A stretch of DNA of 64,000 bases, from contig CACLXU010000001.1 in NCBI GenBank assembly GCA_902610995.1, positions 144,422 through 208,421 of the forward strand. Direction: 5' to 3'. The translations under genes were made by a program, and so were the position numbers. Below, one piece after another: positions 1-64,000 of this stretch (position 1 is the first letter of the stretch; the number at the start of each line of letters is the position of its first letter). This DNA comes from an uncultured SAR86 cluster bacterium (lineage in GTDB: Bacteria > Pseudomonadota > Gammaproteobacteria > Magnimaribacterales > TMED112). The notes below the pieces were generated by a model. That model was not told where the DNA came from. It did no database searches and saw nothing but the letters and a program-made list of their open reading frames with translations.

Positions 1-568
1 ACCAAACATTTCTGATTGGAGCCATAGGTTTTGGGTCAAAAACATCATTCCATTCAACTACCTTAATTGTATATTCCCTCTTTTTCATAAAGAATTTTCT
101 CAATTCTTTAGGAATTAGCTCAATATTTTCTTCTCTCATCTGAATTTCATCTTTTAATTCATCAGGATCAGGAACTTTAGGCATTTCAATGCTGTGTGTT
201 ATTCCTCCTTCTTCTTTTTGAAAAGAAACTGTCATCGTAAAAATGATTTCATTATTCTGTATAGCCTTAACAGTTCTTGTAAAAAAACTTTTTCCATCCC
301 TTACTGGATCAACACTAAATAAAACAGGTTGCTTTATTACCCCCGGCCTTAAGAAATATGCATGCAAAGAATGTATTTGCATATCATCACTAACAGTTTC
401 GTTTGCGGCAATGTAGGCCTGTGCAATGACCTGTCCACCAAAAATTCTTAAAATTCCAGCGTTTTTTCCCTTGTATCTGAATAAATATGTATCAAGTTGC
501 TCAAGGGTCAATCTATCTATAACACTTTCAAATGAATTCTCAGAATCTTTTAGTTTTTTTAGATCCAT
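1..568 (-). CDS. tesB: acyl-CoA thioesterase II, N-terminal ~189 codons; gene continues past the left edge of the window
   Basis: Own translation of the minus strand from ATG at 568-566: MDLKKLKDSENSFESVIDRLTLEQLDTYLFRYKGKNAGILRIFGGQVIAQAYIAANETV..HSLHAYFLRPG..VRDGKSFFTRTVKAIQNN. This is colinear with the first hotdog half of TesB (FGGQV..QA, H.YFLRPG, RDG.SF..R). It is absent from the ORF track because it is open at the window edge. Confidence 0.75.
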   Translation of the reverse strand, partial: MDLKKLKDSENSFESVIDRLTLEQLDTYLFRYKGKNAGILRIFGGQVIAQAYIAANETVSDDMQIHSLHAYFLRPGVIKQPVLFSVDPVRDGKSFFTRTVKAIQNNEIIFTMTVSFQKEEGGITHSIEMPKVPDPDELKDEIQMREENIELIPKELRKFFMKKREYTIKVVEWNDVFDPKPMAPIRNVW

Positions 569-569
569 A

Positions 570-1322
570 TCACTGAGCAGACAGCCCACCGTCAATTACT
601 AATTCAGAACCGGTAATCATTTTTGATTCATCAGATGCTAAAAAGAGAACAGCATTTGCAATATCTTCAATCTCGGCTAACTTTCTAACTGGTATCTGTT
701 TTTCTAGTTTTTCAAGCATTCCTGATGAGGTATCGCTCAAAAGCGCCTCGAGAATTTCGGTTTTAGCAAATACTGGATGAACACTATTACAACGAACAAG
801 ATCAGTGGTTCTTGCACAATGTAAAGCTACTGATTTAGTTAAATGTCTTACTGCTGCTTTTGCACTGTTGTACGCAGAGAAATTGTGTCCAGCAACTATA
901 CCTGAAATAGACGAAATATTTACTATTGAACCCATACCTGATTCTCTCATCAGTGGTAGTGCATATTTGCAGCCATAAAAAACTGAATCTAAGTCAACTT
1001 TGTGGACCATATCCCAATCTTCAACAGAAGTTTGTTCAACATTACCCATATGACCAATCCCTGCGTTATTCACAAGAATGTTTAACTTACCTATTTGATC
1101 GTTCACTGCTGTGACGACTTCTTCCCATCTCTTGTGATCCCCAACATCATGCTCAAAAAATGTAACACCTAGCTCGCTTGCTGTCTTTTCACCATTAGCC
1201 TTGTTTATATCGGTAATTATTACAGAAGCGCCTTCTGCAAGAAACTTAGAAGCAATTCCTTTTCCAAATCCTTGAGCTCCACCTGTAATCAGTGCAACTT
1301 TATTTTTTAATCTGCCTGACAT
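570..1322 (-). CDS. short-chain dehydrogenase/reductase (classical SDR)
   Basis: 250 aa. Has TGGAQGFG (TGxxxGxG), NNAG and a catalytic Ser..YxxxK (SISG...YNSAKAA). Confidence 0.85.
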   Translation of the reverse strand: MSGRLKNKVALITGGAQGFGKGIASKFLAEGASVIITDINKANGEKTASELGVTFFEHDVGDHKRWEEVVTAVNDQIGKLNILVNNAGIGHMGNVEQTSVEDWDMVHKVDLDSVFYGCKYALPLMRESGMGSIVNISSISGIVAGHNFSAYNSAKAAVRHLTKSVALHCARTTDLVRCNSVHPVFAKTEILEALLSDTSSGMLEKLEKQIPVRKLAEIEDIANAVLFLASDESKMITGSELVIDGGLSAQ

Positions 1323-1368
1323 AATTTATAAGAATAGGGCTATAATATACCATTAATCTCAATAGTTT

Positions 1369-2484
1369 ATGAAAAATAAGATTGTTTCAAATCAGCCACA
1401 AAAGGTTGCAACCTATCCTGAGATAACCCCTTCTGATCAGGATGCCGTCGAGTGTGTAAATGAAATATTTAAAAGCCCATTAACAGGTGCTTATAATTGG
1501 GATTATATTGTTGTTGAAGATAGAATTAAAAAGCTCTATGAACTGGGGAAAAAGCTCAACTGGAATGTTGAATTCGATTTAGATTGGAAACAAGAATATC
1601 CTAAAGACAAACCATTAGTTAATCCAGAAATCTTTAAGTTCCCTGAAGAATCACTTCCAGGATATTCAAAACTTACAGCAGAAACAAAAATTGAGATGGA
1701 TCGACATAGGGTATCTTGGCAGCTTAGTCAGTTTTTACATGGAGAACAGGGAGCTCTACTTGTTGCCTCTCAGCTTGTTTCATGTGCTCCAACATTTAAT
1801 GCAAAACTTTACGCAGCGTCCCAAACATTTGATGAGGCCAGACATGTTGAAGGTTTTAATAAATATCTAAAAGAGAAAATTGGTTTTCAGTATCCTGCTA
1901 CAGACGGTCTTAAATCACTCTTGGATAAAATTCTAACCGATGAGAGATGGGATCTTAAGTTTATTGGGATGCAAATAATCATTGAGGGTCTTGCACTAGC
2001 CGCATTTAATAATATGAAAGTGATTCTAAACGATGGTTTATTGAAGCAATTGCTTCACTATGTAATTAGAGACGAAGCAAGACATGTGACCTTTGGAGTA
2101 AATTATTTAGAGGATTATTTAAAAACACTTAAAAAGAGCGAGATAGAAGATAGAGCTCAGTTTGCATTTGAAGCTTGTGTTGTAATGAGAGATCGACTTA
2201 TTACTGGTGATGTTATGTCAAGATTTCTAGATGTTTCAAAAGAAGAAGCTACAGAGTTGACAGCAAATTCACAACAAGGTGAGCATTTTAAAAACATGCT
2301 ATTTACTAAAATAATTCCAAACTTAACAAGAATTGGTTTAATTACTGATAAAGTAAAACCTAAATACGACAAGTTAGGAGTTTTAAGCTACCAAGAAATG
2401 GAAGATAATTTTCACCCTGACTGGGCTGAAATTTCTAAACCCTACGAAACCCAAGAAGAAATCGAAAAAGCTATTGGAATATAG
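1369..2484 (+). CDS. ferritin-like diiron-carboxylate protein (R2-like / AurF-like oxygenase superfamily), substrate unknown
   Basis: 371 aa. Two ExxH motifs in identical context (FDEARHVEGF and IRDEARHVTFG) plus preceding carboxylates (HGEQGALL, IIIEGLALAAF) give the E / ExxH / E / ExxH four-helix-bundle ligand pattern. Confidence 0.6.
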   Translation: MKNKIVSNQPQKVATYPEITPSDQDAVECVNEIFKSPLTGAYNWDYIVVEDRIKKLYELGKKLNWNVEFDLDWKQEYPKDKPLVNPEIFKFPEESLPGYSKLTAETKIEMDRHRVSWQLSQFLHGEQGALLVASQLVSCAPTFNAKLYAASQTFDEARHVEGFNKYLKEKIGFQYPATDGLKSLLDKILTDERWDLKFIGMQIIIEGLALAAFNNMKVILNDGLLKQLLHYVIRDEARHVTFGVNYLEDYLKTLKKSEIEDRAQFAFEACVVMRDRLITGDVMSRFLDVSKEEATELTANSQQGEHFKNMLFTKIIPNLTRIGLITDKVKPKYDKLGVLSYQEMEDNFHPDWAEISKPYETQEEIEKAIGI

Positions 2485-3066
2485 CTAGTCCACCTTTTCA
2501 GCTTTAATAATAACTACTGGTTCAACTGGTACATCTGAATGTGGGGCAAAAGCTGTTGTTTCAACTCCAGCAATACTATCAACAACTTCGATACCCTCAA
2601 CAACTTTACCAAAAACTGCGTATCCCCAGTCTTGATCGGTTTGATTTCCTCTGTAATTCAAGAACCCATTATCTACATGATTAATGAAAAATTGAGAAGT
2701 GGCCGAATGAGGGTTTGATGTCCTTGCCATAGCAATTGTTCCTCTATCATTTTGTAATCCATTTCCTGCTTCGTTCTGTATTGGTTCCAATTTGTCATCT
2801 TTTGAAGACATATCTTCAAGATGTCCTCCGCCCTGTATCATAAAGTTAAAGATTACTCTATGGAAAATTGTTCCATCATAAAACCCACTCTCAACATAGG
2901 AAAGAAAATTTTCTGTTGTTATAGGTGCATTCTCGCTATCAAGTTCAATGACTATCTCGCCCATTGAAGTGTTTAATTTTACTTTTGGCATTGCTTCTCC
3001 TTTATTCAAAAAATAAATTAATGATCCAATAATTAAAGCAGCAATTAATATATAAATATTTTTCAT
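2485..3066 (-). CDS. ppiA: peptidyl-prolyl cis-trans isomerase, cyclophilin type, exported
   Basis: 193 aa. N-terminal hydrophobic signal/anchor followed by the cyclophilin core [27 protein letters not shown]. Confidence 0.85.
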
Positions 3067-3254
3067 TTGTCGCTCTTATTTCTGTTAATAAATAGATATA
3101 TCAATTCTGGGATTCCAAACAATTGAACCACTAAGAATATTATAAACCAACCTTTCTCGTTTCTTCTAGCAGCAAGCCACATTGCAAAACCAGTGAAAAC
3201 AACATCTGCAATTATTGCTGGAAAAAAGAAATATGGTGACAACAAAATACTCAT
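3063..3254 (-). CDS. small two-helix membrane protein (pattern resembles the DUF5652 / PLD-N-terminal-like small membrane family)
   Basis: 63 aa with two hydrophobic helices and the pattern [32 protein letters not shown]. It has a 4-nt overlap with ppiA and sits 2 nt after the PhzF-like gene. The family name is from memory only. Confidence 0.35.
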
Positions 3255-3256
3255 GG

Positions 3257-4033
3257 TTATAAAAAATATTCGCCCCTAAGATAAAGACTCGCATTACCAG
3301 AAATCAAGACAGAATTTTCTTTAAGCTCACAAAATAATTCACCACCCCTTCTTGAGAGCTGCTTTGCCTTCAGTTTAGTTTTATTTAATCTTTCTGCCCA
3401 AAATGGTGTCAAAAGCGTATGTGCAGAACCAGTAACCGGATCCTCATCAACTCCGGTTTGAGGTCCAAACCATCTGGATACGAAATCAACATCTTTTCCA
3501 GATGAAGACACTATTAAGCCTCTCGAATCTAGGGTTTTAATTATTTCAAAGTTCAAATCTAGGTTCAAAACATCTTCTTCAGATTCTACAATCACCATGT
3601 AGTCATCAATTCCTTTATAGGCTTCTTTGATATTTGTATGGATAGCCGATTGAATTAATGACTTATCTTTTACCTCTCTAGGTAAATCTCGTGGGAGATC
3701 CATCACAATTTTGCCATTTGATTCTTTCGCGGTAAGTATTCCTCTTTTTGATTGAAACTTTACTTGCTTAGATTTGTGATCTATAAACTTAAAGAAAATA
3801 AAAGCCGAAGCTAATGTTGCATGTCCACATAAATCAACTTCGATTGTTGGTGTAAAAAAACGAATTATATTTGAATTTAAATTTATAAACGCAGTTTCCG
3901 ATAAGTTATTTTCAGCTGCAATTTTCTGCATTAAATTTTCTGACAACTCATGCTCATAGAATACTACTCCTGCAGGGTTGCCTGAGAAGACCTGATCAGT
4001 AAATGAATTTACAAAAAATATTTCCTTTTTCAT
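3257..4033 (-). CDS. PhzF family isomerase-like protein
   Basis: 258 aa. N-terminus FTDQVFSGNPAGVV, SETAF, CGHATLA, C-terminal DPVTGSAH; this is the PhzF/YddE family pattern. Confidence 0.8.
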   Translation of the reverse strand: MKKEIFFVNSFTDQVFSGNPAGVVFYEHELSENLMQKIAAENNLSETAFINLNSNIIRFFTPTIEVDLCGHATLASAFIFFKFIDHKSKQVKFQSKRGILTAKESNGKIVMDLPRDLPREVKDKSLIQSAIHTNIKEAYKGIDDYMVIVESEEDVLNLDLNFEIIKTLDSRGLIVSSSGKDVDFVSRWFGPQTGVDEDPVTGSAHTLLTPFWAERLNKTKLKAKQLSRRGGELFCELKENSVLISGNASLYLRGEYFL

Positions 4034-5271
4034 TCTGACTTAACAATCTTGCCCTCTTTCATAACAAATGGCACTTCCTCTAAAATATTTATCGAGTTAA
4101 GTGGATTCTGATCAAGACCAATAAAGTCTGCCTTGTTTCCGATCAATATTCTTCCAATCGATTCATCACCAATTAATTTTGCTGCGTTAATAGTGGCTGC
4201 TTGAACGGCTTCCAGAGGGGACATGCCCCATTCCACCATATATACAAATTGTTTACCATTATCGCCATGATCAAATATGCCAGCATCGGTTCCAAAAGTA
4301 ATATTTGCTCCAAGTTTTACTGCTTTTTTAAAATTTTGTCTTTGTGTCTTGCCAACAACTCGCTCTTTATTAAGAGATTCTTCTAGAACTCCTTTTTTTA
4401 CGCCTTCACCAAGTATGTAATCAGATACATATATGTCCATAGATAGGTAGGCATTATTTTCTATAGCTAAAAGAATAGTCTCTTCGTCGATGAAGCTTGC
4501 ATGTTCAATTGAGTCAACTCCAGCATTCAAAGCAGCTTTTATTCCTTCAAGACCATGTGCATGTGCAGCAACCTTCATGCCATTATTATGTGCTTCATCA
4601 ACTATTGCCTTCATTTCCTCAAAAGTAAATTGCTTTGCATTTACATCAGTATTTTTTGACATGACACCGCCGGTGGCACAAAACTTAATTAAATCTGCAC
4701 CAAATTTTCTGTTAGTTCTAACTTTTTTTCTTGCTTCCCATGGAGAGTCAACTATCCCTTGATTGGGAACAGAGCTTTCATGAGGAAGTAAATTATTGTC
4801 GCAGTGACCTCCTGTAATTCCTAAAGGTGGCCCAGAAACATACATCCTTGGTCCCAAGACTATCCCTCTATTGATTGCAGTTTTGAGTGCAACGTCTGCA
4901 TAATTTGCTGCCCCTACGTTTCTAACAGTTGTAAAACCTGCAAGCAAAGTTTTCTTAGCATTTAAGACTCCATAAAGTGTAGCCAAATACGACGATTCAC
5001 TTAAAGACTCATAGCCATTCAGCTGATTATTACCTATTAAATGTACATGAGTATCAATTAGACCAGGCAATAAAACCTTATCTTTTAATGAGATTATTTC
5101 AGCATTATTATTGGAAAGGTTATTTCCAATTTTTGTAATTACTCCATTTTTTATTTCTATATCAGCAGTAATTAACTCACCAGTCTCAACATCTAAATAT
5201 GATTTAGGTTTAAGAATAATTGTTTGAGAAAGGATATTTAAGGAAAGTATAAAAACTAATGTTAATCTCAT
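4030..5271 (-). CDS. exported amidohydrolase-superfamily hydrolase (COG1228 type, Xaa-Pro/Xaa-Arg dipeptidase-like)
   Basis: 413 aa. Signal peptide; HxH motif in GLIDTHVHL; KFCATGG (candidate carboxylated Lys); AAHAHG; IEHASF; GTDAG. Confidence 0.75.
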   Translation of the reverse strand: MRLTLVFILSLNILSQTIILKPKSYLDVETGELITADIEIKNGVITKIGNNLSNNNAEIISLKDKVLLPGLIDTHVHLIGNNQLNGYESLSESSYLATLYGVLNAKKTLLAGFTTVRNVGAANYADVALKTAINRGIVLGPRMYVSGPPLGITGGHCDNNLLPHESSVPNQGIVDSPWEARKKVRTNRKFGADLIKFCATGGVMSKNTDVNAKQFTFEEMKAIVDEAHNNGMKVAAHAHGLEGIKAALNAGVDSIEHASFIDEETILLAIENNAYLSMDIYVSDYILGEGVKKGVLEESLNKERVVGKTQRQNFKKAVKLGANITFGTDAGIFDHGDNGKQFVYMVEWGMSPLEAVQAATINAAKLIGDESIGRILIGNKADFIGLDQNPLNSINILEEVPFVMKEGKIVKSE

Positions 5272-5329
5272 ATTTATGGTTGGCTTACTAATACTATACC
5301 ATTCATCAATAAATATCTTGGGTATAAAA

Positions 5330-5405
5330 TGGTGGAGCTATGCGGGATCGAACCGCAGACCTCCTGCGTGCAAAGCAGGCGCTCTCCCAGCTGAGCTATA
5401 GCCCC
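5330..5405 (-). tRNA. tRNA-Ala (anticodon UGC)
   Basis: The reverse complement reads GGGGCTATAGCTCAGCTGGGAGAGCGCCTGCTTTGCACGCAGGAGGTCTGCGGTTCGATCCCGCATAGCTCCACCA. This is a canonical cloverleaf with a G3:U70 acceptor, anticodon loop CTTTGCACG and an encoded CCA. Confidence 0.95.
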
Positions 5406-5415
5406 AAGACCTCAA

Positions 5416-5444
5416 ATGATAAATATCTAAAGCAAAAAATACAA
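5416..5444 (-). promoter_or_regulatory. candidate sigma70 promoter for tRNA-Ala
   Basis: The minus strand reads TTGTAT (5444-5439), a 17-nt spacer, then TATCAT (5421-5416), 10 nt upstream of the mature tRNA 5' end. The AT-rich background makes chance matches likely. Confidence 0.3.
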
Positions 5445-5687
5445 CTATTCTTTATCTCTAGGATCATCTGAAAGCTTTTTTGCAACATATTTAGAAAATG
5501 GTGCAGTTATAAAAACTATTGGAGTTGCTATTGCCCAAGCTAGCATCCATGAACTTATCCAAGCTGCCATTTTTGGGGGGAAATCCCCTGTATTTAATGA
5601 TGTAATAAAAAAACTTACTAATCCTGACATTATTGTTGACAACAGTAACGTAGAAATTACTGTGGCAACTGTTAATTTAAACATCAC
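5445..5687 (-). CDS. DUF2798-like small membrane protein
   Basis: 80 aa with two helices. The pattern LLLSTIMSGLVSFFITSLNTG....WISSWMLAWAIATPIVFITAPFSKYVAKKL matches my memory of the DUF2798 repeat. Confidence 0.5.
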   Translation of the reverse strand: MMFKLTVATVISTLLLSTIMSGLVSFFITSLNTGDFPPKMAAWISSWMLAWAIATPIVFITAPFSKYVAKKLSDDPRDKE

Positions 5688-6112
5688 TTAAATAAGAAAT
5701 ATATTGAAATGGCAAAGAGTGAAAGTTGGTATTTAAATTCTGTCCAGGACTGCTCCAAAACATCAACATGAAAACCAAAAATTATTATCAACATAAGAAC
5801 AGTCGACAATAATCCTCCTAACGTTGAGAAACCTTTACTTGCTTCTCCAATGAAGTTAAATGAACCAATAATTATGAATATTGGTATAAGAATGGCTTCA
5901 CTTATTGCTACAACCCAAGAGGAAACAAGTGGAAAATCACTGAAAAAACTCATCTTTAAGATAAAGCCTAATGGTTGGTTTGGTTCTTCAATAAGTGAGA
6001 GGAGTTTGCCCTCCCCATGTGAAAACATTAACACAGCAAAAACTAATCTTAAGGTCATCTCAGAGAGTACACTCAGTCTGGAGTTTGAAATTCCATTTAG
6101 AAAATTAGACAT
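5684..6112 (-). CDS. DoxX-like integral membrane protein
   Basis: 142 aa with 4 hydrophobic spans and an N-terminal RLVFAVLMFSHGEGKL pattern like the DoxX family. It has a 4-nt overlap with the downstream gene. Confidence 0.4.
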   Translation of the reverse strand: MSNFLNGISNSRLSVLSEMTLRLVFAVLMFSHGEGKLLSLIEEPNQPLGFILKMSFFSDFPLVSSWVVAISEAILIPIFIIIGSFNFIGEASKGFSTLGGLLSTVLMLIIIFGFHVDVLEQSWTEFKYQLSLFAISIYFLFK

Positions 6113-6159
6113 AAATATATTTTAGTTCTGACCAGAGTTTTTACCAATAGAAAAGTTAG

Positions 6160-6570
6160 TTAGTCTGCGAAATGTTTTTCTTTTTCTTCGTTGATAGTTT
6201 TGACTTCTGCACAGTACTCAGCGGTAGGTCTAGATAATAGTCTTCTTAAACCAATGGGCTCTCCTGACTCTAAGCAATATCCATAGTCACCTGATTTGAT
6301 CCTCATTATAGCTTTATCTATCTTAGGGAGTAATTTGGATTCTCTTTCAACGATCCTCAAGAAAAGCATAGAATCAATTTCATGCTGTGCCCTATCAACC
6401 TCATCACTACAAGAAGGGGGGTTACTGAGTCTATCTTTGGCATCCCTAATATGCGTAAGGGTTTCTTTCTTGAGATCATCTAGTAGATCTCTAAAGAAAT
6501 GAAGTTGCTCCTTATTCATATAGTTTTTCTTCGGAGCTTTTAAAATTTTTTCTTTAGTTAGCATAAGCAA
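6160..6570 (-). CDS. dksA: RNA polymerase-binding transcription factor DksA, Cys-depleted (CxxS...CxxV) variant
   Basis: 136 aa, colinear with E. coli DksA: YMNKEQLHFFRDLL, coiled-coil tip DEVDRA (DxxDxA) and C-terminal GYCLESGEPIGLRRLLSRPTAEYCAEVKT. The track start at 6570 is TTG; an ATG lies at 6564. Confidence 0.85.
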   Translation of the reverse strand: MLMLTKEKILKAPKKNYMNKEQLHFFRDLLDDLKKETLTHIRDAKDRLSNPPSCSDEVDRAQHEIDSMLFLRIVERESKLLPKIDKAIMRIKSGDYGYCLESGEPIGLRRLLSRPTAEYCAEVKTINEEKEKHFAD

Positions 6571-6633
6571 AGAACATATTTTATGTATGAAAGAGAAAAT
6601 ATCAACAAAAACTTTTGCTAAATCACTTATTTT

Positions 6634-7920
6634 TTACATACTGTTTGCTTTATTGACACTCTTAGAAATGCCAAAACCAAGATACGTTAAATAAATTGCA
6701 AGAGGAATAATAGCTAGAGGAGCAGCATATGCAACCAGACCAAAAGAAAACATTAAATTAAAAAGCAGACCTCCAGAGGCATCGCCAAATCTATTTGTAA
6801 AAGTGTCAATAAAAACTGTGGATTTATATTTTTCCTTTGAATTCAGTGTTGTATAGACAGCCTCCCGAGCTGGTTTGTTTAACCCATACTCAAATGGTCG
6901 CATCACTGCTTGCAAAATTAAAAAAATAAGTACGGCTGAGGATCCTAATAAGATATCAGAGAAATAACCTGAAACTGCAAGAAAAGCCAAAGCAAAAATT
7001 AAACCATAAGCTGAAAGAACAAATTTTATCCCAAGAAAACTTGATCTAAGAATTGAAGCAGTAAGGAGTATTTGAATAAATAAAGTAACCAACGGCACAA
7101 TTGAGTCTGCCCTTCCGAATATTCTAGTTTTTTCGGCAGAATCATCCGTATAGTTATTTATAATTTCAAGCTGAAAGAACCAAAGTGCAGTTGAAAGACA
7201 TGTCCAAACGAATGCATAGATAACAAACTGCTGAATTAGAGGATTTGTACGTATTTGTGAAAACTGCTCGAGAGTATTTGATAGACTGTTATCAGCTGAC
7301 GTGCCAAAAAAGTTATCTTCTCTCTGAACACGTGATGAAAAAAAGATAGCCAGTAATAAAGATAATACTGCTATTAGGAGGGAAAGATTTTCTTTGTCAT
7401 AAAGAAATCCATCAACTAAGGCTCCCCCACATGAAGCACCTAATGAGCCAAATCCACTGATAATTCCAAAGAATTTTTTCCCATCCTCAATATCAAAAGA
7501 ATTAACGGTCATTGCCCAGAAAATAGCTACAACAAAAAAATTGAATATGTTATACCAGACATAGAAGAATGTTTTAATAGCTGAAATTTCTGGAAAATAG
7601 TTATAAACGAGGTAAAAACAACATAAACAAATGATAAAGAAGCCATAAATATAAGGTACTAGTTTGGTAAGACGAATTTTAGAAACTATTAGCGAATAAA
7701 TTGGATTAACCAGCAACATAACAATTACAATTATTAGTAAATAAAAGGGTAAATCACTAGTTCCAATATTTGCTGCTATTGTGTTTCTAAATGGTCTCAA
7801 AACAAACAATGAAAAAAGTACGAAAAAGAAAAATAAACCGGAGAAAACAGTATTCCTTGAGAAGAAAGAAAAGTTGTTAAAGTAGCTGTTAAAACCTTTA
7901 AGCATGATTCCTATAGGCAA
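6634..7920 (-). CDS. MFS-type carrier resembling the ATP:ADP antiporter / nucleotide transporter (NTT, TLC) family
   Basis: 428 aa with about 12 hydrophobic spans. It has colinear motif similarity to Rickettsia/Chlamydia Tlc proteins: LRPFRNTI (cf LRxxKD), FYVWYNIFNFFVVAIFWAMTVN...GKKFFGIISGFGSLG (cf FY..ELW....LFW.FAN....AKRFY..FG), and KYKSTVFIDTFTNRFGDASGG (cf K.K..ID...R.GKSGG). Its start overlaps the phoA stop by 10 nt. Confidence 0.5.
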   Translation of the reverse strand: MPIGIMLKGFNSYFNNFSFFSRNTVFSGLFFFFVLFSLFVLRPFRNTIAANIGTSDLPFYLLIIVIVMLLVNPIYSLIVSKIRLTKLVPYIYGFFIICLCCFYLVYNYFPEISAIKTFFYVWYNIFNFFVVAIFWAMTVNSFDIEDGKKFFGIISGFGSLGASCGGALVDGFLYDKENLSLLIAVLSLLLAIFFSSRVQREDNFFGTSADNSLSNTLEQFSQIRTNPLIQQFVIYAFVWTCLSTALWFFQLEIINNYTDDSAEKTRIFGRADSIVPLVTLFIQILLTASILRSSFLGIKFVLSAYGLIFALAFLAVSGYFSDILLGSSAVLIFLILQAVMRPFEYGLNKPAREAVYTTLNSKEKYKSTVFIDTFTNRFGDASGGLLFNLMFSFGLVAYAAPLAIIPLAIYLTYLGFGISKSVNKANSM

Positions 7921-9161
7921 GAGGCATTTTCTAAACTATCTATACCTAGTGCTTCTTTCATAGCAAAAAATATGTCTGTGTTATCCATAATGCCAGAAAA
8001 ATTTTCTGAGCCTGGCCCAAATGCAAAAACTGGAACCATGCCACCTGTATGAGATCCTATTCCAATGCCAGTATTCCAGGAAACATTCATTTTGCCTGTT
8101 GGACGATATCTAACATCCGTAGGTTCAATTAATAGGCCTCCAGTTTCATGGTCTGCTGTAACAATTAAAAGGGTGTCTGAGTTTTGTTTGGCAACTTCAA
8201 GGGCATCGTCGACAACCTCTTCAAATTCAGCCATTTCGATTAAAAAACTCTGAAAATCGTTATCGTGTGATCTCCAGTCAATCATTGAACCTTCAATAAG
8301 TGCAAAGTAACCTCTGCAACCGTTTGCAATATGCTCTAATGATTTTTTATGCACAAATTTAAACATGTCTAGGAGAGAAGGTTCTGATTCTTTTCTTACG
8401 AGCTCATCCTCAGCAAACAAACCAAAAATTCGTGATGATAGAGGAAATTCTAAATTTAAAGCTTCTTTGGTTTCAATTAAATTGTATTGATTTTTAATTT
8501 TTGAAATAAGATCTTCTTCATCTTCTCTAAATCCACCCTTCGATTTTGGATAAAAATAACCTTTCCCTCCACCAAGGATTAAATTAATCTTTGAATCAAA
8601 GATTGCTGTTGCGATTTTGTCTTTTTCATATCTTGAATCCACATGCGCTGCAAAAGCTGCAGGTGTTGCGTGAGTTATTTCTGAGGTTGCTACAAGAGAT
8701 GAGAAATATCCCTTTTCATTTAACATCTCTAATATATTTTTTACTGGTATTTTTTCAGGATTTACCCCCACATATCTATTTATAGTCTTAACCCCAGAAC
8801 TAAATGCAGTAGCTGAGGCAGCTGAGTCAGTTATAAGTGTATTTAAAGCATGCGTTTTAACTAAACCTGAAATAGGGAACTTATCAAATGCAGTAATATG
8901 GTTTGGGCCACCCTTCATAACTCTATAGGACGTAATGTGATTTGAACCCATTCCATCGCCAATTAAAAAGATAATATTTTTTGCCTTATTGGTTACAGGC
9001 TGAATATTCCGATTGGTTACTTTACTTTCAAAATCTATTTTGATGAGTTCTTTATCTTTTTTAGGAACCTCAAATAAAAATGGTGCATATAAATTAATTA
9101 GATATGCAGTTGCAGCCATAGTTATAAAAGCAGTAAGAAAATATTTAAGAAAACTTTTCAT
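7911..9161 (-). CDS. phoA: alkaline phosphatase, PhoA family (Zn/Mg-dependent), exported
   Basis: 416 aa. N-terminal signal/anchor, then DGMGSNH, TDSAASATAF (nucleophile Ser), IDWRSHDND, TADHETGG and GSHTGG. This is the complete PhoA-type metal-ligand set. Confidence 0.85.
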   Translation of the reverse strand: MKSFLKYFLTAFITMAATAYLINLYAPFLFEVPKKDKELIKIDFESKVTNRNIQPVTNKAKNIIFLIGDGMGSNHITSYRVMKGGPNHITAFDKFPISGLVKTHALNTLITDSAASATAFSSGVKTINRYVGVNPEKIPVKNILEMLNEKGYFSSLVATSEITHATPAAFAAHVDSRYEKDKIATAIFDSKINLILGGGKGYFYPKSKGGFREDEEDLISKIKNQYNLIETKEALNLEFPLSSRIFGLFAEDELVRKESEPSLLDMFKFVHKKSLEHIANGCRGYFALIEGSMIDWRSHDNDFQSFLIEMAEFEEVVDDALEVAKQNSDTLLIVTADHETGGLLIEPTDVRYRPTGKMNVSWNTGIGIGSHTGGMVPVFAFGPGSENFSGIMDNTDIFFAMKEALGIDSLENASCL

Positions 9162-9976
9162 TTCTGATCAAGAGATTTAGATTTCTTTTCAAGCTTTTTA
9201 TCTCTAGATATGGAGTAATCAAAGTCAATGATTGATCCCTCCCAATCTCCATACATAGGATTTGAAAACATATACCAAGAGACGCCCCAATAATCATCAT
9301 ATTTTTTAGTAACGCTAATTCTTTCAGCAGGTGAAAGATTATTTTCTTTAATATCAACAAAATCACCTAGGTTATCGCCAAACATCATTACAATTCTGTA
9401 ATCTCTAGCTAATAACTCTCTTCTTGAAGATTTATTGGAACCCCAATTATTTTCACCTCTAGATAAAATAAAGTCCTTTTTTTTCGGCAGATTTAGGCCA
9501 AGCTTCTGGTAATTTTTAATAGTTGCTTCTTCAATTTCCTTGACTCTATTTGTAACAAAGAAAATTTCTACGCCTTCTGAAAGAGCAAACTGAAGAAATT
9601 CAAGCGCACCTGGTAAAAATTCTGCTTGCTCCTCTTTGGCCCAGCTTACCCAACCATCTGGATAAGAAGTATTGTTTTTTATCAATCTTGCCTGGTAAGC
9701 GCTGTTATCCAGGACGGTTTGGTCAACATCAAGAATTATCGCGGGTGGCTTATTGTGATAATTATCTGTTTGTTCAAGTGCGGCAGTGTGATATTTGTTT
9801 TGAAGCAGTTCTTTTAAATTATTTTCTGCTGCTTTATAGATAGATTTAGAATTTGCATAAAACTCTGCAGATGACTGTACAAATAATGTTGCCATGAGAA
9901 GTTCATGATCTTTCTCATTACTATTCAGAGGTGTGCTGATTAAAATAAAAATGATTATTATTTTAAAAAATTTCAT
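9158..9976 (-). CDS. class C acid phosphatase / 5'-nucleotidase, e(P4) family (HAD superfamily), exported
   Basis: 272 aa. Signal peptide; ILDVDQTVLDNS (DxDxT) and GDNLGDF motifs of the DDDD phosphatase family. No lipobox Cys. ATGA overlap with phoA. Confidence 0.8.
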   Translation of the reverse strand: MKFFKIIIIFILISTPLNSNEKDHELLMATLFVQSSAEFYANSKSIYKAAENNLKELLQNKYHTAALEQTDNYHNKPPAIILDVDQTVLDNSAYQARLIKNNTSYPDGWVSWAKEEQAEFLPGALEFLQFALSEGVEIFFVTNRVKEIEEATIKNYQKLGLNLPKKKDFILSRGENNWGSNKSSRRELLARDYRIVMMFGDNLGDFVDIKENNLSPAERISVTKKYDDYWGVSWYMFSNPMYGDWEGSIIDFDYSISRDKKLEKKSKSLDQK

Positions 9977-9990
9977 AAGTCATTATATCC

Positions 9991-12570
9991 TTAATCTTTT
10001 GGGCTAAGCTCAAATTGAATATTGATTAATCTCCCCCTTGGATCATGTACTCTAGTATCAAAGCTAAAATCAGGTGCGTCATAGAGTTTTGGGGGCTGCT
10101 CATCAAAAAGGTTTATCAGAGAAAATGAGGTTGTTAAATCCAAACCCTCAAAAAGATTTTTAAATTTCTGTCTGTATGTAAAATCAAATACCAAAAAACT
10201 ACTAACCTTATTCTTATAACCCTTGCTAAGTGCACTATCCGGAATATTCCGCTCATTTGTATAGCCATCAATATATCTTGCAATTAAGCCTAATTCGTGA
10301 GGGGCATAATTCCATTGAATAAAAGAATTTATTCTTTTTTTTGGGATTGAGTGAGTATTGGCATCAAAGTTAAATCTGCCTACTCTATTTATCATGGCGC
10401 TGGTTCCGGCTCCAGGAGTTAAGAATTCAATAAAATTGGTACCTTTTATGATTAATTTTAAGTTTCCTAAATCATCAAGATCAAAATTCTCGTTAAAAGA
10501 AAAATCAAATCCAGAAACTTTTGTGGATGTCTCATTAAAGTAAGTTGTTGTCACACCTATTAATTCTCCAGATTCGTTTCTTGTTATGCTTGATCCATAG
10601 GGATCATTTATTAAAAGGGCTTGAGAGCTTTCTGATTCAACTCTATTTTTATAGTCAATGGACCAGTAATCTATAATTAATTCTCGTTTAAAAGAATTAA
10701 GCTCTATTCCAAAGTTTAAATTGTCCGCCAGTGAAGGTTTCAGCTCAGGGTTTCCAATTTGTGCTTGGCGTACAAATATATTGTCATCAAAATCTCTGAC
10801 ACTTCCTAGATTAATTTCACTGGAAAACATTTGAGCCATAGATGGCATTGAAAAAGATGATCCATAGGACCCTCTAAGGGAAATTAAATCATTTAATTTA
10901 GACTTAAATGACATTTTAGGATCAAATGAGGAATAGTTATCTGATTCTTCATATCTTCCTGAAATCATTAAATCAATGAAATCAGTAGGGCTTGATCTTC
11001 CTTCAAAAAATAGTGCAAACTTAGTTCTATCAGTAGCAACATTCTTACCACCACCTAGGAAAAAGAGATCGGCAATTTTTGTAATTTTCCCATCTGCATC
11101 AAACTCAGCTCTAGCAATATCGTTATATGTAATATCTAAATTTTCAAAACTAATTTGGGAACCAAATGCTAGGTAGTAGTTATTGATGCTTGTCCTGCCA
11201 ATAATATCTAGCACTGATAAAGTCCCGATTTTTTCCGAAATTTCTGCACCCCTCACATAATCAATTAAAGATTGTGAGTTTTTATTAGGCTCAAATATGT
11301 TCCATTGTTCATTTCCAGAGGCACCTCCATTCCCACTCATAGCATCTTGAAACCTCGAATCAATTATATCGGGTCTATTGTGTTTATTTTTATGTTCGCT
11401 AGTTGTAAGTGAAAATTCAAAATCAAAATCTTCTACTACTTTATAAAATGAATAATTTAGATGGTATTGAGAAATATCTTTTGGGGAAAATGGTGAGGGA
11501 AATTGAGACCCTAAAGGTCGACCTCTCCACTTTACCGGAACATTAAAAGGGGATGATCCCTCCCCTGGCTGAATAAGTCGAGTTAAATATGGTAGCGCTG
11601 GATAAGAAGGTGATTGGGGATTATCAATTACCCTTATATTTGAAGTCATCAAAGTAAAGTTATGAGAATTATTTCTAAGATTCAGGAAAAATTTTGAGTG
11701 ATCTTCAGTATTGACGATATTAAATCTCGTCCCGTAAAGAAATCTACAAAATCCTTGCAAAACACCACCATTCTCTACGCAGTTTGGATCGGGGACAATC
11801 TGATTTGCAGTGTATACACCCTCATATAAACCTTCTTCAATTTCGTCTGGTGCAGTAGTTATAAAAGTATTACCAAGACCACTTAAGGCTAATTCTGCTA
11901 TATTTGGAATTTCAGAAGCTGATAAAGGTGATCTATCAAGAATATTTGCAGCAAATACAAGGTCCCAGTTATTAATTTCAGAACCATACAGAAGACCAAA
12001 GTTTTGGTCCTTTTGACTGTAATTGGTTGTAGATTGATCGCCAAAACGAATTTTTATTCCTTTAAAGTCGTTATGAGTCAAAAAATTAATAACACCTGCG
12101 ACAGCATCTGATCCATAAGACGAGGTAGCTCCTTCTTTTAAAATTTCTATTTTTTTGAATGCAATTTCAGGGATGATATTTATATCAATGTATCCTTCAC
12201 CCTCATTGGAGGGTGTTCCTGCAAAGGTGTGTCTTTTTGAATTTATTAATAACAATGTTGAAGCATGATCCAATCCTCTTAACGTAATTGATGCCATCCC
12301 TTGATCAACTCCTCCCAATGTGTTTGATTGAAAGCGTGAACCAGAAGATATATTTAAGTATTTACTGATTTCAGCTAAGTTTGTAATGTTAAGTGAATTG
12401 AAGTCTGTGTCTGTAATGATTTCAGTTGGACTAATGTTTTCAGTAGCTTCACCCAGAAGAGAGCCAGTAATTACAACTTCTTCTATGTCATTTTCATCAC
12501 TAGAAATTAGCCCAAGAAAAAGAATTATTTTCAAAAACAGCAGGTTGTGACTTTTTATTTTCATCATCAT
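9991..12570 (-). CDS. TonB-dependent outer-membrane receptor
   Basis: 859 aa. Signal peptide; TonB-box-like IEEVVITGS; plug motifs (ASITLRGL, IEILKEGATSSYGSDAVAGVINF); long barrel region of alternating aromatic/polar strands. The stop lies 14 nt before the acid phosphatase start. Confidence 0.85.
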   Translation of the reverse strand: MMMKIKSHNLLFLKIILFLGLISSDENDIEEVVITGSLLGEATENISPTEIITDTDFNSLNITNLAEISKYLNISSGSRFQSNTLGGVDQGMASITLRGLDHASTLLLINSKRHTFAGTPSNEGEGYIDINIIPEIAFKKIEILKEGATSSYGSDAVAGVINFLTHNDFKGIKIRFGDQSTTNYSQKDQNFGLLYGSEINNWDLVFAANILDRSPLSASEIPNIAELALSGLGNTFITTAPDEIEEGLYEGVYTANQIVPDPNCVENGGVLQGFCRFLYGTRFNIVNTEDHSKFFLNLRNNSHNFTLMTSNIRVIDNPQSPSYPALPYLTRLIQPGEGSSPFNVPVKWRGRPLGSQFPSPFSPKDISQYHLNYSFYKVVEDFDFEFSLTTSEHKNKHNRPDIIDSRFQDAMSGNGGASGNEQWNIFEPNKNSQSLIDYVRGAEISEKIGTLSVLDIIGRTSINNYYLAFGSQISFENLDITYNDIARAEFDADGKITKIADLFFLGGGKNVATDRTKFALFFEGRSSPTDFIDLMISGRYEESDNYSSFDPKMSFKSKLNDLISLRGSYGSSFSMPSMAQMFSSEINLGSVRDFDDNIFVRQAQIGNPELKPSLADNLNFGIELNSFKRELIIDYWSIDYKNRVESESSQALLINDPYGSSITRNESGELIGVTTTYFNETSTKVSGFDFSFNENFDLDDLGNLKLIIKGTNFIEFLTPGAGTSAMINRVGRFNFDANTHSIPKKRINSFIQWNYAPHELGLIARYIDGYTNERNIPDSALSKGYKNKVSSFLVFDFTYRQKFKNLFEGLDLTTSFSLINLFDEQPPKLYDAPDFSFDTRVHDPRGRLINIQFELSPKD

Positions 12571-12628
12571 TTAGATACATATTAAATAGTACCATCTAAT
12601 ATAAATAAAAGGCTGTTATGTAGGATAT

Positions 12629-12650
12629 GGGAGAGGCTAAAGCCTCTCCC
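12629..12650 (-). terminator. GC-rich hairpin directly after the His-rich receptor gene (candidate terminator or RNA-stability element)
   Basis: GGGAGAGGCT-AA-AGCCTCTCCC is a perfect 10-nt inverted repeat (realistically 9 bp plus a 4-nt loop). It begins 8 nt after the stop at 12658 and is the only GC-rich element in the 87-bp spacer. No clean U-tract follows on the minus strand. Confidence 0.4.
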
Positions 12651-12657
12651 AAAATAA

Positions 12658-14955
12658 TTAGAAGTCTAATCTAAATTTCACACCAAAATTCAGTCCAGGA
12701 AGAGGTACCTGGTCTTTTACATAAGATGCGTGGTTTCTTGCAACTTCATCAAGAATATTATTTGCGAATAATGAAACTCTAAGGTTATTACCTGAGGCGA
12801 GGTTATAATCCTTACCAACTCTAAGGTTTAACATTTTATAGCCATCAGTTATTGTTTCACCATCACCAATTTCCTTTTGTGCTTCTACGTCCTTAAGAGT
12901 GAGGTTAAGTCTTAAATCGCTAGCTACATAAGATAAACTATATAGATTTCTGGCAGGTGTGATTCTTGGAATATTTTCACCATCGGAAAATTCTCCATTA
13001 ACTACATCTCTTCCAAAGGAGAGCTCAAGCTCGCCTGATGCAAGGATAAATCTTCTACCAAATTCAAATTCATAACCATTAAAATCAGCGTCTTGCTGAA
13101 GAAAATCTGCATGAATTAGACCTCCATGATCATCATGTCCCTCGTGCTCATCATGATCTTCATCGCCATGATCCTCATCGTGATGGTCCTCGTCCATGTG
13201 TTCAAGCTCATCTTGCAGATAGATATAATTTGAAATGCTATTTTGAAATGCAGTAAACTGTCCAAAAAAGTTTCCATCATCATAGAACAATGTCCCTTCA
13301 AAATTATTGCCTCTTTCTGGATCTAGGTTTACATCACCAGTTTCAAATCTACCTCGTGCTAAGTGTGGTCCATTCATTGCTAAATTTGTGCTAGAAGGTG
13401 CATTTGCAACGCTTGAAAAACTTACATCAAAGCTCATTGAATCATTGATCTGTTTTCTGAGACTTGCAGAGAAACTATATTCTTCATAAGTATTATCAAA
13501 AAATACTTCTTCCATTTCATGATGTTCATCCTCGTGCTCATCACCATGCTCGTCACCATGATCATCATCGTGATGCTCTTCTTCATGATGTTCTGTTATG
13601 GAACCTTTTCGATTTACTGAGTCATACCTTACCCCAAGATCCAAATCAAAATCTCCAGGCAAATCAGTGCCAAGATAATATCCGATGTTGAACTCTTCAC
13701 TTTGAACTGGGTTCATGAAAGCTTCAGCACCAACTATTGCCTCATCCATCTCTAAGAAATTAACCATCACCTTTGCAGAATGAGAATTTCTGAATGGCGC
13801 AAAGTCAAAGATTGCACCAAATTCTGTTGCATCATTTGTAAATACTGTAGGTCCTTCCTCATGTCCATGATCATCATGATCTTCACCTTCATGCTCATCA
13901 CCGTGTTCGTCTCCATGTTCTTCAGCATGCTGTTCTGAAAATGCATACTCAGTGTCCCTAAAGAAGTAGTCAACACTGTTTACCAAGCTACCATTAACAT
14001 TAAAACTACCTTGAAGATTAACAGCCTGTGAATCTGTGAAGGCATAAATTCTCTCACCTTCATGCTCATCACCATGCTCATCACCATGATCTTCATCGCC
14101 ATGCTCATCACCATGCTCATCACCATGCTCTTCACCATGATCATCGCCATGGAATGGAATTCCATATACTGTTTCTTGGTCCTCTAGAGATATACCAAAA
14201 TATCCCCAGTCACCTACTCTAGAAACCCCAAATCTTGAAGTTGTTGATCCAAAATCAGAATTTGCAAGAAAGCCCATGTCTTCTTCATGCTCGTCATGAT
14301 CTTCATCTTCGTGCTCTTCCTCAGAATGGATAATGGCACCATTTGGAATATCATAGTTTCCAAATTGAGAATCCTTAAATGAAAAGGTGAGATTTAACCC
14401 ACCGACATTATTTTCATAGAAAAAGTTCTTGGAATCACCCTCATTAACAGTTTGAAATTCAACACCCAGACCGCCAGCTTGCTCCTCAAAATTTTTCTGA
14501 GAAATAGTGTTATCAATGATATTGACAACACCTCCAAGTGCGCCTTTTGCATAAAGCAATGATGAAGGTCCTCGAATTATTTCTATTTGTCTTATATTAA
14601 AAAGGTCAACTTCATTAAGATGGTCAGCACCCATGCCAGCAACATCGGCAACACTAAGACCATTTCTCAGAATTTTTACCCTTCCATCCAGCAACCCACG
14701 TATAGCAGGCTGACCAACTGCAGCTCCATAATCTACTGAAGATACTCCTAAAAGATCATCAATCGATTCACCTAAACTCTGTGTGCCCGTATCGCCAAGT
14801 TCTTCACCATTTACGATATGGATTGGATCCCCTATTTCAGAAAGTTGTCTGTCTTCGTCAGTTAGTGACGAGGTTACGACAACTTCTTCGACCTCTTGTG
14901 TTTCGACTATGAATGTGAGCGAAACAAATAAACTTATAATTAATATTTTTTTCAT
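12658..14955 (-). CDS. TonB-dependent receptor with five His/Asp/Glu-rich inserts (candidate divalent-metal, ZnuD-like, receptor)
   Basis: 765 aa. Signal peptide; TonB-box-like EEVVVTSS; plug IEIIRGPSSLLYAKGALGGVVNII; canonical C-terminus GVKFRLDF. It carries five H/D/E/G low-complexity blocks (listed as repeat features). Confidence 0.85.
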   Translation of the reverse strand: MKKILIISLFVSLTFIVETQEVEEVVVTSSLTDEDRQLSEIGDPIHIVNGEELGDTGTQSLGESIDDLLGVSSVDYGAAVGQPAIRGLLDGRVKILRNGLSVADVAGMGADHLNEVDLFNIRQIEIIRGPSSLLYAKGALGGVVNIIDNTISQKNFEEQAGGLGVEFQTVNEGDSKNFFYENNVGGLNLTFSFKDSQFGNYDIPNGAIIHSEEEHEDEDHDEHEEDMGFLANSDFGSTTSRFGVSRVGDWGYFGISLEDQETVYGIPFHGDDHGEEHGDEHGDEHGDEDHGDEHGDEHEGERIYAFTDSQAVNLQGSFNVNGSLVNSVDYFFRDTEYAFSEQHAEEHGDEHGDEHEGEDHDDHGHEEGPTVFTNDATEFGAIFDFAPFRNSHSAKVMVNFLEMDEAIVGAEAFMNPVQSEEFNIGYYLGTDLPGDFDLDLGVRYDSVNRKGSITEHHEEEHHDDDHGDEHGDEHEDEHHEMEEVFFDNTYEEYSFSASLRKQINDSMSFDVSFSSVANAPSSTNLAMNGPHLARGRFETGDVNLDPERGNNFEGTLFYDDGNFFGQFTAFQNSISNYIYLQDELEHMDEDHHDEDHGDEDHDEHEGHDDHGGLIHADFLQQDADFNGYEFEFGRRFILASGELELSFGRDVVNGEFSDGENIPRITPARNLYSLSYVASDLRLNLTLKDVEAQKEIGDGETITDGYKMLNLRVGKDYNLASGNNLRVSLFANNILDEVARNHASYVKDQVPLPGLNFGVKFRLDF
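13123..13209 (-). repeat. His/acidic coding block 5 (aa 583-611 ELEHMDEDHHDEDHGDEDHDEHEGHDDHG)
   Basis: Coordinates derived from the translation of the receptor ORF. Confidence 0.9.
13510..13593 (-). repeat. His/acidic coding block 4 (aa 455-482 EHHEEEHHDDDHGDEHGDEHEDEHHEME)
   Basis: Read from the translation. The DNA contains ctcatcaccatg and ctcgtcaccatg in tandem. Confidence 0.9.
13852..13935 (-). repeat. His/acidic coding block 3 (aa 341-368 EQHAEEHGDEHGDEHEGEDHDDHGHEEG)
   Basis: Read from the translation. The DNA contains near-copies of the same 12-nt unit (ctcatcaccgtg, ttcgtctccatg). Confidence 0.9.
14053..14151 (-). repeat. His/acidic coding block 2 (aa 269-301), tandem 12-nt HGDE repeats
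   Basis: The plus strand shows ctcatcaccatg (reverse complement CATGGTGATGAG = HGDE) four times exactly, as two tandem pairs, plus degenerate copies (ctcttcaccatg, atcatcgccatg). The protein reads HGDDHGEEHGDEHGDEHGDEDHGDEHGDEHEGE. Confidence 0.9.
14278..14328 (-). repeat. His/acidic coding block 1 (aa 210-226 HSEEEHEDEDHDEHEED)
   Basis: Coordinates derived from the translation of the receptor ORF. Confidence 0.9.
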
Positions 14956-14990
14956 TTTTACCTCCTTTGAAAAAATTAAATCTTAAAAAC

Positions 14991-15257
14991 CTAATCTTTC
15001 TGAGGAGGCGCTCTGGAGTGTGCACTTCTATGAGTTTTTTTAAAGTTGGATTGTATTGATGATTTTGATTTTAAATCAATGGGTAATTCGTTTTTTTCAA
15101 ATTTACTTGTTAATGAATTTAATTCAGATTCTTCACATGCAAGGCATTCAATTACAGTTTGTTCCTCAATCTCATGGTGATCATGAAGCAGAGGTTCAGC
15201 AATTAAGCCAAATGAAAGAAAAATTGTAAAAACTAAATTCTTACTGCTGTCCAACAT
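14991..15257 (-). CDS. small exported His/Cys protein, unknown function, first gene of the receptor locus
   Basis: 88 aa. N-terminal hydrophobic segment (LVFTIFLSFGLIA), then HDHHEIEE and a CxxC (ECLACEE), with a basic C-terminal tail. It lies 35 nt upstream of the His-rich receptor on the same strand. I recognise no family. Confidence 0.4.
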   Translation of the reverse strand: MLDSSKNLVFTIFLSFGLIAEPLLHDHHEIEEQTVIECLACEESELNSLTSKFEKNELPIDLKSKSSIQSNFKKTHRSAHSRAPPQKD

Positions 15258-15287
15258 AGGCTAACTATACCAGAAAAATCCTTTATT

Positions 15288-15317
15288 TATCAATGATAGA
15301 TATTTTTCTCAATATCT
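15288..15317 (-). promoter_or_regulatory. two adjacent AT-rich inverted repeats in the 119-bp region upstream of the small His/Cys ORF (candidate operator)
   Basis: TATCAATGATA (15288-15298, an 11-bp palindrome with Fur/Zur-like ATCATTGATAA content on the minus strand) overlaps AGATATT-tttctc-AATATCT (15298-15317). This could be chance in AT-rich DNA. Confidence 0.2.
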
Positions 15318-15376
15318 TTTCTGCTTAAGTAAACTTTTCAAGTTCAATATATATTCTTTCAAAAATAATTTTTTTA

Positions 15377-17125
15377 TTAAGGTTGTCTTATAGTGGCCAA
15401 AATCAATCCTACTTTCTTGGGGGGATTTGGGAAAAATTTTATGCAAAGAGCAGCGGTTAAAAAGTTGACTATCATTCCAATTACACCAAAGCCTTCAGGG
15501 GATATACCCAAGAACCAATAATCTGAATTATTAAAATTTGGAAAAATAAATTTGAAGTAAATTATATATGAAAGTGTTGTAATCAAACCTAGAATCATCC
15601 CAAGAATTGCTCCTTCTTTATTGATATTTTTAAAAAATATTCCCATTAGTAGTGCAGGAAAAATAGTTGACGCCGCCAAACCAAAAGCCAGAGCAACAAC
15701 CTGAGCCACAAAACCAGGAGGATTAATACCAAAATAACCCGCAATTAGAATTGCTATACTTGCAGCAATACGAGCGTAAAGTAATTCTTGTTTTTCAGTA
15801 ATTTTTGGTCTGAACGTTTTTTTCATTAAATCATGAGAGATCGAAGAGGAAATTACTAATAGCAAGCCAGCTGCTGTTGAAAGTGCAGCTGCAAGTGCCC
15901 CAGCAGCAACTAATGCAAATACCCATGGTGGTAAATTTGCAATTTCAGGATTAGCTAGCACCATAATATCTCTGTCAATATATAGCTCATTTTGACTATC
16001 TTCATTCAGCTTATTAGAAATGATTCTTTCGCCATAAATGCCTACCTCAGAAGTAAATGAGGGTTGTATGCCTTCGAATGCATTCCCGGGGTAGAGCTGC
16101 ATTGCCCCATCATCATTTTTATCTTTCCAGGCTACAAGACCTATACTCTCCCAATTTTTAAACCATTCTGGGGCATCAATATACTTTGTATCTTGTATAG
16201 AGTCTGCAATGTTTGCTCTTGCAAATGCTCCTACTGCAGGGGCTGTTGTGAATAGTAACGCAATAAATATAAGAGCATAGCCCACAGATTTTCTGGCATC
16301 CTTAACTTTGGGAACTGTAAAGAATCTTACGATAACATGAGGTAATCCTGCTGTTCCAAACATTAAAGCTGCTGTTATACAAATGATATCAAATGTACTT
16401 TTAGTGTTTTCTGTGTATGGGTTAAAGCCAAGTTCCTCTGTAATTCGATCTAGTTTATCTAAGAGAAATTCTGAACTTCCATTTACGGTATCACCAAAGC
16501 CCAATTGAGGCACTGGATTTCCAGTTACTAAAATTGAGATAAATATCGCAGGAACTAAATAGGCAAAGATTAAAACGCAGTATTGAGCAACTTGTGTATA
16601 TGTGATGCCTTTCATGCCTCCCATAACAGCGTAAAAGAAAACAATCACCATGCCGATAATTACTCCTAGATTGATATCTACTTCAAGGAATCTTGAAAAA
16701 ACAATTCCCACACCTCTCATTTGTCCAGCGATGTAGGTAAATGAAATGAAAATTAAACACAGCACGGCAACGATTCGTGCAAGGTCAGAATAATATCGAG
16801 TTCCGATAAATTCGGGTACAGTGTATTTTCCAAACTTTCTCAAATATGGCGCTAGAAGGAGCGCAAGCAAAACATATCCACCTGTCCACCCCATGAGATA
16901 AACTGCGCCATCCCTTCCAGAAAAAGCAATAATGCCTGCGATAGAAATAAAAGATGCAGCTGACATCCAATCAGCTGCTGTAGCCATCCCGTTTGCAACC
17001 GGGTGGACTCCTTTTCCAGCCACATAAAAATCCCCGGTATCTTTCGCTTTACTCCAAAATGCAATTCCAATATAGAGTGCAAAAGTAAGTCCAACAAATA
17101 AGTAAGTTAATAATTGAACACTCAT
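15377..17125 (-). CDS. sodium:solute symporter family permease (ActP/VC_2705-like large subunit)
   Basis: 582 aa with about 13-14 hydrophobic spans and SSS-family architecture. It is translationally coupled (4-nt overlap) to a DUF4212 small subunit, the known two-gene arrangement for this subfamily. Confidence 0.85.
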   Translation of the reverse strand: MSVQLLTYLFVGLTFALYIGIAFWSKAKDTGDFYVAGKGVHPVANGMATAADWMSAASFISIAGIIAFSGRDGAVYLMGWTGGYVLLALLLAPYLRKFGKYTVPEFIGTRYYSDLARIVAVLCLIFISFTYIAGQMRGVGIVFSRFLEVDINLGVIIGMVIVFFYAVMGGMKGITYTQVAQYCVLIFAYLVPAIFISILVTGNPVPQLGFGDTVNGSSEFLLDKLDRITEELGFNPYTENTKSTFDIICITAALMFGTAGLPHVIVRFFTVPKVKDARKSVGYALIFIALLFTTAPAVGAFARANIADSIQDTKYIDAPEWFKNWESIGLVAWKDKNDDGAMQLYPGNAFEGIQPSFTSEVGIYGERIISNKLNEDSQNELYIDRDIMVLANPEIANLPPWVFALVAAGALAAALSTAAGLLLVISSSISHDLMKKTFRPKITEKQELLYARIAASIAILIAGYFGINPPGFVAQVVALAFGLAASTIFPALLMGIFFKNINKEGAILGMILGLITTLSYIIYFKFIFPNFNNSDYWFLGISPEGFGVIGMIVNFLTAALCIKFFPNPPKKVGLILATIRQP

Positions 17126-17370
17126 TTATCTTTATTCTTATCCTGATATTTTTTATCTAACTTATTCATCAGATATACATAAATAAAAATTAATATTACA
17201 AAGAAAAAAATACTGCCTTGTTGAGCAAACCAAAAGCCAAGCTTGAAACCACCAATTTTGAACTGATCAAGCCACTCAGAAAAAATTATTCCAAACCCAA
17301 AGGAAACCAAGAACCAGATCGAGAGAAGTACAAATATTATTCTAAGATTCTCTTTCCAGTAGTCATTCAT
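17122..17370 (-). CDS. DUF4212 small subunit of the sodium:solute symporter
   Basis: 82 aa with two helices. YWKENLRIIFVLLSIWFLVSFGFGI...GFKLGFWFAQQGSIFFFVILIFIYVYLMNKLDKKY matches the DUF4212 pattern. Confidence 0.75.
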   Translation of the reverse strand: MNDYWKENLRIIFVLLSIWFLVSFGFGIIFSEWLDQFKIGGFKLGFWFAQQGSIFFFVILIFIYVYLMNKLDKKYQDKNKDK

Positions 17371-17446
17371 AAGATCACATTATATAGCAGTTAAACATTA
17401 AGAAAAATTTACTAGTGCTTTATTGTTTATGGTTAAAATAGGATGG

Positions 17447-18286
17447 TTATTTTGTTAGGGTTGCATACATACTATCGCTAAAAACTTGCTTATCAAAAAG
17501 ACCCATTTTTATTTTGCTATAGCCTGCTTTTTTACAGGTTTTAACCAGCGTCTCGGGAGTGAAGTAATTTACATGATCAGGATGTCTAAACCCACACCAT
17601 TTTTCCTTTCTATACAATCTATTAAAGGAGTTAAAATTTGGAACTTTTATAAAAATAACGCCACCATCTTTTAGTTTGTTATATGCATTTTTCAAAAGGC
17701 CTACAGGATTTACCTCATGTTCAAGAAATGATCGCAAAACAAAAATATCGATACTGTTGTTGGCAAATTCAAGCATACCATCCACTGCATTATTGCAAAC
17801 CCAATGTCCTTTAGGCGCATTTTTCTTTGCAAACTCCGCAAGACTCTTTGAAATCTCTATACCATTAGGTATACATCTGTCCTGAACATTCTCAGGTAAC
17901 TCTGCAATAGTATTAATTAATGTTTGGCCTTCGGCGCAGCCGACATCAACCATCATAATGTCGCCTTTAAGACTGTTTTTAGCTATATATGACTTAATCA
18001 TATCTCTGATTTTGTTTCTTTTGGTGAGTCCTTTTAATTTTTTTAGTCTGTTGCTTACTGCAGATCTTATGGGTTCTTCATCAACTCTTTTCTTTTTCTC
18101 AATTGTTCGTGTTTTTTCCCATGCTAGATCTTCCTCTAAATGCTCATACTCAGGTGGGTTTTGCAGATAAACTAATTTACTTTCCATGCATTTAACAATT
18201 TTCCAGGGTGATGGTGCATAAAAACTTAGATCAGATGTTTCTGTTTCACGCCCTAAAATGGGTGAGACTCTATTAAGCAATTTCAT
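17447..18286 (-). CDS. class I SAM-dependent methyltransferase
   Basis: 279 aa. Motif I VDVGCAEG, later LKDGGVIFIKVPN; Methyltransf_11/23-like layout. Confidence 0.75.
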   Translation of the reverse strand: MKLLNRVSPILGRETETSDLSFYAPSPWKIVKCMESKLVYLQNPPEYEHLEEDLAWEKTRTIEKKKRVDEEPIRSAVSNRLKKLKGLTKRNKIRDMIKSYIAKNSLKGDIMMVDVGCAEGQTLINTIAELPENVQDRCIPNGIEISKSLAEFAKKNAPKGHWVCNNAVDGMLEFANNSIDIFVLRSFLEHEVNPVGLLKNAYNKLKDGGVIFIKVPNFNSFNRLYRKEKWCGFRHPDHVNYFTPETLVKTCKKAGYSKIKMGLFDKQVFSDSMYATLTK

Positions 18287-18362
18287 TCAAGCATTATACA
18301 AAAATTAAATTAAATCGGGAAAGTTAGATTTTTCTCATAATAATCAAATTTGGCGCTGCTTA

Positions 18363-18530
18363 ATGCTTGATTCTGATGAAAGAGAACAAAGGCACAAGGG
18401 AGTCAGTGAATATGTTCATGTCCCAGTTGGAACTAATTTAGATGCAGGGACCTATGATGCAGATAATAATTGGGTGAGATGTGGAGCAAAACACAATGAT
18501 ATATTTCCAAGAATTGGAGACCTAATATGA
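18363..18530 (+). CDS. orphan 55-codon ORF (hypothetical small protein; may instead be part of an sRNA)
   Basis: Own translation: MLDSDEREQRHKGVSEYVHVPVGTNLDAGTYDADNNWVRCGAKHNDIFPRIGDLI. It is the only ORF in the largest gap of the window and is followed 84 nt later by a strong hairpin terminator. It has no obvious RBS and I recognise no family. Confidence 0.2.
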   Translation: MLDSDEREQRHKGVSEYVHVPVGTNLDAGTYDADNNWVRCGAKHNDIFPRIGDLI

Positions 18531-18613
18531 TATCAATTAGGTTTCAATCCCAGACCATCTGTCACTAAAGCTATAGAAAAATCTAAAAACTCATAATTAC
18601 AACTAGAATAAAT

Positions 18614-18638
18614 CCCTTCAATTAATTGAAGGGTTTTT
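18614..18638. terminator. bidirectional rho-independent terminator (perfect 20-nt palindrome)
   Basis: CCCTTCAATTAATTGAAGGG (18614-18633) is followed by TTTTT on the plus strand and by ATTTATT on the minus strand. It lies 35 nt downstream of the tRNA-Ile 3' end and downstream of the orphan plus-strand ORF. Confidence 0.6.
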
Positions 18639-18667
18639 ATTCAAAGTTATTTTGCATCAAAAAGAAC

Positions 18668-18744
<77 letters not shown>

Positions 18745-18753
18745 GAGGGAGAC

Positions 18754-18759
18754 ATTATA
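18754..18759 (-). promoter_or_regulatory. candidate -10 box for tRNA-Ile
   Basis: A perfect TATAAT on the minus strand sits 9 nt upstream of the mature tRNA 5' end. The -35 candidates (TTCCAG/CTTCCA) are weak. Confidence 0.25.
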
Positions 18760-18800
18760 TGACTATCAATTAAGTCTGGAAAGGGGCAAATAATTATTAA

Positions 18801-19631
18801 TTATTGATTTTCTAGAATTTGTAGAATGGCAAAACTTACATCATGACCGCCATTTTGGTTTTGAGAAGTTATAAATCTTTTTTCTTCATCAACTACGGTA
18901 TGGTTTGCAAAAATATCTCTGAACCTTGTATTGCTCTCAAATTCAACACCAGCTTTTTTAAGTTCTATTTCGGGGTGCATTGGTGTAAAGGCAATACCAA
19001 GTTCTTCAATTTGTTTATCTGTAACACCAGTCATTCTTTTTCCAGAAATAAGAAAGTCTCCGTTGGGTTTTTTGGCTCTAATAAACCCTAAAACCCCATG
19101 ACATATTCCCCCGATTAGTGCATCAGAATTAAAGTAGGCATCTGAAATTTTTATTCCCAAATCTTCAGAAAATCCAAGGTCATATGCGGCTCCCCATCCA
19201 CCAGCAATGAAAATAATTGAGTAGTCCTTAAAATCTAAATTACTAATTTTTAAAGAATTTTTTAACTTTGAAACAGATAAATTATTTGATTCAAAAGCCT
19301 TATCCTCGGGGGTTTTTATAAAAAATGGAATAGGCTCTACAGGGATTTCTCCACCCTCTATACTCGCAATATCAACATCCATCCCAGCTTCTGAAAAATG
19401 GAAGTAAGGTACAGATAATTCAGAAAGAAATACCCCCGTCTTCTTCCCGCCAAGTTCTCCAGGTTTGTTTAATACTCCATGATTCGTCGCAATTATAAGT
19501 GCTCTCTTCCCATCAAAATTAAAATCAAATTCATGTGTGTTCTTCGGGTGAAGTCCAGCTAAATGCAATCCTGCAGGAAGTAGTATGATACCGGTAATAA
19601 TTACTGCCAAAAGGGTTAAGAAAATTCTCAT
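18801..19631 (-). CDS. DJ-1/PfpI (type 1 glutamine amidotransferase-like) family protein with N-terminal membrane anchor
   Basis: 276 aa. N-terminal TM helix; IFIAGGWGAAYDL and nucleophile-elbow GGICHGVLGF motifs. Confidence 0.7.
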   Translation of the reverse strand: MRIFLTLLAVIITGIILLPAGLHLAGLHPKNTHEFDFNFDGKRALIIATNHGVLNKPGELGGKKTGVFLSELSVPYFHFSEAGMDVDIASIEGGEIPVEPIPFFIKTPEDKAFESNNLSVSKLKNSLKISNLDFKDYSIIFIAGGWGAAYDLGFSEDLGIKISDAYFNSDALIGGICHGVLGFIRAKKPNGDFLISGKRMTGVTDKQIEELGIAFTPMHPEIELKKAGVEFESNTRFRDIFANHTVVDEEKRFITSQNQNGGHDVSFAILQILENQ

Positions 19632-19665
19632 AAATGTGATTATATATATTTTCTCAATGAAAAAA

Positions 19666-20187
19666 TTATTGTGAAAAAATATTTAGCATTTTTGGTGCAA
19701 CAATAAACAACAAAATTACCACGACTGAACTGAAAATAAATTTAGCTGATAATTTATTTTTATAGGTGCTAGCAAAATATAACCCTGCAAAAAACCCTGT
19801 TAAGTAATGAAGTGCCAGCCCGAAGGATGTTCTAGAGCCACTGATAACTTTCGTTCCAATAATAACTTCTTGGACTAAGAAGATTGATACCATCACAGAG
19901 CATAGCCCAAATAAACCAAATGTAATAACCGACCTAATCTTGAAGTAACTCAATAAAGGTGTCCCAATGATAAATGTTGGCAAAAACCCAATTAAATAGA
20001 TTAAGAACAGTGTGGGGCCATAATTAAAGATATCAGATAACAAAGTAAAAACTATATCTGCAACACTTACTGAATCTACATAAGTGTCTATCCAGTAAAG
20101 TGAAAAGAATGAGCTTATTGGAGCTGAAAGTAAACTTGCAAAAGCGGTAGCACAAAATAAGTAGATAAAAAAACGAAGAATTCGCAT
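19666..20187 (-). CDS. hypothetical integral membrane protein
   Basis: 173 aa with about 5 hydrophobic spans. It lies 8 nt downstream of the PQQ-dependent dehydrogenase gene. I recognise no family. Confidence 0.5.
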   Translation of the reverse strand: MRILRFFIYLFCATAFASLLSAPISSFFSLYWIDTYVDSVSVADIVFTLLSDIFNYGPTLFLIYLIGFLPTFIIGTPLLSYFKIRSVITFGLFGLCSVMVSIFLVQEVIIGTKVISGSRTSFGLALHYLTGFFAGLYFASTYKNKLSAKFIFSSVVVILLFIVAPKMLNIFSQ

Positions 20188-20195
20188 TTATCCTG

Positions 20196-21317
20196 CTAAG
20201 GTGAGAGTTCAAAGATTTTACCACCTGGTCCGTCGGTTAACAGCAGTATATTGCCAGATGGTGTTTCATACACATTTCTTAGTCTTTCATTAAAATCTTT
20301 TAAAAGTATTTCCTCTTCAACCTTACCGCTATTTAGAGTCAATCTGCTTAAAATCTTGCCTGATAAAGCGGAGATGAAAAATGAATCTTTCCATTCTTTA
20401 AATTTTTTTCCGCTGTAAAGCATCATGCCAGATGGGGCTATAGATGGACGCCAATAGGTTAAAGGTTGTTCCATTCCTTCCATTTCTGTGAAAGGTGTAA
20501 TTTGAGCTCCGCTGTAGTCAACGCAATAACAAATTGCTGGCCATCCATAATTTTTTCCAGGTTCGACAATATTAAATTCATCCCCGCCTTTAGGTCCATG
20601 TTCGTTCTCATAAATTACATCATTACTGATGACAAGACCCTGCATATTTCTATGTCCATAAGAATATATTTCAGGTAAAGCGTTGTCTTGATCAACAAAT
20701 GGGTTATCGCTTGGGACTGAACCATCAGGATTGATTCTAATAATTTTTCCAAAATGATTATCTAAAAACTGAGCATCTTCTTTATTATTATAGCCATCCC
20801 CACTTGTGATAATTAAAGTTCCATCTGAGAGAAATGCTATTTTGCCACCATAATGAGCTGGCGCAGTTCGGTATGCTTTGGCTTTAAAAATTATCTTCAA
20901 GTCTTTTAGAGTATCGCCAACTAAAGAAGCTGATGCCACAAAGAGAGTGTTGGATGGACTAAATAAATCATCAACCAATTGGCCTTCTTCAGTATCTTCA
21001 GCAGAGTATGAAAAATAAATTTTTTTGTTCTCACTAAATTTTGGATCAAGAACAACATCAGAGAGACCACCCTGACCATCATATAGAACTTGTGGCACAC
21101 CTTTAACTGAATAAATAAGTTCTCCGGTATCTAAAGAAATAACTTTTAAGTTTCCCGGCATTTCTGAGAGAAGAAATTTGTCTTCATCAATAAATGCTAA
21201 ACTCCATGGATCATCAAAAGTATCACCTACTTGTCTTATATTAAATTCATAAGATTTTATAAATTGTGAGGATAGAAAAATTATCAAAAAAAATGTTTTA
21301 TTTAACAGGGAGTTCAT
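20196..21317 (-). CDS. PQQ-dependent soluble sugar (aldose) dehydrogenase, YliI/sGDH family
   Basis: 373 aa. Signal peptide; GHRNMQGL; HGPKGGDEFN; GWP; beta-propeller family pattern. Confidence 0.8.
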   Translation of the reverse strand: MNSLLNKTFFLIIFLSSQFIKSYEFNIRQVGDTFDDPWSLAFIDEDKFLLSEMPGNLKVISLDTGELIYSVKGVPQVLYDGQGGLSDVVLDPKFSENKKIYFSYSAEDTEEGQLVDDLFSPSNTLFVASASLVGDTLKDLKIIFKAKAYRTAPAHYGGKIAFLSDGTLIITSGDGYNNKEDAQFLDNHFGKIIRINPDGSVPSDNPFVDQDNALPEIYSYGHRNMQGLVISNDVIYENEHGPKGGDEFNIVEPGKNYGWPAICYCVDYSGAQITPFTEMEGMEQPLTYWRPSIAPSGMMLYSGKKFKEWKDSFFISALSGKILSRLTLNSGKVEEEILLKDFNERLRNVYETPSGNILLLTDGPGGKIFELSP

Positions 21318-21355
21318 ACACCAAATTTTAATATAAAATGAATTATTAAATAAGT

Positions 21356-22924
21356 ATGAGATACCTTTTATTAATTTTAATCCTTCTAGCAGGATGTTCT
21401 GAAGAACCTAAGTATGATGTTATTTTGCTTAACGGCAAAATAATAGATGGATCAGGTACGGAACCCTACACTGGCTCAGTTGGTATTAAAAATGACAAAA
21501 TAGTTGCAATTGGCAACTTTCAGGGCAAAGCCAGACAGGTAATCAATGCGACAGGACTTGTAATTTCCCCGGGATTTATAGATATGCATACACATGCTGT
21601 CAGAGGGATCTTTGATGTGCCTACAGCTGAGGCTTTTTTATTTCAAGGGGTTACCACATTAACTGATGGCAATGATGGTACTTCCCCACTACCCATTGGA
21701 GAGCATTATAAAAAAATTTCATCAACTAAAATCTCACCTAATTGGGCAGTTTTCATAGGACAAGGCACTGTTCGAAGACAGGTAATGGGTCTTGAGAATC
21801 GTGCGCCTACCAATCAAGAATTAGAACAAATGGTTTCCATTGTTAATCAAGCAATGAAAGAAGGAGCTCTAGGTTTATCCTCAGGACTTTTTTATGTTCC
21901 AGGAAGTTTTAGTACAAAAAACGAAGTAGTAGAATTGGCTAAAGTTGCATCAAAATATGGAGGTATCTATATTTCACATATGCGAGATGAGGCAGCACTT
22001 ATAATTGAATCTGTTAATGAAACGATTGACATTGGAAAGCTTGCTAAGCTTCCAGCGGTAATCACTCACCATAAAGTTATTGGGAAAAGCAATTGGGGGC
22101 TTTCCAAAGAAACGCTTAAGTTGGTAGATAACGCGGTTAATGAGGGTTTTGATATTTATCTAGATCAGTATCCCTATACTGCTTCACAGACAAGCCTAAG
22201 AGCGCTTATCCCTCAATGGGCACAAGCCGGTGGTAGAGAGATGTTGCTACAAAGAATAGAGAATCCTGAAATAAGAGCAAAAATTAAAGAAGAAATTGTT
22301 GAAAGGATTCTATTTGATCGTGGAGGTGGCGATCCTAAAAATGTTGTAATTTCTGAAGCAAAATGGGATACCTCCCTTGAAGGAAAAAATCTTGCAGAAA
22401 TTACAATTTCTTATGGCCTTGAACCTTCTGCTGAAAATGCCGCAGAAACCGTCTTTAAGATTTACAAACAAGGGAATGCTCGAGCAGTATTTCATGCAAT
22501 AAGTGATGAAGACGTTAAAAATATAATGCAACATCCTCGAGCTTCAATTGCTTCTGATGGACCAATGATGGTGTTTGGTGTAGGCAAACCTCATCCAAGA
22601 TCATATGGAACTTATCCGCGTGTTTTAGGGAAATATGTAAGAGAGCAAAATATAATTAGTCTTCCTGAAGCCATCAGAAAGATGACTTCGTTGCCTGCAA
22701 AAGTTCTATCGATTGAAAAAAGAGGCTTAATTAAAGAGGACTATTATGCAGATATTGTAGTTTTTAACGAAAAGACAATTTCAGATAATGCAACTTTTCA
22801 AAATCCACATCAATATTCAAATGGAGTAGAGTATGTTCTGATAAATGGCGTCATTGTTATTAAGGATGGTAAGCACACAGGCGCCAAACCTGGCAAAGTT
22901 TTACACGGTCCTGGCTATAAGTAG
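21356..22924 (+). CDS. N-acyl-D-amino-acid deacylase (D-aminoacylase) family amidohydrolase, lipoprotein
   Basis: 522 aa. Lipobox LLAGC; GFIDMHTH metal motif; ISHMRDE; HHKV; colinear with the D-aminoacylase family. Confidence 0.8.
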   Translation: MRYLLLILILLAGCSEEPKYDVILLNGKIIDGSGTEPYTGSVGIKNDKIVAIGNFQGKARQVINATGLVISPGFIDMHTHAVRGIFDVPTAEAFLFQGVTTLTDGNDGTSPLPIGEHYKKISSTKISPNWAVFIGQGTVRRQVMGLENRAPTNQELEQMVSIVNQAMKEGALGLSSGLFYVPGSFSTKNEVVELAKVASKYGGIYISHMRDEAALIIESVNETIDIGKLAKLPAVITHHKVIGKSNWGLSKETLKLVDNAVNEGFDIYLDQYPYTASQTSLRALIPQWAQAGGREMLLQRIENPEIRAKIKEEIVERILFDRGGGDPKNVVISEAKWDTSLEGKNLAEITISYGLEPSAENAAETVFKIYKQGNARAVFHAISDEDVKNIMQHPRASIASDGPMMVFGVGKPHPRSYGTYPRVLGKYVREQNIISLPEAIRKMTSLPAKVLSIEKRGLIKEDYYADIVVFNEKTISDNATFQNPHQYSNGVEYVLINGVIVIKDGKHTGAKPGKVLHGPGYK

Positions 22925-23508
22925 TCAGGCATTTCTCTTATTGCCTCTTTACCAAAGAACATATGTTCACCAATAAAAAATGTAGGTGCGCCAAAAACAC
23001 CTCTTTTTACTGCATTCTCAGTATTTGCAAATAGCTCATCTTTAACCTCTTGGTCTACTGCATGCTCAATAATCTCAGCACCATTCAAATCATTGGATGT
23101 TAGGTGATTTGATAATACCTCATGATCTCCGAGATTTTTTTCCTCTTCCCACAAGCCTCTCATTACAACTTCAATGTATTTTTCTTGGTTGCCTTGCTTG
23201 GAAGCATAAATGAGACCTCTTTGCATCATTACAGTATTTACTGGGAAAAATGGATTCATCTTAAATTCTTCAATTTTATGAAAATTTACAAATCTAGAGA
23301 TTTCCTTCATAAAATATTCGGTTTTATTCGGAATATCTTGTGCTGCAATTAATGGAGGTTGATTGTTTGATAGTTTGAAAATCCCACCCAATAAGCAAAC
23401 TTTATATTCAAAAGAAACATTATGCTTTTTTATAAATTCTGGCAAAACCTTATTGGCAAGATAGACATTGGGGCTTGCAAAATCAAAAATAAATTCAATC
23501 TTCATCAT
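22915..23508 (-). CDS. 2-hydroxychromene-2-carboxylate isomerase / DsbA-like thioredoxin-fold protein
   Basis: 197 aa. IEFIFDFASPNVYL N-terminus and C-terminal GVFGAPTFFIGEHMFFG, the HCCA isomerase (kappa-GST-like) family pattern. Confidence 0.75.
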   Translation of the reverse strand: MMKIEFIFDFASPNVYLANKVLPEFIKKHNVSFEYKVCLLGGIFKLSNNQPPLIAAQDIPNKTEYFMKEISRFVNFHKIEEFKMNPFFPVNTVMMQRGLIYASKQGNQEKYIEVVMRGLWEEEKNLGDHEVLSNHLTSNDLNGAEIIEHAVDQEVKDELFANTENAVKRGVFGAPTFFIGEHMFFGKEAIREMPDYL

Positions 23509-23511
23509 TAT

Positions 23512-24663
23512 TTATTCTATGCTAAATTTCATAACTTCATTACTCTCTAATCGTGAAATTAATTTATCTCCCATTGCTGGGATTGTCGTAAAAATTCCAC
23601 CATTTAAATCTTCGCAATCAAATAGTATGCATAAAGCGCTCTCCACTATCATTTTTGAGGTTGAAAGATAACCTGGATCACCCTCACCTTTCACTGAGGC
23701 TTGAATTACGACTTTGTTATTTTCAACTCCTGCAAACAACATATCGTAAGAGCCAGATTCCCTTGATTCTCTCGATGGGCCTTCACCTGGTTTTGGAACA
23801 TCTTTACCAATTAGAGGATTATGTGAAGACATTGCCTCTGCACGAGCCTTCCCTTCATCACCGCTACCGCATGAAACCATTTCATCATATAAGAAATCTT
23901 CACCATATAAATGGCCAAGCATAAAATTTGTTCTATGCACATTTTTAGTATTTATTGCTGCCATTACGAAAGGGGAAACCCACTCATCAAGCACCTCATC
24001 AAAATACATTTTATGATCAGTAGGCTGTGTAGGTCCGTTGAACCCCTCACATAAAGCGAAAGGATTAATTAGTGTATTAAATAGATCGGGATTTTTACGC
24101 ATCGCGTGTAGAGTTGCCTTAAGAGATGCTGCTGTTCCGCCTGAAAACTCCCCTTTCATTTTTCTGACTCTACATTTAATTTGACTTAGAGGTTTTTGAA
24201 ATTTTTCGATGGCTATTTTCTGCAAGTAATAAACTCCACAATCTGAAGGTATCGAATCAAAACCACAGCTATGGACAATAATGGCTCCACTATTTTTAGC
24301 ATCTTCATTATATTTTTGCATCTCAAACATCCATCCGGGTTCACCGCATAAATCAACATAATGAACTCCCAGTTTGCAACATGTAGAAATTATTTCATTT
24401 CCATGTAACTGATAAGGGCCAACAGTAGTTAAAAGCATCTTAGTTTTTCCTAATACATTTTCAACATTTTTAGCATTACTCGAGTCGAGCTCCAGAATTG
24501 GCTTATTAATTTTTAAGTCCTCTGCAATTTTGGTAAGCTTTTCAAGATTTCTGCCTGCCACAGCCCAATTCAAATGACTATACTTTTCAGACATGTACTC
24601 TAAAACCAATTTTCCTGTAAAGCCTGAACCACCAAAGATTATTAAATCGAACTCTTTATCCAT
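23512..24663 (-). CDS. saccharopine dehydrogenase-like NAD(P)-binding oxidoreductase
   Basis: 383 aa. Rossmann motif IIFGGSGFTGKLV; layout like the saccharopine dehydrogenase / trans-acting enoyl reductase family. Confidence 0.7.
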   Translation of the reverse strand: MDKEFDLIIFGGSGFTGKLVLEYMSEKYSHLNWAVAGRNLEKLTKIAEDLKINKPILELDSSNAKNVENVLGKTKMLLTTVGPYQLHGNEIISTCCKLGVHYVDLCGEPGWMFEMQKYNEDAKNSGAIIVHSCGFDSIPSDCGVYYLQKIAIEKFQKPLSQIKCRVRKMKGEFSGGTAASLKATLHAMRKNPDLFNTLINPFALCEGFNGPTQPTDHKMYFDEVLDEWVSPFVMAAINTKNVHRTNFMLGHLYGEDFLYDEMVSCGSGDEGKARAEAMSSHNPLIGKDVPKPGEGPSRESRESGSYDMLFAGVENNKVVIQASVKGEGDPGYLSTSKMIVESALCILFDCEDLNGGIFTTIPAMGDKLISRLESNEVMKFSIE

Positions 24664-24672
24664 TTGTCTCCT

Positions 24673-25875
24673 CTACTTTCTTTGGAGCATTATATACGTA
24701 AATCTTTTTTTACCTACTTGAAGCAAGTACTTATTTCCAAATTTTAGCTGCATTTCTTTTGAATCAACTTTTACCTCATCAATTTTTACAGCACCTTGTG
24801 AAATTAGCCTAATACCTTCTGAGGTGCTTTTAGTAAAGCCTATATCTTTTAGAAGATTTGGAAGAGAAGGAATTTCTGAGAAACTTAATGTGATTAATTC
24901 AATATTACTTGGCAACTCTTTACTTGAGAACTTTTTAATGAAGTTTTCCCGCGCCTCGTTTGCTTTATTTTCGTCCGTATATCGAGATGCTAATTCCATC
25001 GCAAGTTCAATTTTAATATCTCTTGGATTTGATCCATCCTCTAGCTTCTTTTCCAATTTACTTACTTCAGCAGGAGTTTTCATGCTCAGAAGATTAAACC
25101 ATTTAATCATAATCTCATCTGGAATTGACATTGTTTTTCCAAAAATTTCATCTGCAGATTCTGTTATACCAATATAGTTATTTTCTGACTTTGACATTTT
25201 TTTTACTCCATCAAGTCCTTCCAACAAAGGAAGCATAATAATGCACTGGGGCTCCTGACCAATATTCCTTTGCAAGTCTCTTCCTACAAGCAAATTAAAT
25301 TTTTGATCTGTTCCTCCCAGTTCAACATCAACCTCAAGCTCAACAGAATCTTGACCTTGCATTAAGGGGTAAAGGAATTCATGAATTGAAATTGGTTGAT
25401 TACTTTTATATCTTTTTGAAAAATCATCTCTTTCAAGCATTCTTGCTACTGTTGATTGAGAGGCAATTTTGATCATATCGGCAGCCGTTAACTTATCTCC
25501 CCATCGAGAATTAAAATCAACTACAGTTTTTTTGGCATCCAGTACTTTGAAAACTTGATCTTTATAAGTATTAGCATTTTTTTGTATCTCATCATCTGAA
25601 AGTGGCGGTCTAGTTTTATTTTTCCCGCTTGGGTCTCCAATTTTTCCAGTAAAATCACCAATTAAGAAGATGACTTTATGGCCAAGGTCTTGAAATTGTC
25701 GCATCTTTCTTAAAATTACAGTATGTCCAATATGGAGGTCGGGCGCAGTGGGATCAAACCCTACTTTTACCACCAGTTGTTTTTTGGTCTTAAGCTTATT
25801 GAGCAAATCATCTTCCCCGATGATTTCCTCTATGCCTTGTTTTATAATTTCTAATTGTTTCTTGTAATCGTTCAT
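24673..25875 (-). CDS. tyrS: tyrosine--tRNA ligase (type 2, TyrZ-like)
   Basis: 400 aa. HIGH motif (DLHIGHTV), KMSKS and a C-terminal S4 domain. Confidence 0.95.
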
Positions 25876-25900
25876 GAAGCTATTTATATAATATCAGAAC

Positions 25901-27136
25901 ATGTACATAGGCTCCCAATTTAAGTTTATCCTTATTATTCTATTCCTATTATTTGTAGCCCTAGTATTCATATTAATTGATGATTCAAAAAAGGACTTTA
26001 AGCAAACACAACAAGAGATAAAACTAACTTTTCCAAAAAATAACCACAACTTCACTCAAATTCCAATAGAGTCAAGAATTAAGATTAAAAGTGGTGATTC
26101 TCTTTATTCGTTCTTGAAAGAGCTTGATATCAGAGAGAATCTGATTAATAAAATTATTCTTGATGATAACCTTAAAGAGTTTTCAAGATTTAGGATAGAT
26201 GAGACATTATTAGTAAGGACTGATTCTAAGACAATCAGAATAATAAAATATCGGGGTAAACAGCTGCCAGTTATTTTAGAAATTAATTCTGATAGCTACT
26301 TTATTTTTTCAGACCCAAGCCTTTTCCAAAAATACGTTTTTTTTAAAGAATTTAAAATAACAGACTCTCTTTATCAATCTGGGATAAACGCGAATGTGCC
26401 TGATGTCATTTTGGCGGACCTAATATATATATTTGGTTGGGATATTGATTTTGCATTTGATATTAGAGAAGGCGATTCTGTGAAGATTCTTTATGAAGAT
26501 ACTTACTTTAATGGAAACTTTCTGTTCAATGGTGACATCCTCGCTGCAGAATTCATAAATAATGGTGAGGAGATATCAGCAATAAGGTTTTCTCAAAAAG
26601 GGCGAAAAGATTATTACGCTAAAGATAGTTCAAACATTAGAAAAGCTTTTCTAAAAACTCCAATAGAGTTTGCAAAAATTAGTTCGCATTACAACCTAAA
26701 AAGAAAACATCCGGTTTTGAATACCATAAGAGCACATAAGGGAACGGATTATGCTGCTAAAAAGGGAACGCCAGTGAAGGTTACTGGTGATGGAGTTGTC
26801 ACAAGAGCTGACTATTCTGAATCTTATGGAAATATTATTGATGTTCTACACTTTAATACCTACACAACAAGGTATGCTCATCTAAATAATTTTTCGAACA
26901 ATATTAAGGTTGGCGCAAAAGTTCTGCAAGGTGATGTTATAGGTTATGTTGGGTCTACCGGACTTGCAACTGGGCCTCATTTGCATTACGAATTTCATAT
27001 AAATGGTAAACATACCAATCCTGTTAATATCAAACCTACAAATGCAGCTCCAATTAACTCCTATAATCTTGCTAACTTTAATAAAATAGTAAATGAAAGG
27101 TCAAAATTAATAGATAACTTAAGTAATAATGAGTAG
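25901..27136 (+). CDS. M23 family murein endopeptidase with OapA/LysM-like N-terminal region
   Basis: 411 aa. N-terminal TM; HKGTDYAA (HxxxD) and GPHLHYEF (HxH) zinc motifs. Confidence 0.85.
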   Translation: MYIGSQFKFILIILFLLFVALVFILIDDSKKDFKQTQQEIKLTFPKNNHNFTQIPIESRIKIKSGDSLYSFLKELDIRENLINKIILDDNLKEFSRFRIDETLLVRTDSKTIRIIKYRGKQLPVILEINSDSYFIFSDPSLFQKYVFFKEFKITDSLYQSGINANVPDVILADLIYIFGWDIDFAFDIREGDSVKILYEDTYFNGNFLFNGDILAAEFINNGEEISAIRFSQKGRKDYYAKDSSNIRKAFLKTPIEFAKISSHYNLKRKHPVLNTIRAHKGTDYAAKKGTPVKVTGDGVVTRADYSESYGNIIDVLHFNTYTTRYAHLNNFSNNIKVGAKVLQGDVIGYVGSTGLATGPHLHYEFHINGKHTNPVNIKPTNAAPINSYNLANFNKIVNERSKLIDNLSNNE

Positions 27137-28100
27137 CTTATACATAGGTGTGATGTCAGGAACAAGTAGAGATAATCTTGATGGCTGTATTGTTGATTTC
27201 ACAAAAAGATTCAAAATTCATAAAACACTTACAATCCCATTCTCAGAGCATTATAAAACCTCTAAAAACTACGATTTTATTTCAGAAGAAATAAACGAAA
27301 AAACTATTTATTTAGTATCTAAAATCATTGAAGAATCGGATTTTACCAAGAAAGATATAAAGGCTATAGCTTTCTCAGGGCAAACTATATCGCACAATAC
27401 AAAATCAAGTTTGCAAGCTGGGAGCCCAGAATATATTTCAGATAAGTTATCAATGGAGGTAATTTCTGACTTTAGAAATGAGGACATCAGAAGAGGAGGA
27501 TTAGGCGCGCCACTCATACCAGAGTTCCATAATTATATTTTTGGCGAGCTAAATAAATCTAAACTTATTGTAAATATTGGAGGCATAGCTAATGGAACGC
27601 ATCTTGTAGGGAAGAAAGTTAAACTAGCATCAGATATTGGGCCGGGTAATTGCCTTATGGACTTTGTAATGATTAATAAAAATTTAGGGAACTTTGACCT
27701 TGATGGCAATCTTGCCTCAATGGGGAACTTAAACAATGTACTTTATAAAAAAATTTCAGAGACATTTAATGATCTACCCTACCCTAGAGCAGATGATATT
27801 AGTGTCTATACTGATAAGATTAAGAAAATTGACCTTGATGCATTTGGTGCAGAGGAGTTACTTAGAACCCTAGCTGAAATCACGGCGATGAAAATAAATG
27901 ATTTTTATCTAGCGTGCCAAAAACCAGAAGAAGTTTTTATACATGGTGGTGGGGCAAAAAATAAATTCTTGATGCACCTTCTCGAATCGAAAATAGAACA
28001 AACTGTTAAAACAACTAATAAATATATTCCTATTGAATATGTTGAGGCCGCAGCCTTTGCCTTTTTGGCTCACTCTGGAAGAGGAGTTTCTTTTAAATAG
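27129..28100 (+). CDS. anmK: anhydro-N-acetylmuramic acid kinase
   Basis: 323 aa. N-terminus YIGVMSGTSRDNLDG (cf G.MSGTS.DG.D), GPGN, and C-terminal IHGGGAKN...EAAAFAFLA. Synteny M23-anmK / erpA as in Pseudomonas. Confidence 0.85.
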   Translation: MSSLYIGVMSGTSRDNLDGCIVDFTKRFKIHKTLTIPFSEHYKTSKNYDFISEEINEKTIYLVSKIIEESDFTKKDIKAIAFSGQTISHNTKSSLQAGSPEYISDKLSMEVISDFRNEDIRRGGLGAPLIPEFHNYIFGELNKSKLIVNIGGIANGTHLVGKKVKLASDIGPGNCLMDFVMINKNLGNFDLDGNLASMGNLNNVLYKKISETFNDLPYPRADDISVYTDKIKKIDLDAFGAEELLRTLAEITAMKINDFYLACQKPEEVFIHGGGAKNKFLMHLLESKIEQTVKTTNKYIPIEYVEAAAFAFLAHSGRGVSFK

Positions 28101-28440
28101 AGAATGATGAGCCACAACCACAGGTGGATGCAGCATTTGGATTTTCTACAGTGAATTTTGCGCCCATTAAATCCTCTTTGTAATCTATCAAAGACCCTGT
28201 TATGTAGGGATAAGAAAGTTGATCTAAGAGCACTTTGATGCCATTTTCAAAATCCAATAAAGAGTCTTCATCAGAGTCAAATTCATCAAATTTAAAGCCA
28301 TATTGGAAGCCTGAGCAGCCTCCTCCTGTAACGTAAACTCTGAAATATTTCCCCTTTTCAGATTCAGAAAGCTGGGAAAGTTTTGCCAAAGCTTGATCTG
28401 ATAATTCAAAGGGCCTTGCTTTTTTTGTTTTTAATTCCAT
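28093..28440 (-). CDS. erpA: iron-sulfur cluster insertion protein ErpA (HesB/IscA family)
   Basis: 115 aa. GGGCSGFQY and C-terminal CGCGSSF. Confidence 0.9.
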   Translation of the reverse strand: MELKTKKARPFELSDQALAKLSQLSESEKGKYFRVYVTGGGCSGFQYGFKFDEFDSDEDSLLDFENGIKVLLDQLSYPYITGSLIDYKEDLMGAKFTVENPNAASTCGCGSSFSI

Positions 28441-28481
28441 TTAGTTAACCTAATATCAAATAATTCTACCAAAAATCTCTT

Positions 28482-29036
28482 ATGACTTATAATCCTCTTA
28501 AAATGTCTAAAAAAATTCTATTTATATACTCCTCTGTTGATGGGCATACTTTAAAAATTTGCAAGCATATGATGGCAAAAAATAAATCATTAGCAACAAT
28601 GAATATTCATTCTTTAGAAACCGTCACTCCACAAGATTTAGATTCAAATGAAATTATTGTTATTGGTGCAAGCATAAGATACGGCAATCATAGAAAAGAG
28701 CTTTACAGTTTTATTAATAAAAATGTAGCAGTCTTGGATAAAAAAAACGCATACTTCTTTTCAGTAAATGCTGTTGCAAGAAAAATCGAAAAAAGAAGTC
28801 CAGAGGTAAATACTTACATTAAAAAATTTAAAAAGAGTGTAAAGTGGTCCCCAAAAAAAATACAAGTATTCCCTGGAAAAATTGATTATCCAAAATATAA
28901 CTTTTTCGACAAGCATATGGTTAGGCTCATAATGTATTTTTCTGGTGGGCCAACAGATCTAAGTAAGAGTTATGAATTTACAGATTGGAAAGAAGTTGAT
29001 AGGTTTGCAGATGAGATCATTGAATCGGATATTTAG
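28482..29036 (+). CDS. hemG: menaquinone-dependent protoporphyrinogen oxidase (flavodoxin-like HemG)
   Basis: 184 aa. KILFIYSSVDGHTLKI flavodoxin start, long-loop HemG layout, adjacent to hemL. Confidence 0.8.
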   Translation: MTYNPLKMSKKILFIYSSVDGHTLKICKHMMAKNKSLATMNIHSLETVTPQDLDSNEIIVIGASIRYGNHRKELYSFINKNVAVLDKKNAYFFSVNAVARKIEKRSPEVNTYIKKFKKSVKWSPKKIQVFPGKIDYPKYNFFDKHMVRLIMYFSGGPTDLSKSYEFTDWKEVDRFADEIIESDI

Positions 29037-29655
29037 TGAATTCTCTGGCTTGTATGCCATAACACCAACTTATCTTAGAGGTGAACCTCTAATTGATGCG
29101 GTTAAAGAAAGCGTGTCCTCAGGCATTAAAATTATTCAGTACCGTTTTGATCAGAGACTTGAGGAAGAAGAAAAACTAAAAACTGCAACAAAGCTATTGG
29201 AGGTATGTGATACGGGTGAGGCAATTTTTATAATTAATAATGACTATAATCTAGCAAATGAGCTTGGTGCAGGACTGCATATTGGACAAGACATTAGAAA
29301 TACTGCCTTTATAAAAGATCTTGATCAGATTAGGCTAATTGGTCTAAGTTGCAAAGATGATCATCTTCAACAATCAAGAAAAGATCATGCTTTATTTTCA
29401 TATTTTTCTTTTGGGCCAGTTTTTGAATCAAAAACCAAGAAAAGCTTAAAAGGCACCATAGATATAAACTTAATTAGTAAAAAAATGAATGCTGGCAAGA
29501 TAAATGTAGCAATTGGTGGTATTGACTCTAATAATATATCTGAAATAAAAAAAAATGGTTTTGATATGGCAGCTATCTGCGAAGGTATTTATAATGACCC
29601 AAAAAAAATCTCTAAAAATATAAAAAAATTAAATGACATTTGGAATGAAAACTAA
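29011..29655 (+). CDS. thiE: thiamine-phosphate synthase
   Basis: GLYAITP near the N-terminus, IIQYR, HIGQDD-like HIGQDI, and GGI in the C-terminal part. I prefer ATG at 29011 (MRSLNRIFSEFSGLYAITP); the track ORF begins at 28972, inside hemG. Confidence 0.8.
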   Translation: MRSLNRIFSEFSGLYAITPTYLRGEPLIDAVKESVSSGIKIIQYRFDQRLEEEEKLKTATKLLEVCDTGEAIFIINNDYNLANELGAGLHIGQDIRNTAFIKDLDQIRLIGLSCKDDHLQQSRKDHALFSYFSFGPVFESKTKKSLKGTIDINLISKKMNAGKINVAIGGIDSNNISEIKKNGFDMAAICEGIYNDPKKISKNIKKLNDIWNEN

Positions 29656-30928
29656 AAACTCTAAAGAATTATTTAAAAAGTCAAAAGAACATATTGCAGG
29701 AGGGGTAAATTCCCCAGTTAGAGCTTTTAAAAGTGTTGGAGGAACGCCAATATTTTTCAGAAAATCACGAGATTGTTATTTGTATGATGAAGATGGAAAT
29801 AAATATATAGATTTTGTGGGTTCATGGGGTCCAATGGTTCTTGGACATTCAAATAAACAAATAATAGATGCAATTAAGAAACAAGCCACTAGAGCAATAA
29901 GTTTCGGTGCACCAACAAAAAATGAATTAGAGATAGCAAAAATTATTAAAAATTATTTCCCAAGTATGGAGAAAATTAGAATGGTTAATTCTGGGACTGA
30001 GGCAACTATGAGCTGCATAAGACTTGCTAGGGGTTACACTAAAAAAAATAAGATAATTAAGTTTATCGGCTGCTATCATGGCCATGTTGACTCATTGTTG
30101 GTAAAAGCTGGTTCAGGCTTAGCAACATTGGGTATTCCTGATTCTCCTGGCATACCTGAAGAGCTTTCAAAGCTTACAATTACAATTCCTTATAATGATA
30201 AAGAAGCACTTATTGCAGCCTTTAAAAAATATGGTAAGGAAGTAGCCGCAGTAATTATTGAGCCCATTGCTGGGAACATGGGCTTTATTGAACCTGAAAT
30301 TACTTTTCTTGAAAAAATAAATCAATTGTCGAGAGAATATGGATCATTAGTTATATACGACGAAGTTATGACAGGATTTAGGGTAGCACGAGGTGGAGCT
30401 CAAGAATTATATAAATTTAAACCAGATCTTACGGCGCTGGGCAAAATTGTAGGAGGTGGGCTCCCAGTTGGCGTATATGGAGGAAAGCGTGAAATAATGG
30501 ACAAAATAGCACCAGATGGACCTATCTATCAGGCAGGCACACTATCCGGCAACCCAATTGCAGTCAGTGCAGGAGCAGCCCTACTTAAGCAGCTTAAGGA
30601 TAAATCAATTTATAAAGATCTTGAGAAAAACGGCAAACTATTTTTAGAACTTCTCGCAGAGGTTGCAGATAAAAACAATATACCTTTGTCCTATAACATA
30701 AAGGGTGGAATGTTTGGATTCTTTTTTTCTAGAGGTTTACCAAAAAACTTTGAGGAAGTTAACAATTCTGATTTAGATTTGTTTAGTAGGTTCTTTCAGG
30801 GTATGCTTCAAGAAAAGATTTATCTACCACCTTCAGCGTTTGAAAGTTGTTTCCTTTCAACTAAGCATAGCAAGGAAATTTTAATGAAGGCAGCAAAATC
30901 TGCTGACAAGGTATTTAAGTCAATTTAA
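29633..30928 (+). CDS. hemL: glutamate-1-semialdehyde 2,1-aminomutase
   Basis: 431 aa. GGVNSPVRAF, YDEVMTGFR, and the PLP-lysine context LGKIVGGG. Confidence 0.95.
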   Translation: MTFGMKTKNSKELFKKSKEHIAGGVNSPVRAFKSVGGTPIFFRKSRDCYLYDEDGNKYIDFVGSWGPMVLGHSNKQIIDAIKKQATRAISFGAPTKNELEIAKIIKNYFPSMEKIRMVNSGTEATMSCIRLARGYTKKNKIIKFIGCYHGHVDSLLVKAGSGLATLGIPDSPGIPEELSKLTITIPYNDKEALIAAFKKYGKEVAAVIIEPIAGNMGFIEPEITFLEKINQLSREYGSLVIYDEVMTGFRVARGGAQELYKFKPDLTALGKIVGGGLPVGVYGGKREIMDKIAPDGPIYQAGTLSGNPIAVSAGAALLKQLKDKSIYKDLEKNGKLFLELLAEVADKNNIPLSYNIKGGMFGFFFSRGLPKNFEEVNNSDLDLFSRFFQGMLQEKIYLPPSAFESCFLSTKHSKEILMKAAKSADKVFKSI

Positions 30929-30930
30929 TT

Positions 30931-31914
30931 ATGAAATTTGATATCGTTGGGGTAGGAAATGCACTAGTTGATGAAACATTTTACGTTGATAAACAGTTTG
31001 TTGATTCAACTGATTTATTTTTTAATCAATTTAAAGCAATCACATTTGAGGAACAGGAGTTAATTCTTTCAAATCTTCCTCCAGACCAAATTGCTGAAGT
31101 AGTTTGTGGAGGATCAACAACTAATAGCCTTGCTGCTGCCGCAAATTATGGTTCTAAATGTGCTCATATCTGTCAGCTTGGAGAAGATGAACGTGGAAAG
31201 CAGTATGAACAAGATCTCGAGAAAAATTCAATCTACGTTGTAAATAAATTTCATCATGAATCACATAGAACAGGAAGGTGCTTAGTATTTATTACTCCCA
31301 ACAGTGAGAGAACAATGGGAACATATCTTGGAGCATCTGAAATGCTTGAGTTTTCAATGGATTTTATGGATGTAGTTAATAATTCAAAAATCTTATTCAC
31401 TGAAGGATATCAGTTTACATCCGATCAGAATTTTAAAGCATTTCTTTCAGTGCTTGAAAATACAGACCCAAATGTACAGCTTGCCCTGAGTCTTTCGGAT
31501 CCTTTTGTAGTTTCAAATTTTAAAAGTAGATTTGAAGATGTCTTTAGCAAGAGAATTGTTGATTATGTTTTCTGTAATAAAGAGGAAGCTATTGCAATGG
31601 CTGGGGAAAACTTTGTTGAAGGTTTAGGTAGAATCTCAAAAAATTTTGTTGTCACCGATGGTGCAAATTCTTCTGTTATCTCCGAAGAAGGAAGTATTTC
31701 TGAAATTGAAGCACATGCTGTAAAAGCTATAGATTCTAATGGTGCTGGTGATATCTATGCAGGATCTGTCTTACACAAAATTGTACAGGGCAAAAACTTT
31801 AGAAAAGCTTGTGAATTTGGAAATTTTGCATCTTCAATAATAGTGCAAGAAAAAAGTCCTCGTCTTTCAGTTGAAGGTTATAAAAATCTACAAGAACAAT
31901 TTGAGCATTTATAG
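30931..31914 (+). CDS. PfkB family kinase (adenosine kinase-like)
   Basis: 327 aa. GGSTTNS and PfkB signature DSNGAGDIYAG. Confidence 0.75.
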   Translation: MKFDIVGVGNALVDETFYVDKQFVDSTDLFFNQFKAITFEEQELILSNLPPDQIAEVVCGGSTTNSLAAAANYGSKCAHICQLGEDERGKQYEQDLEKNSIYVVNKFHHESHRTGRCLVFITPNSERTMGTYLGASEMLEFSMDFMDVVNNSKILFTEGYQFTSDQNFKAFLSVLENTDPNVQLALSLSDPFVVSNFKSRFEDVFSKRIVDYVFCNKEEAIAMAGENFVEGLGRISKNFVVTDGANSSVISEEGSISEIEAHAVKAIDSNGAGDIYAGSVLHKIVQGKNFRKACEFGNFASSIIVQEKSPRLSVEGYKNLQEQFEHL

Positions 31915-33137
31915 TGTTGCCCGAAGTTTATAGCGAAAAACGCTTTGGCATAAATAAAGAAAATATATCTCCCAATGCACTCTCTATCATAAATAAACTG
32001 AAGAATAATGGCTTCTCAGCGTACTTGGTTGGGGGATGCATTCGAGACTTAATAAAAGGTTTATTACCTAAAGATTTTGATATAGTTACGAATTGTCAGC
32101 CAGAACAAATCAGAAAAATTTTTAAAAATTCTCGAATTATTGGAAGAAGATTTAAATTAGTACATATTACTTTTCCTGATGAAGTGATTGAAACAACAAC
32201 CTTCAGATCTGGCTCAGATTCGTCAGATGATGCCCTAAAAATTGATGATGACGGGCGCATCTTACGTGATAACAACTGGGGCACTCAAGAAGAAGATGCG
32301 TTTAGACGGGATTTTACTGTAAATGCTGTATATTACGATCCTTTCAACAAAGAAGTTATAGATTACACATCCGGGATAAAAGATTTAAAGAACAAAAGTA
32401 TTAAGTTTATTGGTGTTCCTGAAACACGGGTACAGGAAGATCCTGTGAGAATCCTCAGAGCAATAAGGTTTGCTGCAAAATTAAACTTCTCTATTGAAGA
32501 AGGTGCCCTCAGAGCTATTGAAAAGCATAAAACCAAGCTTTCAGAAATGCCACCTGCTAGGATCTATGAGGAAATAATTAAATTATTCCTCTCAGGGCAC
32601 GCAGAAAAATCTTATGAATTGTTAAGTAAGCATCAAATCTTTAATATTCTATTTCCTCACTCAAGAAATGATCCAAGAGTTTTTGGTAATTTTTTTCGAA
32701 AAACATTTTCTAATACTGATAGCAGGTATAGAAATAACAAAAAACTTAACCCTGGTTTTTTATTTGCTACCCTACTTTGGCCAAGGATTTTTGAGGAATC
32801 TGCTATTGATACTAAATTGAACTTTAGAAAATACTATCAGAGCGTAAGCTCAGTTATCAGAAAGCAGCAGACGATAAGTGCAATTCCAAGAAGATTTGTA
32901 AGTTTTATAAAAGATGTTTGGATGTACCAAATACGATTTAATAAGATTGGGAAGAAATCAATCAACTTTTCAAAAAATATAAGATACAGAGCATCTTTTG
33001 ATTTTCTTGAGGTTAGAGAATCCATTGAACCAAAACTAAAGGAGCGAATTAAATGGTGGAAAGAGTTTTATGAGTCGAATTATGATAAAAAGATAAAGAT
33101 GTTAAATATTTATAGGAAACGACGTGAACCAAGATAA
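31914..33137 (+). CDS. pcnB: poly(A) polymerase I
   Basis: 407 aa, GTG start. GGCIRDL, DFDIVT, RRDFTVNA, RILRAIRFAAKL. Confidence 0.9.
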   Translation: MLPEVYSEKRFGINKENISPNALSIINKLKNNGFSAYLVGGCIRDLIKGLLPKDFDIVTNCQPEQIRKIFKNSRIIGRRFKLVHITFPDEVIETTTFRSGSDSSDDALKIDDDGRILRDNNWGTQEEDAFRRDFTVNAVYYDPFNKEVIDYTSGIKDLKNKSIKFIGVPETRVQEDPVRILRAIRFAAKLNFSIEEGALRAIEKHKTKLSEMPPARIYEEIIKLFLSGHAEKSYELLSKHQIFNILFPHSRNDPRVFGNFFRKTFSNTDSRYRNNKKLNPGFLFATLLWPRIFEESAIDTKLNFRKYYQSVSSVIRKQQTISAIPRRFVSFIKDVWMYQIRFNKIGKKSINFSKNIRYRASFDFLEVRESIEPKLKERIKWWKEFYESNYDKKIKMLNIYRKRREPR

Positions 33138-33777
33138 AATTCCCTCATATATAGCAGTTGAAGGCCCGATAGGGGTAGGCAAGACATCACTTGCAAGAAA
33201 AATATCGGCTGATTTTGGGCACCAACTATGTCTTGAACAGCCTGATGAGAATCCTTTTTTGAAAGATTTTTATGAAAATAGACAAAAATTTGCTTTTGCT
33301 ACTCAAATACACTTCGTTATGCAAAGATCACATCAATTAAATAAATATTTTTCTGAAAGTCTTATAGAGCAGCGAATAGTTTCAGATTTTATTTTTGAAA
33401 AAGAGGATCTTTTTGCTGGGCTTAACCTCTCTGCTGATGAATATAAAGTATTTGCAGAGGTAAAATCAAAATTTTATATCAATAGCCCCAAACCAGATTT
33501 AGTAATTTATCTTCAAGCATCACCAAAGCAACTTTTAAATCGCGTAAAAGAAAGAGGAAAGGTATATGAGGAACAGATTTCATTGGAATACCTTGAAAAA
33601 ATCTGTGAAATGTATTCTGGATTTTTTTTCAGCTATTACGATTCACCGCTTCTTGTAATAAATGTTGATAATGTAGACTTTGTGTCAAATCCAGAGGACT
33701 ACAACGAATTAGTTAGTCATATTAAGCGCGATGTTGTTGGAAAAGAGTATATCAACCTCTCGCAAACTATTTTTTAA
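33124..33777 (+). CDS. deoxynucleoside kinase
   Basis: 217 aa, GTG start. P-loop EGPIGVGKTS; dNK family layout (ENPFL, DF, LID-region RVKERGK). Confidence 0.8.
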   Translation: MNQDKIPSYIAVEGPIGVGKTSLARKISADFGHQLCLEQPDENPFLKDFYENRQKFAFATQIHFVMQRSHQLNKYFSESLIEQRIVSDFIFEKEDLFAGLNLSADEYKVFAEVKSKFYINSPKPDLVIYLQASPKQLLNRVKERGKVYEEQISLEYLEKICEMYSGFFFSYYDSPLLVINVDNVDFVSNPEDYNELVSHIKRDVVGKEYINLSQTIF

Positions 33778-34238
33778 TGAAACTAATTGCTAGATCTCTT
33801 GATGATACCCAGTTAATTGCAAAAGAAATTGCTAGCTTTATTATTCAAAATCAAAAATTTTTAGTATTTTATTTGGAGGGCAACTTAGGAACTGGGAAAA
33901 CAACTCTTGTAAGAAAAATTTTACAAAATCTAGGATGGAATTTGCCTGTGAAAAGTCCTACTTTTTCAATTTTGGAAGAATATAATGTTGGAAACTTGGA
34001 AATTTATCACGCAGATTTATATCGATTAAATAATCCTAATGACTTTGAAATGCTTGGTTTTGAGCCAAATTTTTCAAAAAGAGGAGTGCTGTTTATAGAG
34101 TGGCCACAAATTTTACGGGGCTTTGACAAAGTAACTGAAGTAAGCATTTCAATTCAAATACAAAATAAAGACAGAATTTTTGAATTTGCTAGTGAAGATA
34201 AAGAATTCTTAAGTAGCATTAATAGGATCAATATCTAG
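33777..34238 (+). CDS. tsaE: tRNA t6A37 biosynthesis ATPase TsaE
   Basis: 153 aa. GNLGTGKTTLVR, SPTFS, HADLYRL. Confidence 0.85.
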   Translation: MKLIARSLDDTQLIAKEIASFIIQNQKFLVFYLEGNLGTGKTTLVRKILQNLGWNLPVKSPTFSILEEYNVGNLEIYHADLYRLNNPNDFEMLGFEPNFSKRGVLFIEWPQILRGFDKVTEVSISIQIQNKDRIFEFASEDKEFLSSINRINI

Positions 34239-36176
34239 AGACCAACTAGAAACAGCCCTTTTGTTCTTTTCAGCGTCACTAACGAAATCTGAAATAGATA
34301 ATGTTAATAATTCCTTATTTTGAGATTGAACTATACAAAACATTCGATACTTATGAGATTTTTTTTGTATAGGGCTTTCAAATGGGCCATAGGTTTCAAT
34401 ATCTCTTGAAGCAATTTTATTTTTTGCAGTTGCCAAAAACTTTTTTAGCCTTTCAAGGTTTGCATCTTCAGCTTTTAAATATACTTGATTAACATAAGGT
34501 GACAAACTTAAATTTTTCCTCTCAGATAACATGCTTTTGGCAACATCTTCATAATCTGATTCTGTAAATTTTTTTAGTAAAGGGTGATCAGGTAATCTGG
34601 TTTGTAAAAACACTTTAGATTCATTCCCTCTTCTTCCAGCCCTCCCTGCAACTTGCATCAAGAGCTGGGCTGTTTGTTCTTGCATATGTAAATCAGCTCC
34701 AAAAAACCCAAAATCAAGGTTAAGAACAATTATTGTTGATAGGTTTTTAAAATCATGGCCTTTGGCTAGTAATTGAGTTCCAATAAATATCTTTGGGTCT
34801 TTTTTATGAATTTGAATATTGCTTTGGATTCTTCTAGCTTTGCCACTAATTGAATCTCTATCAATTCTTACTACAGGAAAATTTGGGAAGTTTAAAGCCA
34901 ACTTTTCCTCAAGCTGCTGAGTTCCCACTCCTCTATAATCAAAACTTTGTGACTTACAATTTGGACATTCTTTTGGCAAACTCCAAGAGGTATCACAACG
35001 ATGACACCTTAATCTTTTATCCAATCTATGTAAAACTAATTCTGAATCACAACAACCACTCTTTGCAATCCAACCACATGATTCGCAAAAGAAAATAGGT
35101 GCGTAACCTCTCCTATTTAGTAAAACTAAAGCTTGGTTTCCTTGCTGAAGCGTCTGGCTTATTTCTTCAACTAAATCATCTGAAATGCCGTTAAAAAGAC
35201 GTTTCTTTTGTATTGAAATTATCTTAAATTCAGGATGCTTAAAGTCTCCATATCTTGTTTTTAAGAAGAAGGAGTCAATTTCTTTTTCCTTAGCTCTTTT
35301 AAAATTTTGTAATGATGGTGTTGCTGAGGAGAGTAACAACTTTGTACTTTTTTCGTAAATTAATTTGATGATTTTCTTTGAATCATATCTTAACCCTTCA
35401 TGTTGCTTATAAGATTGGTCATGCTCTTCATCAAAAATAACTAATCCAAGATTTGTAATCGGCAGAAAAACAGCTGATCTTGTCCCAACATAAACCTTTG
35501 GTGAATCCGATGAAGCATCAAGCCATACTTTATACCTTTGAAGATCAGTCAACCCAGAGTGAAAGATTTCAATTGAGCCCTTAAAGGCCTTATTAAGACT
35601 TTCATATATTTGTGGTGTAAGAAAAATTTCTGGTACTAAAACAAGCACACTTTTACCCCTCGAAAGATATTCTTTAATAACGTGTTTATAAATTTCTGTT
35701 TTACCTGACGAAGTAACACCAAAAAGCAGGAATTCTTGATTCTGAGATTTTAAAATCTTTTCAAAGCATTCACTTTGTTCATTGGTCAATTTAGGAAGCT
35801 TTGGTTTTAAAGTTTTTTCTAATGAGGCTGCTTTCCTATATTTTTTTAACTCTATTGATTTTTTCTTTTTTCTAAGAATTGTTGGCAAGAAAGAGAAAAG
35901 TACCTCTCCAATTGGATGTAAATAGTAGTTGGCTATTGTGGATGCTTTATTGATTGAATTAGATGTTAGGATAGGTTCAATATCTAAAACCTCTTGAATT
36001 TTTTTTAGCTTTAAATCAGTGTTTACCTGAACACTCTCGGCAACAACTACTCCCAATAATTTCCTCCTTCCAAATTCAACAATTACCCTTTTGCCAACCA
36101 AGCATGAGTTGCTTTCATTTTTATAAGTAAATGTTGACCTGATGGGAGTTGAAAGAGCAACTTCAACAAAATTCAT
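34209..36176 (-). CDS. priA: primosomal protein N' (replication restart helicase PriA)
   Basis: 655 aa. Walker A GVTSSGKT, DEEHD, Cys-rich zinc region CESCGW..CHRCD..CPNC, QVAGRAGR. Confidence 0.9.
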   Translation of the reverse strand: MNFVEVALSTPIRSTFTYKNESNSCLVGKRVIVEFGRRKLLGVVVAESVQVNTDLKLKKIQEVLDIEPILTSNSINKASTIANYYLHPIGEVLFSFLPTILRKKKKSIELKKYRKAASLEKTLKPKLPKLTNEQSECFEKILKSQNQEFLLFGVTSSGKTEIYKHVIKEYLSRGKSVLVLVPEIFLTPQIYESLNKAFKGSIEIFHSGLTDLQRYKVWLDASSDSPKVYVGTRSAVFLPITNLGLVIFDEEHDQSYKQHEGLRYDSKKIIKLIYEKSTKLLLSSATPSLQNFKRAKEKEIDSFFLKTRYGDFKHPEFKIISIQKKRLFNGISDDLVEEISQTLQQGNQALVLLNRRGYAPIFFCESCGWIAKSGCCDSELVLHRLDKRLRCHRCDTSWSLPKECPNCKSQSFDYRGVGTQQLEEKLALNFPNFPVVRIDRDSISGKARRIQSNIQIHKKDPKIFIGTQLLAKGHDFKNLSTIIVLNLDFGFFGADLHMQEQTAQLLMQVAGRAGRRGNESKVFLQTRLPDHPLLKKFTESDYEDVAKSMLSERKNLSLSPYVNQVYLKAEDANLERLKKFLATAKNKIASRDIETYGPFESPIQKKSHKYRMFCIVQSQNKELLTLSISDFVSDAEKNKRAVSSWSLDIDPINAT

Positions 36177-36233
36177 CTAATTATTGTAATAGAAAATTTA
36201 TTTGATATTATTTCTTTCACTAATTAACTTGAA

Positions 36234-36485
36234 ATGAAGAAAGACATACATCCAGAATACCGTGAAGTGCTTTTCCATGATACAAGCGTGGATAAGTATT
36301 TTATAGTTCGTTCAACACTACAGACATCTCAAACAAAGAAGTGGGAGGACGGAAAAACTTACCCGTATTTTACTCTTGAGACATCCTCAGCATCACACCC
36401 GTTCTATACAGGGAAACAAAAAATACTAGATACTGGCGGCCGTGTTCAGAAATTTGAGAAAAAGTTTGGTAAGGCCTCTAGTTAA
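36234..36485 (+). CDS. rpmE2: 50S ribosomal protein L31, type B (zinc-independent form)
   Basis: 83 aa. [23 protein letters not shown]...[21 protein letters not shown] is colinear with YkgM-type L31 and lacks the CxxC..CxxC of type A L31. Confidence 0.9.
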
Positions 36486-36930
36486 TTCCAGTACTTCCAA
36501 AGCCCTTTTCACCCCTTTGGGATTCACTAAACTCATCAACTTCAACTAATTCAACTTGATTAATGCTGATAACTATCAGTTGAGCAACTCTATCGCCTGG
36601 CTTAATAATAATTTCTTCTTTTGATCTATTCCATAAAGAAATGCTAAGGGGACCTTGATAATCAGAATCAATTAGGCCCATCAAGTTTCCACAAACTAAT
36701 CCTTTTTTTGCGCCCAAGCCAGATCTTGGAATAATCATGCCCGCAAAATTTTTATCGTCGATATAAATTGAAATTCCGGATTCAATTATTGTTGATTCAT
36801 TAGGCATCAATACAAGATCATTATCGATGCATGCAAGCAGATCAAGTCCAGCTGAACCCTCAGTTTGATATTTTGGAAGGTCAAATATACTTCCAATACG
36901 ATTGTCTAAAATTCTAAACTTAAGTTTCAT
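36478..36930 (-). CDS. dut: dUTP diphosphatase
   Basis: 150 aa. [21 protein letters not shown]-terminal [10 protein letters not shown]. Confidence 0.95.
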
Positions 36931-36984
36931 TGAAGGATTAATTATTGCATAAATTCGATTACTATTTTATTATCATGCGTTCTT

Positions 36985-37221
36985 ATGAGTAAGGTGTGTC
37001 AAGTAACAGGAAAAAAAGCAATTGTGGGCAATCATGTTTCTCACGCCAAGAACCGTGTTAAACGGTTATTTAAACCCAATATTCATAAACATAAATTCTG
37101 GGTTGAAGCAGAAAATAAATTTATAACACTTACAGTTTCAGCAAAGGGCATGAGAATAATTGATAAAAAAGGTATTGATGCTGTTTTATCAGATATTCGT
37201 GCGCAAGGCGTAAAAGTTTAA
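36985..37221 (+). CDS. rpmB: 50S ribosomal protein L28
   Basis: 78 aa. [29 protein letters not shown]. Confidence 0.95.
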
Positions 37222-37223
37222 TA

Positions 37224-37796
37224 GTGCTGTTACTTGCTTCTGAATCACAAAGAAGAACCGAACTACTTTCCCTGATTAATGTACAACATAAAGTTGTTAA
37301 GCAAAATTTTGATGAATCCTCAGTGACATCCTCTGATCCGATAATATGTTCAAAAGAGATTGTTAAAGGAAAAAATAAGAGCGCATTAAGCTTATTAGAT
37401 AAATCTTTACAAGGCTTCCCGATTCTTACTTCAGATACACTGGTATTTTCACCAAATAAAAACATTTTAGGTAAACCAGAAAGTTCAGATCACAATGTTG
37501 AAATGCTCAAGGAATTTTCTGGCACTACCCATAGTGTTTTTTCATCGGTGATGATTTCTTATCAACAAAGGCAGGCAATAAAGACATGTGAAACACTTGT
37601 TACCTTTAAAAAACTTGAAATGAATGAAATAGAAAAATATGTTGAATCTAGAGAGGGCGAAGGAAAAGCAGGAGGTTATGGCATTCATGGTCCTGCTGGT
37701 ATGTTTATATCAAAGATTGTAGGAAGTTATACTAATGTTGTAGGTTTACCAGTCCATGAAACTTATGAGATTCTAAGATCATTCAAGTTGCTTTAA
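37224..37796 (+). CDS. maf: Maf-like nucleoside triphosphate pyrophosphatase
   Basis: 190 aa, non-ATG start. LASESQRR, DT, KAGGYGIHG. Confidence 0.85.
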   Translation: MLLLASESQRRTELLSLINVQHKVVKQNFDESSVTSSDPIICSKEIVKGKNKSALSLLDKSLQGFPILTSDTLVFSPNKNILGKPESSDHNVEMLKEFSGTTHSVFSSVMISYQQRQAIKTCETLVTFKKLEMNEIEKYVESREGEGKAGGYGIHGPAGMFISKIVGSYTNVVGLPVHETYEILRSFKLL

Positions 37797-38890
37797 TTCC
37801 TGTTGGCATAGTCAATAATTTTTTCCTTGATCTTCGGGTGTTGATTTAACAATTTCATTCCATTCCCAATTATTAGATCCTGGATAAAACTTGGATTGCT
37901 AAATGCACCATGTAGACTTTGTATTATCCATGTCATTTGTATATTTTTATTACTTCTTTTCTTGTTGTATTGATGATGACTTTCATTTTTTGACATTAAT
38001 ATATCAAATAGATTTTCTTTTATATTCATAGTATCTCCAATACCTAGGTTTAAGCTTTGTCCTGCCATTGGATGAAATGTATTGGCAGCATCTCCACAAA
38101 GCAAAATTTTTTCATAGTTCATTTTGCTTACCCTTTGGTGCTTAAGATCAAATCCTCCCTCAAAATTATCTAATGTTGTCAGATTGATGTTTATATTTAA
38201 CTCTTTGACATAGTCTTGAAATTGCTCAGTAGGATCTAGGGTTGTGTTAGTGCAAAAAATAATTGAAAAGTATTCTTTTCCTTTATCATATGGCAATAAT
38301 GCAATAGTTCCTGATTTTGTAAAATATTGGTGCGCTATATTTTTATGTTTGGCTTCAACTTTTGAAACGTAAGCTTTTTGTCCATAAAACCACTCCTCTT
38401 GCTTAAAATTTAATAATGATCTGACCTTAGAATTAATACCGTCTGCTCCGAAAAGAAACCCTCCTTCATGTTTTTGCTTATCAGTTTGAACTAAAACTTT
38501 ACTTTTCAAACTTTGAATTTTTTCAATATTCTCTCCATAGCAAATATGCTCTTCAATTCCATCAAAAACTTTTTTGTGAAGTTCATCCAGTGAGCAGACT
38601 GAACTTAACTTTTCATAATCATCTGATGATAGTTCTAAGTTTAAGGTGTCGTCCTTATAGAGCCTCATTTGTTTTATTGGGGTGGACCATTCATTTAGAT
38701 CCATCTTTTCATCAAGAGAATTAAGGAAAACTATTGATTCTTTTGTCAGAGCAACTGTTCGATTAGGATTGGCTCTATACCCCTTTTCTTTTTCAATAAT
38801 TTGAAACGGGACTTTATTTTGTTTAAGTATCTTTCCTAGGATCCCTCCAACAATACCTGCGCCAGCAATTAAAACTTTGTTGTCATGCAT
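37793..38890 (-). CDS. ubiH: FAD-dependent ubiquinone-biosynthesis hydroxylase (UbiH/UbiF/UbiI family)
   Basis: 365 aa. GAGIVGG dinucleotide fold and GDAANTFHPMAGQSLNLGIGD. pepP-ubiH synteny as in E. coli; somewhat short for the family. Confidence 0.75.
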   Translation of the reverse strand: MHDNKVLIAGAGIVGGILGKILKQNKVPFQIIEKEKGYRANPNRTVALTKESIVFLNSLDEKMDLNEWSTPIKQMRLYKDDTLNLELSSDDYEKLSSVCSLDELHKKVFDGIEEHICYGENIEKIQSLKSKVLVQTDKQKHEGGFLFGADGINSKVRSLLNFKQEEWFYGQKAYVSKVEAKHKNIAHQYFTKSGTIALLPYDKGKEYFSIIFCTNTTLDPTEQFQDYVKELNININLTTLDNFEGGFDLKHQRVSKMNYEKILLCGDAANTFHPMAGQSLNLGIGDTMNIKENLFDILMSKNESHHQYNKKRSNKNIQMTWIIQSLHGAFSNPSFIQDLIIGNGMKLLNQHPKIKEKIIDYANRN

Positions 38891-40184
38891 TATTCATCAA
38901 TGACTCAATTTCAGAAGCATCATAAGGAACTTCATGAGTTAGATTCTCAAAACCTTTTTTTGTTGCTCTAATATCGTTCTCTATTCTTATGCCAATCCCC
39001 TTCCATTTTTCTTCGACTGGAGCTGTATCATTTATATAAATACCTGGCTCAATAGTCATAACCATATTTTCCTCAAATTTTACATCTGATCCGTTTACAG
39101 AATAAGGACAATCATCATGAACATCTAATCCAAGCCAATGACCAATCTTGTGGTAATAGAATTCTCTAAAAAGTTGTTTTTCTAAAATCTCATCCATGCT
39201 CTGGGTTAAGAAACCAAGATCTTTTAAGCCTTGCGAGATTACGGTTTCAGAAACATTTTGTGGTTCCATGCATGAATTGCCAATTTTTACTGCATTACAC
39301 GCTGCATTGTGCGCTTCTAGTACAACATCATAGACAGCCCTCTGCTCACTAGAATATTTTCCATTAATAGGAAATGTTCTTGTAATATCAGATGCATACA
39401 TACCATATTCACAGCCTGCATCAACTAATACCAAGTCGCCGTCTTCTATAGATTGATTATTATCAATATAGTGCAAAATACATGCATTCTTTCCCCCTGC
39501 AACTATTGGAGTATAAGATGGATATCTTGACCCTCTAATTCTAAATTGATTCAAGTACATTGATTCAATATCGAACTCTGACATCCCAACTTTTACATTT
39601 GAGATAACCTCTTTATGTGACATTGCAGCAATATGGCAAGACTTTTTCATTAAATTTATTTCATCTTCATATTTTGTAAGACGCATTTTTCCAATAATGT
39701 TTGAGAAATTCTTTAAATCGATATTTGCCTGATGCCGTTCCATGCTATTTGCTCTATTTATTAATGTGATTAACTTTTCATCAAAAGATTGATCTTTTCC
39801 AATAAGAGAGTAGACAGTTGAGCATCCTTTAATAATTTCTGGCAGCAATTTTTCTAGCTCCTCGATGTTTAAGACATTATCAAAGGCAAAATTTTCTTTT
39901 GCACCTTCAATTCCATGCATAAATCCATCCCACTTTTCCAAGTCAGGATTTTTAGGCCTACAAAAGAAGGTTGTTTTCCCATTATTATTTAGGAGCAAAA
40001 CACATTCAGGTTCATTGAATCCAGTGAGGTAAAAAAAGTTGCTGTTCTGCCTAAATGGAAATGTAGTATCATTATTTCTAATGACATTTGATGCAGAGTT
40101 AATTATTAAATACGAGCCTTCCTCAAGAAAGTTTGTTAAGTTTTCTCTACGTTTTTTATAAATATTTGCTGAAGAGTTTGTCAT
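38883..40184 (-). CDS. pepP: Xaa-Pro aminopeptidase (M24B)
   Basis: 433 aa. DAGCEYGMYASDITRTFP, HKIGHWLGLDVHD, TIEPGIY, IRIEND. Confidence 0.9.
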   Translation of the reverse strand: MTNSSANIYKKRRENLTNFLEEGSYLIINSASNVIRNNDTTFPFRQNSNFFYLTGFNEPECVLLLNNNGKTTFFCRPKNPDLEKWDGFMHGIEGAKENFAFDNVLNIEELEKLLPEIIKGCSTVYSLIGKDQSFDEKLITLINRANSMERHQANIDLKNFSNIIGKMRLTKYEDEINLMKKSCHIAAMSHKEVISNVKVGMSEFDIESMYLNQFRIRGSRYPSYTPIVAGGKNACILHYIDNNQSIEDGDLVLVDAGCEYGMYASDITRTFPINGKYSSEQRAVYDVVLEAHNAACNAVKIGNSCMEPQNVSETVISQGLKDLGFLTQSMDEILEKQLFREFYYHKIGHWLGLDVHDDCPYSVNGSDVKFEENMVMTIEPGIYINDTAPVEEKWKGIGIRIENDIRATKKGFENLTHEVPYDASEIESLMNNA

Positions 40185-40195
40185 AGAAGGATATT

Positions 40196-40372
40196 ATGCA
40201 CGAAAAATTGGAAAATTTATCTTCAATGATAGATAAACTTATTGAACAAAACTTTAAATTAAAAACAGAATCTAAATCTCTTAAGAATAGAGTGCAAAAC
40301 CTTGAGAGTGAAATTCTTAAACTTCAAAAAGAAAATAAAAATCTAATTATTAAAAAAAATAATAATGAGTGA
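40196..40372 (+). CDS. small coiled-coil protein (ZapB/TIGR02449-like), not in ORF track
   Basis: Own translation, 58 aa: MHEKLENLSSMIDKLIEQNFKLKTESKSLKNRVQNLESEILKLQKENKNLIIKKNNNE. It has a heptad-like Leu/Ile pattern. It occupies the otherwise empty pepP-divergent spacer where related genomes carry zapA-region coiled-coil genes. Its stop overlaps the next start by 8 nt. Confidence 0.4.
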   Translation: MHEKLENLSSMIDKLIEQNFKLKTESKSLKNRVQNLESEILKLQKENKNLIIKKNNNE

Positions 40373-41399
40373 ACAGTTTTCTGGAACCAAAGAAGTCTCC
40401 GAATTCTTAAAATTTGATTTAGAAAAATTAAATCTTTATATAAAAGAAAATTGCCAAGCAATATCAAAAATTAATAGTTACGAGCAGTTTAAGGGTGGAC
40501 AATCAAATCCGTCATATTTATTAATTTCAGATAATGAAAAATATGTATTAAGACGAAAGCCACCGGGTAAGCTCTTAAAGTCTGCTCATGCAGTAGATAG
40601 AGAATTTAAGGTTCTTACAGCTCTAATGCCTACAGAGGTACCAACTCCAAATACGTTTCATCTTTGCGAAGATATCGGGATAATAGGCACAGCATTTTAT
40701 ATTATGGAATATTGTGATGGGGTGATTTATTGGGATTCAATTGCATCCGAGCTTCATAAAGATAGGAGACATCACATCTTTGATGAGATGAACAAAGGGA
40801 TTGCATTACTCCATACTCAAGACTTTAAAAAATTAGGTTTAGGTGATTTTGGAAAGCCAGGGAATTATATCGAAAGACAAACCTTAAGGTGGACACAGCA
40901 ATATCTAGACTCCGAGACAGAAAAGCTTGAATCAATGCATAAGTTGATTGAATGGTTGCCTAAAAGAATCCCCAAACAGTCATATGAATCCATAGTGCAT
41001 GGAGACTACAGGTTAGACAACATTATTTTTACAAATAATGATAAGAATCAAGCTATCTTAGATTGGGAGCTTTCCACGATTGGCGATCCATTAGCTGATT
41101 TTGGATATCACTGTATGTTATGGGACATTGGAAATATTACTGATGAATCAGCCAAAGAAAATGGTATCCATACACAAAAAGAATATGTTGACCTTTATCT
41201 TTCAAGAACAAATTTTTCTATTCAAAGTGAATGGGAATTCTATATCATCTTCTCCTTATTCAAAGTTGCAGGTATATGCCAAGGGATACTTGGTCGTGTA
41301 AGAGATGGGACGGCATCTAGTGATTTCGCAAAACAAATGGGTGAACGAGCAAAGTTTTTTGCAGATTTAGGATGGAATAAAGCTAGAGGAATTTCATAA
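40365..41399 (+). CDS. phosphotransferase (APH/ChoK-like kinase fold) family protein
   Basis: 344 aa. QSNPSY, Brenner motif HGDYRLDNIIF, DWELS. Confidence 0.75.
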   Translation: MSEQFSGTKEVSEFLKFDLEKLNLYIKENCQAISKINSYEQFKGGQSNPSYLLISDNEKYVLRRKPPGKLLKSAHAVDREFKVLTALMPTEVPTPNTFHLCEDIGIIGTAFYIMEYCDGVIYWDSIASELHKDRRHHIFDEMNKGIALLHTQDFKKLGLGDFGKPGNYIERQTLRWTQQYLDSETEKLESMHKLIEWLPKRIPKQSYESIVHGDYRLDNIIFTNNDKNQAILDWELSTIGDPLADFGYHCMLWDIGNITDESAKENGIHTQKEYVDLYLSRTNFSIQSEWEFYIIFSLFKVAGICQGILGRVRDGTASSDFAKQMGERAKFFADLGWNKARGIS

Positions 41400-42178
41400 T
41401 GAATATAGATACCCTAATTAAACAATTTTGGGAAAAATATATATCCTACACCCCATCTGCAAAAAAAATTAATCAACTATTTGATGGAAAGATTACGAAT
41501 GATCACATAGCGTTTAGGACATTGAATCTCACCAATACTTCAATTGATGTACAAAAAAATTATCTGGAGCAGTTTGGATACAAACAAGGGGGTGCTTATG
41601 AGTTTAAAGTTAAGAAACTTAAAGCAATACACCTAGAGAATGAAAAAGTAGATTTACCAAAAATATTTTTATCGGAGCTTCTGCTGGAGGAATTTAGTTA
41701 CGACCTACAAAAAACTTTTCATGAAATATTTGATAATAAAAGTTTCGTAAATGACGGTCTCTTGATGGGCGGAAGAAAATGGGAAATAAACTATGAGAAA
41801 TACATTGAGCTTTCAGAGGAATCTGAGTATGCAGCCTGGCTTTATGTATGGGGTTTTTGCCCAAACCATTTTACGATTTCTGTAAATCATTTAGAGGGCT
41901 ATAAAAACCTAGAGGAAGTGAATGCCCTAATTAAGAAAAATGGATTTAAGTTAAATGAATCTGGTGGAGAAATTAAAGGATCTCCCGATGATTTGTTGGA
42001 GCAATCATCAATAATTGCTGATCTTTGTGCTGTGGATTTTTCTGGGGAAAGCCATGAAGTGCCAAGTTGTTATTATGAGTTTGCCAAAAGGTATGAAATT
42101 TCAGAAGGAGAAATGTATCAAGGCTTCATTGCTAAATCTGCAGATAAGATTTTTGAAAGCACTAATTTGCAGAAATAG
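41399..42178 (+). CDS. DUF1338 / HglS-like (2-oxoadipate dioxygenase/decarboxylase family) protein
   Basis: 259 aa. DHIAFRT near the N-terminus and NHFT later, the metal-site pattern I recall for DUF1338. Confidence 0.65.
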   Translation: MNIDTLIKQFWEKYISYTPSAKKINQLFDGKITNDHIAFRTLNLTNTSIDVQKNYLEQFGYKQGGAYEFKVKKLKAIHLENEKVDLPKIFLSELLLEEFSYDLQKTFHEIFDNKSFVNDGLLMGGRKWEINYEKYIELSEESEYAAWLYVWGFCPNHFTISVNHLEGYKNLEEVNALIKKNGFKLNESGGEIKGSPDDLLEQSSIIADLCAVDFSGESHEVPSCYYEFAKRYEISEGEMYQGFIAKSADKIFESTNLQK

Positions 42179-42580
42179 TCATTTTTTAATTTCATTATAG
42201 GGTTTCTTAATAAAATCTCTTATTTGAATTTCTGGATCTGGAAATTGATATCCTTCTAGCTCACCAGTTAGACCATTCCAATCTATAATATCAAGGTCTA
42301 AGGTTCTAGGGGTAAATTTATTGTCTGGATCTCTTAACCTCCCACAGTTAGATTCAATTTGTTTAAGGATCTTAAGTACCTTTGAAAAAGTCTTATCACT
42401 TTCCAAAAGCAATACTAGATTTATGAAGTTATCGCCCTCCATGCCAAATGGTTCAGATTCATAGAAACTGCTTTGCTTAACAATTTTTAGATAAGGATGA
42501 GATTTTATTTCGCTTAATCCCAATTCAATATTCACACTTGGGTTGATGTTTGATCCCACCAAGACATAAAACTCATTCAT
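42179..42580 (-). CDS. folK: 2-amino-4-hydroxy-6-hydroxymethyldihydropteridine diphosphokinase
   Basis: MNEFYVLVGSNINP start (cf ..vyialGSNl), PRTLDLDII. The track ORF extends to 42601; I prefer the ATG at 42580, which gives an 8-nt overlap with folB. Confidence 0.85.
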   Translation of the reverse strand: MNEFYVLVGSNINPSVNIELGLSEIKSHPYLKIVKQSSFYESEPFGMEGDNFINLVLLLESDKTFSKVLKILKQIESNCGRLRDPDNKFTPRTLDLDIIDWNGLTGELEGYQFPDPEIQIRDFIKKPYNEIKK

Positions 42581-42944
42581 ATGAGCTTTTATCTCTTTCA
42601 ATTATGACACCAACATCTTTTGAGAATCGAAGTGCACCCGGCTTTGATACCCTCAATCTAATTTCATCTATATTAAAATCTTTAATAACCATTTCAGCTA
42701 TTTTTTCAGCAAATGTTTCAACAAGTTCAAATTTATTGTTCTCTACAAAGGAAATAATGCCCTTAGTAATGCTTTTATAATCTGTTGTTGCCTCAATGGC
42801 ATCTGCTTTTGCAGCCTTCACATTATCATGAGGTATTTCATATGAAATACTTACATCTTGCTTAATCTTTTTTTCCCAGTCAAAAATTCCAATGGTTGCT
42901 TTGACTCTTAAATCCTCAACATAAATTTTATCTCCATTAAGCAT
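42573..42944 (-). CDS. folB: dihydroneopterin aldolase
   Basis: 123 aa. KIYVEDLRVKATIGIFDWEK, DYKSI, VETFAEKIA, VSKPGA. Confidence 0.85.
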   Translation of the reverse strand: MLNGDKIYVEDLRVKATIGIFDWEKKIKQDVSISYEIPHDNVKAAKADAIEATTDYKSITKGIISFVENNKFELVETFAEKIAEMVIKDFNIDEIRLRVSKPGALRFSKDVGVIIERDKSSYE

Positions 42945-43941
42945 AAAGCTCTCCTAGCGGCCATCTTGGTCTTGAAAACTCAACATCATATTTTTTTAAT
43001 TTTTTAGATTTTCTTATGTATCCAGCATAAGCTATCATGGCAGCATTATCAGTACAAAGCTCTAAGCTTGGATAATAAACTTGAACTTTTGTATTTTTTG
43101 CAAGTTGGTCTAGTTTAATTCGGAGCATTTCGTTAGCTGCAACTCCGCCTGAACAGATCAATTTTTTATAATCTTTCGTTTCCAAAGCCCAAGATAATTT
43201 TTTAACAAGTACATCTATTACTGCTGCTTGAAATGAGGCGGCGACGTCTGCGTAGTCTGTTAAATTTAAATTTTCTAATTCATAAAGTACTGCTGTTTTT
43301 AGTCCACTAAAACTAAAGTCCAGGTTTCTTTTTTGTGTGAGAGCTCGTGGGAAATTAAATCTCTCACTATTTCCACTCTTTGCAAGTTGAGCTACTTTTG
43401 GGCCTCCAGGATATTCGAGATTTAAAAGCTTCCCAACCTTATCAAAAGCCTCTCCACATGCATCATCAATGGTTTCTCCTAATATAGAATATTGGCCATA
43501 ATCATCACAATCAATGATTTGAGTATGTCCTCCAGATACCAGGAGACATAGATATGGTGGTTTTAAGGATCTATTTTCGATTCCAGGTGCCAGTATATGC
43601 CCCTCTAAATGATGAATCGGTATAATTTCAATGTTTTTTACTTTTGATATAGTCTTGGCTACAGTTTCACCCACCATCAAGGAACCAATCAGGCCTGGAC
43701 CGGCGGTGTAAGCAATTAAATCTATCTGATCAATTGTGACATCATTTTCTTTTAGAACTTTATTTAGAATTTTGATTATTTTATTACTATGATCACGAGC
43801 AGCAATTTCAGGAATCACTCCACCATATTCTTTAAATAAGTCAATTTGAGAATTAACTTTATGATCAATAAGTCCTACCTTATCTGAAAAAAGTGCAATT
43901 CCTGTTTCATCACAGGAACTTTCAATACCTAAAACTAGCAT
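42937..43941 (-). CDS. tsaD: tRNA N6-adenosine threonylcarbamoyltransferase
   Basis: 334 aa. GIESSCDET, HHLEGH, SGGHT, GGVAAN. Confidence 0.95.
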   Translation of the reverse strand: MLVLGIESSCDETGIALFSDKVGLIDHKVNSQIDLFKEYGGVIPEIAARDHSNKIIKILNKVLKENDVTIDQIDLIAYTAGPGLIGSLMVGETVAKTISKVKNIEIIPIHHLEGHILAPGIENRSLKPPYLCLLVSGGHTQIIDCDDYGQYSILGETIDDACGEAFDKVGKLLNLEYPGGPKVAQLAKSGNSERFNFPRALTQKRNLDFSFSGLKTAVLYELENLNLTDYADVAASFQAAVIDVLVKKLSWALETKDYKKLICSGGVAANEMLRIKLDQLAKNTKVQVYYPSLELCTDNAAMIAYAGYIRKSKKLKKYDVEFSRPRWPLGELYA

Positions 43942-43984
43942 GTGTTGATTCTTTTCTAATAATCCTTAAAATACACCTTACATT

Positions 43985-44194
43985 ATGCCAAGTATAAAAA
44001 TTAAAGAAACCGAATCTTTTGACGTTGGTCTTAGAAAGTTTAGAAGAGCCTGTGAAAGAGCTGGGATTATTACGGAAATTCGTAAGAGAGAGTTCTATGA
44101 AAAGCCAACAGAGGAAAGAAAAAGAAAAGCTGCTGCTGCAGTGAAAAGAAACTACAAAAGAGTTATGAAAGACTCTTTTGCAAAAATAAAATAA
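43985..44194 (+). CDS. rpsU: 30S ribosomal protein S21
   Basis: 69 aa. [28 protein letters not shown]. Divergent from tsaD as in most Gammaproteobacteria. Confidence 0.95.
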
Positions 44195-44196
44195 CT

Positions 44197-44640
44197 TTGC
44201 AGTCCCTTCTAGACCAAATCAAAGAACAACTTAAAAAGGCAATGCTTGATAAAGACGTGTTCACAAGAGACACTCTCCGTCTAGTAACTTCAGAAGTTAA
44301 AAGGTTCGAGGTTGATAACCGAAAGGATCCTAGTGATGAAGATGTCATAAATATTATTAAAAAAATGGCAAAACAGAGAAAGGATTCTATACAACAATAT
44401 CGAGATGGTGGTAGGCCAGACCTAGAGAAAATAGAATCCGATGAACTTGAGTTGATCCAAAAGTTTTTACCAGAATCAATATCTGGTGACGCACTTCAAG
44501 AGATTTTGAAGGAGATAATTTCCAAAAATAGTTTCACTGATATGAGAGACATGGGTAACATTATGAAAGAGCTTAAATCAAAGCACCCAAACGCAGAAAT
44601 GTCTGAAGCAAGCTCTTTAGTAAAAAGTTTACTCTCTTGA
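44197..44640 (+). CDS. GatB/YqeY domain protein
   Basis: 147 aa, TTG start. LKKAMLDKD, R..L..E.KR...D, and a C-terminal YqeY pattern. Confidence 0.85.
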   Translation: MQSLLDQIKEQLKKAMLDKDVFTRDTLRLVTSEVKRFEVDNRKDPSDEDVINIIKKMAKQRKDSIQQYRDGGRPDLEKIESDELELIQKFLPESISGDALQEILKEIISKNSFTDMRDMGNIMKELKSKHPNAEMSEASSLVKSLLS

Positions 44641-45897
44641 TCTATAGGAATTAGGCATATCTTTTTCCTTTATATATCTATCTGTAAGTTCATCTTGCCT
44701 ATTTGATAAATCCTGCATTTCTCCACCTATAAGGACTGCTTCAACATTAGACATGAGTTCAAGTGGATCGTTATCCCAAACCACGATGTCAGCATCAAAT
44801 CCTGGAGCAATCATTCCTATATTTTCTAATCCAAAAAATTTAGCTGGATTTAATGTAATTGCTTTTAATGCTTTTCTGTAATCAAGACCCATAGCAACTG
44901 CATTCCCTGCTGATTGTGTAGCTAAGTATGCGTTATGTGACCCAGCACCTTGAGCATAGTAAAATGCCATTTCCACACCTGCTGCATCTAATCTTATTGC
45001 ATTTTCGTAAGTTGAATTTAATGAGTCAAAAGAGTCAGGAATATTATCAAGCGGATCAAGTACCACCCTTACACCAGATTCAGCAATTCTATCTGCTACC
45101 ATGTGAGCTTCATTTGCTCCCCATAACACTAGGTCAATCTTTTCTGTATCTGCCATTTCAAGAATAGTTATAATATCTGTTGCTTTTTTTACTCTCACCA
45201 CTAAAGGGATACTTTTCTTTAAAACTAATTCAATGGCCTTCAAGTCACGAGATGTGAATTTATAATCATTTTGAGAACCAAAGAAAAACTGAATATTATC
45301 AGTTTCGTATAGCCACTTTTCTGAAGGCCTATTTCTAATTAAATTAAAAAGATCTAGCACAAAATTTAGTTCAGCAGATCTAGAGTCAGTATAGGATTCT
45401 CCAAAGCTTGTTAATAATGCAAGTGGTCCCTTTTTTTCTTGTTTTAATCCTGAATTAATTTTTGTGTAAGAAAAAAGTCCTGAAAAATAGCCTGAGGCTT
45501 GAGGTACTAAAATTGTTGATGAAACTCCTTTTGATCGGTTTAACCTTATAGCCTGTGAGAACGGATTAAAGCTCTTACTTGGATCGAAACCAGCATTATA
45601 AATATTGGAGGATGCATCGTTAGTTTGCGGAAGAGAACCAATCTCAAGCAAACCAAGTGTTGAGAACACAACTAGCCCAGGGGTTACATATTTACCCTCT
45701 GCATTGATAATGTTTTCCGCACCAACATCACCAATTTCATCTTCAACCAAAACTATTTGACCTTCATCGATTAATAAATCTTTCTTTACAAACTCACCAT
45801 TTGGAAGAAATGTCATACCTCCTTTTATTAGATACATGTCGTCCGCATGGGAGAAAATTATGAAAGGGATGAGAAGGAATATATTAACAATCTTCAT
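44629..45897 (-). CDS. exported amidohydrolase-fold protein lacking the N-terminal HxH metal motif
   Basis: 422 aa. Signal peptide. The position that normally holds HxH reads PGLVVFSTLGLLEI. The C-terminal GFDADIVVWDNDPLE is typical of the fold. Paired with the upstream amidohydrolase (1-nt overlap). Confidence 0.7.
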   Translation of the reverse strand: MKIVNIFLLIPFIIFSHADDMYLIKGGMTFLPNGEFVKKDLLIDEGQIVLVEDEIGDVGAENIINAEGKYVTPGLVVFSTLGLLEIGSLPQTNDASSNIYNAGFDPSKSFNPFSQAIRLNRSKGVSSTILVPQASGYFSGLFSYTKINSGLKQEKKGPLALLTSFGESYTDSRSAELNFVLDLFNLIRNRPSEKWLYETDNIQFFFGSQNDYKFTSRDLKAIELVLKKSIPLVVRVKKATDIITILEMADTEKIDLVLWGANEAHMVADRIAESGVRVVLDPLDNIPDSFDSLNSTYENAIRLDAAGVEMAFYYAQGAGSHNAYLATQSAGNAVAMGLDYRKALKAITLNPAKFFGLENIGMIAPGFDADIVVWDNDPLELMSNVEAVLIGGEMQDLSNRQDELTDRYIKEKDMPNSYRSRE

Positions 45898-47279
45898 TAT
45901 TTATCCTCCCATTCTTTAACACCCAAATCAAAATCAGTGTGGGGCATAAAGTTACTAGCTTTATCAAATGCCAAAGCTCCATCTATATATACTTGTTCTG
46001 CTTTTGAATAGATGCTAAACGGATTACCACTCCAAATAACAATATCAGCATCTTTGCCTTCTTCAAGTGTCCCAGTTTGTTCAAGGATTCCAAGTGATTT
46101 TGCAGGATTTTTTGTGATCCATGTCATCGCGCGTCCCTCAGAAATGTCAAAACCCGCTTTTCTCCCTGCTGCAAGTGCCTTAGCAGCCTCTTGATTGAGT
46201 CTTTGTATTCCACTAGCGTCGTCAGAATGTACAATAGCGCACCCTTTCCCGCCTCTTGCTTGATCTACTATGGCGATGTTAGCTATAGACATGTCATATG
46301 CTTCATGCTTAAAGCCCCACCAGTCAGCCCAAAGAGCAGCACAGATACCCTCATCAGCTAAAAGATCAGCAATTTTATAAGCCTCAACTCCATGATGAAA
46401 AGTCGAAACTTTATAACCAAATTCATCGGAAATATTGATCATTGTTGCCATTTCATCAGCCCGATAACAATGGTTGTGAACTAGAATTTTTCCGTCTAAA
46501 ACTCCAACAAGTGTTTCATTTCTTAAATCTCTGAGATCAGGATTTTTTTCAAGACTATTTCTAAACTTTTCAGCACCAATCCAAGCTGTCCTATATCCAG
46601 CCACATTTCCCATTCTTGTAGAAGGGCCTCTTGACCTATAGACTCTTTTGGGATTTTCTCCACAAGCCATTTTCAACGAGTGTGGAGCTCCTGGAAATTT
46701 CATATCTGGAACAGTGTTTGCTGATACATTTTTCAAGGTAACACCTCTTCCTCCGAATAAGTTTGCTGAACCTGGGAGAACATGAAATGTTGTAATACCT
46801 CCTGCTAGAGCAAGCTTATATTGCGGATCTTGTGTCCAAACACTGTGCTCAGCCCAAACTTCAGCTGTTACAGGATTCGTAGCCTCGTTCCCATCGCTAC
46901 TTGTGCTTACACCTGGAGCAGGATATACGCCCATGTGTGAATGGTTATCGATGATTCCAGGAGTAACAAATTTACCCGTCCCATCAATTACTATTGCGTT
47001 TTCATCCTTAAGATCTGAGCCTATTGCTTTAATGTCACCATCTGAGAAATGAATATCATAATTTTCAAATTTATTACCATTACCATCAAATAAAGTGGAA
47101 TTTTTAATGATAATATTCTCTGACTGCAAAGGAACATATGTAGAGGCATATGTACCATGAATACTGTCTTCAAACTTCGATGCAGAACTATTGCTGCCAT
47201 TGTTACCGCTACCCATTGAAATTTCAGAGCAGCTAATTAGCAAAAAAATTGTTAAAACTGAAAAAAATCTTCCTAACAT
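45897..47279 (-). CDS. exported amidohydrolase (lipoprotein), HxH-containing
   Basis: 460 aa. Lipobox LLISC; PGIIDNHSHMG (HxH); VHNHCY; HHG; HSDD; GKDADIVIW. Confidence 0.75.
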   Translation of the reverse strand: MLGRFFSVLTIFLLISCSEISMGSGNNGSNSSASKFEDSIHGTYASTYVPLQSENIIIKNSTLFDGNGNKFENYDIHFSDGDIKAIGSDLKDENAIVIDGTGKFVTPGIIDNHSHMGVYPAPGVSTSSDGNEATNPVTAEVWAEHSVWTQDPQYKLALAGGITTFHVLPGSANLFGGRGVTLKNVSANTVPDMKFPGAPHSLKMACGENPKRVYRSRGPSTRMGNVAGYRTAWIGAEKFRNSLEKNPDLRDLRNETLVGVLDGKILVHNHCYRADEMATMINISDEFGYKVSTFHHGVEAYKIADLLADEGICAALWADWWGFKHEAYDMSIANIAIVDQARGGKGCAIVHSDDASGIQRLNQEAAKALAAGRKAGFDISEGRAMTWITKNPAKSLGILEQTGTLEEGKDADIVIWSGNPFSIYSKAEQVYIDGALAFDKASNFMPHTDFDLGVKEWEDK

Positions 47280-47314
47280 TTATAACTCCCTTTGAATGTA
47301 TAATACTAACAAAT

Positions 47315-48028
47315 ATGAGTTTGCAAAGAATAGATAAAAGAAAAAATAACCAGTTACGAGAGATTAATATAACTCCCAACTATAGTGCTCACGCAGAAGG
47401 CTCAGTTTTAATTAAATTTGGTAATACACATGTCCTTTGTAATGCCTCTGTTGAAAATGCTACCCCAAGATGGATGCAAACAAATAAGACTGGATGGATA
47501 ACTGCGGAGTATGGGATGCTTCCTAGATCAACAAATGAAAGAATGCCAAGAGAGGCTCAACGAGGAAAGCAGTCTGGAAGAACACAAGAAATACAAAGAC
47601 TAATTGGGAGATCTCTTAGACAGGTTGTAGACTTAGACGAGCTCACTGGATACACAATTACTATTGATTGTGATGTGATTCAAGCTGATGGCGGAACGAG
47701 AACTGCTTCAATTACTGGTGGCACCATTGCATTGTGTTTGGCACTTAAAAAAATTGGTAAAGAACACGCTATAAAAAGTCTGGTTGGTGCAATAAGTGTT
47801 GGCACTTTTAAGGATATGTTATTAATGGATTTAAATTATCATGAAGATAGCAATGCTCAAGCAGATGTAAATATTGTAATGAATGAAAATTTCGATTTAA
47901 TTGAAGTTCAGGGAACTGCTGAGGACAAACCTATTTCTAAGAGTGATTTTAATGAACTAATTAAAATGGCTGAAATTGGGATAGGCGAGATTATAAAATT
48001 GCAAAAGAAGATATTGAAAGAAGCGTGA
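47315..48028 (+). CDS. rph: ribonuclease PH
   Basis: GSVLIKFGNTHVLC, TQEIQRLIGRSLR, DCDVIQADGGTRTASITG. I prefer the start at 47315 (MSLQRIDKR); the track ORF from 47249 adds a hydrophobic, non-homologous extension. Confidence 0.95.
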   Translation: MSLQRIDKRKNNQLREINITPNYSAHAEGSVLIKFGNTHVLCNASVENATPRWMQTNKTGWITAEYGMLPRSTNERMPREAQRGKQSGRTQEIQRLIGRSLRQVVDLDELTGYTITIDCDVIQADGGTRTASITGGTIALCLALKKIGKEHAIKSLVGAISVGTFKDMLLMDLNYHEDSNAQADVNIVMNENFDLIEVQGTAEDKPISKSDFNELIKMAEIGIGEIIKLQKKILKEA

Positions 48029-48663
48029 AAGGGTTCCAGGAAAAATTTTTAAAGTTAGCTATTGAAGCCAAAGCGCTAAAATTTGGTAAATATGTACTTA
48101 AATCTGGTAGGAATAGTCCATATTTTTTTAATGCATCGGCATTTTTAGAACACGGTTCATTAAAATCTCTCTCACAAATCATGGTGGAAAAAGTCAATGA
48201 TGCAAACCTTAAATTTGATATGATTTTTGGGCCTGCCTATAAGGGTATATTTCTTGGCACCTTGCTTGCAAATGAAATGAGTAGCAAAAGAAAGATTCCA
48301 GTATGTTTCAATAGGAAGGAAATAAAAGATCACGGTGAAGGTGGGTCCTTGATCGGAGCAAGTCCCAAAGGAAAAATTTTAATTGTTGATGACGTCTTAT
48401 CCTCTGGTCTGGCGATAAGGGAAAGCATTGAAATATTAAAGCCTTTTGATACAGAGATTGTCGGAGTTCTTGTAGCTCTAAATCGGCAAGAAAGAGGTCA
48501 AGAGTCAGACCAGATGGCAGCTGAAGAATTGCGAGAAAGCGGAATACCTATTTTTGAAATTGTGTCCTTAGATGACATGATAGGTTCAAAAAATGTTATT
48601 TCTAACAAAGATTTAGAGCTCATGAATGAATATCGAAAAAATTACAGAGGTGCCGATGTTTAG
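48025..48663 (+). CDS. pyrE: orotate phosphoribosyltransferase
   Basis: 212 aa, GTG start overlapping the rph stop. FGPAYKGI, PRPP loop LIVDDVLSSG. Confidence 0.95.
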   Translation: MKGFQEKFLKLAIEAKALKFGKYVLKSGRNSPYFFNASAFLEHGSLKSLSQIMVEKVNDANLKFDMIFGPAYKGIFLGTLLANEMSSKRKIPVCFNRKEIKDHGEGGSLIGASPKGKILIVDDVLSSGLAIRESIEILKPFDTEIVGVLVALNRQERGQESDQMAAEELRESGIPIFEIVSLDDMIGSKNVISNKDLELMNEYRKNYRGADV

Positions 48664-49261
48664 TGGAATTATTCAAGAAATAGGAATAGTAGAAAAAATA
48701 TCTGCGGCAAATAATATTCAAAAGATACAAATTAAATGTACAAAGGGGTTTTTAAAAAATCTCAAAGTTGGTGATAGCGTCTCTGTAGACGGGGTCTGCC
48801 TCACCGTCGTAAAGTTTGAAAAAGAGATGCTATTTTTTGATGTTATTGAAGAGACTATTTCAAGATCAATAATTAAAGAGTATAAGATTGGGGCAAAAGT
48901 TAATCTTGAAAACTCTCTGAAGTATGGTGAAAGCGTTGGGGGTCACCTTTGTTCAGGACATGTTCATACAAAAGGAGTAGTAAAAGAGGTTGAATTGAAT
49001 GGTGATTCAAAAAATGTACTTATTGAAGTGGATCAAAAATGGTCAAAATATGTGCTCGAAAAAGGATATATTTCAATAAATGGATGCAGCCTAACTGTTG
49101 GAAAAGTTTCGAGAAATAGTTTTAACCTTCATTTAATTCCCGAAACATTAAGAGCCACTAATTTAGACAACCTTGTCTTCGGACAATTTGTAAATACTGA
49201 ATTAGATCAAAGCACAATCGCAATCGTAGATACCACCGAAAGATTAGCTCATAGAAATTAA
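48656..49261 (+). CDS. ribE: riboflavin synthase (alpha chain)
   Basis: MFSGIIQEIG start and two lumazine-binding repeats (GDSVSVDGVCLTV, SINGCSLTV). The track ORF from 48626 adds 10 upstream codons. Confidence 0.9.
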   Translation: MFSGIIQEIGIVEKISAANNIQKIQIKCTKGFLKNLKVGDSVSVDGVCLTVVKFEKEMLFFDVIEETISRSIIKEYKIGAKVNLENSLKYGESVGGHLCSGHVHTKGVVKEVELNGDSKNVLIEVDQKWSKYVLEKGYISINGCSLTVGKVSRNSFNLHLIPETLRATNLDNLVFGQFVNTELDQSTIAIVDTTERLAHRN

Positions 49262-50128
49262 TTTTAACAAGGCAACCCTAAGATAAAGGCCATTCTCAAC
49301 TTGTTTCAAAATAAGGGAATTTCTTCCTTCCACAATTTCTCTAGTAACTTCAATACCTATGTTCACTGGACCAGGATGCATAACGTTACCCTGAAATTTT
49401 GTTAGTTCTATAAATTTTTTATTTACCTGATAGTTCTCTGCAAAAAAATCATTTTCTATATCTTCGTCTTTGCTGAATCTTTCTTTTTGAATTCGCAAGA
49501 CATACAAAATATCACAATCTGATAGCATTCCATCAACAATTTCGGTTTTGCAATTCTCATTTGGTAGGCATAGGTTTTTAGGTGCTAAAAAACGAATATT
49601 TTTACATTCAAATTTCTTAAGTGCCTCTATAAGGGATGGAATAACTCTTGAATGCTTTGCATCTCCGTGAATTGTTATATTTAGTTTCGATAAATCCACT
49701 AACTCATGCATTGTAAATGCATCTAATAAACCCTGTGTGGGATGTGCATAGTTTCCGTCTCCAGCATTAATGAAGAAAACACTTTCTGGAAGCATATTTA
49801 TTATTTTTTCAGATATTCCTGTTTCAGGATGTCTTATTATTAATCCGTCAACTTTTAGTGAAAGTATTGTTTTAATAGTATCTTCAAGTGATTCGCCCTT
49901 TTCTATTGAGGAGTGTGAGGGAGAGAAATCAATAACATCAAAGCCAAGCTTTTTTGCAGCATGTTCAAAAGAAAGCTTTGTTCTAGTGCTTGGCTCCCAA
50001 AAAATAAGGCAAACTGTTTTTCTTGAGCCCCCTAATTCAGGCCAGTCTTTCTTTACAATTTTCGTAAGATTGAATAGTTCTAAAATAAATTCTTTTGATA
50101 GCTTTGCTACGCTTGTTATTTTATTCAT
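49244..50128 (-). CDS. pyrB: aspartate carbamoyltransferase catalytic subunit
   Basis: 294 aa. STRTKLSFE, HPTQGLLD, HPGP. No pyrI or pyrC-like partner is adjacent. Confidence 0.9.
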   Translation of the reverse strand: MNKITSVAKLSKEFILELFNLTKIVKKDWPELGGSRKTVCLIFWEPSTRTKLSFEHAAKKLGFDVIDFSPSHSSIEKGESLEDTIKTILSLKVDGLIIRHPETGISEKIINMLPESVFFINAGDGNYAHPTQGLLDAFTMHELVDLSKLNITIHGDAKHSRVIPSLIEALKKFECKNIRFLAPKNLCLPNENCKTEIVDGMLSDCDILYVLRIQKERFSKDEDIENDFFAENYQVNKKFIELTKFQGNVMHPGPVNIGIEVTREIVEGRNSLILKQVENGLYLRVALLKLISMS

Positions 50129-52272
50129 TGTCCATGCCTACTTACTGAAGTTACCATCTTATGATTATCTAAGCTTTCAATTATCAAACTTAGGTGATTA
50201 AGATCATATACTAATGCTCTTAAATTGATCTCCACAAAGTTTTCGTCTAAATGCCTTGATGATACAGATTCTATATTTGTATTATTTTCAGAGATTAGTT
50301 TTGTAATATCCGCTAAAACGCCTGGTTCATTTTTCATTGTGATATTCAATGCTGATAAAAACTCAGATGACTTTGATTTTTCCCAGACCACATTTGAGTA
50401 TCTTCCAGATTTGTTTAATAGCCCATGCAGGTTATTGCATTCATTCCTGTGAATTGTAATTCCAGTTTCAGTATGAATTGCAAGAGAAGGATCTCCTGAA
50501 ACAGGATAGCAGCATTCTGGGAACTTTAAAGCTCCATATTTTTTTGGAGACCCAATTTTAATTTCTGGTGCTAGTTGCGTCATTTTTTTCTTTTTACCTC
50601 TTAATGCCTCTGAGAAGCTTTGTGAAACAAAATTACTTGTTCGTTTTCCCGATCCTATGTCTACAAGGAGCTGGTTCAAGGACCTTGCTCCAAGTATTTG
50701 AAATATTTCTTTTAATTGCTCATTGGGATATTCCTTTAATTCAATGCCTGAATCTTGTAATGATTCCTCGAGAAGATCTTTACCAAGTGCTCGAGCATCA
50801 CTTATTTTTATCTGCTTTAATTGTTTTTTAATTTCGGAAATTGCTTTTGACGAAACGACAAAATTTAGCCAGTCAGGATTAACATTTTTCTTTTTGCTCT
50901 TTATGATTTCTATGGTTTGGCCACTTTTTAATATTGTTGATAGAGGTGCTAACTTCTTATCTATTTCACATGCCAAGCAGTAATTGCCCAAGGAAGAGTG
51001 CACGGTATAAGCATAATCTATAGGTGTTGATCCGCTTTTTAAAGTAAATATTTTTCCATTAGGTGAGAATACATATACATCCTTTCCGCTTAAATCTGAC
51101 TTAATATTTTCTAGAAACTCCAGAGATGATGAACTTCTATCCTTTGTTTCAATTAACCTCTGAACTAGCTGCCTTGATTTTGCCTGAATCAAATCATCAC
51201 TTACGTTTGTTTTATAAAGTCCATGTGATGCAATACCATAACTAGCAAAAGTTTCCATGGCATCAGTCTGAATCTGAACTTCCATCGGCACTCCATCAAA
51301 TGTCATAACGCTTGTATGGATGGCTTGATATCCATTGTTTTTTGGAACGGCTATATAGTCCTTAAACCTGCCAGTAATTGGTGTAAATAGATTATGAATT
51401 ATACCTAAGGACTTATAACAATTTTCAGCATTTTCGACGATTATCCTAAACGCAAAAACGTCATATATGTCTGAAAAAGATTTTTTCTTTTTCATCTTTT
51501 GGTAAATACTAAAGATTCTTTTTTCGCGACCAGTAATCTTTACTTCTATTCTTGCATCACTAAATTTCTTTCTTACTGCTTTTTTTACTCTTGAAATAAG
51601 ATGATCACGGCTTAAATCGTTTTTCTTTAGCGCGTCCTCTATCATTTTATGCCTAATTGGGTGAATTGTTTTGAATGATATATCCTCAAGCTCCACTGCC
51701 ATTTTGTGCATTCCTATTTGATGTGCCAAAGGAGCATAAAGATCCAGTGTCTCTCTACTTTTTTTTATTTGTTTCTCTCTTGGCAAATGTTCAATTGTTT
51801 TTAAATTGTGAAGCCTATCTGCTAGCTTTATGATGACAACTCGGACATCTTCAGCGGTGGCCAGGGCCATCTTTTGAAAATTTTCAGCCTGACTGTCACC
51901 TTTAATTTTTTCATCTAGTTGAAGCAGTTTAGTAACACCATTTACTAGCACGCTTACATTTTTTCCAAATTCCTTTTTTACTTTTGAAATAGGAATTTCA
52001 CAATCTTCGACGACATCATGCAACAAACCAGCAATAATCGTATCAGCATCCATTTTCAAAGATGCAAGAATGAGGCCAACATTTATAGGATGCATTAAAA
52101 ACGGCTCTCCACTTTTTCTATACTGGCCTTGATGTGCTGAATCAGCAAATTCGATTGCCTTTTTTATTTTTTCACTAGAAGGTGAATTTAGATAAAGTTT
52201 AGATAACTGGTCGAGCTTATCTCCCAGTTTCGAAGTTTGTGGTTTTTTGAAAAAGTTTAATGTGTCAAACAA
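50125..52272 (-). CDS. spoT: bifunctional (p)ppGpp synthetase/hydrolase
   Basis: 715 aa. HD domain (HDVVED), synthetase core (RFKDYIAVPKNNGYQAIHT), and TGS and ACT-like C-terminal regions. Confidence 0.9.
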   Translation of the reverse strand: MFDTLNFFKKPQTSKLGDKLDQLSKLYLNSPSSEKIKKAIEFADSAHQGQYRKSGEPFLMHPINVGLILASLKMDADTIIAGLLHDVVEDCEIPISKVKKEFGKNVSVLVNGVTKLLQLDEKIKGDSQAENFQKMALATAEDVRVVIIKLADRLHNLKTIEHLPREKQIKKSRETLDLYAPLAHQIGMHKMAVELEDISFKTIHPIRHKMIEDALKKNDLSRDHLISRVKKAVRKKFSDARIEVKITGREKRIFSIYQKMKKKKSFSDIYDVFAFRIIVENAENCYKSLGIIHNLFTPITGRFKDYIAVPKNNGYQAIHTSVMTFDGVPMEVQIQTDAMETFASYGIASHGLYKTNVSDDLIQAKSRQLVQRLIETKDRSSSSLEFLENIKSDLSGKDVYVFSPNGKIFTLKSGSTPIDYAYTVHSSLGNYCLACEIDKKLAPLSTILKSGQTIEIIKSKKKNVNPDWLNFVVSSKAISEIKKQLKQIKISDARALGKDLLEESLQDSGIELKEYPNEQLKEIFQILGARSLNQLLVDIGSGKRTSNFVSQSFSEALRGKKKKMTQLAPEIKIGSPKKYGALKFPECCYPVSGDPSLAIHTETGITIHRNECNNLHGLLNKSGRYSNVVWEKSKSSEFLSALNITMKNEPGVLADITKLISENNTNIESVSSRHLDENFVEINLRALVYDLNHLSLIIESLDNHKMVTSVSRHGQ

Positions 52273-52280
52273 AAATAAAA

Positions 52281-52523
52281 CTACTCCTCATCTTCATTAT
52301 CGAGAAAAACTTCTTCAGTGTCACTAGAAGCTAAATTTTCTTCTGTGAGAACACCTTCTTCAATTTCTCGCAAAGCGATGATTGTAGGTTTATCATTTTC
52401 AGGTTCCACTAAAGGCTCGGCACTTGTAGATATTAAGTCCCTTGCTCTATCGGCTGCCTTAAGCACTAAGTCGAATCTACTTTCAACTTGCTTTAAGCAT
52501 CCTTCTACGGTAATTCTAGCCAT
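52281..52523 (-). CDS. rpoZ: DNA-directed RNA polymerase subunit omega
   Basis: 80 aa. [10 protein letters not shown]...[13 protein letters not shown]. Confidence 0.9.
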
Positions 52524-53109
52524 TGTTTTCTCTGAAGATGATATTTAAAAGGTTTTTAGTTGCTATGTCTAGTGAAATATTGGTTATTTCATACTGAAAT
52601 TTTGAAGACTTTTCCATCTCAAGAGCTGCTCCAGCAACCCTTTTGTTTATAACTTCCTCGGAATCTAAGCCTCTTTTTACCAATCTATCTTTTAATTCTT
52701 CAATTGAAGGAGGAGAAATGAATATGCTTTTTGCCAATGGATATTTTTGCATCACGTTTAGAGCTCCTTGCCAATCTATCTCCAAAAGAACTTTATAACC
52801 ACTTTGTATTTTGCTATCAATAAATTCTTGTGGAGTTCCATATAAATTTTCGTGGACAATAGCATATTCAATATATTTATTGCCCTGAATATTTTTATTA
52901 AATGTTTCTTCATCAACGAAAAGATAATCTTTTCCGTTTATCTCACCTTTTCGTGGTTTACGTGTAGTGTGCGAGATTGATAGAAATATTTTTTCTTCAT
53001 TTTCTTGAGCATACTTAAGAATGTTTTTTATGAGAGTTGTCTTTCCTGCTCCTGATGGAGCAGTAATAATAATTAAGTTTTCTGAGAAATTATTCAATGT
53101 TCTGGGCAT
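52516..53109 (-). CDS. gmk: guanylate kinase
   Basis: 197 aa. [22 protein letters not shown]. Confidence 0.95.
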
Positions 53110-53935
53110 GCTCCTTTACCTTTTCAATGCAGCTCTTTAAGTCAACCACTCGATTTTTAATTTCAATAATTCCAGCTTTTGAGCTCATTGTATTTGCCTC
53201 TCTTACCATTTCTTGAGAATAAAAATCTATTTTTTTTCCAATTATTTTTTTGCTTGATAAAAGTTTAGTAACTAGGGCAAGGTGAGAGTTAAACCTAACT
53301 ATTTCCTCATTTATATCTGCTTTGCCAAGGGAAGAAATTACTTCAGAAAAATTTATTTCACTGCTACTTACCTTAAGATCTTTTTGGTATTTATTTATTC
53401 TTTCATATGCTTTTTGAATATTCTTTTTTTCAAGTTTTTTTACTTGTGATATATTTTTTTTCATTAATTTTGTCAGGCGAATTAAATCTTTCCTGATTGA
53501 ATCTCCCTCTGCTGATCGCGTATCTATAAGTTTATCTATACTTTTCCTAACGAGACTTTTTAAGCTGGAGCTTTTAATATTCAATTGTTTTTGTGAGATT
53601 TCACTTATTTTTAAGATTTCAGAATAAGAAATTTTTTGAAGGTCAAGGCCCTTAGATCTAATCTTTTTTTCATTATTCTTGATTTCTTTAATTAGTTTTG
53701 GTGAGACTGAGAGATGATGATCGATTGCACGAGAGTAAAAAATTTCAAGTTCCACTTTTCCTCTTGAGAGGTTTTTTTGTAACAACTCTCTAATCCATCC
53801 TTCATTTGACTTGAGGTTATTTGGAAGTTTAATTAGGATTTCTAAAAACCTGCTGTTTAATGACTTAGCAATGCATTTAAATTCTATTCCGTTTTCTTGC
53901 AGACTATTTTCACTAAAGCCAGTCATGCTGTTCAT
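53090..53935 (-). CDS. yicC: YicC family stress-induced protein
   Basis: 281 aa. MNSMTGF start and C-terminal EMVREANTMSSKA...[16 protein letters not shown] pattern. Confidence 0.85.
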   Translation of the reverse strand: MNSMTGFSENSLQENGIEFKCIAKSLNSRFLEILIKLPNNLKSNEGWIRELLQKNLSRGKVELEIFYSRAIDHHLSVSPKLIKEIKNNEKKIRSKGLDLQKISYSEILKISEISQKQLNIKSSSLKSLVRKSIDKLIDTRSAEGDSIRKDLIRLTKLMKKNISQVKKLEKKNIQKAYERINKYQKDLKVSSSEINFSEVISSLGKADINEEIVRFNSHLALVTKLLSSKKIIGKKIDFYSQEMVREANTMSSKAGIIEIKNRVVDLKSCIEKVKEHAQNIE

Positions 53936-54663
53936 ATGATTTCCTTAATACTGTTAAAATTAAAATTTTCTGGGTTATTGTAGTGTATAGATTTTATCTT
54001 TGCGTTTACAGTTTCTCCTTTGAACTTGGGGAAAAGTTCAGAGTATTTTGCTGAAACTGGCATTACACAGTTAATGAGCTTTTCTTTCTTATTGCCTTCA
54101 ATCATAGAACTGATTATTTTCACGACATCGGAAATATGAATTGCATTAATATGCTTATTTTCACTAAATAAATTTTTTTTAACTACTAATTCAACAAAAT
54201 TTGATGTTGATGTTATAAGCCCTGAAAGTCTTAAAATATAAGCAGATTGTTGTTGTTGAATGATTCTTTCATATTCTGCAATAACCTTGCCCTGAGGATC
54301 TGTTGGTTTTGTATTAAATGTTTCATCAATCTCGACATTAATATACCCAGATAACACTCTCGTTGATGAAAAAAATATTTTTTTTGATGTCTGAAACATA
54401 TTGAATATCCTATCTAGCTGACTTAAAAACCCCTCCTTGTAGCTTTCAATATCGTTATCTCTGGTTTTTGGGAAAAATAAGACCCAATCTGGGCTTAAAT
54501 TTTTAGCAACTTCCGGTATTTTCACAGAATAGTCTTGATGAATTATTTTTACATTCGATAATTTTGTACCCTTGTTCCTTCTTATGCCAAGAATCTCTAC
54601 GCCTCTATTTACTTTTGCAAATTCCTCTGCAATTTCACCATATCCAATAACTAATATTTTCAT
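53932..54663 (-). CDS. Rossmann-fold NAD(P)-binding protein (SDR/epimerase-like), function unknown
   Basis: 243 aa. Only an N-terminal MKILVIGYGEIAEEF dinucleotide-fold-like start is recognisable. First gene of the overlapping yicC-gmk-rpoZ-spoT-pyrB string. Confidence 0.45.
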   Translation of the reverse strand: MKILVIGYGEIAEEFAKVNRGVEILGIRRNKGTKLSNVKIIHQDYSVKIPEVAKNLSPDWVLFFPKTRDNDIESYKEGFLSQLDRIFNMFQTSKKIFFSSTRVLSGYINVEIDETFNTKPTDPQGKVIAEYERIIQQQQSAYILRLSGLITSTSNFVELVVKKNLFSENKHINAIHISDVVKIISSMIEGNKKEKLINCVMPVSAKYSELFPKFKGETVNAKIKSIHYNNPENFNFNSIKEII

Positions 54664-54694
54664 TTTCTTCTTTTAACAATAATAATAAATATAT

Positions 54695-56755
54695 ATGTCA
54701 TCGAATCAAAAAATTGAAGCATCGTCTTTGCTTGTTACAACTGTTAAGGGTGTAGGAGAAAAAGTATCACTTAACCTTAGTAAGCTAGGGATCCAGACTA
54801 TTGAGGACCTTTTGTTTCATTTTCCAATTAACTATCAAGATAGAACTAAACTTAATAAAATTGCTGCTCTAGAGCCTGATCAAGAGTTTGTTGTCCAAGG
54901 AGTAATTGAAAAGGTTTCACAGACATTTGTTCCTAGAAAAATGCTCCTTGTTAAAATTAAAGACACTACTGGTCATATCTACTTAAGGTTTTTTTACTAT
55001 TTTCCAGGTTTAAGGAATGTTTTTAAAGAGGGTTCAAAAATACAGGTGGCTGGAACCTCCCGCTTGGGAAGGTACGGCCTTGAAACAATTCATCCTGATT
55101 ATGAGCTTATCTTAAATGATGAGTTCAAACCACAAATCTTGCCCAAGTACCGTCTTACGAAAGGCATAAGTCAACAAAAAATGCGTAATTTAATCCAAGC
55201 TGCAATTGAACTAGTAAAAAATAAAGGGATTGAAATTCAAGATTATTTACCTAAGAATTCATTAAAGCCATTAAATGAAGCAATTATAAACCTTCATCAA
55301 CCAAATCCTCATTCAAATATAAATGAGTATTTAATTGGGGGTGCCTCGGAGTTTCGAAGAAGAGTAGCCCTTGAGGAGATAATTGCAAATAAAATTAGCT
55401 ACCTATCAGTACGAGAGCAAAACAAAATTAAAAAGACACATTGTTTTTCTGACAAAAAACTTGCTGATCAAATTTTAAGGGAACTTTCTTTTAATCTTAC
55501 CCAAGATCAGGAAAATGCATATAAGGAAATATTTAATGATATTTCATGTGAAACACCAATGCTAAGGTTGTTGCAGGGTGATGTTGGTTCTGGAAAAACA
55601 ATTGTTGCTGCTTTAATTGCATCATCTATTGTTGCGGATAATAAACAAGTAGCAATTCTTGCTCCCACAACAATTCTTGCAAATCAGCATTATCAAAATT
55701 TTGTACAGTGGTTTGGTTGTGACGATGAAATTGAACTTCTTACATCAAAAATTGCAGTAAAAGAAAAGAGACAAATTTATCAGAAGATTCAATCAGGAAA
55801 AACAAAAATTATAATTGGTACACATGCTGTTTTTCAAAAAGATGTAGTTTATAAGAACTTAAGTCTTGTGATTTACGACGAACAACACCGATTTGGTGTA
55901 AGCCAAAGACTAAAACTCAAGGAAAAGTCTGAAAATTTTCCACATCAACTTCTTTTATCGGCAACTCCAATTCCTAGAACAATGGCTATGGGAGTATTAT
56001 CTGGATTAGATGTTTCAACAATTAAGTCACTTCCTCCAAATAGGAAACCTATAGTTACTTCAACACTTCCCAATAAAAGAAGGGGTGCCCTCATAAGTAG
56101 AATAAAAAGCGCGATTTCTGAAGGCGCTCAGGTTTATTGGGTTTGCCCATTAATAGACGAAAGTGAGACAGAACTTATTGGAATAGAGGATTTAGAGAAA
56201 ATTCTTTCAAAAGAGTTTAAGCCCGATGACTATCAAATCATACATGGGAAAATGAAGGATGCAGATAAAGAAAGAATTCTTAGAGCATTCAAAGATAAAA
56301 AGACAAAAATTCTTCTAGCAACAACAGTTATTGAGGTTGGTATTGATGTTCCAAATGCAAATATTATGGTGATTGAAAATTCGGAAAGATTTGGACTTTC
56401 TCAACTACACCAGTTAAGAGGGAGAGTAGGAAGAGGCGAAAGGGATAGTTTTTGCATCTTAATGCATAGTAATGCTCTTACTGAATTAGCTGAACAAAGG
56501 TTAAATATAATTTCTAGCACTACTGACGGTTTTGTAATTGCTGAAGAAGATTTAACGCTTAGGGGTCCTGGTGACATACTAGGCTTATCTCAGACAGGAC
56601 AGCCAAGCTTTAATTTTTATGATCTTCTAGCAGATGAGAAATTACAGAGTGAAGCCAATAAGCTGGCTTTAGAAATTGTAAAAATGCCAATTGAAACACA
56701 ACAGAAAATTGTCGAAAGATGGTTTCCAGCACATCTTGAACTTTCTGATGTTTGA
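54695..56755 (+). CDS. recG: ATP-dependent DNA helicase RecG
   Basis: 686 aa. Wedge domain, GDVGSGKT, DEQHRFG, SATPIPRT, QLHQLRGRVGRG. Confidence 0.95.
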   Translation: MSSNQKIEASSLLVTTVKGVGEKVSLNLSKLGIQTIEDLLFHFPINYQDRTKLNKIAALEPDQEFVVQGVIEKVSQTFVPRKMLLVKIKDTTGHIYLRFFYYFPGLRNVFKEGSKIQVAGTSRLGRYGLETIHPDYELILNDEFKPQILPKYRLTKGISQQKMRNLIQAAIELVKNKGIEIQDYLPKNSLKPLNEAIINLHQPNPHSNINEYLIGGASEFRRRVALEEIIANKISYLSVREQNKIKKTHCFSDKKLADQILRELSFNLTQDQENAYKEIFNDISCETPMLRLLQGDVGSGKTIVAALIASSIVADNKQVAILAPTTILANQHYQNFVQWFGCDDEIELLTSKIAVKEKRQIYQKIQSGKTKIIIGTHAVFQKDVVYKNLSLVIYDEQHRFGVSQRLKLKEKSENFPHQLLLSATPIPRTMAMGVLSGLDVSTIKSLPPNRKPIVTSTLPNKRRGALISRIKSAISEGAQVYWVCPLIDESETELIGIEDLEKILSKEFKPDDYQIIHGKMKDADKERILRAFKDKKTKILLATTVIEVGIDVPNANIMVIENSERFGLSQLHQLRGRVGRGERDSFCILMHSNALTELAEQRLNIISSTTDGFVIAEEDLTLRGPGDILGLSQTGQPSFNFYDLLADEKLQSEANKLALEIVKMPIETQQKIVERWFPAHLELSDV

Positions 56756-56770
56756 CCTACATATATTGCC

Positions 56771-57700
56771 ATGGGTAAATTAATAGATGGCGAGTGGATT
56801 GTAAAATCCATTATAACAACCGATGATTCAGGAGCTTATGATCGTCTCCCTAGAACATTTTTAGATACTATTGAAAATGGTCATCCAATATTTCAGCCAG
56901 AACTAGGACGCTATCATTTATATGTGAGTTACGCCTGCCCGTGGGCTACCAGGACTTTAATATATAGACAACTTAAAGATCTAAATGATCACATTAGTGT
57001 AAGTGTTGTGCATCCAGATATGTTGGATGATGGCTGGGTTTTTGATTCTAGTTTCCCTGGTGCAACTGAAGACCATTTGTTCGGAAAAAAATTTCTAAGA
57101 GAAATATATCAGAAAGCTGACCCCTTAATTACCACAAGTGTCACTGTGCCAATTCTATGGGACAAAAAAACTGAAACTATTGTTAACAACGAATCTTCAC
57201 AAATTATTCGAATTCTTAACACAGCATTCAACGACCTAACTGGTAATCATATTGATTTTTATCCTCAAGAAAAAAGAACAGAAATAGATAGGCTTAATGA
57301 CATGATCTATAACAATGTGAATAACGGAGTTTATAAATCAGGCTTTGCGTTAACCCAAAGCGCCTACGATGACGCGGTAACCAAATTATTTGAAACATTG
57401 GATTATCTTGATGAACAATTAAGCCACTCCAAGTTTTTAGTTGGTGATGATATTACTGAGGCTGATTTAAGACTTATCCCGACTTTGCTAAGATTTGATG
57501 CTGTTTATGTTACGCATTTTAAATGCAATCTCAGTCGTATGGTTGATTACAAAAATCTGCATAGATACATGCAAGATATGTTAGAAGTTCCAGCGATTAA
57601 AGATACTTGCAATATTGATCACATTAAACGTCATTACTATTACAGCCATGAGCAAATAAATCCATATAGGATTATTCCCAAAGGCCCTAGTACTTTATGA
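56771..57700 (+). CDS. yqjG: glutathionyl-hydroquinone reductase (Xi-class GST, YqjG/ECM4 type)
   Basis: 309 aa. GRYHLYVSYACPWATR (CPWA active site), VPILWD, NGVYKSGFA. Confidence 0.85.
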   Translation: MGKLIDGEWIVKSIITTDDSGAYDRLPRTFLDTIENGHPIFQPELGRYHLYVSYACPWATRTLIYRQLKDLNDHISVSVVHPDMLDDGWVFDSSFPGATEDHLFGKKFLREIYQKADPLITTSVTVPILWDKKTETIVNNESSQIIRILNTAFNDLTGNHIDFYPQEKRTEIDRLNDMIYNNVNNGVYKSGFALTQSAYDDAVTKLFETLDYLDEQLSHSKFLVGDDITEADLRLIPTLLRFDAVYVTHFKCNLSRMVDYKNLHRYMQDMLEVPAIKDTCNIDHIKRHYYYSHEQINPYRIIPKGPSTL

Positions 57701-58506
57701 ATAAAAGAATAATACCTGCACTGGAAACATCTGATGGGGCTGGAGTAAAAATTTTCAGAAGTCTTGGCCATACGCAAGAAGTTAGACTTGACCCATTTTT
57801 AATGCTGGATGAGTTTTGCTCAGAAAATCCAAATGACTACATTGGCGGTTTTCCTTCGCACCCACACAGAGGTTTCGAAACTTTTACTTATATGATTGAA
57901 GGCCACTTAAAACATGAGGACAGCATGGGCAACAGTGGAGAATTGAAATCTGGTGAAATCCAATGGATGACAGCAGGCCGAGGAATCGTGCACTCTGAGA
58001 TGCCATTACAAAAAGATGGTCTTATGAAAGGATTCCAACTTTGGGTTAATTTACCCTCTAGTGAAAAAATGCAGCCACCACGTTATAAAGACATCAAAGC
58101 TTCCGAGATTATATCTATAGAAGAAGGTTCAACACGGATAAAATTAATTGCAGGCAATTACAAAGAATATCAAGGCCCAATACAAGGATTAACAACAGAG
58201 CTGGATTATTTTGATATTTCAATTAGCGAAGATGCTTTTTCATTTATTGGTGATGAAAAGAAAAACTACTTTCTCTATCCTTTTGAAGGAGAAATAGAGG
58301 TTAATGATGAAACGCTTTCCTCAAGAAATGGCATCTGCTTTTCAGGATCAGCTAAGATCACCACCAAACATCAATCTAGGTTCCTATTAATAGGAGGCAA
58401 GCCGCTTTTTGAGCCAATTTTTCAATATGGGCCTTTTGTGATGAATACAAAAAACGAGATTCTTCAAGCAATTGAAGACTTCCAGTCTGGGTCTTTTGGC
58501 AAATAG
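57697..58506 (+). CDS. pirin family protein
   Basis: 269 aa. FPSHPHRGFETFTYMIEG, HSE, QLWVNLP. Confidence 0.9.
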   Translation: MNKRIIPALETSDGAGVKIFRSLGHTQEVRLDPFLMLDEFCSENPNDYIGGFPSHPHRGFETFTYMIEGHLKHEDSMGNSGELKSGEIQWMTAGRGIVHSEMPLQKDGLMKGFQLWVNLPSSEKMQPPRYKDIKASEIISIEEGSTRIKLIAGNYKEYQGPIQGLTTELDYFDISISEDAFSFIGDEKKNYFLYPFEGEIEVNDETLSSRNGICFSGSAKITTKHQSRFLLIGGKPLFEPIFQYGPFVMNTKNEILQAIEDFQSGSFGK

Positions 58507-58510
58507 TTGG

Positions 58511-58702
58511 CTAACCTAATAAATAATCCCAACTAAATATAGCAGCATATAGGGTTGGCCATATTAGCAAGAACATAAAAGGACTTTTCCATTCCAGTTT
58601 AAAAATTCTCCTAACCACCTCAGCTAAAATTCCCCAAATACCAAATATTACTAGCAAATTTAATGCCATTGAGGCTACTGATAAAAGCGTTTCGTTAACC
58701 AT
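58511..58702 (-). CDS. hypothetical small membrane protein
   Basis: 63 aa with two hydrophobic helices. It has an 8-nt ATGGTTAA overlap with the preceding small ORF. I recognise no family, and it lies downstream of the hppA terminator. Confidence 0.3.
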   Translation of the reverse strand: MVNETLLSVASMALNLLVIFGIWGILAEVVRRIFKLEWKSPFMFLLIWPTLYAAIFSWDYLLG

Positions 58703-58922
58703 GAGCCATTGAGTAGATTGTCATAAATAATATACCTGTGCCTAGCGTGCCTGCTACCAGAACAAGATAATCAACTACACCAACCAATGCTAATTTTGAC
58801 CAGGTTTCATTGGCTTTGGTTTTGCGAAAAGCAGAAACTTTAAAAAGAACGAATGAGACTAAAAAAACTGCGCCTCCGAGAGTGAAAATCTCCATAAATT
58901 TAATACATAAAAAAAGGGCCAC
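58695..58922 (-). CDS. hypothetical small membrane protein
   Basis: 75 aa with two hydrophobic helices. The track start is a GTG inside the stem of the hppA terminator; an internal ATG (MEIFTLGG) at 58895 is an alternative. I recognise no family. Confidence 0.3.
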
Positions 58923-58937
58923 CTTTTACAGTAGCCC
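58909..58937 (-). terminator. rho-independent terminator of the rubredoxin-symporter-hppA operon
   Basis: The minus-strand RNA reads GGGCUAC-uguaaaag-GUGGCCC (7 bp including one G-U pair) followed by UUUUUUA. It starts 20 nt after the hppA stop. Confidence 0.6.
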
Positions 58938-58956
58938 TTAAACTAATTTATTTTCT

Positions 58957-60969
58957 TTATAAAAGTGGAGCTATTACTAGACTTACAATAGCCATCACGT
59001 TAATTAAAATATTCATCGATGGTCCTGAAGTATCTTTAAATGGATCTCCCACAGTATCACCAACAACAGTTGCTGAGTGAGTCTCTGTTCCCTTCCCTCC
59101 AAAGTTGCCTTTCTCTACAAATTTTTTTGCGTTATCCCATGCACCACCTGCATTAGCCATCATTAAAGCCATTAATACACATCCAAGAAGTGCGCCTGCA
59201 AGCATGCCTCCAAGATGAATAGGTCCAAGTATAAAACCTACGGCTACTGGTGAAAGAATTGCAATTGCTCCCGGCAATAACATTTTATTTAAGGCAGCTT
59301 TAGTAGCAATATCCACACATTTAGCATTATCAGGTTCAGCTTTACCTTCGAGCAATCCTGGTATCTCTCTGAATTGCCTTCTAATTTCTTCAATCATTTC
59401 AAAAGCAGCATCTCCAACAGCAGTCATTGTTATGGACGAAACGAGGAATGGGATTGTGCCACCTATGAAAATACCCATGAGAACTCTTGGATCGTTTAAT
59501 GAAAGTGTTTCTAGACCAGTAGCAAGCATATAAGCTGCAATAATTGCAAGAGCTGCTAATGCTGCTGCTCCAATGGCAAAACCTTTTCCTATAGCTGCTG
59601 TAGTATTTCCTAATTCATCAAGAGAATCAGTGATCTCTCTAACCTCAGGCTTCATGCCGCTCATTTCAGCTATTCCTCCTGCATTATCTGCAACGGGGCC
59701 GTAAGCGTCAATGGCCATTGTAATTCCAACAGTAGCAAGCATGCCTACCGCTGCGATGCCAACTCCATATAAGCCTGAAAAATGTGTTGAAATGCCAATG
59801 ATTGCTGCAATTACAAATAAAGGCAATACAACAGATTGCATACCCACACTTAAACCTGTAATCATAACTGTAGCTGGACCAGTCTCACCTGATTTTGCAA
59901 TCTTTCCAACAGGCGAATCCTCAGTAGAGCCTCCAGTATAGTATTCAGTTATGAGTCCAATTAAAATTCCACCTACTGCTCCAGTGAGAACTGAATAAAA
60001 AACTGATAGCTCTATATTTGGAGAATAGTAAATACTCAACCCAGCAACAATTAAGAAGATTATAGGTGCAAAAAATGTACCAAACCTCAAAGCCACTGCA
60101 GGTGATTGTGAAACTTGCGTTCTAACAATAAATATTCCTAGAAGAGAACAAAACAAACCTGCCGCTGCCAACCAAAGAGGCAGGAACATAAGATCAGTAT
60201 TTCCAAAGGTTGCAGCAATAGCCATTGATGCAATCATTGCTCCACAATATGATTCGAATATATCTGAGCCCATACCCGCAATGTCGCCAACATTATCTCC
60301 AACGTTGTCTGCAATTACGCCAGGGTTTCTTGGATCATCTTCAGGGATTCCTGCTTCAATTTTTCCAACTAAATCTGCTCCCACATCAGCACTTTTTGTA
60401 TAAATGCCACCACCGACTCTTGAGAATAATGCAACTGCGGAAGCACCTACCCCAAATCCTTCAAGCGATTTAGCTATTTTATCTGGATCATCCATGGCTC
60501 CAGTGAAAAATAGGTATAATCCTCCTAAGCCGACTAAGCCCATTGAGGCCACGCATAGCCCCATGATTGAGCCACCAAAAAAAGATATAGATAAAGCTTC
60601 TTGTTGGCCATGACTTTCAGCTGCCGATGCCGTTCTTACATTTGCTTTTGTTGCTGAATACATGCCGATGAATCCTGCTATTGCTGATGATAATGCTCCA
60701 ACCAAAATGGCTACAGCTGTATACCAGCCTAAAGGTGAAAACCCACATGCCAAAACAAGCGCTAGCACTACTGGAGCCAAAATTTTGTACTCCGTAAGCA
60801 TAAATACCTTTGCGCCAAGGTGAATTTGATCACCAATTTTAACAACAGAATCTTTTCCTGCAGGGTATTTCATGATCAAACCATACAGAATAAAAGCAAA
60901 AAACAGGCCTATAAAACCTGTTGCAAATGGACCCCAGGGGGTCATTGGACCAATAATAAAGTTCTCCAT
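58957..60969 (-). CDS. hppA: membrane-integral pyrophosphatase, K+-dependent type with Na+-pump-like gate motif
   Basis: 670 aa. [49 protein letters not shown]. Confidence 0.95.
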
Positions 60970-60974
60970 AATAA

Positions 60975-62231
60975 TTATCCCAACTTATTAAATATCTTTT
61001 CTTCTAATTCATTTTCAGATTTAGCTACTATACAAGAAACAGTCGCATCACCGCAAACATTTACCGATGTCCTAATCATGTCCAAAATCCTATCAACTGC
61101 AAGGATTAATCCAATTGCATCTAGAGGAAGGCCAACAGATCCTAATATCAAAGCCAGTGTAACTGTACCTGCAGAGGGTACTGCTGCAGTTCCAATTGAA
61201 GTAATAATTGCTAATAGAACAATCTGAGCATACTGTGTAAGAGTTAAATCTACTCCCACCGTAGAGGCAATAAACATAGTAGCAAGGCCCTGCATAATTG
61301 CTGTTCCATCCATGTTAATAGTAGCCCCAACCGGAATAACAAAAGATGAGACATCTTTTTTAACTCCTAAATCATCAGTAACCGTTTTCAGAGTTACGGG
61401 AATTGTTGCTGCAGAAGAGGATGTTGAAAACGCAAATAAAGCGACATTCCTCATTTTTTGGAAGAAAATAAATGGATTCAAATTTGCAAAAAACTTCAGC
61501 ATCAAAGAATAAGTTACTGTCAAATGAAATAGCAGTACAAAAATTAATAAAACAACATACTGTGCCAGGTCACCAAAGATATTTAAACCCTTTGCCATTA
61601 CATAACTTCCCATCAAGCAAAAAACTCCCACAGGAGCAAAGCTCATTATGAGTAAGACTATTTTCAAAAAAACCGTATTGAGACGTTCAAATGACTTCGA
61701 CATGCCTCCTGTTAATTCATCTGTTAAATTCAACGCTATTCCAAATAAAATGCTTACGAATACGATTCCAAGCATGTTGTTTTCAACAAAAGCACCAAAA
61801 ATATTGTTTGGGAAAATTCTTAACACAGTATCATAAAGGCTGGCTTCTCCAGCTACTGGGGTGAAACTAGCAACTTCGCCCTCGTATCCTGAGAGATTAA
61901 ATACCCACCCAAAAATTAATGCCGTCGTAACAGCAAGTCCGGTTGTGAAGAGATAAAGACCGATTGTTTTAGTTGCAATTGATCCTAACTTTACCATGTT
62001 GGAAAGAGATGAAATCCCCGACACCAAAGAAAAGAAAACTAATGGTACAACTACTAACATTAATAAATTCTTGAACACTTGCCCACCTAAATTAAAAAGA
62101 TATTTCTCAACAAAGATAAATAGCGCTGATGAGTTTAAGTGGTAATGAAAAAGTGAGGCAATTAATACGCCAAGTGCCATTCCGATAAGTACGTTTCTTG
62201 TTAAATTTTTTGGCGCCGAAAGGATACTCAT
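60975..62231 (-). CDS. dicarboxylate/amino acid:cation symporter (DAACS family)
   Basis: 418 aa. SSSAATIP, GATINMDGTAIMQG, SIGTAAVPSAG, DRILDMIRTSVNVCGD. Confidence 0.9.
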   Translation of the reverse strand: MSILSAPKNLTRNVLIGMALGVLIASLFHYHLNSSALFIFVEKYLFNLGGQVFKNLLMLVVVPLVFFSLVSGISSLSNMVKLGSIATKTIGLYLFTTGLAVTTALIFGWVFNLSGYEGEVASFTPVAGEASLYDTVLRIFPNNIFGAFVENNMLGIVFVSILFGIALNLTDELTGGMSKSFERLNTVFLKIVLLIMSFAPVGVFCLMGSYVMAKGLNIFGDLAQYVVLLIFVLLFHLTVTYSLMLKFFANLNPFIFFQKMRNVALFAFSTSSSAATIPVTLKTVTDDLGVKKDVSSFVIPVGATINMDGTAIMQGLATMFIASTVGVDLTLTQYAQIVLLAIITSIGTAAVPSAGTVTLALILGSVGLPLDAIGLILAVDRILDMIRTSVNVCGDATVSCIVAKSENELEEKIFNKLG

Positions 62232-62398
62232 ATTTCAATCATATCAAAATCTTCTTTTCCAACACCACATTCAGGACAAACCCAGTCTTCAGGAACATCT
62301 TCCCATCGGGTACCTGGCTCAATGCCTTCGTCAGGATTCCCTTTTTCTTCATCATAGATCCATCCACAAACGATGCATTCCCATTTTTTATAATTCAT
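62228..62398 (-). CDS. rubA: rubredoxin (not in ORF track, below its length cutoff)
   Basis: Own translation, 56 aa: MNYKKWECIVCGWIYDEEKGNPDEGIEPGTRWEDVPEDWVCPECGVGKEDFDMIEI. It has the two CxxCG knuckles and the conserved aromatic core of rubredoxins. Its stop overlaps the symporter start as ATGA. Confidence 0.9.
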   Translation of the reverse strand: MNYKKWECIVCGWIYDEEKGNPDEGIEPGTRWEDVPEDWVCPECGVGKEDFDMIEI

Positions 62399-62448
62399 AA
62401 AATCAACTCTTTTAAGAGGGAAGTATTATAATCATTCATCACTATATT

Positions 62449-62925
62449 ATGACACCAATTAGACAAACAAACTGGCAGCTTTTCTTAAAAGATAATAATT
62501 TGGTCAATCCTCGACTTATATCTTGGATCAATGAAGATCAATCATTAATTAAAAGGCTATCAAAAAAGTATGGGGAAATATCTCTTGAATTAATATCGGA
62601 AAAAATTTGCAATCATCATGATGAACAAATTTCAGATATCGAATTAGAAGGAAACCTAAGAAAAATATTTCTATCATCTACAAGGGAGGTTGTTTATGCA
62701 GAATCTTTCTTTAGCAACAGTGTTATCAAAAAATTTAACAAATTTAGCGCTCTTGGAGATGAAGCTTTAGGAAATTATTTATTTTCATTGGAAGAAATAG
62801 ATAAGCTTGAAACATACACTGCTGAGTATGTTTTTGATAATTTAATCTATACTGGTCGAAAGTGTATATACTCGCTCTCGAACGAGAAATTCTCTGTAAT
62901 CGAAGTTTTTTTATTCAATGAATAA
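62449..62925 (+). CDS. ubiC: chorismate pyruvate-lyase
   Basis: 158 aa. It is immediately upstream of, and overlaps, ubiA. It has the UbiC-like pattern W...SL.KRL, R.I.L, YAES, LG..LG.YLF, GR...Y, EVFL. Confidence 0.75.
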   Translation: MTPIRQTNWQLFLKDNNLVNPRLISWINEDQSLIKRLSKKYGEISLELISEKICNHHDEQISDIELEGNLRKIFLSSTREVVYAESFFSNSVIKKFNKFSALGDEALGNYLFSLEEIDKLETYTAEYVFDNLIYTGRKCIYSLSNEKFSVIEVFLFNE

Positions 62926-63766
62926 ACTCAATTCATACCTTCAATTAATACGATTCTATAACCCAATCGGATTTTGGCTGCTTCTTTGGCCAGGATTTTG
63001 GGGCCTTTTTATTCATCCAGGTTTTGAGATTTCGCATTTTGTTATTGTCCTCTTAGGTTCTTTTTTAACTAGGTCTTTGGGTTGTGCAATCAATGATTTC
63101 TTAGATAAAGACATTGACGGAAAAGTTTTTAGAACAAAGGATAGGCCCATAGCAGCTGGACTAATTACAAAATTTGAAGCAAAGATCTTCATAATTCTGC
63201 TTTCTCTTATTTGCTTGTTTCTTCTGTCTATGACGAATGAATTTACAATTAAACTTGTATTATTTGCAGCAGTTCCCTTAATAATTATCTATCCTCTAGC
63301 AAAAAGATTTATATCTATACCACAAATTATTCTCGGCATAACATTTGGTCTATCTCTGCCAATTAGTTATTCAATTGTGCATGGAAATATTCATCAAGAT
63401 GCAATCTTTCTCTACGTAGCATGCATCTTTTGGATAATTGCTTACGATGGAATTTATGCTTTAAGCGACTATGAAGATGATCTACGAATCAAACTAAATT
63501 CACTGCCAGTGATTTTTAAGGAAAATACAGCAGCAGTCGTTCTTATGTTTTATTTCATATTTATGATAATGATTGCCATCTACGCATTCACCCATAGCCT
63601 TCAATTATTAGCAATTGGCTTGTTATTTCTGATCTACCAAATGTATTTACAATTTCAGATGATTAAAAGTGAAAGATATATTGAAGCTTTTAAATCAAAT
63701 AGTCATGTTGGATTGGTGATTGCCATGATATTTTTCATAGAAAATCAAAATGAATTATTCAGTTAA
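62918..63766 (+). CDS. ubiA: 4-hydroxybenzoate polyprenyltransferase
   Basis: 282 aa, multi-TM. First Asp-rich motif NDFLDKDIDGKV..RTKDRPIA; second motif YALSDYEDD. Confidence 0.95.
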   Translation: MNKLNSYLQLIRFYNPIGFWLLLWPGFWGLFIHPGFEISHFVIVLLGSFLTRSLGCAINDFLDKDIDGKVFRTKDRPIAAGLITKFEAKIFIILLSLICLFLLSMTNEFTIKLVLFAAVPLIIIYPLAKRFISIPQIILGITFGLSLPISYSIVHGNIHQDAIFLYVACIFWIIAYDGIYALSDYEDDLRIKLNSLPVIFKENTAAVVLMFYFIFMIMIAIYAFTHSLQLLAIGLLFLIYQMYLQFQMIKSERYIEAFKSNSHVGLVIAMIFFIENQNELFS

Positions 63767-64000
63767 AAAAACATTGTCTTCCTGCAAAGGAAAAATTGCT
63801 AATCATCCTGCAAGTGATACTTTTTTTAACTATCAATTTTTATCTAATTTACAGAAATCAGGTTGTGTTGGTAAAGATACCGGCTGGGATCCCAAGTATT
63901 TTGTTCATCAAAATGATTCAGTAATACCATTCTATGAAAAACATAACAGCCAAGGAGAATTTGTTTTTGATTATTCTTGGGCAAATGCCTATTTTAGGTA
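63750..64000 (+). CDS. DUF482 (FemAB-like / GNAT-fold) family protein, N-terminal part; continues past the right edge
   Basis: Own translation from ATG at 63750: MNYSVKKTLSSCKGKIANHPASDTFFNYQFLSNLQKSGCVGKDTGWDPKYFVHQNDSVIPFYEKHNSQGEFVFDYSWANAYFR. This matches the family pattern FL.aLe.SG.vg..tGW.P.y....P.Y.K.hS.GE.vFD..WA.ay. Confidence 0.65.
   Translation, partial: MNYSVKKTLSSCKGKIANHPASDTFFNYQFLSNLQKSGCVGKDTGWDPKYFVHQNDSVIPFYEKHNSQGEFVFDYSWANAYFR

Follow-up and report, generated by a model that had tools for sequence, protein, structure and literature searches.

SAR86 bacteria are among the most abundant bacteria of the surface ocean. In the principal comparative study of the group (PMC11582366), their TonB receptors are presented as transporters of iron and B12, and zinc, DksA and alkaline phosphatase are not mentioned. 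Zinc uptake through the outer membrane has been characterized for ZnuD of Neisseria meningitidis, in which Asp99, His100, Glu340 and His499 form a buried high-affinity zinc site (PMC4557270), and a study on Caulobacter (PMC4176598) indicates that Zur-regulated TonB receptors can carry zinc through the outer membrane. An interplay of zinc and phosphorus, in which zinc supply matters for PhoA-type phosphatases, is reported for marine Synechococcus WH8102 (PMC3865332). DksA2 of Pseudomonas is presented as a spare copy that is turned on by zinc starvation (PMC9213440).

The window analysed here is a 64,000-nt stretch of a SAR86 (Magnimaribacterales) chromosome, and it was compared with about 170 related loci (L-numbers below). 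The initial annotation had read seven minus-strand genes at 6160-15257 as a candidate zinc-phosphorus co-limitation island. All seven genes are found at these coordinates and their assigned identities hold. They do lie on the same strand, but the run is not confined to them: it continues unbroken from 2485 to 21317 and comprises 18 protein genes and 2 tRNAs. Because the run is so much longer, the co-orientation of the seven genes is weak evidence for a single unit. The block consists of at least three transcription units, where at least two had been anticipated and three are found here. Unit 1 holds the genes for a small His/Cys protein and a His-rich receptor and is ended by a terminator hairpin; unit 2 holds those for a second receptor (receptor 2), an e(P4)-like acid phosphatase (eP4), PhoA and an NTT-fold carrier; unit 3 consists of dksA, of the DksA2 type, preceded by a conserved promoter of its own. 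The features are as follows, in the direction of transcription.

18668..18744, minus strand: tRNA-Ile(GAT), by ARAGORN and Rfam; upstream edge of the variable region.
15264..15293, minus strand: promoter-like site TTGATA-18-TATAGT ahead of the small gene; its -10 is extended by TG.
14991..15257, minus strand: small secreted His/Cys protein of 88 aa, family not annotated; the N-terminus is hydrophobic, and the sequence contains HDHH and CLAC.
12658..14955, minus strand: ZnuD-family TonB-dependent receptor of 765 aa (PF07715 Plug and PF00593 barrel) with five His/Asp/Glu-rich extracellular loops.
12629..12650, minus strand: terminator-like hairpin GGGAGAGGC-TTTA-GCCTCTCCC, closing unit 1.
9991..12570, minus strand: second TonB-dependent receptor of 859 aa (Plug and barrel), first gene of the operon.
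9158..9976, minus strand: e(P4)-like class C (HAD-IIIB) acid phosphatase / 5'-nucleotidase (PF03767, 130.6 bits).
7911..9161, minus strand: PhoA-family alkaline phosphatase of 416 aa (PF00245, 262.5 bits) with an N-terminal membrane anchor or signal.
6634..7905, minus strand: NTT-fold MFS carrier of 423 aa, by fold match of its AlphaFold model; last gene of the operon.
6578..6605, minus strand: dksA promoter TTGATA-16-TAAAAT, 10/12 matches in the promoter scan.
6160..6564, minus strand: DksA2-type two-cysteine DksA (DksA_N, PF21157, and zf-dskA_traR, PF01258).
5330..5405, minus strand: tRNA-Ala(TGC), by ARAGORN and Rfam; downstream edge of the variable region.

The whole block sits in a mosaic, variable region between the two tRNA genes. 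The tRNA-Ile(GAT) gene is also present upstream of the locus in L005, L007, L010, L013 and L046, and tRNA-Ala(TGC) occupies the matching relative position in all ten relatives checked. Inside these borders the degree of conservation changes from gene to gene, the carrier of the window being 89% identical to that of L007 and eP4 only 50%, and PhoA is an insert in the operon that varies between loci: 17 of the 27 comparable SAR86 loci lack it. The reading that we prefer, and hold to be reasonably probable, is that of three adjacent, separable units in a nutrient-acquisition hotspot, and not that of a dedicated, co-regulated zinc-phosphorus device.

The His-rich receptor of unit 1 had been called ZnuD-like, and ZnuD is indeed its nearest relative by sequence, by profile and by fold. 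ZnuD is the best PDB match of the receptor in phmmer (3.6e-30, against 8e-9 for the next), of the profile of the receptor family (5.3e-51, next 7.6e-16) and in a Foldseek search (3.8e-29, next 4.7e-22). The zinc ligands Asp99, His100 and His499 of ZnuD align to D111, H112 and H531 of the receptor, which are invariant among 32 family members; the Glu340 region of ZnuD does not align. With 42 histidines (5.5%) and 21.7% Asp plus Glu, the receptor carries His/Asp/Glu clusters at residues 212-226, 269-300, 343-367, 455-483 and 584-611. In an AlphaFold model with 22 barrel strands all five clusters fall between an odd and the following even strand, which is the extracellular side; the cluster at 269-300, between strands 5 and 6, aligns with loop 3 of ZnuD (HSHEYDDCHAD). 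The receptor gene also contains 12-nt tandem repeats at 14061-14151.

The small protein has no match in Pfam or NCBIfam. Its hydrophobic N-terminus, an invariant His, E-C-x-x-C and a C-terminal R-A/D-P-P are conserved in SAR86, in the Porticoccaceae and in two other lineages, and in every case its gene lies directly upstream of that of the His-rich receptor. The promoter-like site in front of it obtained the top score in the promoter scan (10/12 matches), and its TGGTATAGT element recurs in the relative L013; an inverted repeat (7-6-7, AGATATT...AATATCT) just upstream of the site is not kept in relatives. The pair of small protein and receptor appears to be a widespread marine module for metal uptake that has not been described before.

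We propose that unit 1 would serve as a divalent-metal capture and import module. Scarce metal ions would be caught with high avidity by the five flexible outer loops, rich in His, Asp and Glu, which would work like a net, and a captured ion would pass to a buried Asp-His...His site as in ZnuD. With energy from TonB the ion would then cross to the periplasm and may there be received by the small protein. Zinc is most likely the metal concerned.

The GC hairpin at 12629-12650 that had been noted in the spacer behind the receptor gene proves to be real, with a stability of -21 kcal/mol (z = -4.4) that none of 200 shuffled sequences equalled. Hairpins of other sequence are found at the same place in L001 (GAGAGGGC/GCCCTCTC) and in L005 (CTAGGGC/GCCCTAG). 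A structurally conserved, predicted terminator thus separates the receptor from the phosphatase operon, and an extended -10 like TGGTACTAT, again also present in L013, lies upstream of receptor 2.

The first alternative is a true zinc-phosphorus co-limitation island: a ZnuD-like receptor would have been recruited beside the PhoA operon to secure the cofactor, the zinc-free DksA would belong to the same economy, and the units would be co-selected or co-regulated. We consider this unlikely, but part of the evidence is in line with it, beginning with the presence of a ZnuD-like receptor and a DksA2-like DksA. PhoA retains all zinc and magnesium ligand positions, as had been suggested; they are invariant in four divergent homologues (56-60% identity), and the Ser nucleophile is found in a DSAAS motif. 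We take the invariant positions to be D51, S102, T155, E322, D327, H331, D369, H370 and H412 of the E. coli enzyme, and E. coli Lys328 is presumably replaced by Trp, as in some cold-active marine enzymes. The initial annotation had held that the island would fall if the adjacency of receptor and phosphatase were conserved in no relative; it is conserved in several deep SAR86 lineages, and the idea therefore does not fall on this point. Moreover, PhoA never occurs without a His-rich receptor in the locus, neither in seven species representatives nor in the window or in several metagenome contigs. In L025, L026 and L028 the genes for the receptor, a MerC-like metal transporter, eP4 and PhoA are even contiguous, the gene for receptor 2 being missing; this arrangement is what a real linkage of zinc and PhoA would look like.

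Against the island stand the conserved terminator and the separate promoters between the units, and also the distribution of the genes. Both receptor and PhoA are present in seven SAR86 species, both are absent from ten, and PhoA is in no case found alone, but six species possess the His-rich receptor and lack PhoA. Since on the tree about one loss event accounts for the co-occurrence, the signal appears to consist of few independent events. The small protein and the receptor, with the same signatures, are found outside SAR86 in Porticoccaceae (L166-168, L171 and L172), in one more gammaproteobacterium (L169) and in L170, and no gene for PhoA, eP4, the carrier or DksA lies within 6-8 kb of any of these modules. 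Conversely, eP4-PhoA pairs occur elsewhere without any receptor, and their eP4 reaches 70% identity with that of SAR86. With a terminator between the units, and with each partner found in the absence of the other, the dedicated coupling of receptor and PhoA that had been proposed is not upheld. A link between zinc and phosphorus stays physiologically plausible, because PhoA keeps its metal ligands and was not found without the receptor in the locus. As PhoA needs zinc, unit 1 may aid it indirectly via the periplasmic zinc pool.

Regulatory sites do not favour the island either. The spacers had been put forward as places for Zur or PhoB boxes, but no canonical box was detected there or elsewhere in the window. 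For Zur, no site within 2-3 mismatches of the canonical consensus, from which the operators of SAR86 may differ, is present anywhere in the window, and none was found in SAR86 upstream regions with the same consensus, which may not be that of SAR86. The Pho box was sought as two CTGTCAT repeats 11 bp apart, and the PhoB site of SAR86 may differ from this; the window contains only two matches at up to 3 mismatches, both distant from the locus and fewer than expected by chance, and the best matches in upstream regions have 5-6 mismatches.

The DksA of unit 3, finally, is as the initial annotation described it, short of half of its zinc-finger cysteines (CLES...CAEV, two of four kept) and DksA2-like. 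Its top PDB match is DksA2 of P. aeruginosa (4IJJ, 3.1e-29, against 2.8e-21 for E. coli DksA), and CLES...CAEV aligns with CQET...CIEA of 4IJJ and with CESC...CIDC of the E. coli protein; the DxxDxA of the coiled-coil tip is intact (DEVDRA). The open reading frame spans 6160-6570, and the most likely start is the ATG at 6564, which gives 134 aa as in all relatives. The pattern C-x-x-S/T...C-x-x-V/I is found in 36 of 36 DksA copies from the related loci (82-94% identity), regardless of their receptor and PhoA content, and TTGAyA-N17-CATAAAAT is kept upstream of dksA in all of about 30 relatives. In these loci (about 30) the promoter spacer is variable and contains no conserved palindrome or operator, and neither the window nor any related locus examined contains a second DksA. 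Since the protein is invariant in all loci with a DksA, has an ordinary promoter and lacks a conserved operator, it looks like the standing DksA of the lineage and not like a zinc-switched paralogue. Its invariance whatever the receptor and PhoA content, together with its own promoter, argues against the local zinc economy to which it had been assigned, and against the island. In the preferred reading of three separable units, DksA2 would be made from its own promoter and serve as a regular zinc-free DksA.

A second alternative concerns the metal. Unit 1 might import copper, cobalt, nickel, cadmium or a metal complex and be unrelated to PhoA, which we regard as quite unlikely. Clusters of His, Asp and Glu bind many divalent metals, as is established chemistry, and the CxxC of the small protein would also suit copper. 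In L170 a cluster for cytochrome-oxidase assembly ends with a SCO1/SenC copper-chaperone gene, and the module begins 21 nt past it; given that the context of the module varies between lineages, this adjacency may be as incidental as that to PhoA. The receptor further scores far below the cut-off of the NCBIfam ZnuD model NF038289 (163.5 against 950 bits), and the locking mechanism of ZnuD is common with haem receptors (PMC4557270). On the other hand, ZnuD is clearly the nearest solved relative of the receptor, with three of the four zinc ligands invariant, and the promoter of the L169 module has, between -35 and -10, a perfect Zur-box-like 7-1-7 palindrome, TGTTACAGTGTAACA, its one occurrence in all 169 loci. 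The receptor itself is devoid of Cys and has few Met, and the copper receptor OprC differs from it in this respect.

In unit 2 the genes are tightly packed, with spacings of 14, -4 and 5 nt: 14 nt separate the start of eP4 from receptor 2, eP4 and the beginning of PhoA share 4 bp, and the carrier (open reading frame 6634-7920) most likely starts with the ATG at 7905, 5 nt past the PhoA stop. Receptor 2 yields weak PDB matches of a generic kind, to siderophore receptors, CirA and BtuB. The second gene product contains the catalytic Asp motifs of its family (DVDQT and GDNLGD); its best NCBIfam match is the e(P4) model TIGR01533, at 199.6 bits below the cut-off of 216. Inspection of the sequence showed no lipobox Cys, the N-terminus being without cysteine, so that eP4 would be soluble or periplasmic and not a lipoprotein. 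Enzymes of the HAD family, to which eP4 belongs, do not use zinc. All loci of types A to D have the eP4 gene, and eP4 and the carrier form the invariant, translationally coupled core of the operon.

At E <= 0.01 the carrier has no Pfam match; MFS_1 alone appears, at E = 0.07, and TLC (PF03219; TC 2.A.12) not even at E <= 1. Its AlphaFold model (pTM 0.81) shows an NTT-like 12-helix fold, with AtNTT1 (E 9e-10, TM 0.78) and Chlamydia NTT1 as the top PDB folds and LacY behind at 8e-7; relatives are labelled 'AAA family ATP:ADP antiporter' by JGI. Two peptide patterns were used to locate loci of the carrier family in the genome collection, and all 79 of 79 have MAG titles of SAR86 type or of unclassified (Gamma)proteobacteria, with one OM182.

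Unit 2 would scavenge organic phosphate, probably from nucleotides. Receptor 2 is expected to take the substrate through the outer membrane, the two periplasmic phosphatases would hydrolyse it, and the carrier would move the product or the intact nucleotide through the inner membrane. A third alternative, that the operon serves mainly in the salvage of nucleotides or phosphorylated vitamins (NMN), like Haemophilus e(P4) with PnuC, with phosphorus secondary and PhoA an optional booster, is very unlikely: the e(P4) 5'-nucleotidase model as top family match, the nucleotide translocator fold of the carrier, the invariant eP4-carrier core and a TBDR-PnuC-kinase module inside the same tRNA-bounded region of PhoA-less relatives speak for it, but the 64-kb window has no PnuC, the receptor-less eP4-PhoA pairs elsewhere adjoin genes for a porin, a Pit phosphate transporter and a PhoU-like protein, the purple acid phosphatase that takes the place of PhoA in relatives fits phosphorus scavenging, and carrier homologues also occur in unrelated gene contexts.

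Seen as three separable units, the locus offers no proxy of one unit for another, and the expression or abundance of one of them therefore does not report on the others. If the receptor pair captures zinc, it would supply a gene by which zinc acquisition in marine heterotrophs can be traced, and a route to test zinc-phosphorus co-limitation in metatranscriptomes. The mosaic region bounded by tRNA-Ile and tRNA-Ala is a useful landmark for the swapping of nutrient-acquisition modules in SAR86. A joint reading goes further. An undescribed high-avidity zinc capture system, common in oligotrophic marine Gammaproteobacteria (SAR86, Porticoccaceae), would in SAR86 have been brought and kept beside the PhoA operon and, together with a constitutive zinc-free DksA, would form a genome-wide strategy of zinc sparing and capture that sets the use of organic phosphorus. 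We consider this doubtful; if true, it would give a genomic handle on zinc-phosphorus co-limitation in heterotrophic bacterioplankton.

Compared with the known systems, the links reported in Synechococcus WH8102 and Caulobacter (PMC3865332; PMC4176598) are those of expression data and regulons, whereas in SAR86 the link is gene adjacency alone, with no regulatory site found. ZnuD of N. meningitidis (PDB 4RDR/4RDT/4RVW; PMC4557270) is likewise a TonB-dependent receptor; the Asp-His pair in its plug and the His in its barrel, both of the buried zinc site, are kept here. The receptor of the window differs from it in being only about 19-20% identical, in bearing five long His/Asp/Glu clusters on five loops instead of one, in being always paired with the small His/Cys gene and in having no Zur box in SAR86. 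A setting of host 'piracy' does not apply, as the receptor belongs to a free-living ocean bacterium. To our knowledge, a small His/Cys partner gene has not been described for ZnuD.

In unit 2, PhoA shares the Zn1, Zn2 and Mg ligands with the E. coli enzyme and with marine alkaline phosphatases (PF00245). Unlike in E. coli, the gene overlaps the eP4 stop as part of a recurrent eP4-PhoA pair, and the protein has a conserved N-terminus, a membrane anchor or signal. Lipoprotein e(P4) of Haemophilus influenzae, a class C acid phosphatase and NMN 5'-nucleotidase, has the HAD-IIIB fold family in common with eP4, whereas eP4 is coupled to an NTT-fold carrier instead of PnuC and is not a lipoprotein. 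The nearest structures to the carrier are NTT1 of Arabidopsis plastids and of Chlamydia (PDB 9J3M and 9J3N, TM 0.72-0.78); the carrier is only 13-17% identical to these, is about 60-70 residues shorter and lacks Pfam TLC, and it belongs to a free-living bacterium instead of an organelle or intracellular parasite. The DksA of unit 3 has CxxT/S...CxxA/V in place of the Cys4 finger in common with DksA2 of Pseudomonas aeruginosa (4IJJ), and also a near-identical ETGEPIGLRRLL and the intact tip. It differs from the Pseudomonas protein in that its gene has an ordinary, conserved promoter and is present in every related locus with a DksA.

All seven minus-strand open reading frames proposed in the initial annotation were recovered at their coordinates, and family searches upheld the labels given to them, with two of the seven proteins lacking a family match. 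The genes and the two tRNAs that flank them are:

18668-18744, same orientation as tRNA-Ala(TGC): tRNA-Ile(GAT), one flank of the locus
14991-15257, minus strand: 88-aa small His/Cys protein, no family match
12658-14955, minus strand: TonB-dependent receptor (family searches), His-rich
9991-12570, minus strand: TonB-dependent receptor (family searches), receptor 2
9158-9976, minus strand: HAD-IIIB acid phosphatase (eP4), top NCBIfam match the e(P4) 5'-nucleotidase model with 199.6 bits at a cut-off of 216
7911-9161, minus strand: PhoA-family alkaline phosphatase, PF00245, 262 bits
6634-7905, minus strand: 423-aa membrane protein (the carrier; 428 aa when read from 7920), no family match
6160-6564, minus strand: DksA, PF21157 and PF01258
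5330-5405, same orientation as tRNA-Ile(GAT): tRNA-Ala(TGC), other flank of the locus

The common orientation of the seven genes is uninformative, since the minus-strand run reaches from 2485 to 21317 and takes in 18 protein genes and two tRNAs. The window has a G+C content of 32-39%, and relatives of its genes are found in SAR86 (Magnimaribacterales) genomes and marine metagenomes. Outside the locus its genes are those of an ordinary chromosome, among them SpoT, RecG, PriA, guanylate kinase, H+-pyrophosphatase and TyrRS, and within the 64 kb no gene for Zur, PhoB/R, Pst or ZnuABC and no second DksA was found. The RelA/SpoT (p)ppGpp enzyme is a functional partner of DksA; an enzyme of this family and a membrane H+-pyrophosphatase are encoded at 50125-52272 and 58957-60969, 44-53 kb from the locus. 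tRNA-Ile(GAT) and tRNA-Ala(TGC) usually occur together in the spacer that separates the 16S from the 23S rRNA gene; the window itself contains no rRNA gene. In each of the ten relatives checked, the tRNA-Ala gene keeps its relative position; tRNA-Ile lies upstream, 10-14 kb from tRNA-Ala, in all five related loci with enough sequence (L005, L007, L010, L013 and L046). The cargo between the two tRNAs is changeable, and the region is therefore flexible in the usual sense.

The zinc receptor, the PhoA operon and the zinc-free DksA had been read as one coupled unit serving zinc-phosphorus co-limitation. At least two transcription units had been suggested at the same time, and three were found on the basis of a terminator hairpin, the gene spacing and a separate DksA promoter. 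The hairpin at 12629-12650 has a folding energy of -21 kcal/mol (z = -4.4 against shuffled sequences), and the hairpins that relatives carry in the corresponding position differ in sequence but again form a perfect stem (GAGAGGGC/GCCCTCTC in L001, CTAGGGC/GCCCTAG in L005), which argues for a real terminator. From receptor 2 through eP4 and PhoA to the carrier the genes are separated by 14, -4 and 5 nt, a spacing typical of a single operon. The 69-nt spacer ahead of DksA holds the promoter TTGATA-16-TAAAAT, of which the -35 and -10 elements are kept in about 30 relatives while the sequence between them drifts and contains no conserved palindrome. Such a conserved plain promoter suggests that DksA may be expressed constantly.

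Separate transcription thus speaks against coupling, as does the lack of a shared regulatory site. Pho and Zur boxes were not found: a consensus search of the whole window, allowing up to three mismatches, gave fewer matches than expected by chance and none near the locus. When 14 upstream regions were examined for palindromes and for sites matching the Zur, Fur or Pho consensus, nothing conserved in SAR86 emerged; the 7-6-7 repeat of the window and the palindrome TGATTATAATCA of L013 are not common to these two close relatives.

In favor of coupling are the conservation of the adjacency within SAR86 and the fact that no copy of this locus was seen to have PhoA but not the receptor. A census of SAR86 loci was based on the carrier (one genome per species, searched with two peptide patterns from the carrier-family alignment). 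This gave 79 loci, titled as SAR86-type or unclassified (Gamma)proteobacteria MAGs, with one titled OM182. The carrier adjoins DksA in 28 of them and stands alone in unrelated contexts in the other 51. Constant in the 28 loci are eP4, the carrier, DksA and the genes following DksA, and the remainder varies. Where both could be scored, receptor and PhoA were both present in 7 loci and both absent in 10, the receptor occurred without PhoA in 6, and PhoA without the receptor in none. On a tree of the concatenated carrier, DksA and eP4 proteins, however, the ten double negatives form one clade, so that this striking table shrinks to about one event, and we do not accept the co-occurrence as significant.

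PhoA itself is patchy, and is missing even from L013, the nearest relative of the window on the tree. Relatives without PhoA often carry a purple-acid-phosphatase-like gene in the same tRNA-bounded region (L010:342-5403, L013:183-1739, L005:1901-3460), often followed by a vitamin-salvage module (TonB-dependent receptor, PnuC and kinase) and a CIA30-domain gene; the window has PhoA and lacks the purple-acid-phosphatase-like gene. Receptor 2 is wholly absent in the group of L025. In two SAR86 clades a gene for a MerC-family (PF03203) membrane protein lies between a TonB receptor and eP4 (L025:7425-7841, L010:8726-9109), and would add a second metal-transport element to the locus. A conserved, very basic 48-aa ORF (MNKSERLLKSERARERRHATKK...) immediately precedes the first receptor gene in several SAR86 lineages, namely in L001 (2069-2215) and in L022, L024, L025, L015-L017 and L020. 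The window lacks this ORF, for which no convincing family match was obtained; the idea that it is a zinc-free ribosomal paralogue found no supporting match. In one SAR86 clade PhoA and the carrier are separated by an inserted gene on the other strand (L001:9589-9951, minus strand; also in L014, L021, L022, L024 and L087). It encodes a membrane protein of 120 aa whose C-terminal tail is His-rich and which has no confident family match. Sequence identities are mosaic as well: compared to L007 the carrier of the window is 89% identical, eP4 50% and the receptor 47%, whereas compared to L046 the receptor is 67% and the carrier 52% identical. Together with the comparison to L013, this indicates recombination between SAR86 lineages.

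Each of the modules is also distributed independently. A metagenome scan with the PhoA alignment returned 80 loci, five of which repeat the SAR86 arrangement (one being identical to the window). A further 22 have the same overlapping eP4-PhoA pair and no match to either receptor, the carrier or DksA, and no receptor was found beside the pair where the flank was sufficient (L110, L091, L120 and L136). In four loci on marine contigs (L110:9189-15269, L091, L095 and L097) the pair is flanked by aconitase-family (LeuCD-like) genes on one side and an HMG-CoA-lyase-like gene on the other. Beside it, with no receptor, are genes for a porin, a Pit (PHO4) phosphate transporter and a PhoU-like DUF47 protein. 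The eP4 proteins of these loci are up to 70% identical to that of SAR86. The pair is therefore in itself a phosphorus module that recurs, and it can do without a neighboring receptor.

PhoA has retained its nucleophile along with all of its Zn and Mg ligands, and is therefore a normal zinc enzyme. The eP4 protein has the HAD aspartate motifs and lacks the lipoprotein cysteine. For the carrier the label "NTT-like" holds at the level of the fold but not of the family: the model (pTM 0.81) is a 12-helix transporter that matches the recently solved NTT1 structures best, with TM values of up to 0.78, and LacY less well; a Pfam search gave no TLC match. Its neighbors are uninformative with regard to function, as homologues in other SAR86 families follow Tol-Pal genes or adjoin Rieske/GST genes.

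DksA, finally, behaves as a backbone gene. All 36 copies in the loci of relatives are of the DksA2 type (82-94% identity), regardless of receptor or PhoA content. Among solved structures, DksA2 of P. aeruginosa is the nearest relative (3.1e-29) and E. coli DksA scores less well (2.8e-21); the finger region of DksA2 is nearly identical (CQET...CIEA in DksA2, CLES...CAEV in the window). This fits a zinc-sparing trait of the lineage rather than membership of a local island. On balance, we consider a coupling of receptor, PhoA operon and DksA to be supported only in part and improbable, and retain it as a minority hypothesis.

Especially interesting among the parts is the pair of small protein and His-rich receptor, which is a module of its own. 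The 88-aa gene precedes the receptor in every case. Its family evolves fast, yet the members share a hydrophobic N-terminus, a single invariant His, E-C-x-x-C and a C-terminal R-A/D-P-P; Pfam and NCBIfam searches gave no match, and a homology search yielded just eight close relatives. ZepA, a cyanobacterial zinc exoprotein, was dropped as a candidate relative on account of its two-domain PEP-CTERM architecture. Receptor homologues with 47-50% identity occur in the Porticoccaceae and other Gammaproteobacteria. The small gene accompanies the five-cluster receptor in all seven such loci inspected, and PhoA, eP4, the carrier and DksA are absent within 6-8 kb in all seven. In the Porticoccaceae the neighbors are a photolyase-related gene and a gamma-glutamyl transpeptidase. 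In L170 (5029-8331) the pair begins 21 nt after a gene for a SCO1/SenC copper chaperone, where a cytochrome-oxidase assembly cluster ends.

In L169, a non-SAR86 gammaproteobacterium (GCA_028404285.1), a perfect 7-1-7 palindrome, TGTTACAGTGTAACA (7661-7675), is located between the -35 (TTGACT) and -10 elements of the small-protein gene. It resembles the core of the gammaproteobacterial Zur box, TGTTATAWTATAACA, and is the sole match to this pattern among 169 loci. The palindrome lends modest support to a possible zinc control of the pair in this one lineage; nothing like it was seen in the SAR86 copies. Copper is an alternative candidate substrate of the pair, in line with the SCO1 setting in L170 and the CxxC motif of the small protein. 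Published work on SAR86 and zinc or alkaline phosphatase, or on marine ZnuD, was searched and no prior description of the pair was found.

By far the nearest solved relative of the receptor is ZnuD of Neisseria, whether judged by the single sequence (3.6e-30, next match 8e-9), a seven-member family profile (5.3e-51, runner-up 7.6e-16) or a Foldseek search (3.8e-29 versus 4.7e-22) with an AlphaFold model of moderate confidence only (mean pLDDT 59.9, the barrel above the rest). Since the score of 163.5 bits is far under the curated NCBIfam ZnuD threshold of 950, we describe the protein as ZnuD-family, or ZnuD-like in mechanism, and not as a ZnuD orthologue. Its His-Gly-Asp-Glu clusters are encoded by 12-nt tandem repeats of up to 7.3 copies (14061-14151, also 13535-13567 and 13152-13191). 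The receptor has 747 aa in L001 and 757 aa in L002, two near-identical contigs, which suggests repeat slippage. The five clusters (212-226, 269-300, 343-367, 455-483 and 584-611) are all placed by the model between an odd and the next even barrel strand, and would thus face the extracellular side. The buried zinc site of ZnuD consists of Asp99, His100, Glu340 and His499 (PMC4557270). With the PDB chain numbering corrected by 14 residues, Asp99 and His100 correspond to D111 and H112 of the receptor and His499 to H531, all invariant across 32 family members; the Glu340 region had no alignment. The first large His cluster of the receptor aligns with loop 3 of ZnuD, HSHEYDDCHAD, which forms a peripheral cluster in that protein (PMC4557270).

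Follow-up and report, generated by a model that had tools for sequence, protein, structure and literature searches.

A SAR86 gene block pairs a TonB-dependent receptor and exported phosphatases with a divergent relative of nucleotide transporters

What does a relative of the nucleotide transporters (NTTs) do directly behind two exported phosphatases in a free-living bacterium? SAR86 is difficult to grow but ranks with the most abundant surface-ocean heterotrophs, and its use of dissolved organic phosphorus and nucleotides has largely been inferred from gene lists. The locus described here, part of a 64,000-nt stretch (the window) of a contig from a SAR86 gammaproteobacterium, yields for one receptor a specific proposal that is open to testing by cloning. 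The ORF listing agrees with the four genes of the original prediction, all on the minus strand, and a hairpin read from the sequence lies ahead of them:

12629..12650, minus strand: GC-rich hairpin, GGGAGAGGC-TTTA-GCCTCTCCC
9991-12570, minus strand: TonB-dependent receptor ORF, 859 aa
9158-9976, minus strand: class C acid phosphatase ORF, 272 aa
7911-9161, minus strand: phoA ORF, 416 aa
6634-7920, minus strand: carrier ORF from TTG, 428 aa (6634-7905 from ATG, 423 aa)

As read from the sequence, the TAA stop codon of the receptor gene (9993-9991) is followed after 14 nt by the ATG of the acid phosphatase gene at 9976, and this gene shares an ATGA overlap with phoA (9161-9158, -4 nt). Both junctions are as originally described, but the 10-nt overlap between phoA, which ends in TAG (7913-7911), and the carrier gene exists only if the latter starts at TTG 7920. 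A start at ATG 7905 instead leaves a 5-nt gap; this ATG is preceded by an AGGA that overlaps the phoA stop codon, and it corresponds to the called start of P0001 in L098, a 95% identical protein. With either start codon, the carrier gene is tightly packed against phoA. The hairpin starts 8 nt beyond the stop codon of the upstream ZnuD-like receptor gene, and hairpins of other sequence are found at the same location in L021, L010, L030, L005 and L042. It is not a canonical intrinsic terminator, since a T-run is absent; it likely marks the 5' boundary of the four-gene transcription unit, within which we found no internal terminator. Shared strand, short or overlapping junctions and conserved order predict an operon from the genes alone, and the idea of a single compact unit with its own upstream boundary is upheld by the gene layout.

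How widely is this arrangement shared? The order of receptor, acid phosphatase and carrier and its tight spacing recur in ~30 SAR86 species-level genomes, so the packing of the block did not arise by chance; the receptor is kept upstream of the acid phosphatase in most linked SAR86 loci. PhoA occurs in some lineages only, inserted exactly between acid phosphatase and carrier: in every PhoA-less genome, the acid phosphatase-carrier spacing is -11 to +23 nt, and in every genome with PhoA, the spacing between acid phosphatase and PhoA is -4 or -8 nt, with carrier identities of 52-95%. One clade has a gap of 412-436 nt between PhoA and carrier. The conserved core is made up of three genes (receptor, acid phosphatase, carrier), and PhoA is an accessory member. 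The expected four-gene synteny holds for the core, but PhoA is confined to some lineages and many carriers are unlinked. Neither receptor nor phosphatase is found near the carrier in ~20 further SAR86 species of the same carrier clade, or in the whole 34-39% carrier clade; contexts of unlinked SAR86 carriers are GST/amidohydrolase, TMEM164/Rieske and tolB-pal-cpoB-tRNA. One unlinked subclade is nested among the linked carriers on an NJ tree, leaving the latter paraphyletic and making linkage probably ancestral for the carrier clade.

The many unlinked carriers in varied contexts would suit a purely historical adjacency, in which an unrelated housekeeping carrier merely happens to follow an uptake cassette that evolves fast, in a genome that is streamlined and collinear. 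Gene order around the locus (dksA, PhzF, PPIase, SDR) is broadly shared among SAR86 genomes, so some of the conserved adjacency could reflect inheritance of that order. The block genes also show mosaic identities: compared with L015 and L099, the carrier of the window is 89% identical, the receptor 58%, the acid phosphatase 50-52% and PhoA 59-60%; compared with L021, where PhoA is absent, receptor, acid phosphatase and carrier are all 74-75% identical. Four distant relatives on long contigs stand alone. What makes historical adjacency unlikely in our view is that stop and start codons have kept overlapping, or nearly so, over deep divergence and that the insertion of PhoA leaves the packing intact. 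In L099, an oligopeptide ABC transporter takes the place of the downstream dksA and the PhoA-carrier spacing is still 10 nt, indicating that the carrier travels with the phosphatases and not with dksA. Distant relatives are, moreover, paired with exported enzymes far above chance expectation.

The enzymes themselves are readily assigned to families. The acid phosphatase matches PF03767 (class C/HAD-IIIB) with 130.6 bits against a cut-off of 27, and both aspartate motifs of the bipartite four-Asp signature are present (ILDVDQTVL at 81, GDNLGDF at 200). Its designation as an e(P4)-type phosphatase is correct for the class C family, but not in the narrower sense: the lipoprotein e(P4) equivalog TIGR01533 scores 199.6 bits, below its cut-off of 216.05, and among solved structures, the class C enzyme of Bacillus anthracis (2i33, E 7e-41) is closest, with a weaker match to Haemophilus influenzae e(P4) (E 5e-24). 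The entire protein contains zero cysteines, hence no lipobox Cys at the N terminus, which excludes lipid anchoring as in e(P4). From its sequence, we predict an exported, soluble enzyme of the Mg type without a lipid anchor. Enzymes of the e(P4) type act on NMN and NADP, and structure 3et4, which the acid phosphatase matches, was deposited as ‘NADP phosphatase’. PhoA, as the original prediction had called it, matches PF00245 (262.5 bits against a cut-off of 24.4, E 9e-78), scores 178.8 on the E. coli PhoA equivalog with its cut-off of 540, and has the cold-active phosphatases 2iuc and 3a52 as nearest solved relatives. With all catalytic motifs found (DGMG, DSAASATA, HATPA, EGSMID, DHETGG, GSHTG), it is predicted to be an exported alkaline phosphatase of the Zn type. 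The proposed export signals can be seen by eye on both enzymes, as a signal-like N terminus on the acid phosphatase and a signal or anchor on PhoA. Class C phosphatase genes of SAR86 are plentiful in an estuary metagenome (PMC6438641).

The receptor, too, belongs to the family proposed for it: the Plug (PF07715) and barrel (PF00593) domains both exceed their cut-offs, and the N terminus carries, as read by eye, a signal-like sequence and a TonB-box-like EEVVITGS. Matches to characterised receptors are weak and generic, and no substrate-specific subfamily model was reached at cut-off. The Pho box that the original prediction had suggested searching for was not found upstream of the receptor with an E. 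coli-type consensus, which may differ from that of SAR86 (best match 6/14 mismatches; 3-4 mismatches in one SAR86 clade). A shared upstream motif was best in 7/10 regions against a shuffle maximum of 6 and is not clearly above the shuffles, and neither a Zur box nor a riboswitch was found at the locus. Transcription of pstSCAB, phoBRU and pit is reported for SAR86 (PMC12981677).

But what is the carrier? Searched alone, it has no match at Pfam cut-off, none in NCBIfam and none to TIGR00769; PF03219 does not appear even at E<=10, and MFS_1 is the sole appearance (E 0.072). The TLC model weakly matches 3 of 24 SAR86 carrier homologues (best E 0.0023), and relatives 25-30% identical to the carrier pass the Pfam TLC cut-off with 26-40 bits against 21. 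A SAR86-only carrier profile searched against the PDB yields CpNTT1 as the only MFS match (E 0.0022), and the profile of the wider family (A2) retrieves CpNTT1 at 2.5e-24 and AtNTT1 at 1.2e-21, the next MFS match following at 2e-5. An hhalign comparison with AtNTT1 gives 79% probability over 379 columns. The AF2 model of the carrier (pLDDT 73.5, pTM 0.77) retrieves NTT structures as the best five Foldseek matches (E 9.7e-10, TM 0.79), with LacY at 3e-6. The carrier is a 12-helix MFS protein and a remote, divergent member of the TLC/NTT superfamily. The colinear NTT motifs noted originally are real, as AtNTT1 and CpNTT1 can each be aligned with the family profile over its entire length and the carrier retains LRxxR (helix 1), FW, KKFFG and KYK..FID...R.G; kinship with NTTs is favoured over other MFS families by profile and fold, even if PF03219 and TIGR00769 are silent on the window protein itself.

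Kinship does not, in this case, extend to the residues on which NTT function depends. Four charged transmembrane residues, K155, E245, E385 and K527 in AtNTT1 numbering, are required for transport (Trentmann 2000, as cited in PMC4256464 and PMC4776705), with the transport of triphosphates and of Pi depending on K527 (PMC4256464). We located the four in chain 9j3j_A, where an offset of 84 uniquely fits K, E, E, K, and transferred them by hmmalign: 0/4 are retained, the carrier having L61, N124, W247 and D380. The pairing of K527 with D380 is also made by hhalign, and the family columns at the four sites read F/Y/L, S/N, Y/W and D, the K527 column being Asp in 59/60 and Glu in 1/60. Since Asp is found family-wide, Asp380 is uninformative on the SAR86 substrate specifically. 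Loss of three key residues alone would not be decisive, because the microsporidian ThNTT1 and ThNTT3, altered at three sites (to I/N/Y or I/V/Y), keep K527, and both are reported to carry the correct residues no more than 3-4 positions away (PMC4256464). With all four replaced, transport of nucleotide triphosphates or Pi by the carrier is doubtful, NTT kinship by profile and fold notwithstanding, and the protein is predicted not to be an ATP/ADP exchanger. Pipeline annotation nevertheless labels its relatives ‘AAA family ATP:ADP antiporter’, although they are without the side chains on which such exchange depends. Should the label be wrong, any metabolic reconstruction that takes it as a sign of energy parasitism or nucleotide import would have to be corrected.

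Lacking the ATP-binding residues, the carrier probably imports a dephosphorylated product rather than nucleotides. We tentatively read the block as a chromosomal phosphoester-scavenging operon that spans the envelope, and give this reading, with its putative substrates, slightly less than an even chance. The receptor would take a scarce phosphorylated organic compound into the periplasm, most likely nucleotides or esters of the pyridine-nucleotide type, and the two phosphatases would strip off the phosphate there. The carrier would then bring in the remaining organic moiety, which may be nucleoside- or nicotinamide-riboside-like, and the freed phosphate would enter through Pst/Pit.

On a reading along the lines of the original prediction, the carrier would move a phosphorylated compound (a nucleoside mono- or diphosphate, NAD, NMN or another organophosphate), possibly in exchange for Pi and in parallel to the phosphatases. 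That its nearest solved relatives in both sequence and fold are nucleotide transporters, that it retains their motifs and that e(P4)-type enzymes handle pyridine nucleotides all fit such a role. There are also NTT-family members outside the canonical clade that transport NAD (PMC5381601), and ThNTT1 and ThNTT3 are themselves altered at key sites (PMC4256464). We regard the proposal as improbable nonetheless: the triphosphate/Pi lysine is replaced throughout the family, the window protein has no PF03219 or TIGR00769 match, and two phosphatases encoded just upstream would destroy the substrate before it reached the carrier.

Import of a dephosphorylated product, the reading we prefer, draws support from the wider family, for which a profile search gave 4,850 clusters (50% identity) at E<=0.001. 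Among distant family loci with enough flank, the carrier adjoins a Tat-signal aldo/keto reductase or epimerase-fold enzyme in 22/47, which suggests that pairing with an exported enzyme is a family habit. In these Tat-exported NAD(P)-fold partners, the GxxGxxG motif is intact and the fold is that of AKRs. Could the carrier then serve the periplasmic enzymes instead of their products, by moving Pi inward, or by shuttling a cofactor or counter-substrate such as a pyridine nucleotide across the inner membrane? Co-transport of Pi is known for NTTs of plastids and chlamydiae (PMC4256464), and structure 9j3m is ADP/Pi-bound. The recurrent NAD(P)-fold partners would be compatible with cofactor supply. 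To our knowledge, however, neither the class C acid phosphatase nor the PhoA family requires an organic cofactor; the Pi-linked lysine is gone and SAR86 already possesses Pst and Pit (PMC12981677), leaving this role very unlikely.

The original prediction considered an NTT homologue joined to phosphatases in a free-living oligotroph undescribed. NTT-domain proteins of uncharacterised roles are in fact known across free-living bacteria, 45 of them from Gammaproteobacteria, and characterised NTTs are a small share of NTT diversity (Major, Embley & Williams 2017, PMC5381601). These homologues resemble the carrier in their free-living hosts, but that survey used PF03219-detectable sequences, to which the window carrier does not belong, and reports HEAT and cNMP-binding domain fusions; its text mentions neither ‘SAR86’, nor ‘phosphatase’ in the operon sense, nor a pairing with exported enzymes. 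We found no report in the literature linking NTT-like carriers to exported enzymes, and the block offers, from gene context, the first hint of what a very large NTT-like family may do. It is enticing to speculate, with little confidence, that a large NTT branch of thousands of 50%-identity clusters, in which Asp replaces the triphosphate-binding lysine, has taken on a new task in free-living bacteria, its carriers working at the inner membrane alongside exported enzymes. The SAR86 chain of TonB receptor, periplasmic nucleotidase/phosphatase and carrier would harvest dissolved (pyridine) nucleotides as ribosides; elsewhere, the partner would be a Tat-exported NAD(P)-fold oxidoreductase. If true, SAR86 has a dedicated route for dissolved nucleotides, and a branch of a family considered emblematic of intracellular parasitism has switched its substrate class.

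Finally, we would like to compare the block with known systems. With NTT/TLC proteins (PF03219, TIGR00769, TCDB 2.A.12; AtNTT1, Chlamydia pneumoniae NTT1, Protochlamydia NTT4), the carrier has in common the 12-helix MFS fold, a colinear full-length alignment and motifs in helices 1, 4-5 and 10-11. It differs in length (~410-428 aa for the carrier and its kin, ~500 aa for NTTs), in the absence of K155, E245, E385 and K527, in its free-living oligotrophic host and in its operon with exported phosphatases. Utilisation loci built around a TonB receptor, among them the Xanthomonas and Caulobacter CUT loci and the Bacteroidota PULs, devote an operon to a single class of substrate and join the receptor to hydrolases in the periplasm and an MFS transporter in the inner membrane. 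The SAR86 operon couples the same three kinds of component, but its hydrolases are phosphomonoesterases instead of glycoside hydrolases, and it includes neither a regulator nor a SusD-like partner. The NAD/NMN utilisation route of Haemophilus influenzae, reportedly described by Kemmer et al. in 2001, runs through an outer-membrane porin, NadN and e(P4) to PnuC. Its logic is the one proposed here: once a phosphorylated nutrient of the nucleotide type has crossed the outer membrane, a periplasmic class C acid phosphatase removes its phosphate, and a carrier in the inner membrane, dedicated to the uncharged or cationic riboside, takes this up. In Haemophilus, the genes are scattered, entry is through a porin, e(P4) is lipid-anchored and the carrier is PnuC, whereas SAR86 gathers its genes in one operon with a TonB-dependent receptor, an acid phosphatase without lipid anchor, an NTT-like carrier and, in some lineages, PhoA, which the Haemophilus route does without.

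The ORF listing confirms the run of four minus-strand genes that the original prediction placed at 6634-12570; a strong hairpin lies just upstream:

9991-12570, minus strand: TonB-dependent receptor, 859 aa
9158-9976, minus strand: class C acid phosphatase, 272 aa
7911-9161, minus strand: PhoA, 416 aa
6634-7920, minus strand: NTT-like carrier, 428 aa
12650-12629, minus strand: hairpin GGGAGAGGC-TTTA-GCCTCTCCC, 8 nt past the neighbouring gene 12658-14955

Direct reading puts the acid phosphatase ATG (9976) 14 nt past the receptor stop (TAA, 9993-9991) and shows the acid phosphatase overlapping phoA by ATGA at 9161-9158, both as predicted. The proposed 10-nt overlap of phoA (stop TAG, 7913-7911) with the carrier gene exists only if the carrier starts at TTG 7920, but not with ATG 7905. 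The latter is preceded by AGGA, overlapping the phoA stop, and is also the start called in P0001, a 95% identical carrier homologue, and in the locus L098, in which phoA and carrier are 5 nt apart; ATG 7905 is taken here as the putative start. Hairpins of differing sequence occur at the equivalent place in other SAR86 lineages, and the one at 12650-12629 is probably a real transcript boundary, though it has no T-run. Scans of the block for sigma-70 promoters and terminators found nothing decisive inside it, with promoter-like sites fewer than in shuffles. Downstream, dksA starts 63-69 nt from the carrier, depending on the start codon chosen, and the gap holds a promoter-like site.

The receptor has Plug and barrel domains and a putative N-terminal signal followed by EEVVITGS; searches returned no substrate-specific model and no close solved homologue. 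The acid phosphatase belongs to class C (HAD-IIIB; PF03767, 130.6 bits) and has both Asp motifs, ILDVDQTVL and GDNLGDF; among solved structures it is closest to the enzyme of Bacillus anthracis (E 7e-41), with H. influenzae e(P4) at 5e-24. Calling it e(P4)-type, as had been done, is right for the class C family but otherwise loose: the protein falls narrowly under the e(P4) equivalog cut-off (199.6 vs 216.05) and lacks any cysteine, which rules out a lipoprotein. PhoA is compact, with all catalytic motifs intact and the cold-active enzymes 2iuc and 3a52 as its nearest solved relatives. Both phosphatases had been predicted to be exported and, read by eye, their N-termini do look like export signals, which we regard as putative.

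Searched alone, the carrier gave MFS_1 at E 0.07 at best in Pfam, no family in NCBIfam and no PDB match. A profile of 24 SAR86 carriers (A1) matched one PDB transporter, the Chlamydia pneumoniae nucleotide transporter CpNTT1, at E 0.0022 in three colinear pieces; the only other PDB match listed was a small non-MFS secretion-system protein at a non-significant E of 3.1. By hhalign, A1 aligned with Arabidopsis AtNTT1 over 379 columns at 79% probability. A word-indexed search yielded 1,148 homologues (the best 120 of the 1,148 being at least 53% identical), and an exhaustive profile search 4,850 clusters at E<=0.001. From these clusters 60 were taken for a second profile (A2), 24-30% identical except for three SAR86-like members at 30-54%; Pfam TLC was matched by 38 of the 60 (best 1e-18), TIGR00769 by 35 and MFS_1 by 53. 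At full length, A2 matched CpNTT1 at 2.5e-24 and AtNTT1 at 1.2e-21, the next MFS match being at 2e-5. Seven non-SAR86 relatives of comparable divergence, drawn from the A2-profile search and scanned singly, all passed the TLC cut-off of 21 bits (26-40 bits), with MFS_1 scores mostly under the cut-off of that model. The AlphaFold model (pLDDT 73.5, pTM 0.77) has twelve membrane helices arranged 6+6, and NTT structures take the top five places in its Foldseek search (E 9.7e-10, TM 0.79), followed by LacY at 3e-6. The SAR86 carriers are a divergent edge of the TLC family: the predicted NTT likeness stands as remote homology, by both profiles and by fold, but not as a direct Pfam or NCBIfam family match.

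Judged by the residues at key positions, the window's carrier is nevertheless not a canonical NTT, the charged residues of that family having been lost. In the passages of PMC4256464 and PMC4776705 that cite Trentmann 2000, AtNTT1 K155, E245, E385 and K527 are described as charged transmembrane residues, strongly conserved in NTTs and required for transport, and K527 is linked to the transport of nucleoside triphosphates and Pi. Chain 9j3j_A (residues 20-499) was rebuilt from the HMMER printout, and a single offset of 84 fits K, E, E and K. In the family-model alignment, where identity is about 15-25% and helices 2 and 4 may be shifted by single columns, the carrier's equivalents are L61, N124, W247 and D380. 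The corresponding A2 columns hold F/Y/L, S/N, Y/W and D, the last being D in 59 and E in 1 of the 60 sequences. Alignment confidence is high for the helix-11 motif (FID..x4..R.GD/K.GG), and hhalign reproduced the K527-D380 pairing. Two microsporidian NTTs have I/N/Y or I/V/Y in place of the first three residues and keep K527, the correct residues lying at most 3-4 positions away in both (PMC4256464). Since K527 is the one residue retained in these proteins, the charge reversal at its position is the informative difference. The original proposal that the carrier moves a phosphorylated substrate would suit its NTT kinship; set beside the Asp at this position, we consider it unlikely.

How far the block is conserved was followed in 93 loci, searched by tblastn with the window's proteins, with junctions measured and a neighbour-joining tree built for the carriers; a scan in which a single genome stood for each species placed the window in the SAR86 cluster, with MED-G79 and AG-337-J15 as its nearest genomes. 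A linked clade (carrier identity 52-95%) comprises about 30 species-level genomes with the order (ZnuD-like receptor)-receptor-acid phosphatase-(PhoA)-carrier-dksA. The acid phosphatase lies -11 to +23 nt from the carrier in all PhoA-less linked genomes and -4 or -8 nt from PhoA in all that have it; PhoA and carrier are 5-45 nt apart, or 412-436 nt in one clade. A MerC-like gene stands between receptor and acid phosphatase in some genomes, and the second receptor is without a match in three. L098, from the window's species, has the identical block, and L099 has lost the downstream dksA while keeping PhoA 10 nt from the carrier, which ties the carrier to the phosphatases, not to dksA. PhoA is patchy on the carrier tree, implying several gains or losses and hence a conserved core of three genes. 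The predicted synteny thus persists as receptor-acid phosphatase-carrier, but not with PhoA throughout, and other SAR86 have unlinked carriers. About 20 such species form a subclade nested among the linked ones, with the carrier in a GST/amidohydrolase/TauD context; from the tree, linkage looks ancestral in this carrier clade and lost once. In a sister clade (34-39% identity), which includes the cultured HIMB1674, the carrier is never linked, its contexts including TMEM164/Rieske/enoyl-CoA hydratase and tolB-pal-cpoB-tRNA.

Identity of the window's proteins to their counterparts in four homologous loci
L015/L099: ZnuD-like receptor 47-48%, receptor 58%, acid phosphatase 50-52%, PhoA 59-60%, carrier 89%, dksA 84% (L015)
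L021: ZnuD-like receptor 74%, receptor 75%, acid phosphatase 74%, PhoA absent, carrier 74%, dksA 94%
L098: ZnuD-like receptor 77%, receptor 99%, acid phosphatase 97%, PhoA 97%, carrier 95%, dksA outside the locus

On these identities, the neighbouring genes of the block have no single shared history; the conflict would point to recombination inside the locus or to very unequal rates.

Beyond SAR86, we surveyed 80 loci with distant carrier relatives, made up of 76 metagenome loci (L104-L179; 25-32% identity) and four on megabase contigs, whose gene context was uninformative. Searched by tblastn, all 80 lacked a neighbouring class C phosphatase or PhoA. An aldo/keto reductase (PF00248) of about 300-340 aa is found in 21 of the 80, mostly with a readable twin-arginine signal and in 16 of the 21 no more than 200 nt from the carrier and on its strand. 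A protein of epimerase/dehydratase fold (PF01370), about 375-400 aa where complete, is found in 11, with a readable twin-arginine signal in 7 and tight adjacency in 8. With identities as low as 37% inside each neighbour cluster, the loci come from many taxa. Where at least 1.1 kb is available on both sides, 22 of 47 loci have one or other partner; the carrier family is therefore repeatedly paired with an exported enzyme, which in SAR86 is a phosphatase. The exported NAD(P)-fold enzyme and the NTT-like carrier look like an undescribed two-gene unit, and we found no paper on Tat-exported aldo-keto reductases. Adjacency of purely historical origin, with which the unlinked SAR86 carriers would agree, is improbable to us, since the repeated pairing counts against pure accident. 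The pairing habit gives no pointer to the carrier's substrate.

We rate the block as a TonB-receptor-centred utilisation locus. Its anatomy, protein families, intact catalytic motifs, conservation, NTT kinship and charged-residue loss are established here. The mechanism that we favour tentatively, at somewhat less than an even chance, is that the receptor would import a phosphorylated organic compound, to be dephosphorylated in the periplasm by the Mg-dependent class C enzyme and, where present, Zn-dependent PhoA; the carrier would take up the organic product. The closest worked example is the Haemophilus NAD/NMN route, in which e(P4) yields nicotinamide riboside for PnuC. We did not adopt an NAD- or vitamin-specific reading as the main claim, as nothing in the window fixes the substrate. 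The freed Pi would enter via Pst/Pit; when phosphate is limiting, SAR86 transcribes pstSCAB, phoBRU and pit (PMC12981677), and it therefore possesses the usual Pi uptake together with a Pho system. With such uptake in place, a carrier of Pi, or of a cofactor for the metal-dependent periplasmic enzymes, seems very improbable.

Regulatory searches gave little. An E. coli-type Pho box, a consensus that may not be that of SAR86, had no convincing match upstream of the receptor in 32 loci, the window's best having 6 mismatches in 14. A search for a riboswitch or other RNA upstream of receptor or carrier turned up none in the window at 5-16 kb or in L001, L010, L063 and L085, the only Rfam elements there being tRNAs. 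A k-mer search for a shared upstream motif yielded nothing beyond AT-rich words and the last part of the preceding coding region, the best word (7 of 10 regions, shuffle maximum 6) being not clearly above shuffles. The E. coli-type Zur box had one 3-mismatch match, far away, and fewer matches than expected by chance.

NTT homologues of free-living bacteria are already published (PMC5381601), which limits the predicted novelty, but we found no report of the phosphatase-linked operon of receptor, phosphatase and carrier, of the Asp-for-Lys signature of this carrier branch, of its pairing with exported enzymes, or of any link between SAR86 and NTT-like genes; class C phosphatase genes of SAR86 are on record from metagenomes (PMC6438641). 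Relatives carry the pipeline labels 'AAA family ATP:ADP antiporter', 'NTP/NDP exchange transporter' and 'MFS transporter', and the block gives a useful functional lead for this large mislabelled transporter family.

Several features of individual lineages are recorded here. The 412-436 nt PhoA-carrier gap (L009, L010, L022, L029, L030, L032; about 7590-8000) encodes a 120-aa opposite-strand ORF with no Pfam match, and in this lineage the carrier may have its own promoter. One SAR86 lineage (L011/L012, 1-2376 and 6723-7124) has, besides the MerC-like insert, a cluster of receptor, PnuC (NMN_transporter) and APH/choline-kinase-like genes, in that order, located about 5 kb upstream of the block. 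In L085 (5424-9242), which belongs to the distant SAR86 clade, tolB-pal-cpoB and a tRNA precede the carrier, in the slot that nadA-pnuC occupies in E. coli; this position is a faint hint of a pyridine-riboside role.

The genes around the block in the window are:

12658-14955, minus strand: second TonB-dependent receptor, directly upstream of the block
14991-15257, minus strand: small ORF, 88 aa, preceding the second receptor
6160-6570, minus strand: DksA, downstream of the carrier
5333-5405, minus strand: tRNA gene, 65.6 bits

The second receptor has the zinc-piracy receptor ZnuD as its best NCBIfam match (E 8.7e-48, far under the cut-off) and contains long His/Asp/Glu repeats (HGDEHGDEHGDEDHGDEH...); between the window and same-species L098 it is only 77% identical, the next receptor being 99% identical. 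The small ORF has HDHHE and CxxC motifs, and L005, L009, L010, L098 and L099 have called ORFs of 86-89 aa at the equivalent place. DksA, close to the ZnuD-like receptor and the zinc enzyme PhoA, retains only two of the four zinc-finger cysteines (YGYCLESG...AEYCAEVK), in which it resembles zinc-independent DksA2-type proteins. The tRNA gene lies between DoxX-like/DUF2798-like small membrane-protein genes and an amidohydrolase gene.

Follow-up and report, generated by a model that had tools for sequence, protein, structure and literature searches.

What does a TonB-dependent receptor interrupted by five tracts of histidine, aspartate, glutamate and glycine take up, and how is its synthesis controlled? 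The question was raised by a gene in a 64,000-nucleotide stretch of a contig from an uncultured SAR86 cluster bacterium (hereafter, the window), for which the original prediction proposed a receptor that captures scarce divalent metals with several surface loops, as a putative high-avidity antenna. SAR86 and related bacteria count among the most abundant heterotrophs in surface seawater, where zinc and copper are sub-nanomolar and strongly complexed. In database annotation, the receptor carries a generic iron or TonB receptor label, and the short leader open reading frame (ORF) preceding it is unannotated.

Receptor family and nearest relatives

The receptor gene spanned positions 12658-14955 on the minus strand and opened with an ATG; the original prediction had the same limits and the same length of 765 aa, and gave no strand. 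All the frame motifs it listed were present in the protein, namely the TonB box EEVVVTSS, IEIIRGPSSLLYAKGALGGVVNII and the terminal GVKFRLDF, with phenylalanine as final residue, downstream of an N-terminal signal peptide (MKKILIISLFVSLTFIV). Pfam searches matched both the Plug domain (PF07715; aa 39-143, positions 14527-14841, minus strand; E 6.9e-19, 68.8 bits against a cutoff of 23.9) and the TonB-dependent barrel (PF00593; aa 298-734; E 1.4e-20, 75.1 bits against a cutoff of 27). The AlphaFold model, of moderate confidence (mean pLDDT 63.5), displayed 22 strands after the plug. With plug, 22-stranded barrel, signal peptide, TonB box and C-terminal aromatic residue, the protein is a TonB-dependent receptor, as had been proposed.

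The likeness to the zinc receptor ZnuD drawn in the original prediction held in several comparisons. NF038289 (ZnuD, zinc piracy receptor) was the best of 24 NCBIfam matches, ZnuD ranked top among PDB proteins both by phmmer (E 3.6e-30) and with the family profile (7e-54), and Foldseek returned it first (E 4.7e-32, TM 0.69/0.75), with the next protein seven orders of magnitude behind. The NF038289 score of 163.5 bits stayed below the curated cutoff of 950, and identity to ZnuD was about 19%. Judged from these sequence comparisons, the receptor is a relative of ZnuD and not its orthologue.

HMMER alignments indicated that three of the four zinc ligands of ZnuD were kept by the receptor. Plug residues D111/H112 (14620-14625, minus strand) aligned with ZnuD D99/H100 (residues 113/114 of the 4rdr chain), and H531, part of an NGPH motif in the loop between strands b13 and b14 (13363-13365, minus strand), aligned with ZnuD H499 (chain H513); the offset between ZnuD and 4rdr chain numbering was checked against PMC4557270. 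D111, H112 and H531 were invariant in 27 homologues. The region b6-b11, where the fourth ligand (E340) would be sought, could not be aligned by sequence even with a sub-profile, and the invariant E341 and E345 at the top of b7 were positional candidates.

Two further receptor families were considered and rejected. For 9rvq (732 residues, labelled 'TonB-dependent receptor'), which we take to be the copper transporter CrtA, the match was confined to plug residues 40-157 (E 1.8e-5). A PepSY_TM gene follows CrtA in more than 75% of its loci (PMC12914433), and none was found beside the receptor in the loci examined; on both counts, membership of the CrtA family was dismissed. The OprC/NosA family was discarded as well, the receptor being devoid of cysteine and TIGR01778 not appearing among the NCBIfam matches at E <= 0.01. 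In Foldseek, OprC came about ten orders of magnitude behind ZnuD; its copper site is reportedly made of Cys, Met and His (CxxxM...HxM).

Five histidine-rich extracellular loops

All five H/D/E/G blocks lay at the residues first assigned to them and, in the AlphaFold model, each was a low-pLDDT segment running from an odd strand to the next even one. Block 1 (aa 210-226; positions 14278-14328, minus strand as for all blocks) was located in loop L2 between b3 and b4, within a region of pLDDT below 50 (201-233) flanked by strands 187-198 and 235-248. Block 2 (aa 269-301; 14053-14151), an HGDE repeat array, was found in L3 between b5 and b6, and block 3 (aa 341-368; 13852-13935) in L4 between b7 and b8, with an invariant E341-Q342-H343-x-E345 at the top of b7. 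Block 4 (aa 455-482; 13510-13593) fell in L6 between b11 and b12, and block 5 (aa 583-611; 13123-13209) in L8 between b15 and b16. As modelled, the blocks would make up five of the eleven extracellular loops, and none was placed in the periplasmic turns or the plug.

The earlier tally of 36 block histidines was reproduced (4+8+7+9+8), out of 42 in the whole receptor; the 135 block residues thus held 36 His, against 6 in the remaining 630 (Fisher p = 2e-23). Block DNA consisted of imperfect 9-, 12-, 15- and 27-nt tandem repeats, such as 7.3 copies of a 12-nt unit at 14061-14151. The start of block 2 aligned with the start of cluster 1 in loop 3 of ZnuD, HSHEYDDCHAD (PMC4557270). The Cys pair of that loop is missing from the receptor, which has no Cys at all, and 24 of 26 homologues had none either.

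The five-block architecture was no one-off. Five blocks were found in 118 of 119 full-length close homologues (from SAR86, Porticoccaceae and others), at the same positions and with variable lengths (25 to 58 aa for block 2, for example), while more distant relatives formed a continuum from 0 to 5 blocks. Block 4 was missing from some SAR86 subclades. Composition (H, D, E and G only) and position were held across proteins 47-89% identical and across phyla while the sequence drifted. Histidine recurred about every fourth or fifth residue of the blocks across homologues, and His-tract enrichment was confined to the ZnuD-like clade. Since the blocks were kept in position across homologues, they are, on sequence grounds, a real and selected feature, neither chance nor an assembly artefact. 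A literature search found no published description of a five-block receptor, which agrees with the earlier statement that no characterised receptor of this architecture was known.

A leader peptide precedes the receptor

An 88-aa ORF absent from the original account occupied positions 14991-15257 (minus strand) and ended 35 nt before the receptor. It was composed, in order, of a signal peptide, an LLHDHH histidine patch, ECLACE (containing a CxxC), SRAPP, three more residues and the stop. Of the 28 related loci whose upstream sequence could be read, 27, across four phyla, had an equivalent ORF of 87-136 aa ahead of the receptor; the pair of receptor and leader is carried by thousands of ocean bacteria. 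In an alignment of 19 leader sequences (A3), one His (H25), the first Cys, the Arg and both Pro were invariant, with a few variants in the wider set. The His patch (H25-D-H-H28; 15174-15185, minus strand) begins with this invariant H25, and most copies displayed an HxxxH-type pair. The CxxC motif (C38-L-A-C41; 15135-15146, minus strand) stood 40-43 residues (mode 41) from RAPP in 18 loci, the window included. The putative arrest motif itself (R82-A-P-P85; 15003-15014, minus strand) was encoded by AGA GCG CCT CCT.

Arrest at RAPP has been demonstrated for CruR, ApdA and ApdP (PMC9426467, PMC12992588, PMC10951233), and upstream ORFs (uORFs) with RAPP are enriched ahead of TonB receptors (PMC12992588). 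The leader shared the sequence features of CruR (small, exported, with a CXXC, RAPP near the C-terminus, first gene before a TonB-dependent transporter), and it also agreed with all sequence rules of the rule-based definition of CutF-like leaders (PMC9973294), with a predicted stem-loop masking the Shine-Dalgarno sequence (SD). No Pfam domain was detected in the window leader at E <= 10, nor in any of the 99 database clusters of the leader; one copy, in locus L008, matched DUF2946 (PF11162) with E 0.0019 and 19.4 bits, under the cutoff of 23.7. From these features, the leader is predicted to be a metal-sensing arrest peptide of the CruR/CutF kind.

The leader end is predicted to mask the receptor Shine-Dalgarno sequence

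RNAfold predicted an mRNA hairpin of -18.8 kcal/mol over the end of the leader and the receptor SD (14960-15009, minus strand). In its outer stem, GCCUCCU, from the Ala-Pro-Pro codons, pairs with AGGAGGU, the receptor SD (14960-14966), and its inner stem is made of 14 A/U base pairs in the spacer. The receptor 5' region was the most stable among 53 window genes (mean -7.4, sd 3.3). In 17 of 20 loci, the minimum-energy fold included pairing of the SD with the Ala-Pro-Pro codons, which was missing in the other three, and shuffling the spacers gave a mean z of -1.66. This pairing is partly compositional, because GCN-CCN-CCN is inherently complementary to GGAGG.

The best sigma-70 match (10/12) in 7800-15500 was a promoter-like site, TTGATA-18 nt-TATAGT with a TG-extended -10 (15264-15293, minus strand), identified by consensus match only, and the same layout was found in loci L001 and L003. 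With 6 nt between the end of the site and the leader ATG, the 5' UTR of the leader may be very short or absent. At the other end, a GC-rich hairpin (GGGAGAGGC-TTTA-GCCTCTCCC; 12629-12650, minus strand), read from the sequence 7 nt past the receptor stop, likely marks the 3' end of the two-gene unit formed by leader and receptor; the terminator scan missed it because it has no T-tract.

Zur boxes and the zinc assignment

With a Zur motif that may not be SAR86's own, no Zur-like box was found within 700 nt upstream of the window receptor, nor was one found upstream in any related locus bearing the uORF. The only relative devoid of the uORF, from Maricaulis (L019), displayed a pair of Zur-type boxes (-82 and -53), and the core of one was identical to that of the Caulobacter znuL box (PMC4176598). 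The annotated part of the window (about 570-30928) contained neither znuABC nor zur genes. Zinc, the metal put first in the original prediction, is backed by ZnuD being the nearest relative and by the Zur boxes of L019, but the assignment is not secure, given that no Zur box was found upstream of the window receptor and that the CXXC...RAPP leader is of a kind whose experimentally tested members all respond to copper.

Proposed function and competing explanations

We give about an even chance to a ZnuD-type scavenger of divalent metal under arrest-peptide control, with zinc slightly favoured and Cu2+ a close second. The locus would serve a SAR86 gammaproteobacterium as a two-gene unit for metal uptake, in which five receptor loops would have grown into disordered His/Asp/Glu/Gly tracts from slippage-prone 12-15-nt repeats. 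We infer that these tracts work like loop 3 of ZnuD, as low-affinity, high-capacity and flexible ligands. At the mouth of the barrel, they would pick up divalent transition-metal ions that are free or weakly complexed and hand them to a buried site formed by the Asp-His pair of the plug (D111/H112) and the loop histidine H531, and TonB-driven plug movement would let the ion in. The leader would set receptor expression post-transcriptionally: a ribosome arrested at RAPP would cover the Ala-Pro-Pro codons that otherwise pair with the receptor SD, so that the SD would be free and the receptor made. Once sufficient, the metal would bind the nascent chain at its His/CxxC sensor, which, at about 41 residues from RAPP, would lie just beyond the exit tunnel, and the arrest would end; the ribosome would then terminate, the hairpin re-form and receptor synthesis stop.

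A copper importer is possible, if doubtful. The receptor would then scavenge free or weakly chelated Cu(II) for heme-copper oxidases, its ZnuD-like site and His tracts binding Cu(II), a stronger competitor than Zn for His ligands, and the leader would be a true copper-sensing CruR orthologue. The leader does carry the defining features of CruR (exported, CXXC, RAPP 2-5 residues from the C-terminus, fixed spacing, position before a TonB transporter), CruR regulation is copper-specific with cruR homologues overwhelmingly in copper loci (PMC9426467), and the CXXC/RAPP leaders tested experimentally all respond to copper (PMC9426467, PMC9973294). CrtA, too, depends on a His and is without conserved Cys or Met (PMC12914433). 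In locus L037, leader and receptor directly follow, on the same strand and after a 20-nt gap, a cytochrome-oxidase assembly operon (COX2-COX1-CtaG-COX3-SURF1-COX15-CtaB-SCO1), but this synteny was seen in just one of about 29 loci. ZnuD is clearly the nearest relative, the receptor falls outside the CrtA family, L019 has Zur boxes, and the leader departs from canonical DUF2946 in its invariant His, its HxxxH pair, the missing third Cys, a spacing of 41 rather than 45 aa and the lack of a Pfam match; all of these argue against copper.

We consider it unlikely that the receptor is a broad-spectrum scavenger or serves another metal (Ni, Co, Mn, Cd, Fe), with the tracts acting as a non-selective cation exchanger and any selectivity lying downstream. 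His/acidic tracts are intrinsically promiscuous, Cd was bound at peripheral loop sites in ZnuD crystals (PMC4557270), CutF-like leaders are 'not all Cu-specific' (PMC9973294), and the metal-permease neighbours of relatives vary (MerC-family in L010, HupE/UreJ_2 in L024). Homologues are named 'iron complex outermembrane receptor protein' at JGI, but this is a generic label, and the conserved Asp-His/His site together with a dedicated metal-sensing leader favours one cognate metal. Nickel is not scarce in seawater, and bacteria that do not make B12 presumably need little free cobalt. Very improbable, finally, is a role for the blocks other than metal capture, as phage or grazer decoys, charge or hydration spacers, or neutral slippage products tolerated in loops. 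Their tandem repeats are slippage-prone, their length differs between close strains and they are predicted to be disordered; yet composition, position and His periodicity were upheld despite sequence drift, which neutral slippage would not achieve for periodicity in five separate loops, and the enrichment was restricted to the ZnuD-like clade, where it goes together with a metal-sensing leader.

A more far-reaching reading is offered tentatively. The leader could be a zinc-responsive (or at least non-copper) RAPP arrest peptide with a His2Cys2-type site (HxxxH ... E-CxxC), replacing Zur control in streamlined marine genomes, and the five-loop antenna of about 30 to 40 His could be the main route for picomolar free zinc into SAR86 and related abundant bacterioplankton. 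If true, translational-arrest switches would have their first zinc-sensing member, and TonB receptors their first with multi-loop metal capture. Zinc sensing by the leader would extend arrest-peptide metal sensing beyond copper and provide a regulator-free alternative to Zur. The locus is a concrete and widespread candidate for zinc or copper acquisition by SAR86, in which the single 'fishing loop' of a pathogen's ZnuD appears multiplied to five and joined to a translational switch that is compact and self-contained. As metagenomic and metaproteomic markers, receptor and leader sequences could report trace-metal stress, and the natural variation in the tracts (0-5 blocks, 15-180 aa) could be used to test how disordered His tracts affect capture kinetics.

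Comparison with known systems

ZnuD (TdfJ) of Neisseria meningitidis (PDB 4RDR/4RDT/4RVW) shares with the receptor a His/Asp-rich flexible 'fishing' segment in loop 3. In ZnuD, it consists of two 11-aa clusters in one loop bridged by a Cys pair, whereas the receptor, devoid of Cys, carries a tract of 17-33 aa in each of five loops. Zur represses ZnuD by way of a Zur box; no such box was found upstream of the receptor, which has an arrest-peptide leader instead. ZnuK, ZnuL and ZnuM of Caulobacter crescentus and PA0781 of Pseudomonas aeruginosa, likened here by description, are environmental ZnuD-like, TonB-dependent zinc receptors under transcriptional Zur control, for which neither five His-rich loops nor an arrest-peptide leader has been reported. 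The disordered His/Asp/Glu loop of ZnuA-type proteins, of variable length (12-50 aa) and micromolar Zn affinity, is believed to supply a site of high affinity (PMC4542158); it differs from the receptor blocks in fold, in compartment and in being a single loop, and the weak match between block 3 and the Synechocystis ZnuA loop (E 0.96) was not significant.

CruR (DUF2946), which controls the copper transporter CrtA/BfrG in Bordetella pertussis, is also the first gene before a TonB-dependent transporter, and perception of metal by its nascent chain relieves arrest and turns the transporter off. CruR has 145 aa and a CXXC-RAPP spacing of 45 +/- 2 (PMC9426467), against 88 aa and 40-43 aa for the leader, which has an invariant His and HxxxH pair and is devoid of the third semiconserved Cys of canonical DUF2946. 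The intergenic region of CruR is 162 nt long, GC-rich and subject to Rho termination, whereas that of the leader loci is 35-55 nt long and A/U-rich; the output of the leader is likely Shine-Dalgarno masking instead, acting on a receptor of another TonB-dependent transporter family than CruR's target. For CutF of Rhodobacter capsulatus and CutF-like leaders, the stalled ribosome opens a stem-loop shielding the downstream ribosome-binding site (PMC9973294), as proposed here. CutF turns on a detoxifying oxidase at high copper, with metal enhancing stalling; because an uptake receptor lies downstream of the SAR86 leader, the opposite polarity is expected.

Receptor family and counterparts of the ZnuD zinc ligands

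The predicted 765-aa open reading frame is real (12658..14955, minus strand), and its five H/D/E/G blocks (aa 210-226, 269-301, 341-368, 455-482 and 583-611) contain 36 of the 42 histidines of the protein, that is, 36 in 135 block residues vs 6 in the remaining 630 (Fisher p = 2e-23). The DNA coding for the blocks consists of imperfect tandem repeats with units of 9, 12, 15 and 27 nt, the clearest being an HGDE-encoding 12-nt unit present in 7.3 copies at 14061..14151. A Pfam search matched both the plug domain and the TonB-dependent barrel, in agreement with the receptor class originally proposed.

Kinship with the zinc receptor ZnuD was borne out as well. Among solved structures, ZnuD came first by phmmer (E 3.6e-30), a profile of 27 homologues (E 7e-54) and Foldseek with an AlphaFold model of the receptor (E 4.7e-32, TM 0.69/0.75), where it led PqqU, PhuR and OprC by seven orders of magnitude. 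It was also the best NCBIfam model, but the score of 163.5 bits is far below the curated cutoff of 950, which makes the receptor a relative of ZnuD and not an orthologue.

The buried zinc site of ZnuD has D99, H100, E340 and H499 as ligands (PMC4557270). Paper numbering was converted to chain numbering by an offset of 14 residues, itself verified on cluster 1; HMMER alignments then matched D99/H100 to receptor D111/H112 and H499 to H531, all three being invariant in the receptor family. No ZnuD alignment was obtained over the E340 region, including with a sub-profile of strands b6-b11; by position alone, a candidate counterpart of E340 lies in the invariant motif E341-Q342-H343-x-E345, where strand 7 has its top. 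Cysteine was absent from the receptor and from nearly all homologues, which rules out both an OprC-type Cys/Met copper site and a ZnuD-type loop-3 disulfide.

Block topology

In the AlphaFold model (mean pLDDT 63.5, pTM 0.67, input of 27 sequences), 22 strands (b1-b22) followed the plug, and the five blocks were low-confidence segments between the strand pairs b3-b4 (loop L2), b5-b6 (loop L3), b7-b8 (loop L4), b11-b12 (loop L6) and b15-b16 (loop L8). In TonB-dependent barrels, the loop that leaves an odd strand and leads into the following even one is always extracellular. The start of block 2 coincided with ZnuD loop-3 cluster 1 in the sequence alignment, in agreement with this loop assignment. 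All five blocks are thus placed outside the cell, as the original prediction had expected, within the limits of a moderate-confidence model.

Distribution of the five-block architecture

More than 3,700 database clusters matched the receptor at E <= 1e-10. Among the best 120 matches, all five blocks recurred at the same positions in 118 of the 119 full-length proteins, the other one having four; block lengths varied among those 119, block 2 ranging from 25 to 58 aa. The window is from a SAR86 bacterium; a SAR86-like MAG displayed full synteny with it and a receptor 74% identical, and in a complete SAR86 genome the receptor was 67% identical. Five-block receptors were also found in Porticoccaceae (HTCC2207) and in one MAG each of Azotimanducaceae and Alteromonadaceae, and block 4 was missing in some SAR86 subclades. 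Block composition and position are kept while the sequence drifts, as expected of disordered tracts selected for composition.

A wider count over 126 full-length representatives at 50% identity gave 24 receptors with no block and 32, 38, 16, 11 and 5 with one, two, three, four and five blocks, respectively. The five-block form thus stands at the far end of a gradient that is itself widespread, and the uniqueness at first claimed for it was overstated. A literature search found no paper on multi-loop His-rich TonB receptors or on ZnuD in marine bacteria. In one distant relative (P0187, 868 aa), a single His/Asp/Glu tract ran for 180 aa without interruption at the position of loop 3, and the protein contained 66 His in total.

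A leader peptide upstream of the receptor

An 88-aa leader ORF, absent from the original prediction, lies 35 nt upstream of the receptor on the same strand (14991..15257). Its product combines a signal peptide with the His patch LLHDHH, the sequence ECLACE and, three residues before the end, SRAPP. In 27 of the 28 related loci with upstream sequence read, this place was taken by an equivalent ORF, 87-136 aa long, and the leader-bearing loci included Flavobacteria and other Bacteroidota, Opitutales and Acidobacteriota. A 19-sequence leader alignment showed no variation at one His, the first Cys, the Arg or either Pro, and the distance from CxxC to RAPP was 40-43 residues in 18 measurable loci, window included. 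The arrest motif RAPP was replaced by RGPP in three related loci (L020, L026, L028), and by RPPP in L024, TGPP in L021 and QAPP in L041 (L041:2398-2670).

In an Azotimanducaceae MAG (L016:7459-7833), CxxC and RAPP did not share a reading frame, suggesting a frameshift. In a SAR86-like locus, the second Cys of the leader was lost (ECQYNEN, L018:7573-7845) and the receptor frame was broken (longest ORF 103 aa, L018:8001-10073); either decay of the copy or faulty assembly may account for this. Pfam gave a sub-threshold DUF2946 match for one of seven leader copies, and none of 99 leader database clusters contained a Pfam domain or had been given a functional name: the subfamily escapes Pfam and is unannotated.

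Hairpin and proposed switch

In Bordetella pertussis, the ribosome stalls at RAPP of the DUF2946 protein CruR, and copper on the nascent-chain CXXC relieves the stall, which turns the downstream TonB transporter off (PMC9426467). The RAPP arrest was confirmed in vitro, with the third RAPP codon (first Pro) in the P-site, and an enrichment of uORFs encoding a signal peptide and RAPP/RGPP is known in front of TonB receptors (PMC12992588). In CutF-like leaders, the stalled ribosome opens a stem-loop shielding the ribosome-binding site of the next gene (PMC9973294).

In the window, GCCUCCU, within the Ala-Pro-Pro codons of the leader, pairs with the receptor Shine-Dalgarno AGGAGGU in a hairpin of -18.8 kcal/mol, and the receptor 5' region was the most stable of 53 window genes (mean -7.4, sd 3.3). 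Shine-Dalgarno-like motifs preceded just 12 of the 53 window ORFs of at least 150 aa, the other 41 having none 4-17 nt before the start, and the strongest one in the window belonged to the His-rich receptor (AAGGAGGT). The pairing was part of the minimum-energy fold in 17 of 20 loci, and energy rose in most loci upon spacer-only shuffling (mean z -1.66). A constant use of CCU for the Pro codons, giving a perfect anti-Shine-Dalgarno, was rejected, as the codons vary (CCT, CCA, CCC, CCG); despite this variation the pairing forms through GCN-CC, partly because GCN-CCN-CCN complements GGAGG.

We infer that a ribosome stalled on RAPP would cover the 5' arm of the hairpin and leave the Shine-Dalgarno free, and that the hairpin would re-form once the arrest is released. 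Because the receptor is an uptake receptor, the polarity of CruR is assumed, in which metal would turn receptor expression off.

The best promoter-like site, which lies within 15258..15293 (minus strand), ends 6 nt before the leader ATG, with the same layout in the related loci L001 and L003, and no Shine-Dalgarno precedes this ATG; the mRNA from which the leader peptide is translated may be leaderless or nearly so. At the other end of the unit, 7 nt past the receptor stop, a 9-bp GC-rich hairpin with no T-tract (GGGAGAGGC-TTTA-GCCTCTCCC, 12629..12650, minus strand), unusual for a sequence of 34.6% GC, probably terminates transcription or stabilises the mRNA.

Neighbouring genes

Neighbours of the receptor and leader varied by lineage, mostly without metal links. 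No znuABC, zur, COG0523 or PepSY_TM gene was found among them in the loci examined, and neighbouring genes do not decide the metal. Single lineages displayed a MerC-family membrane protein right after the receptor (L010:10166-10588), or HupE/UreJ_2 before the leader and two DUF4625 genes after the receptor (L024:6554-7183 and 9959-11017).

In the window, the His-rich receptor is directly followed by a second TonB receptor (859 aa, 9991..12570), and then by a class B acid phosphatase (9158..9976), a PhoA-type alkaline phosphatase (7911..9161) and a 428-aa ORF with no assigned function (6634..7920), all on the minus strand; 6634..12570 may be an organophosphate-uptake cluster. The second receptor followed the His-rich one in eight SAR86 loci (L001-L005, L014, L039, L041), PhoA being present in the window and L039 and absent from L001 and L002. 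PhoA requires zinc. A zinc link through transcription of the His-rich receptor together with the second receptor and the phosphatases downstream was not adopted, given the strong hairpin after the receptor stop and a pairing restricted to SAR86.

On the other side, a sodium:solute symporter (582 aa) and an overlapping 82-aa membrane ORF before it (15377..17370, minus strand) are conserved in L001. This pair, which we take to resemble ActP/YjcH, appears unrelated to the receptor unit.

Zur and Fur sites and the choice of metal

Zur and Fur boxes were searched for upstream of the leader in 14 loci, and the GTTAT-N3-ATAAC core in the 700 nt upstream in 30 loci. The sole finds came from L019 (Maricaulis), the one relative without leader, and from L020, where the match was weak and had one mismatch. 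The two Zur-type boxes of L019 lie at -82 and -53, and the core of one of them (GTTATTTCATAAC) is identical to the Caulobacter znuL Zur box (PMC4176598), against a background rate of 0.047 per kb. An isolated, perfect 7-3-7 palindrome (ATGATAC-TTT-GTATCAT) at about 7600 in L011, some 65 nt before the leader ORF, resembles a Zur or Fur box in layout but not in sequence, and was not found in the related L012.

The zinc assignment of the original prediction was overstated; zinc has close to an even chance of being the metal of the receptor. In its favour, no characterised protein is closer to the receptor than ZnuD, and three of the four ZnuD zinc ligands are conserved. Besides this kinship, zinc is favoured by the resemblance of the tracts to those of ZnuD and ZnuA, by the Zur-type boxes of the leader-less L019, and by the invariant His and the HxxxH pair that accompany CxxC in the leader. 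Zn(II) sites typically have ligands of this combination.

Copper is a possible metal, less likely than zinc. It would fit the copper response of all tested leaders of the CruR/CutF kind, and in one relative a complete cytochrome-c-oxidase assembly operon, ending with SCO1, lies directly upstream of the leader (L037:1411-9658). Moreover, no other metal binds His tracts as tightly as Cu(II) does. The copper transporter CrtA is likewise without conserved Cys and Met (PMC12914433). However, the PepSY_TM gene was not found beside the receptor in the loci examined. The receptor is also not of the CrtA family: 9rvq, presumably the CrtA structure, matched the plug alone. Other or mixed metals are improbable.

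Comparison with known systems

The locus joins two known kinds of element, a ZnuD-type receptor and an arrest-peptide leader of the CruR/CutF type, into a pair that is abundant in the ocean and uncharacterised. New in it are the five-fold multiplication of the ZnuD-type capture loop and a leader from an unannotated subfamily. The window leader shares with CruR the same architecture before a TonB transporter gene, and it also fits CutF-like leaders. Its subfamily carries an invariant His and an HxxxH pair besides CxxC, whereas canonical DUF2946 proteins have a third Cys and no conserved His.
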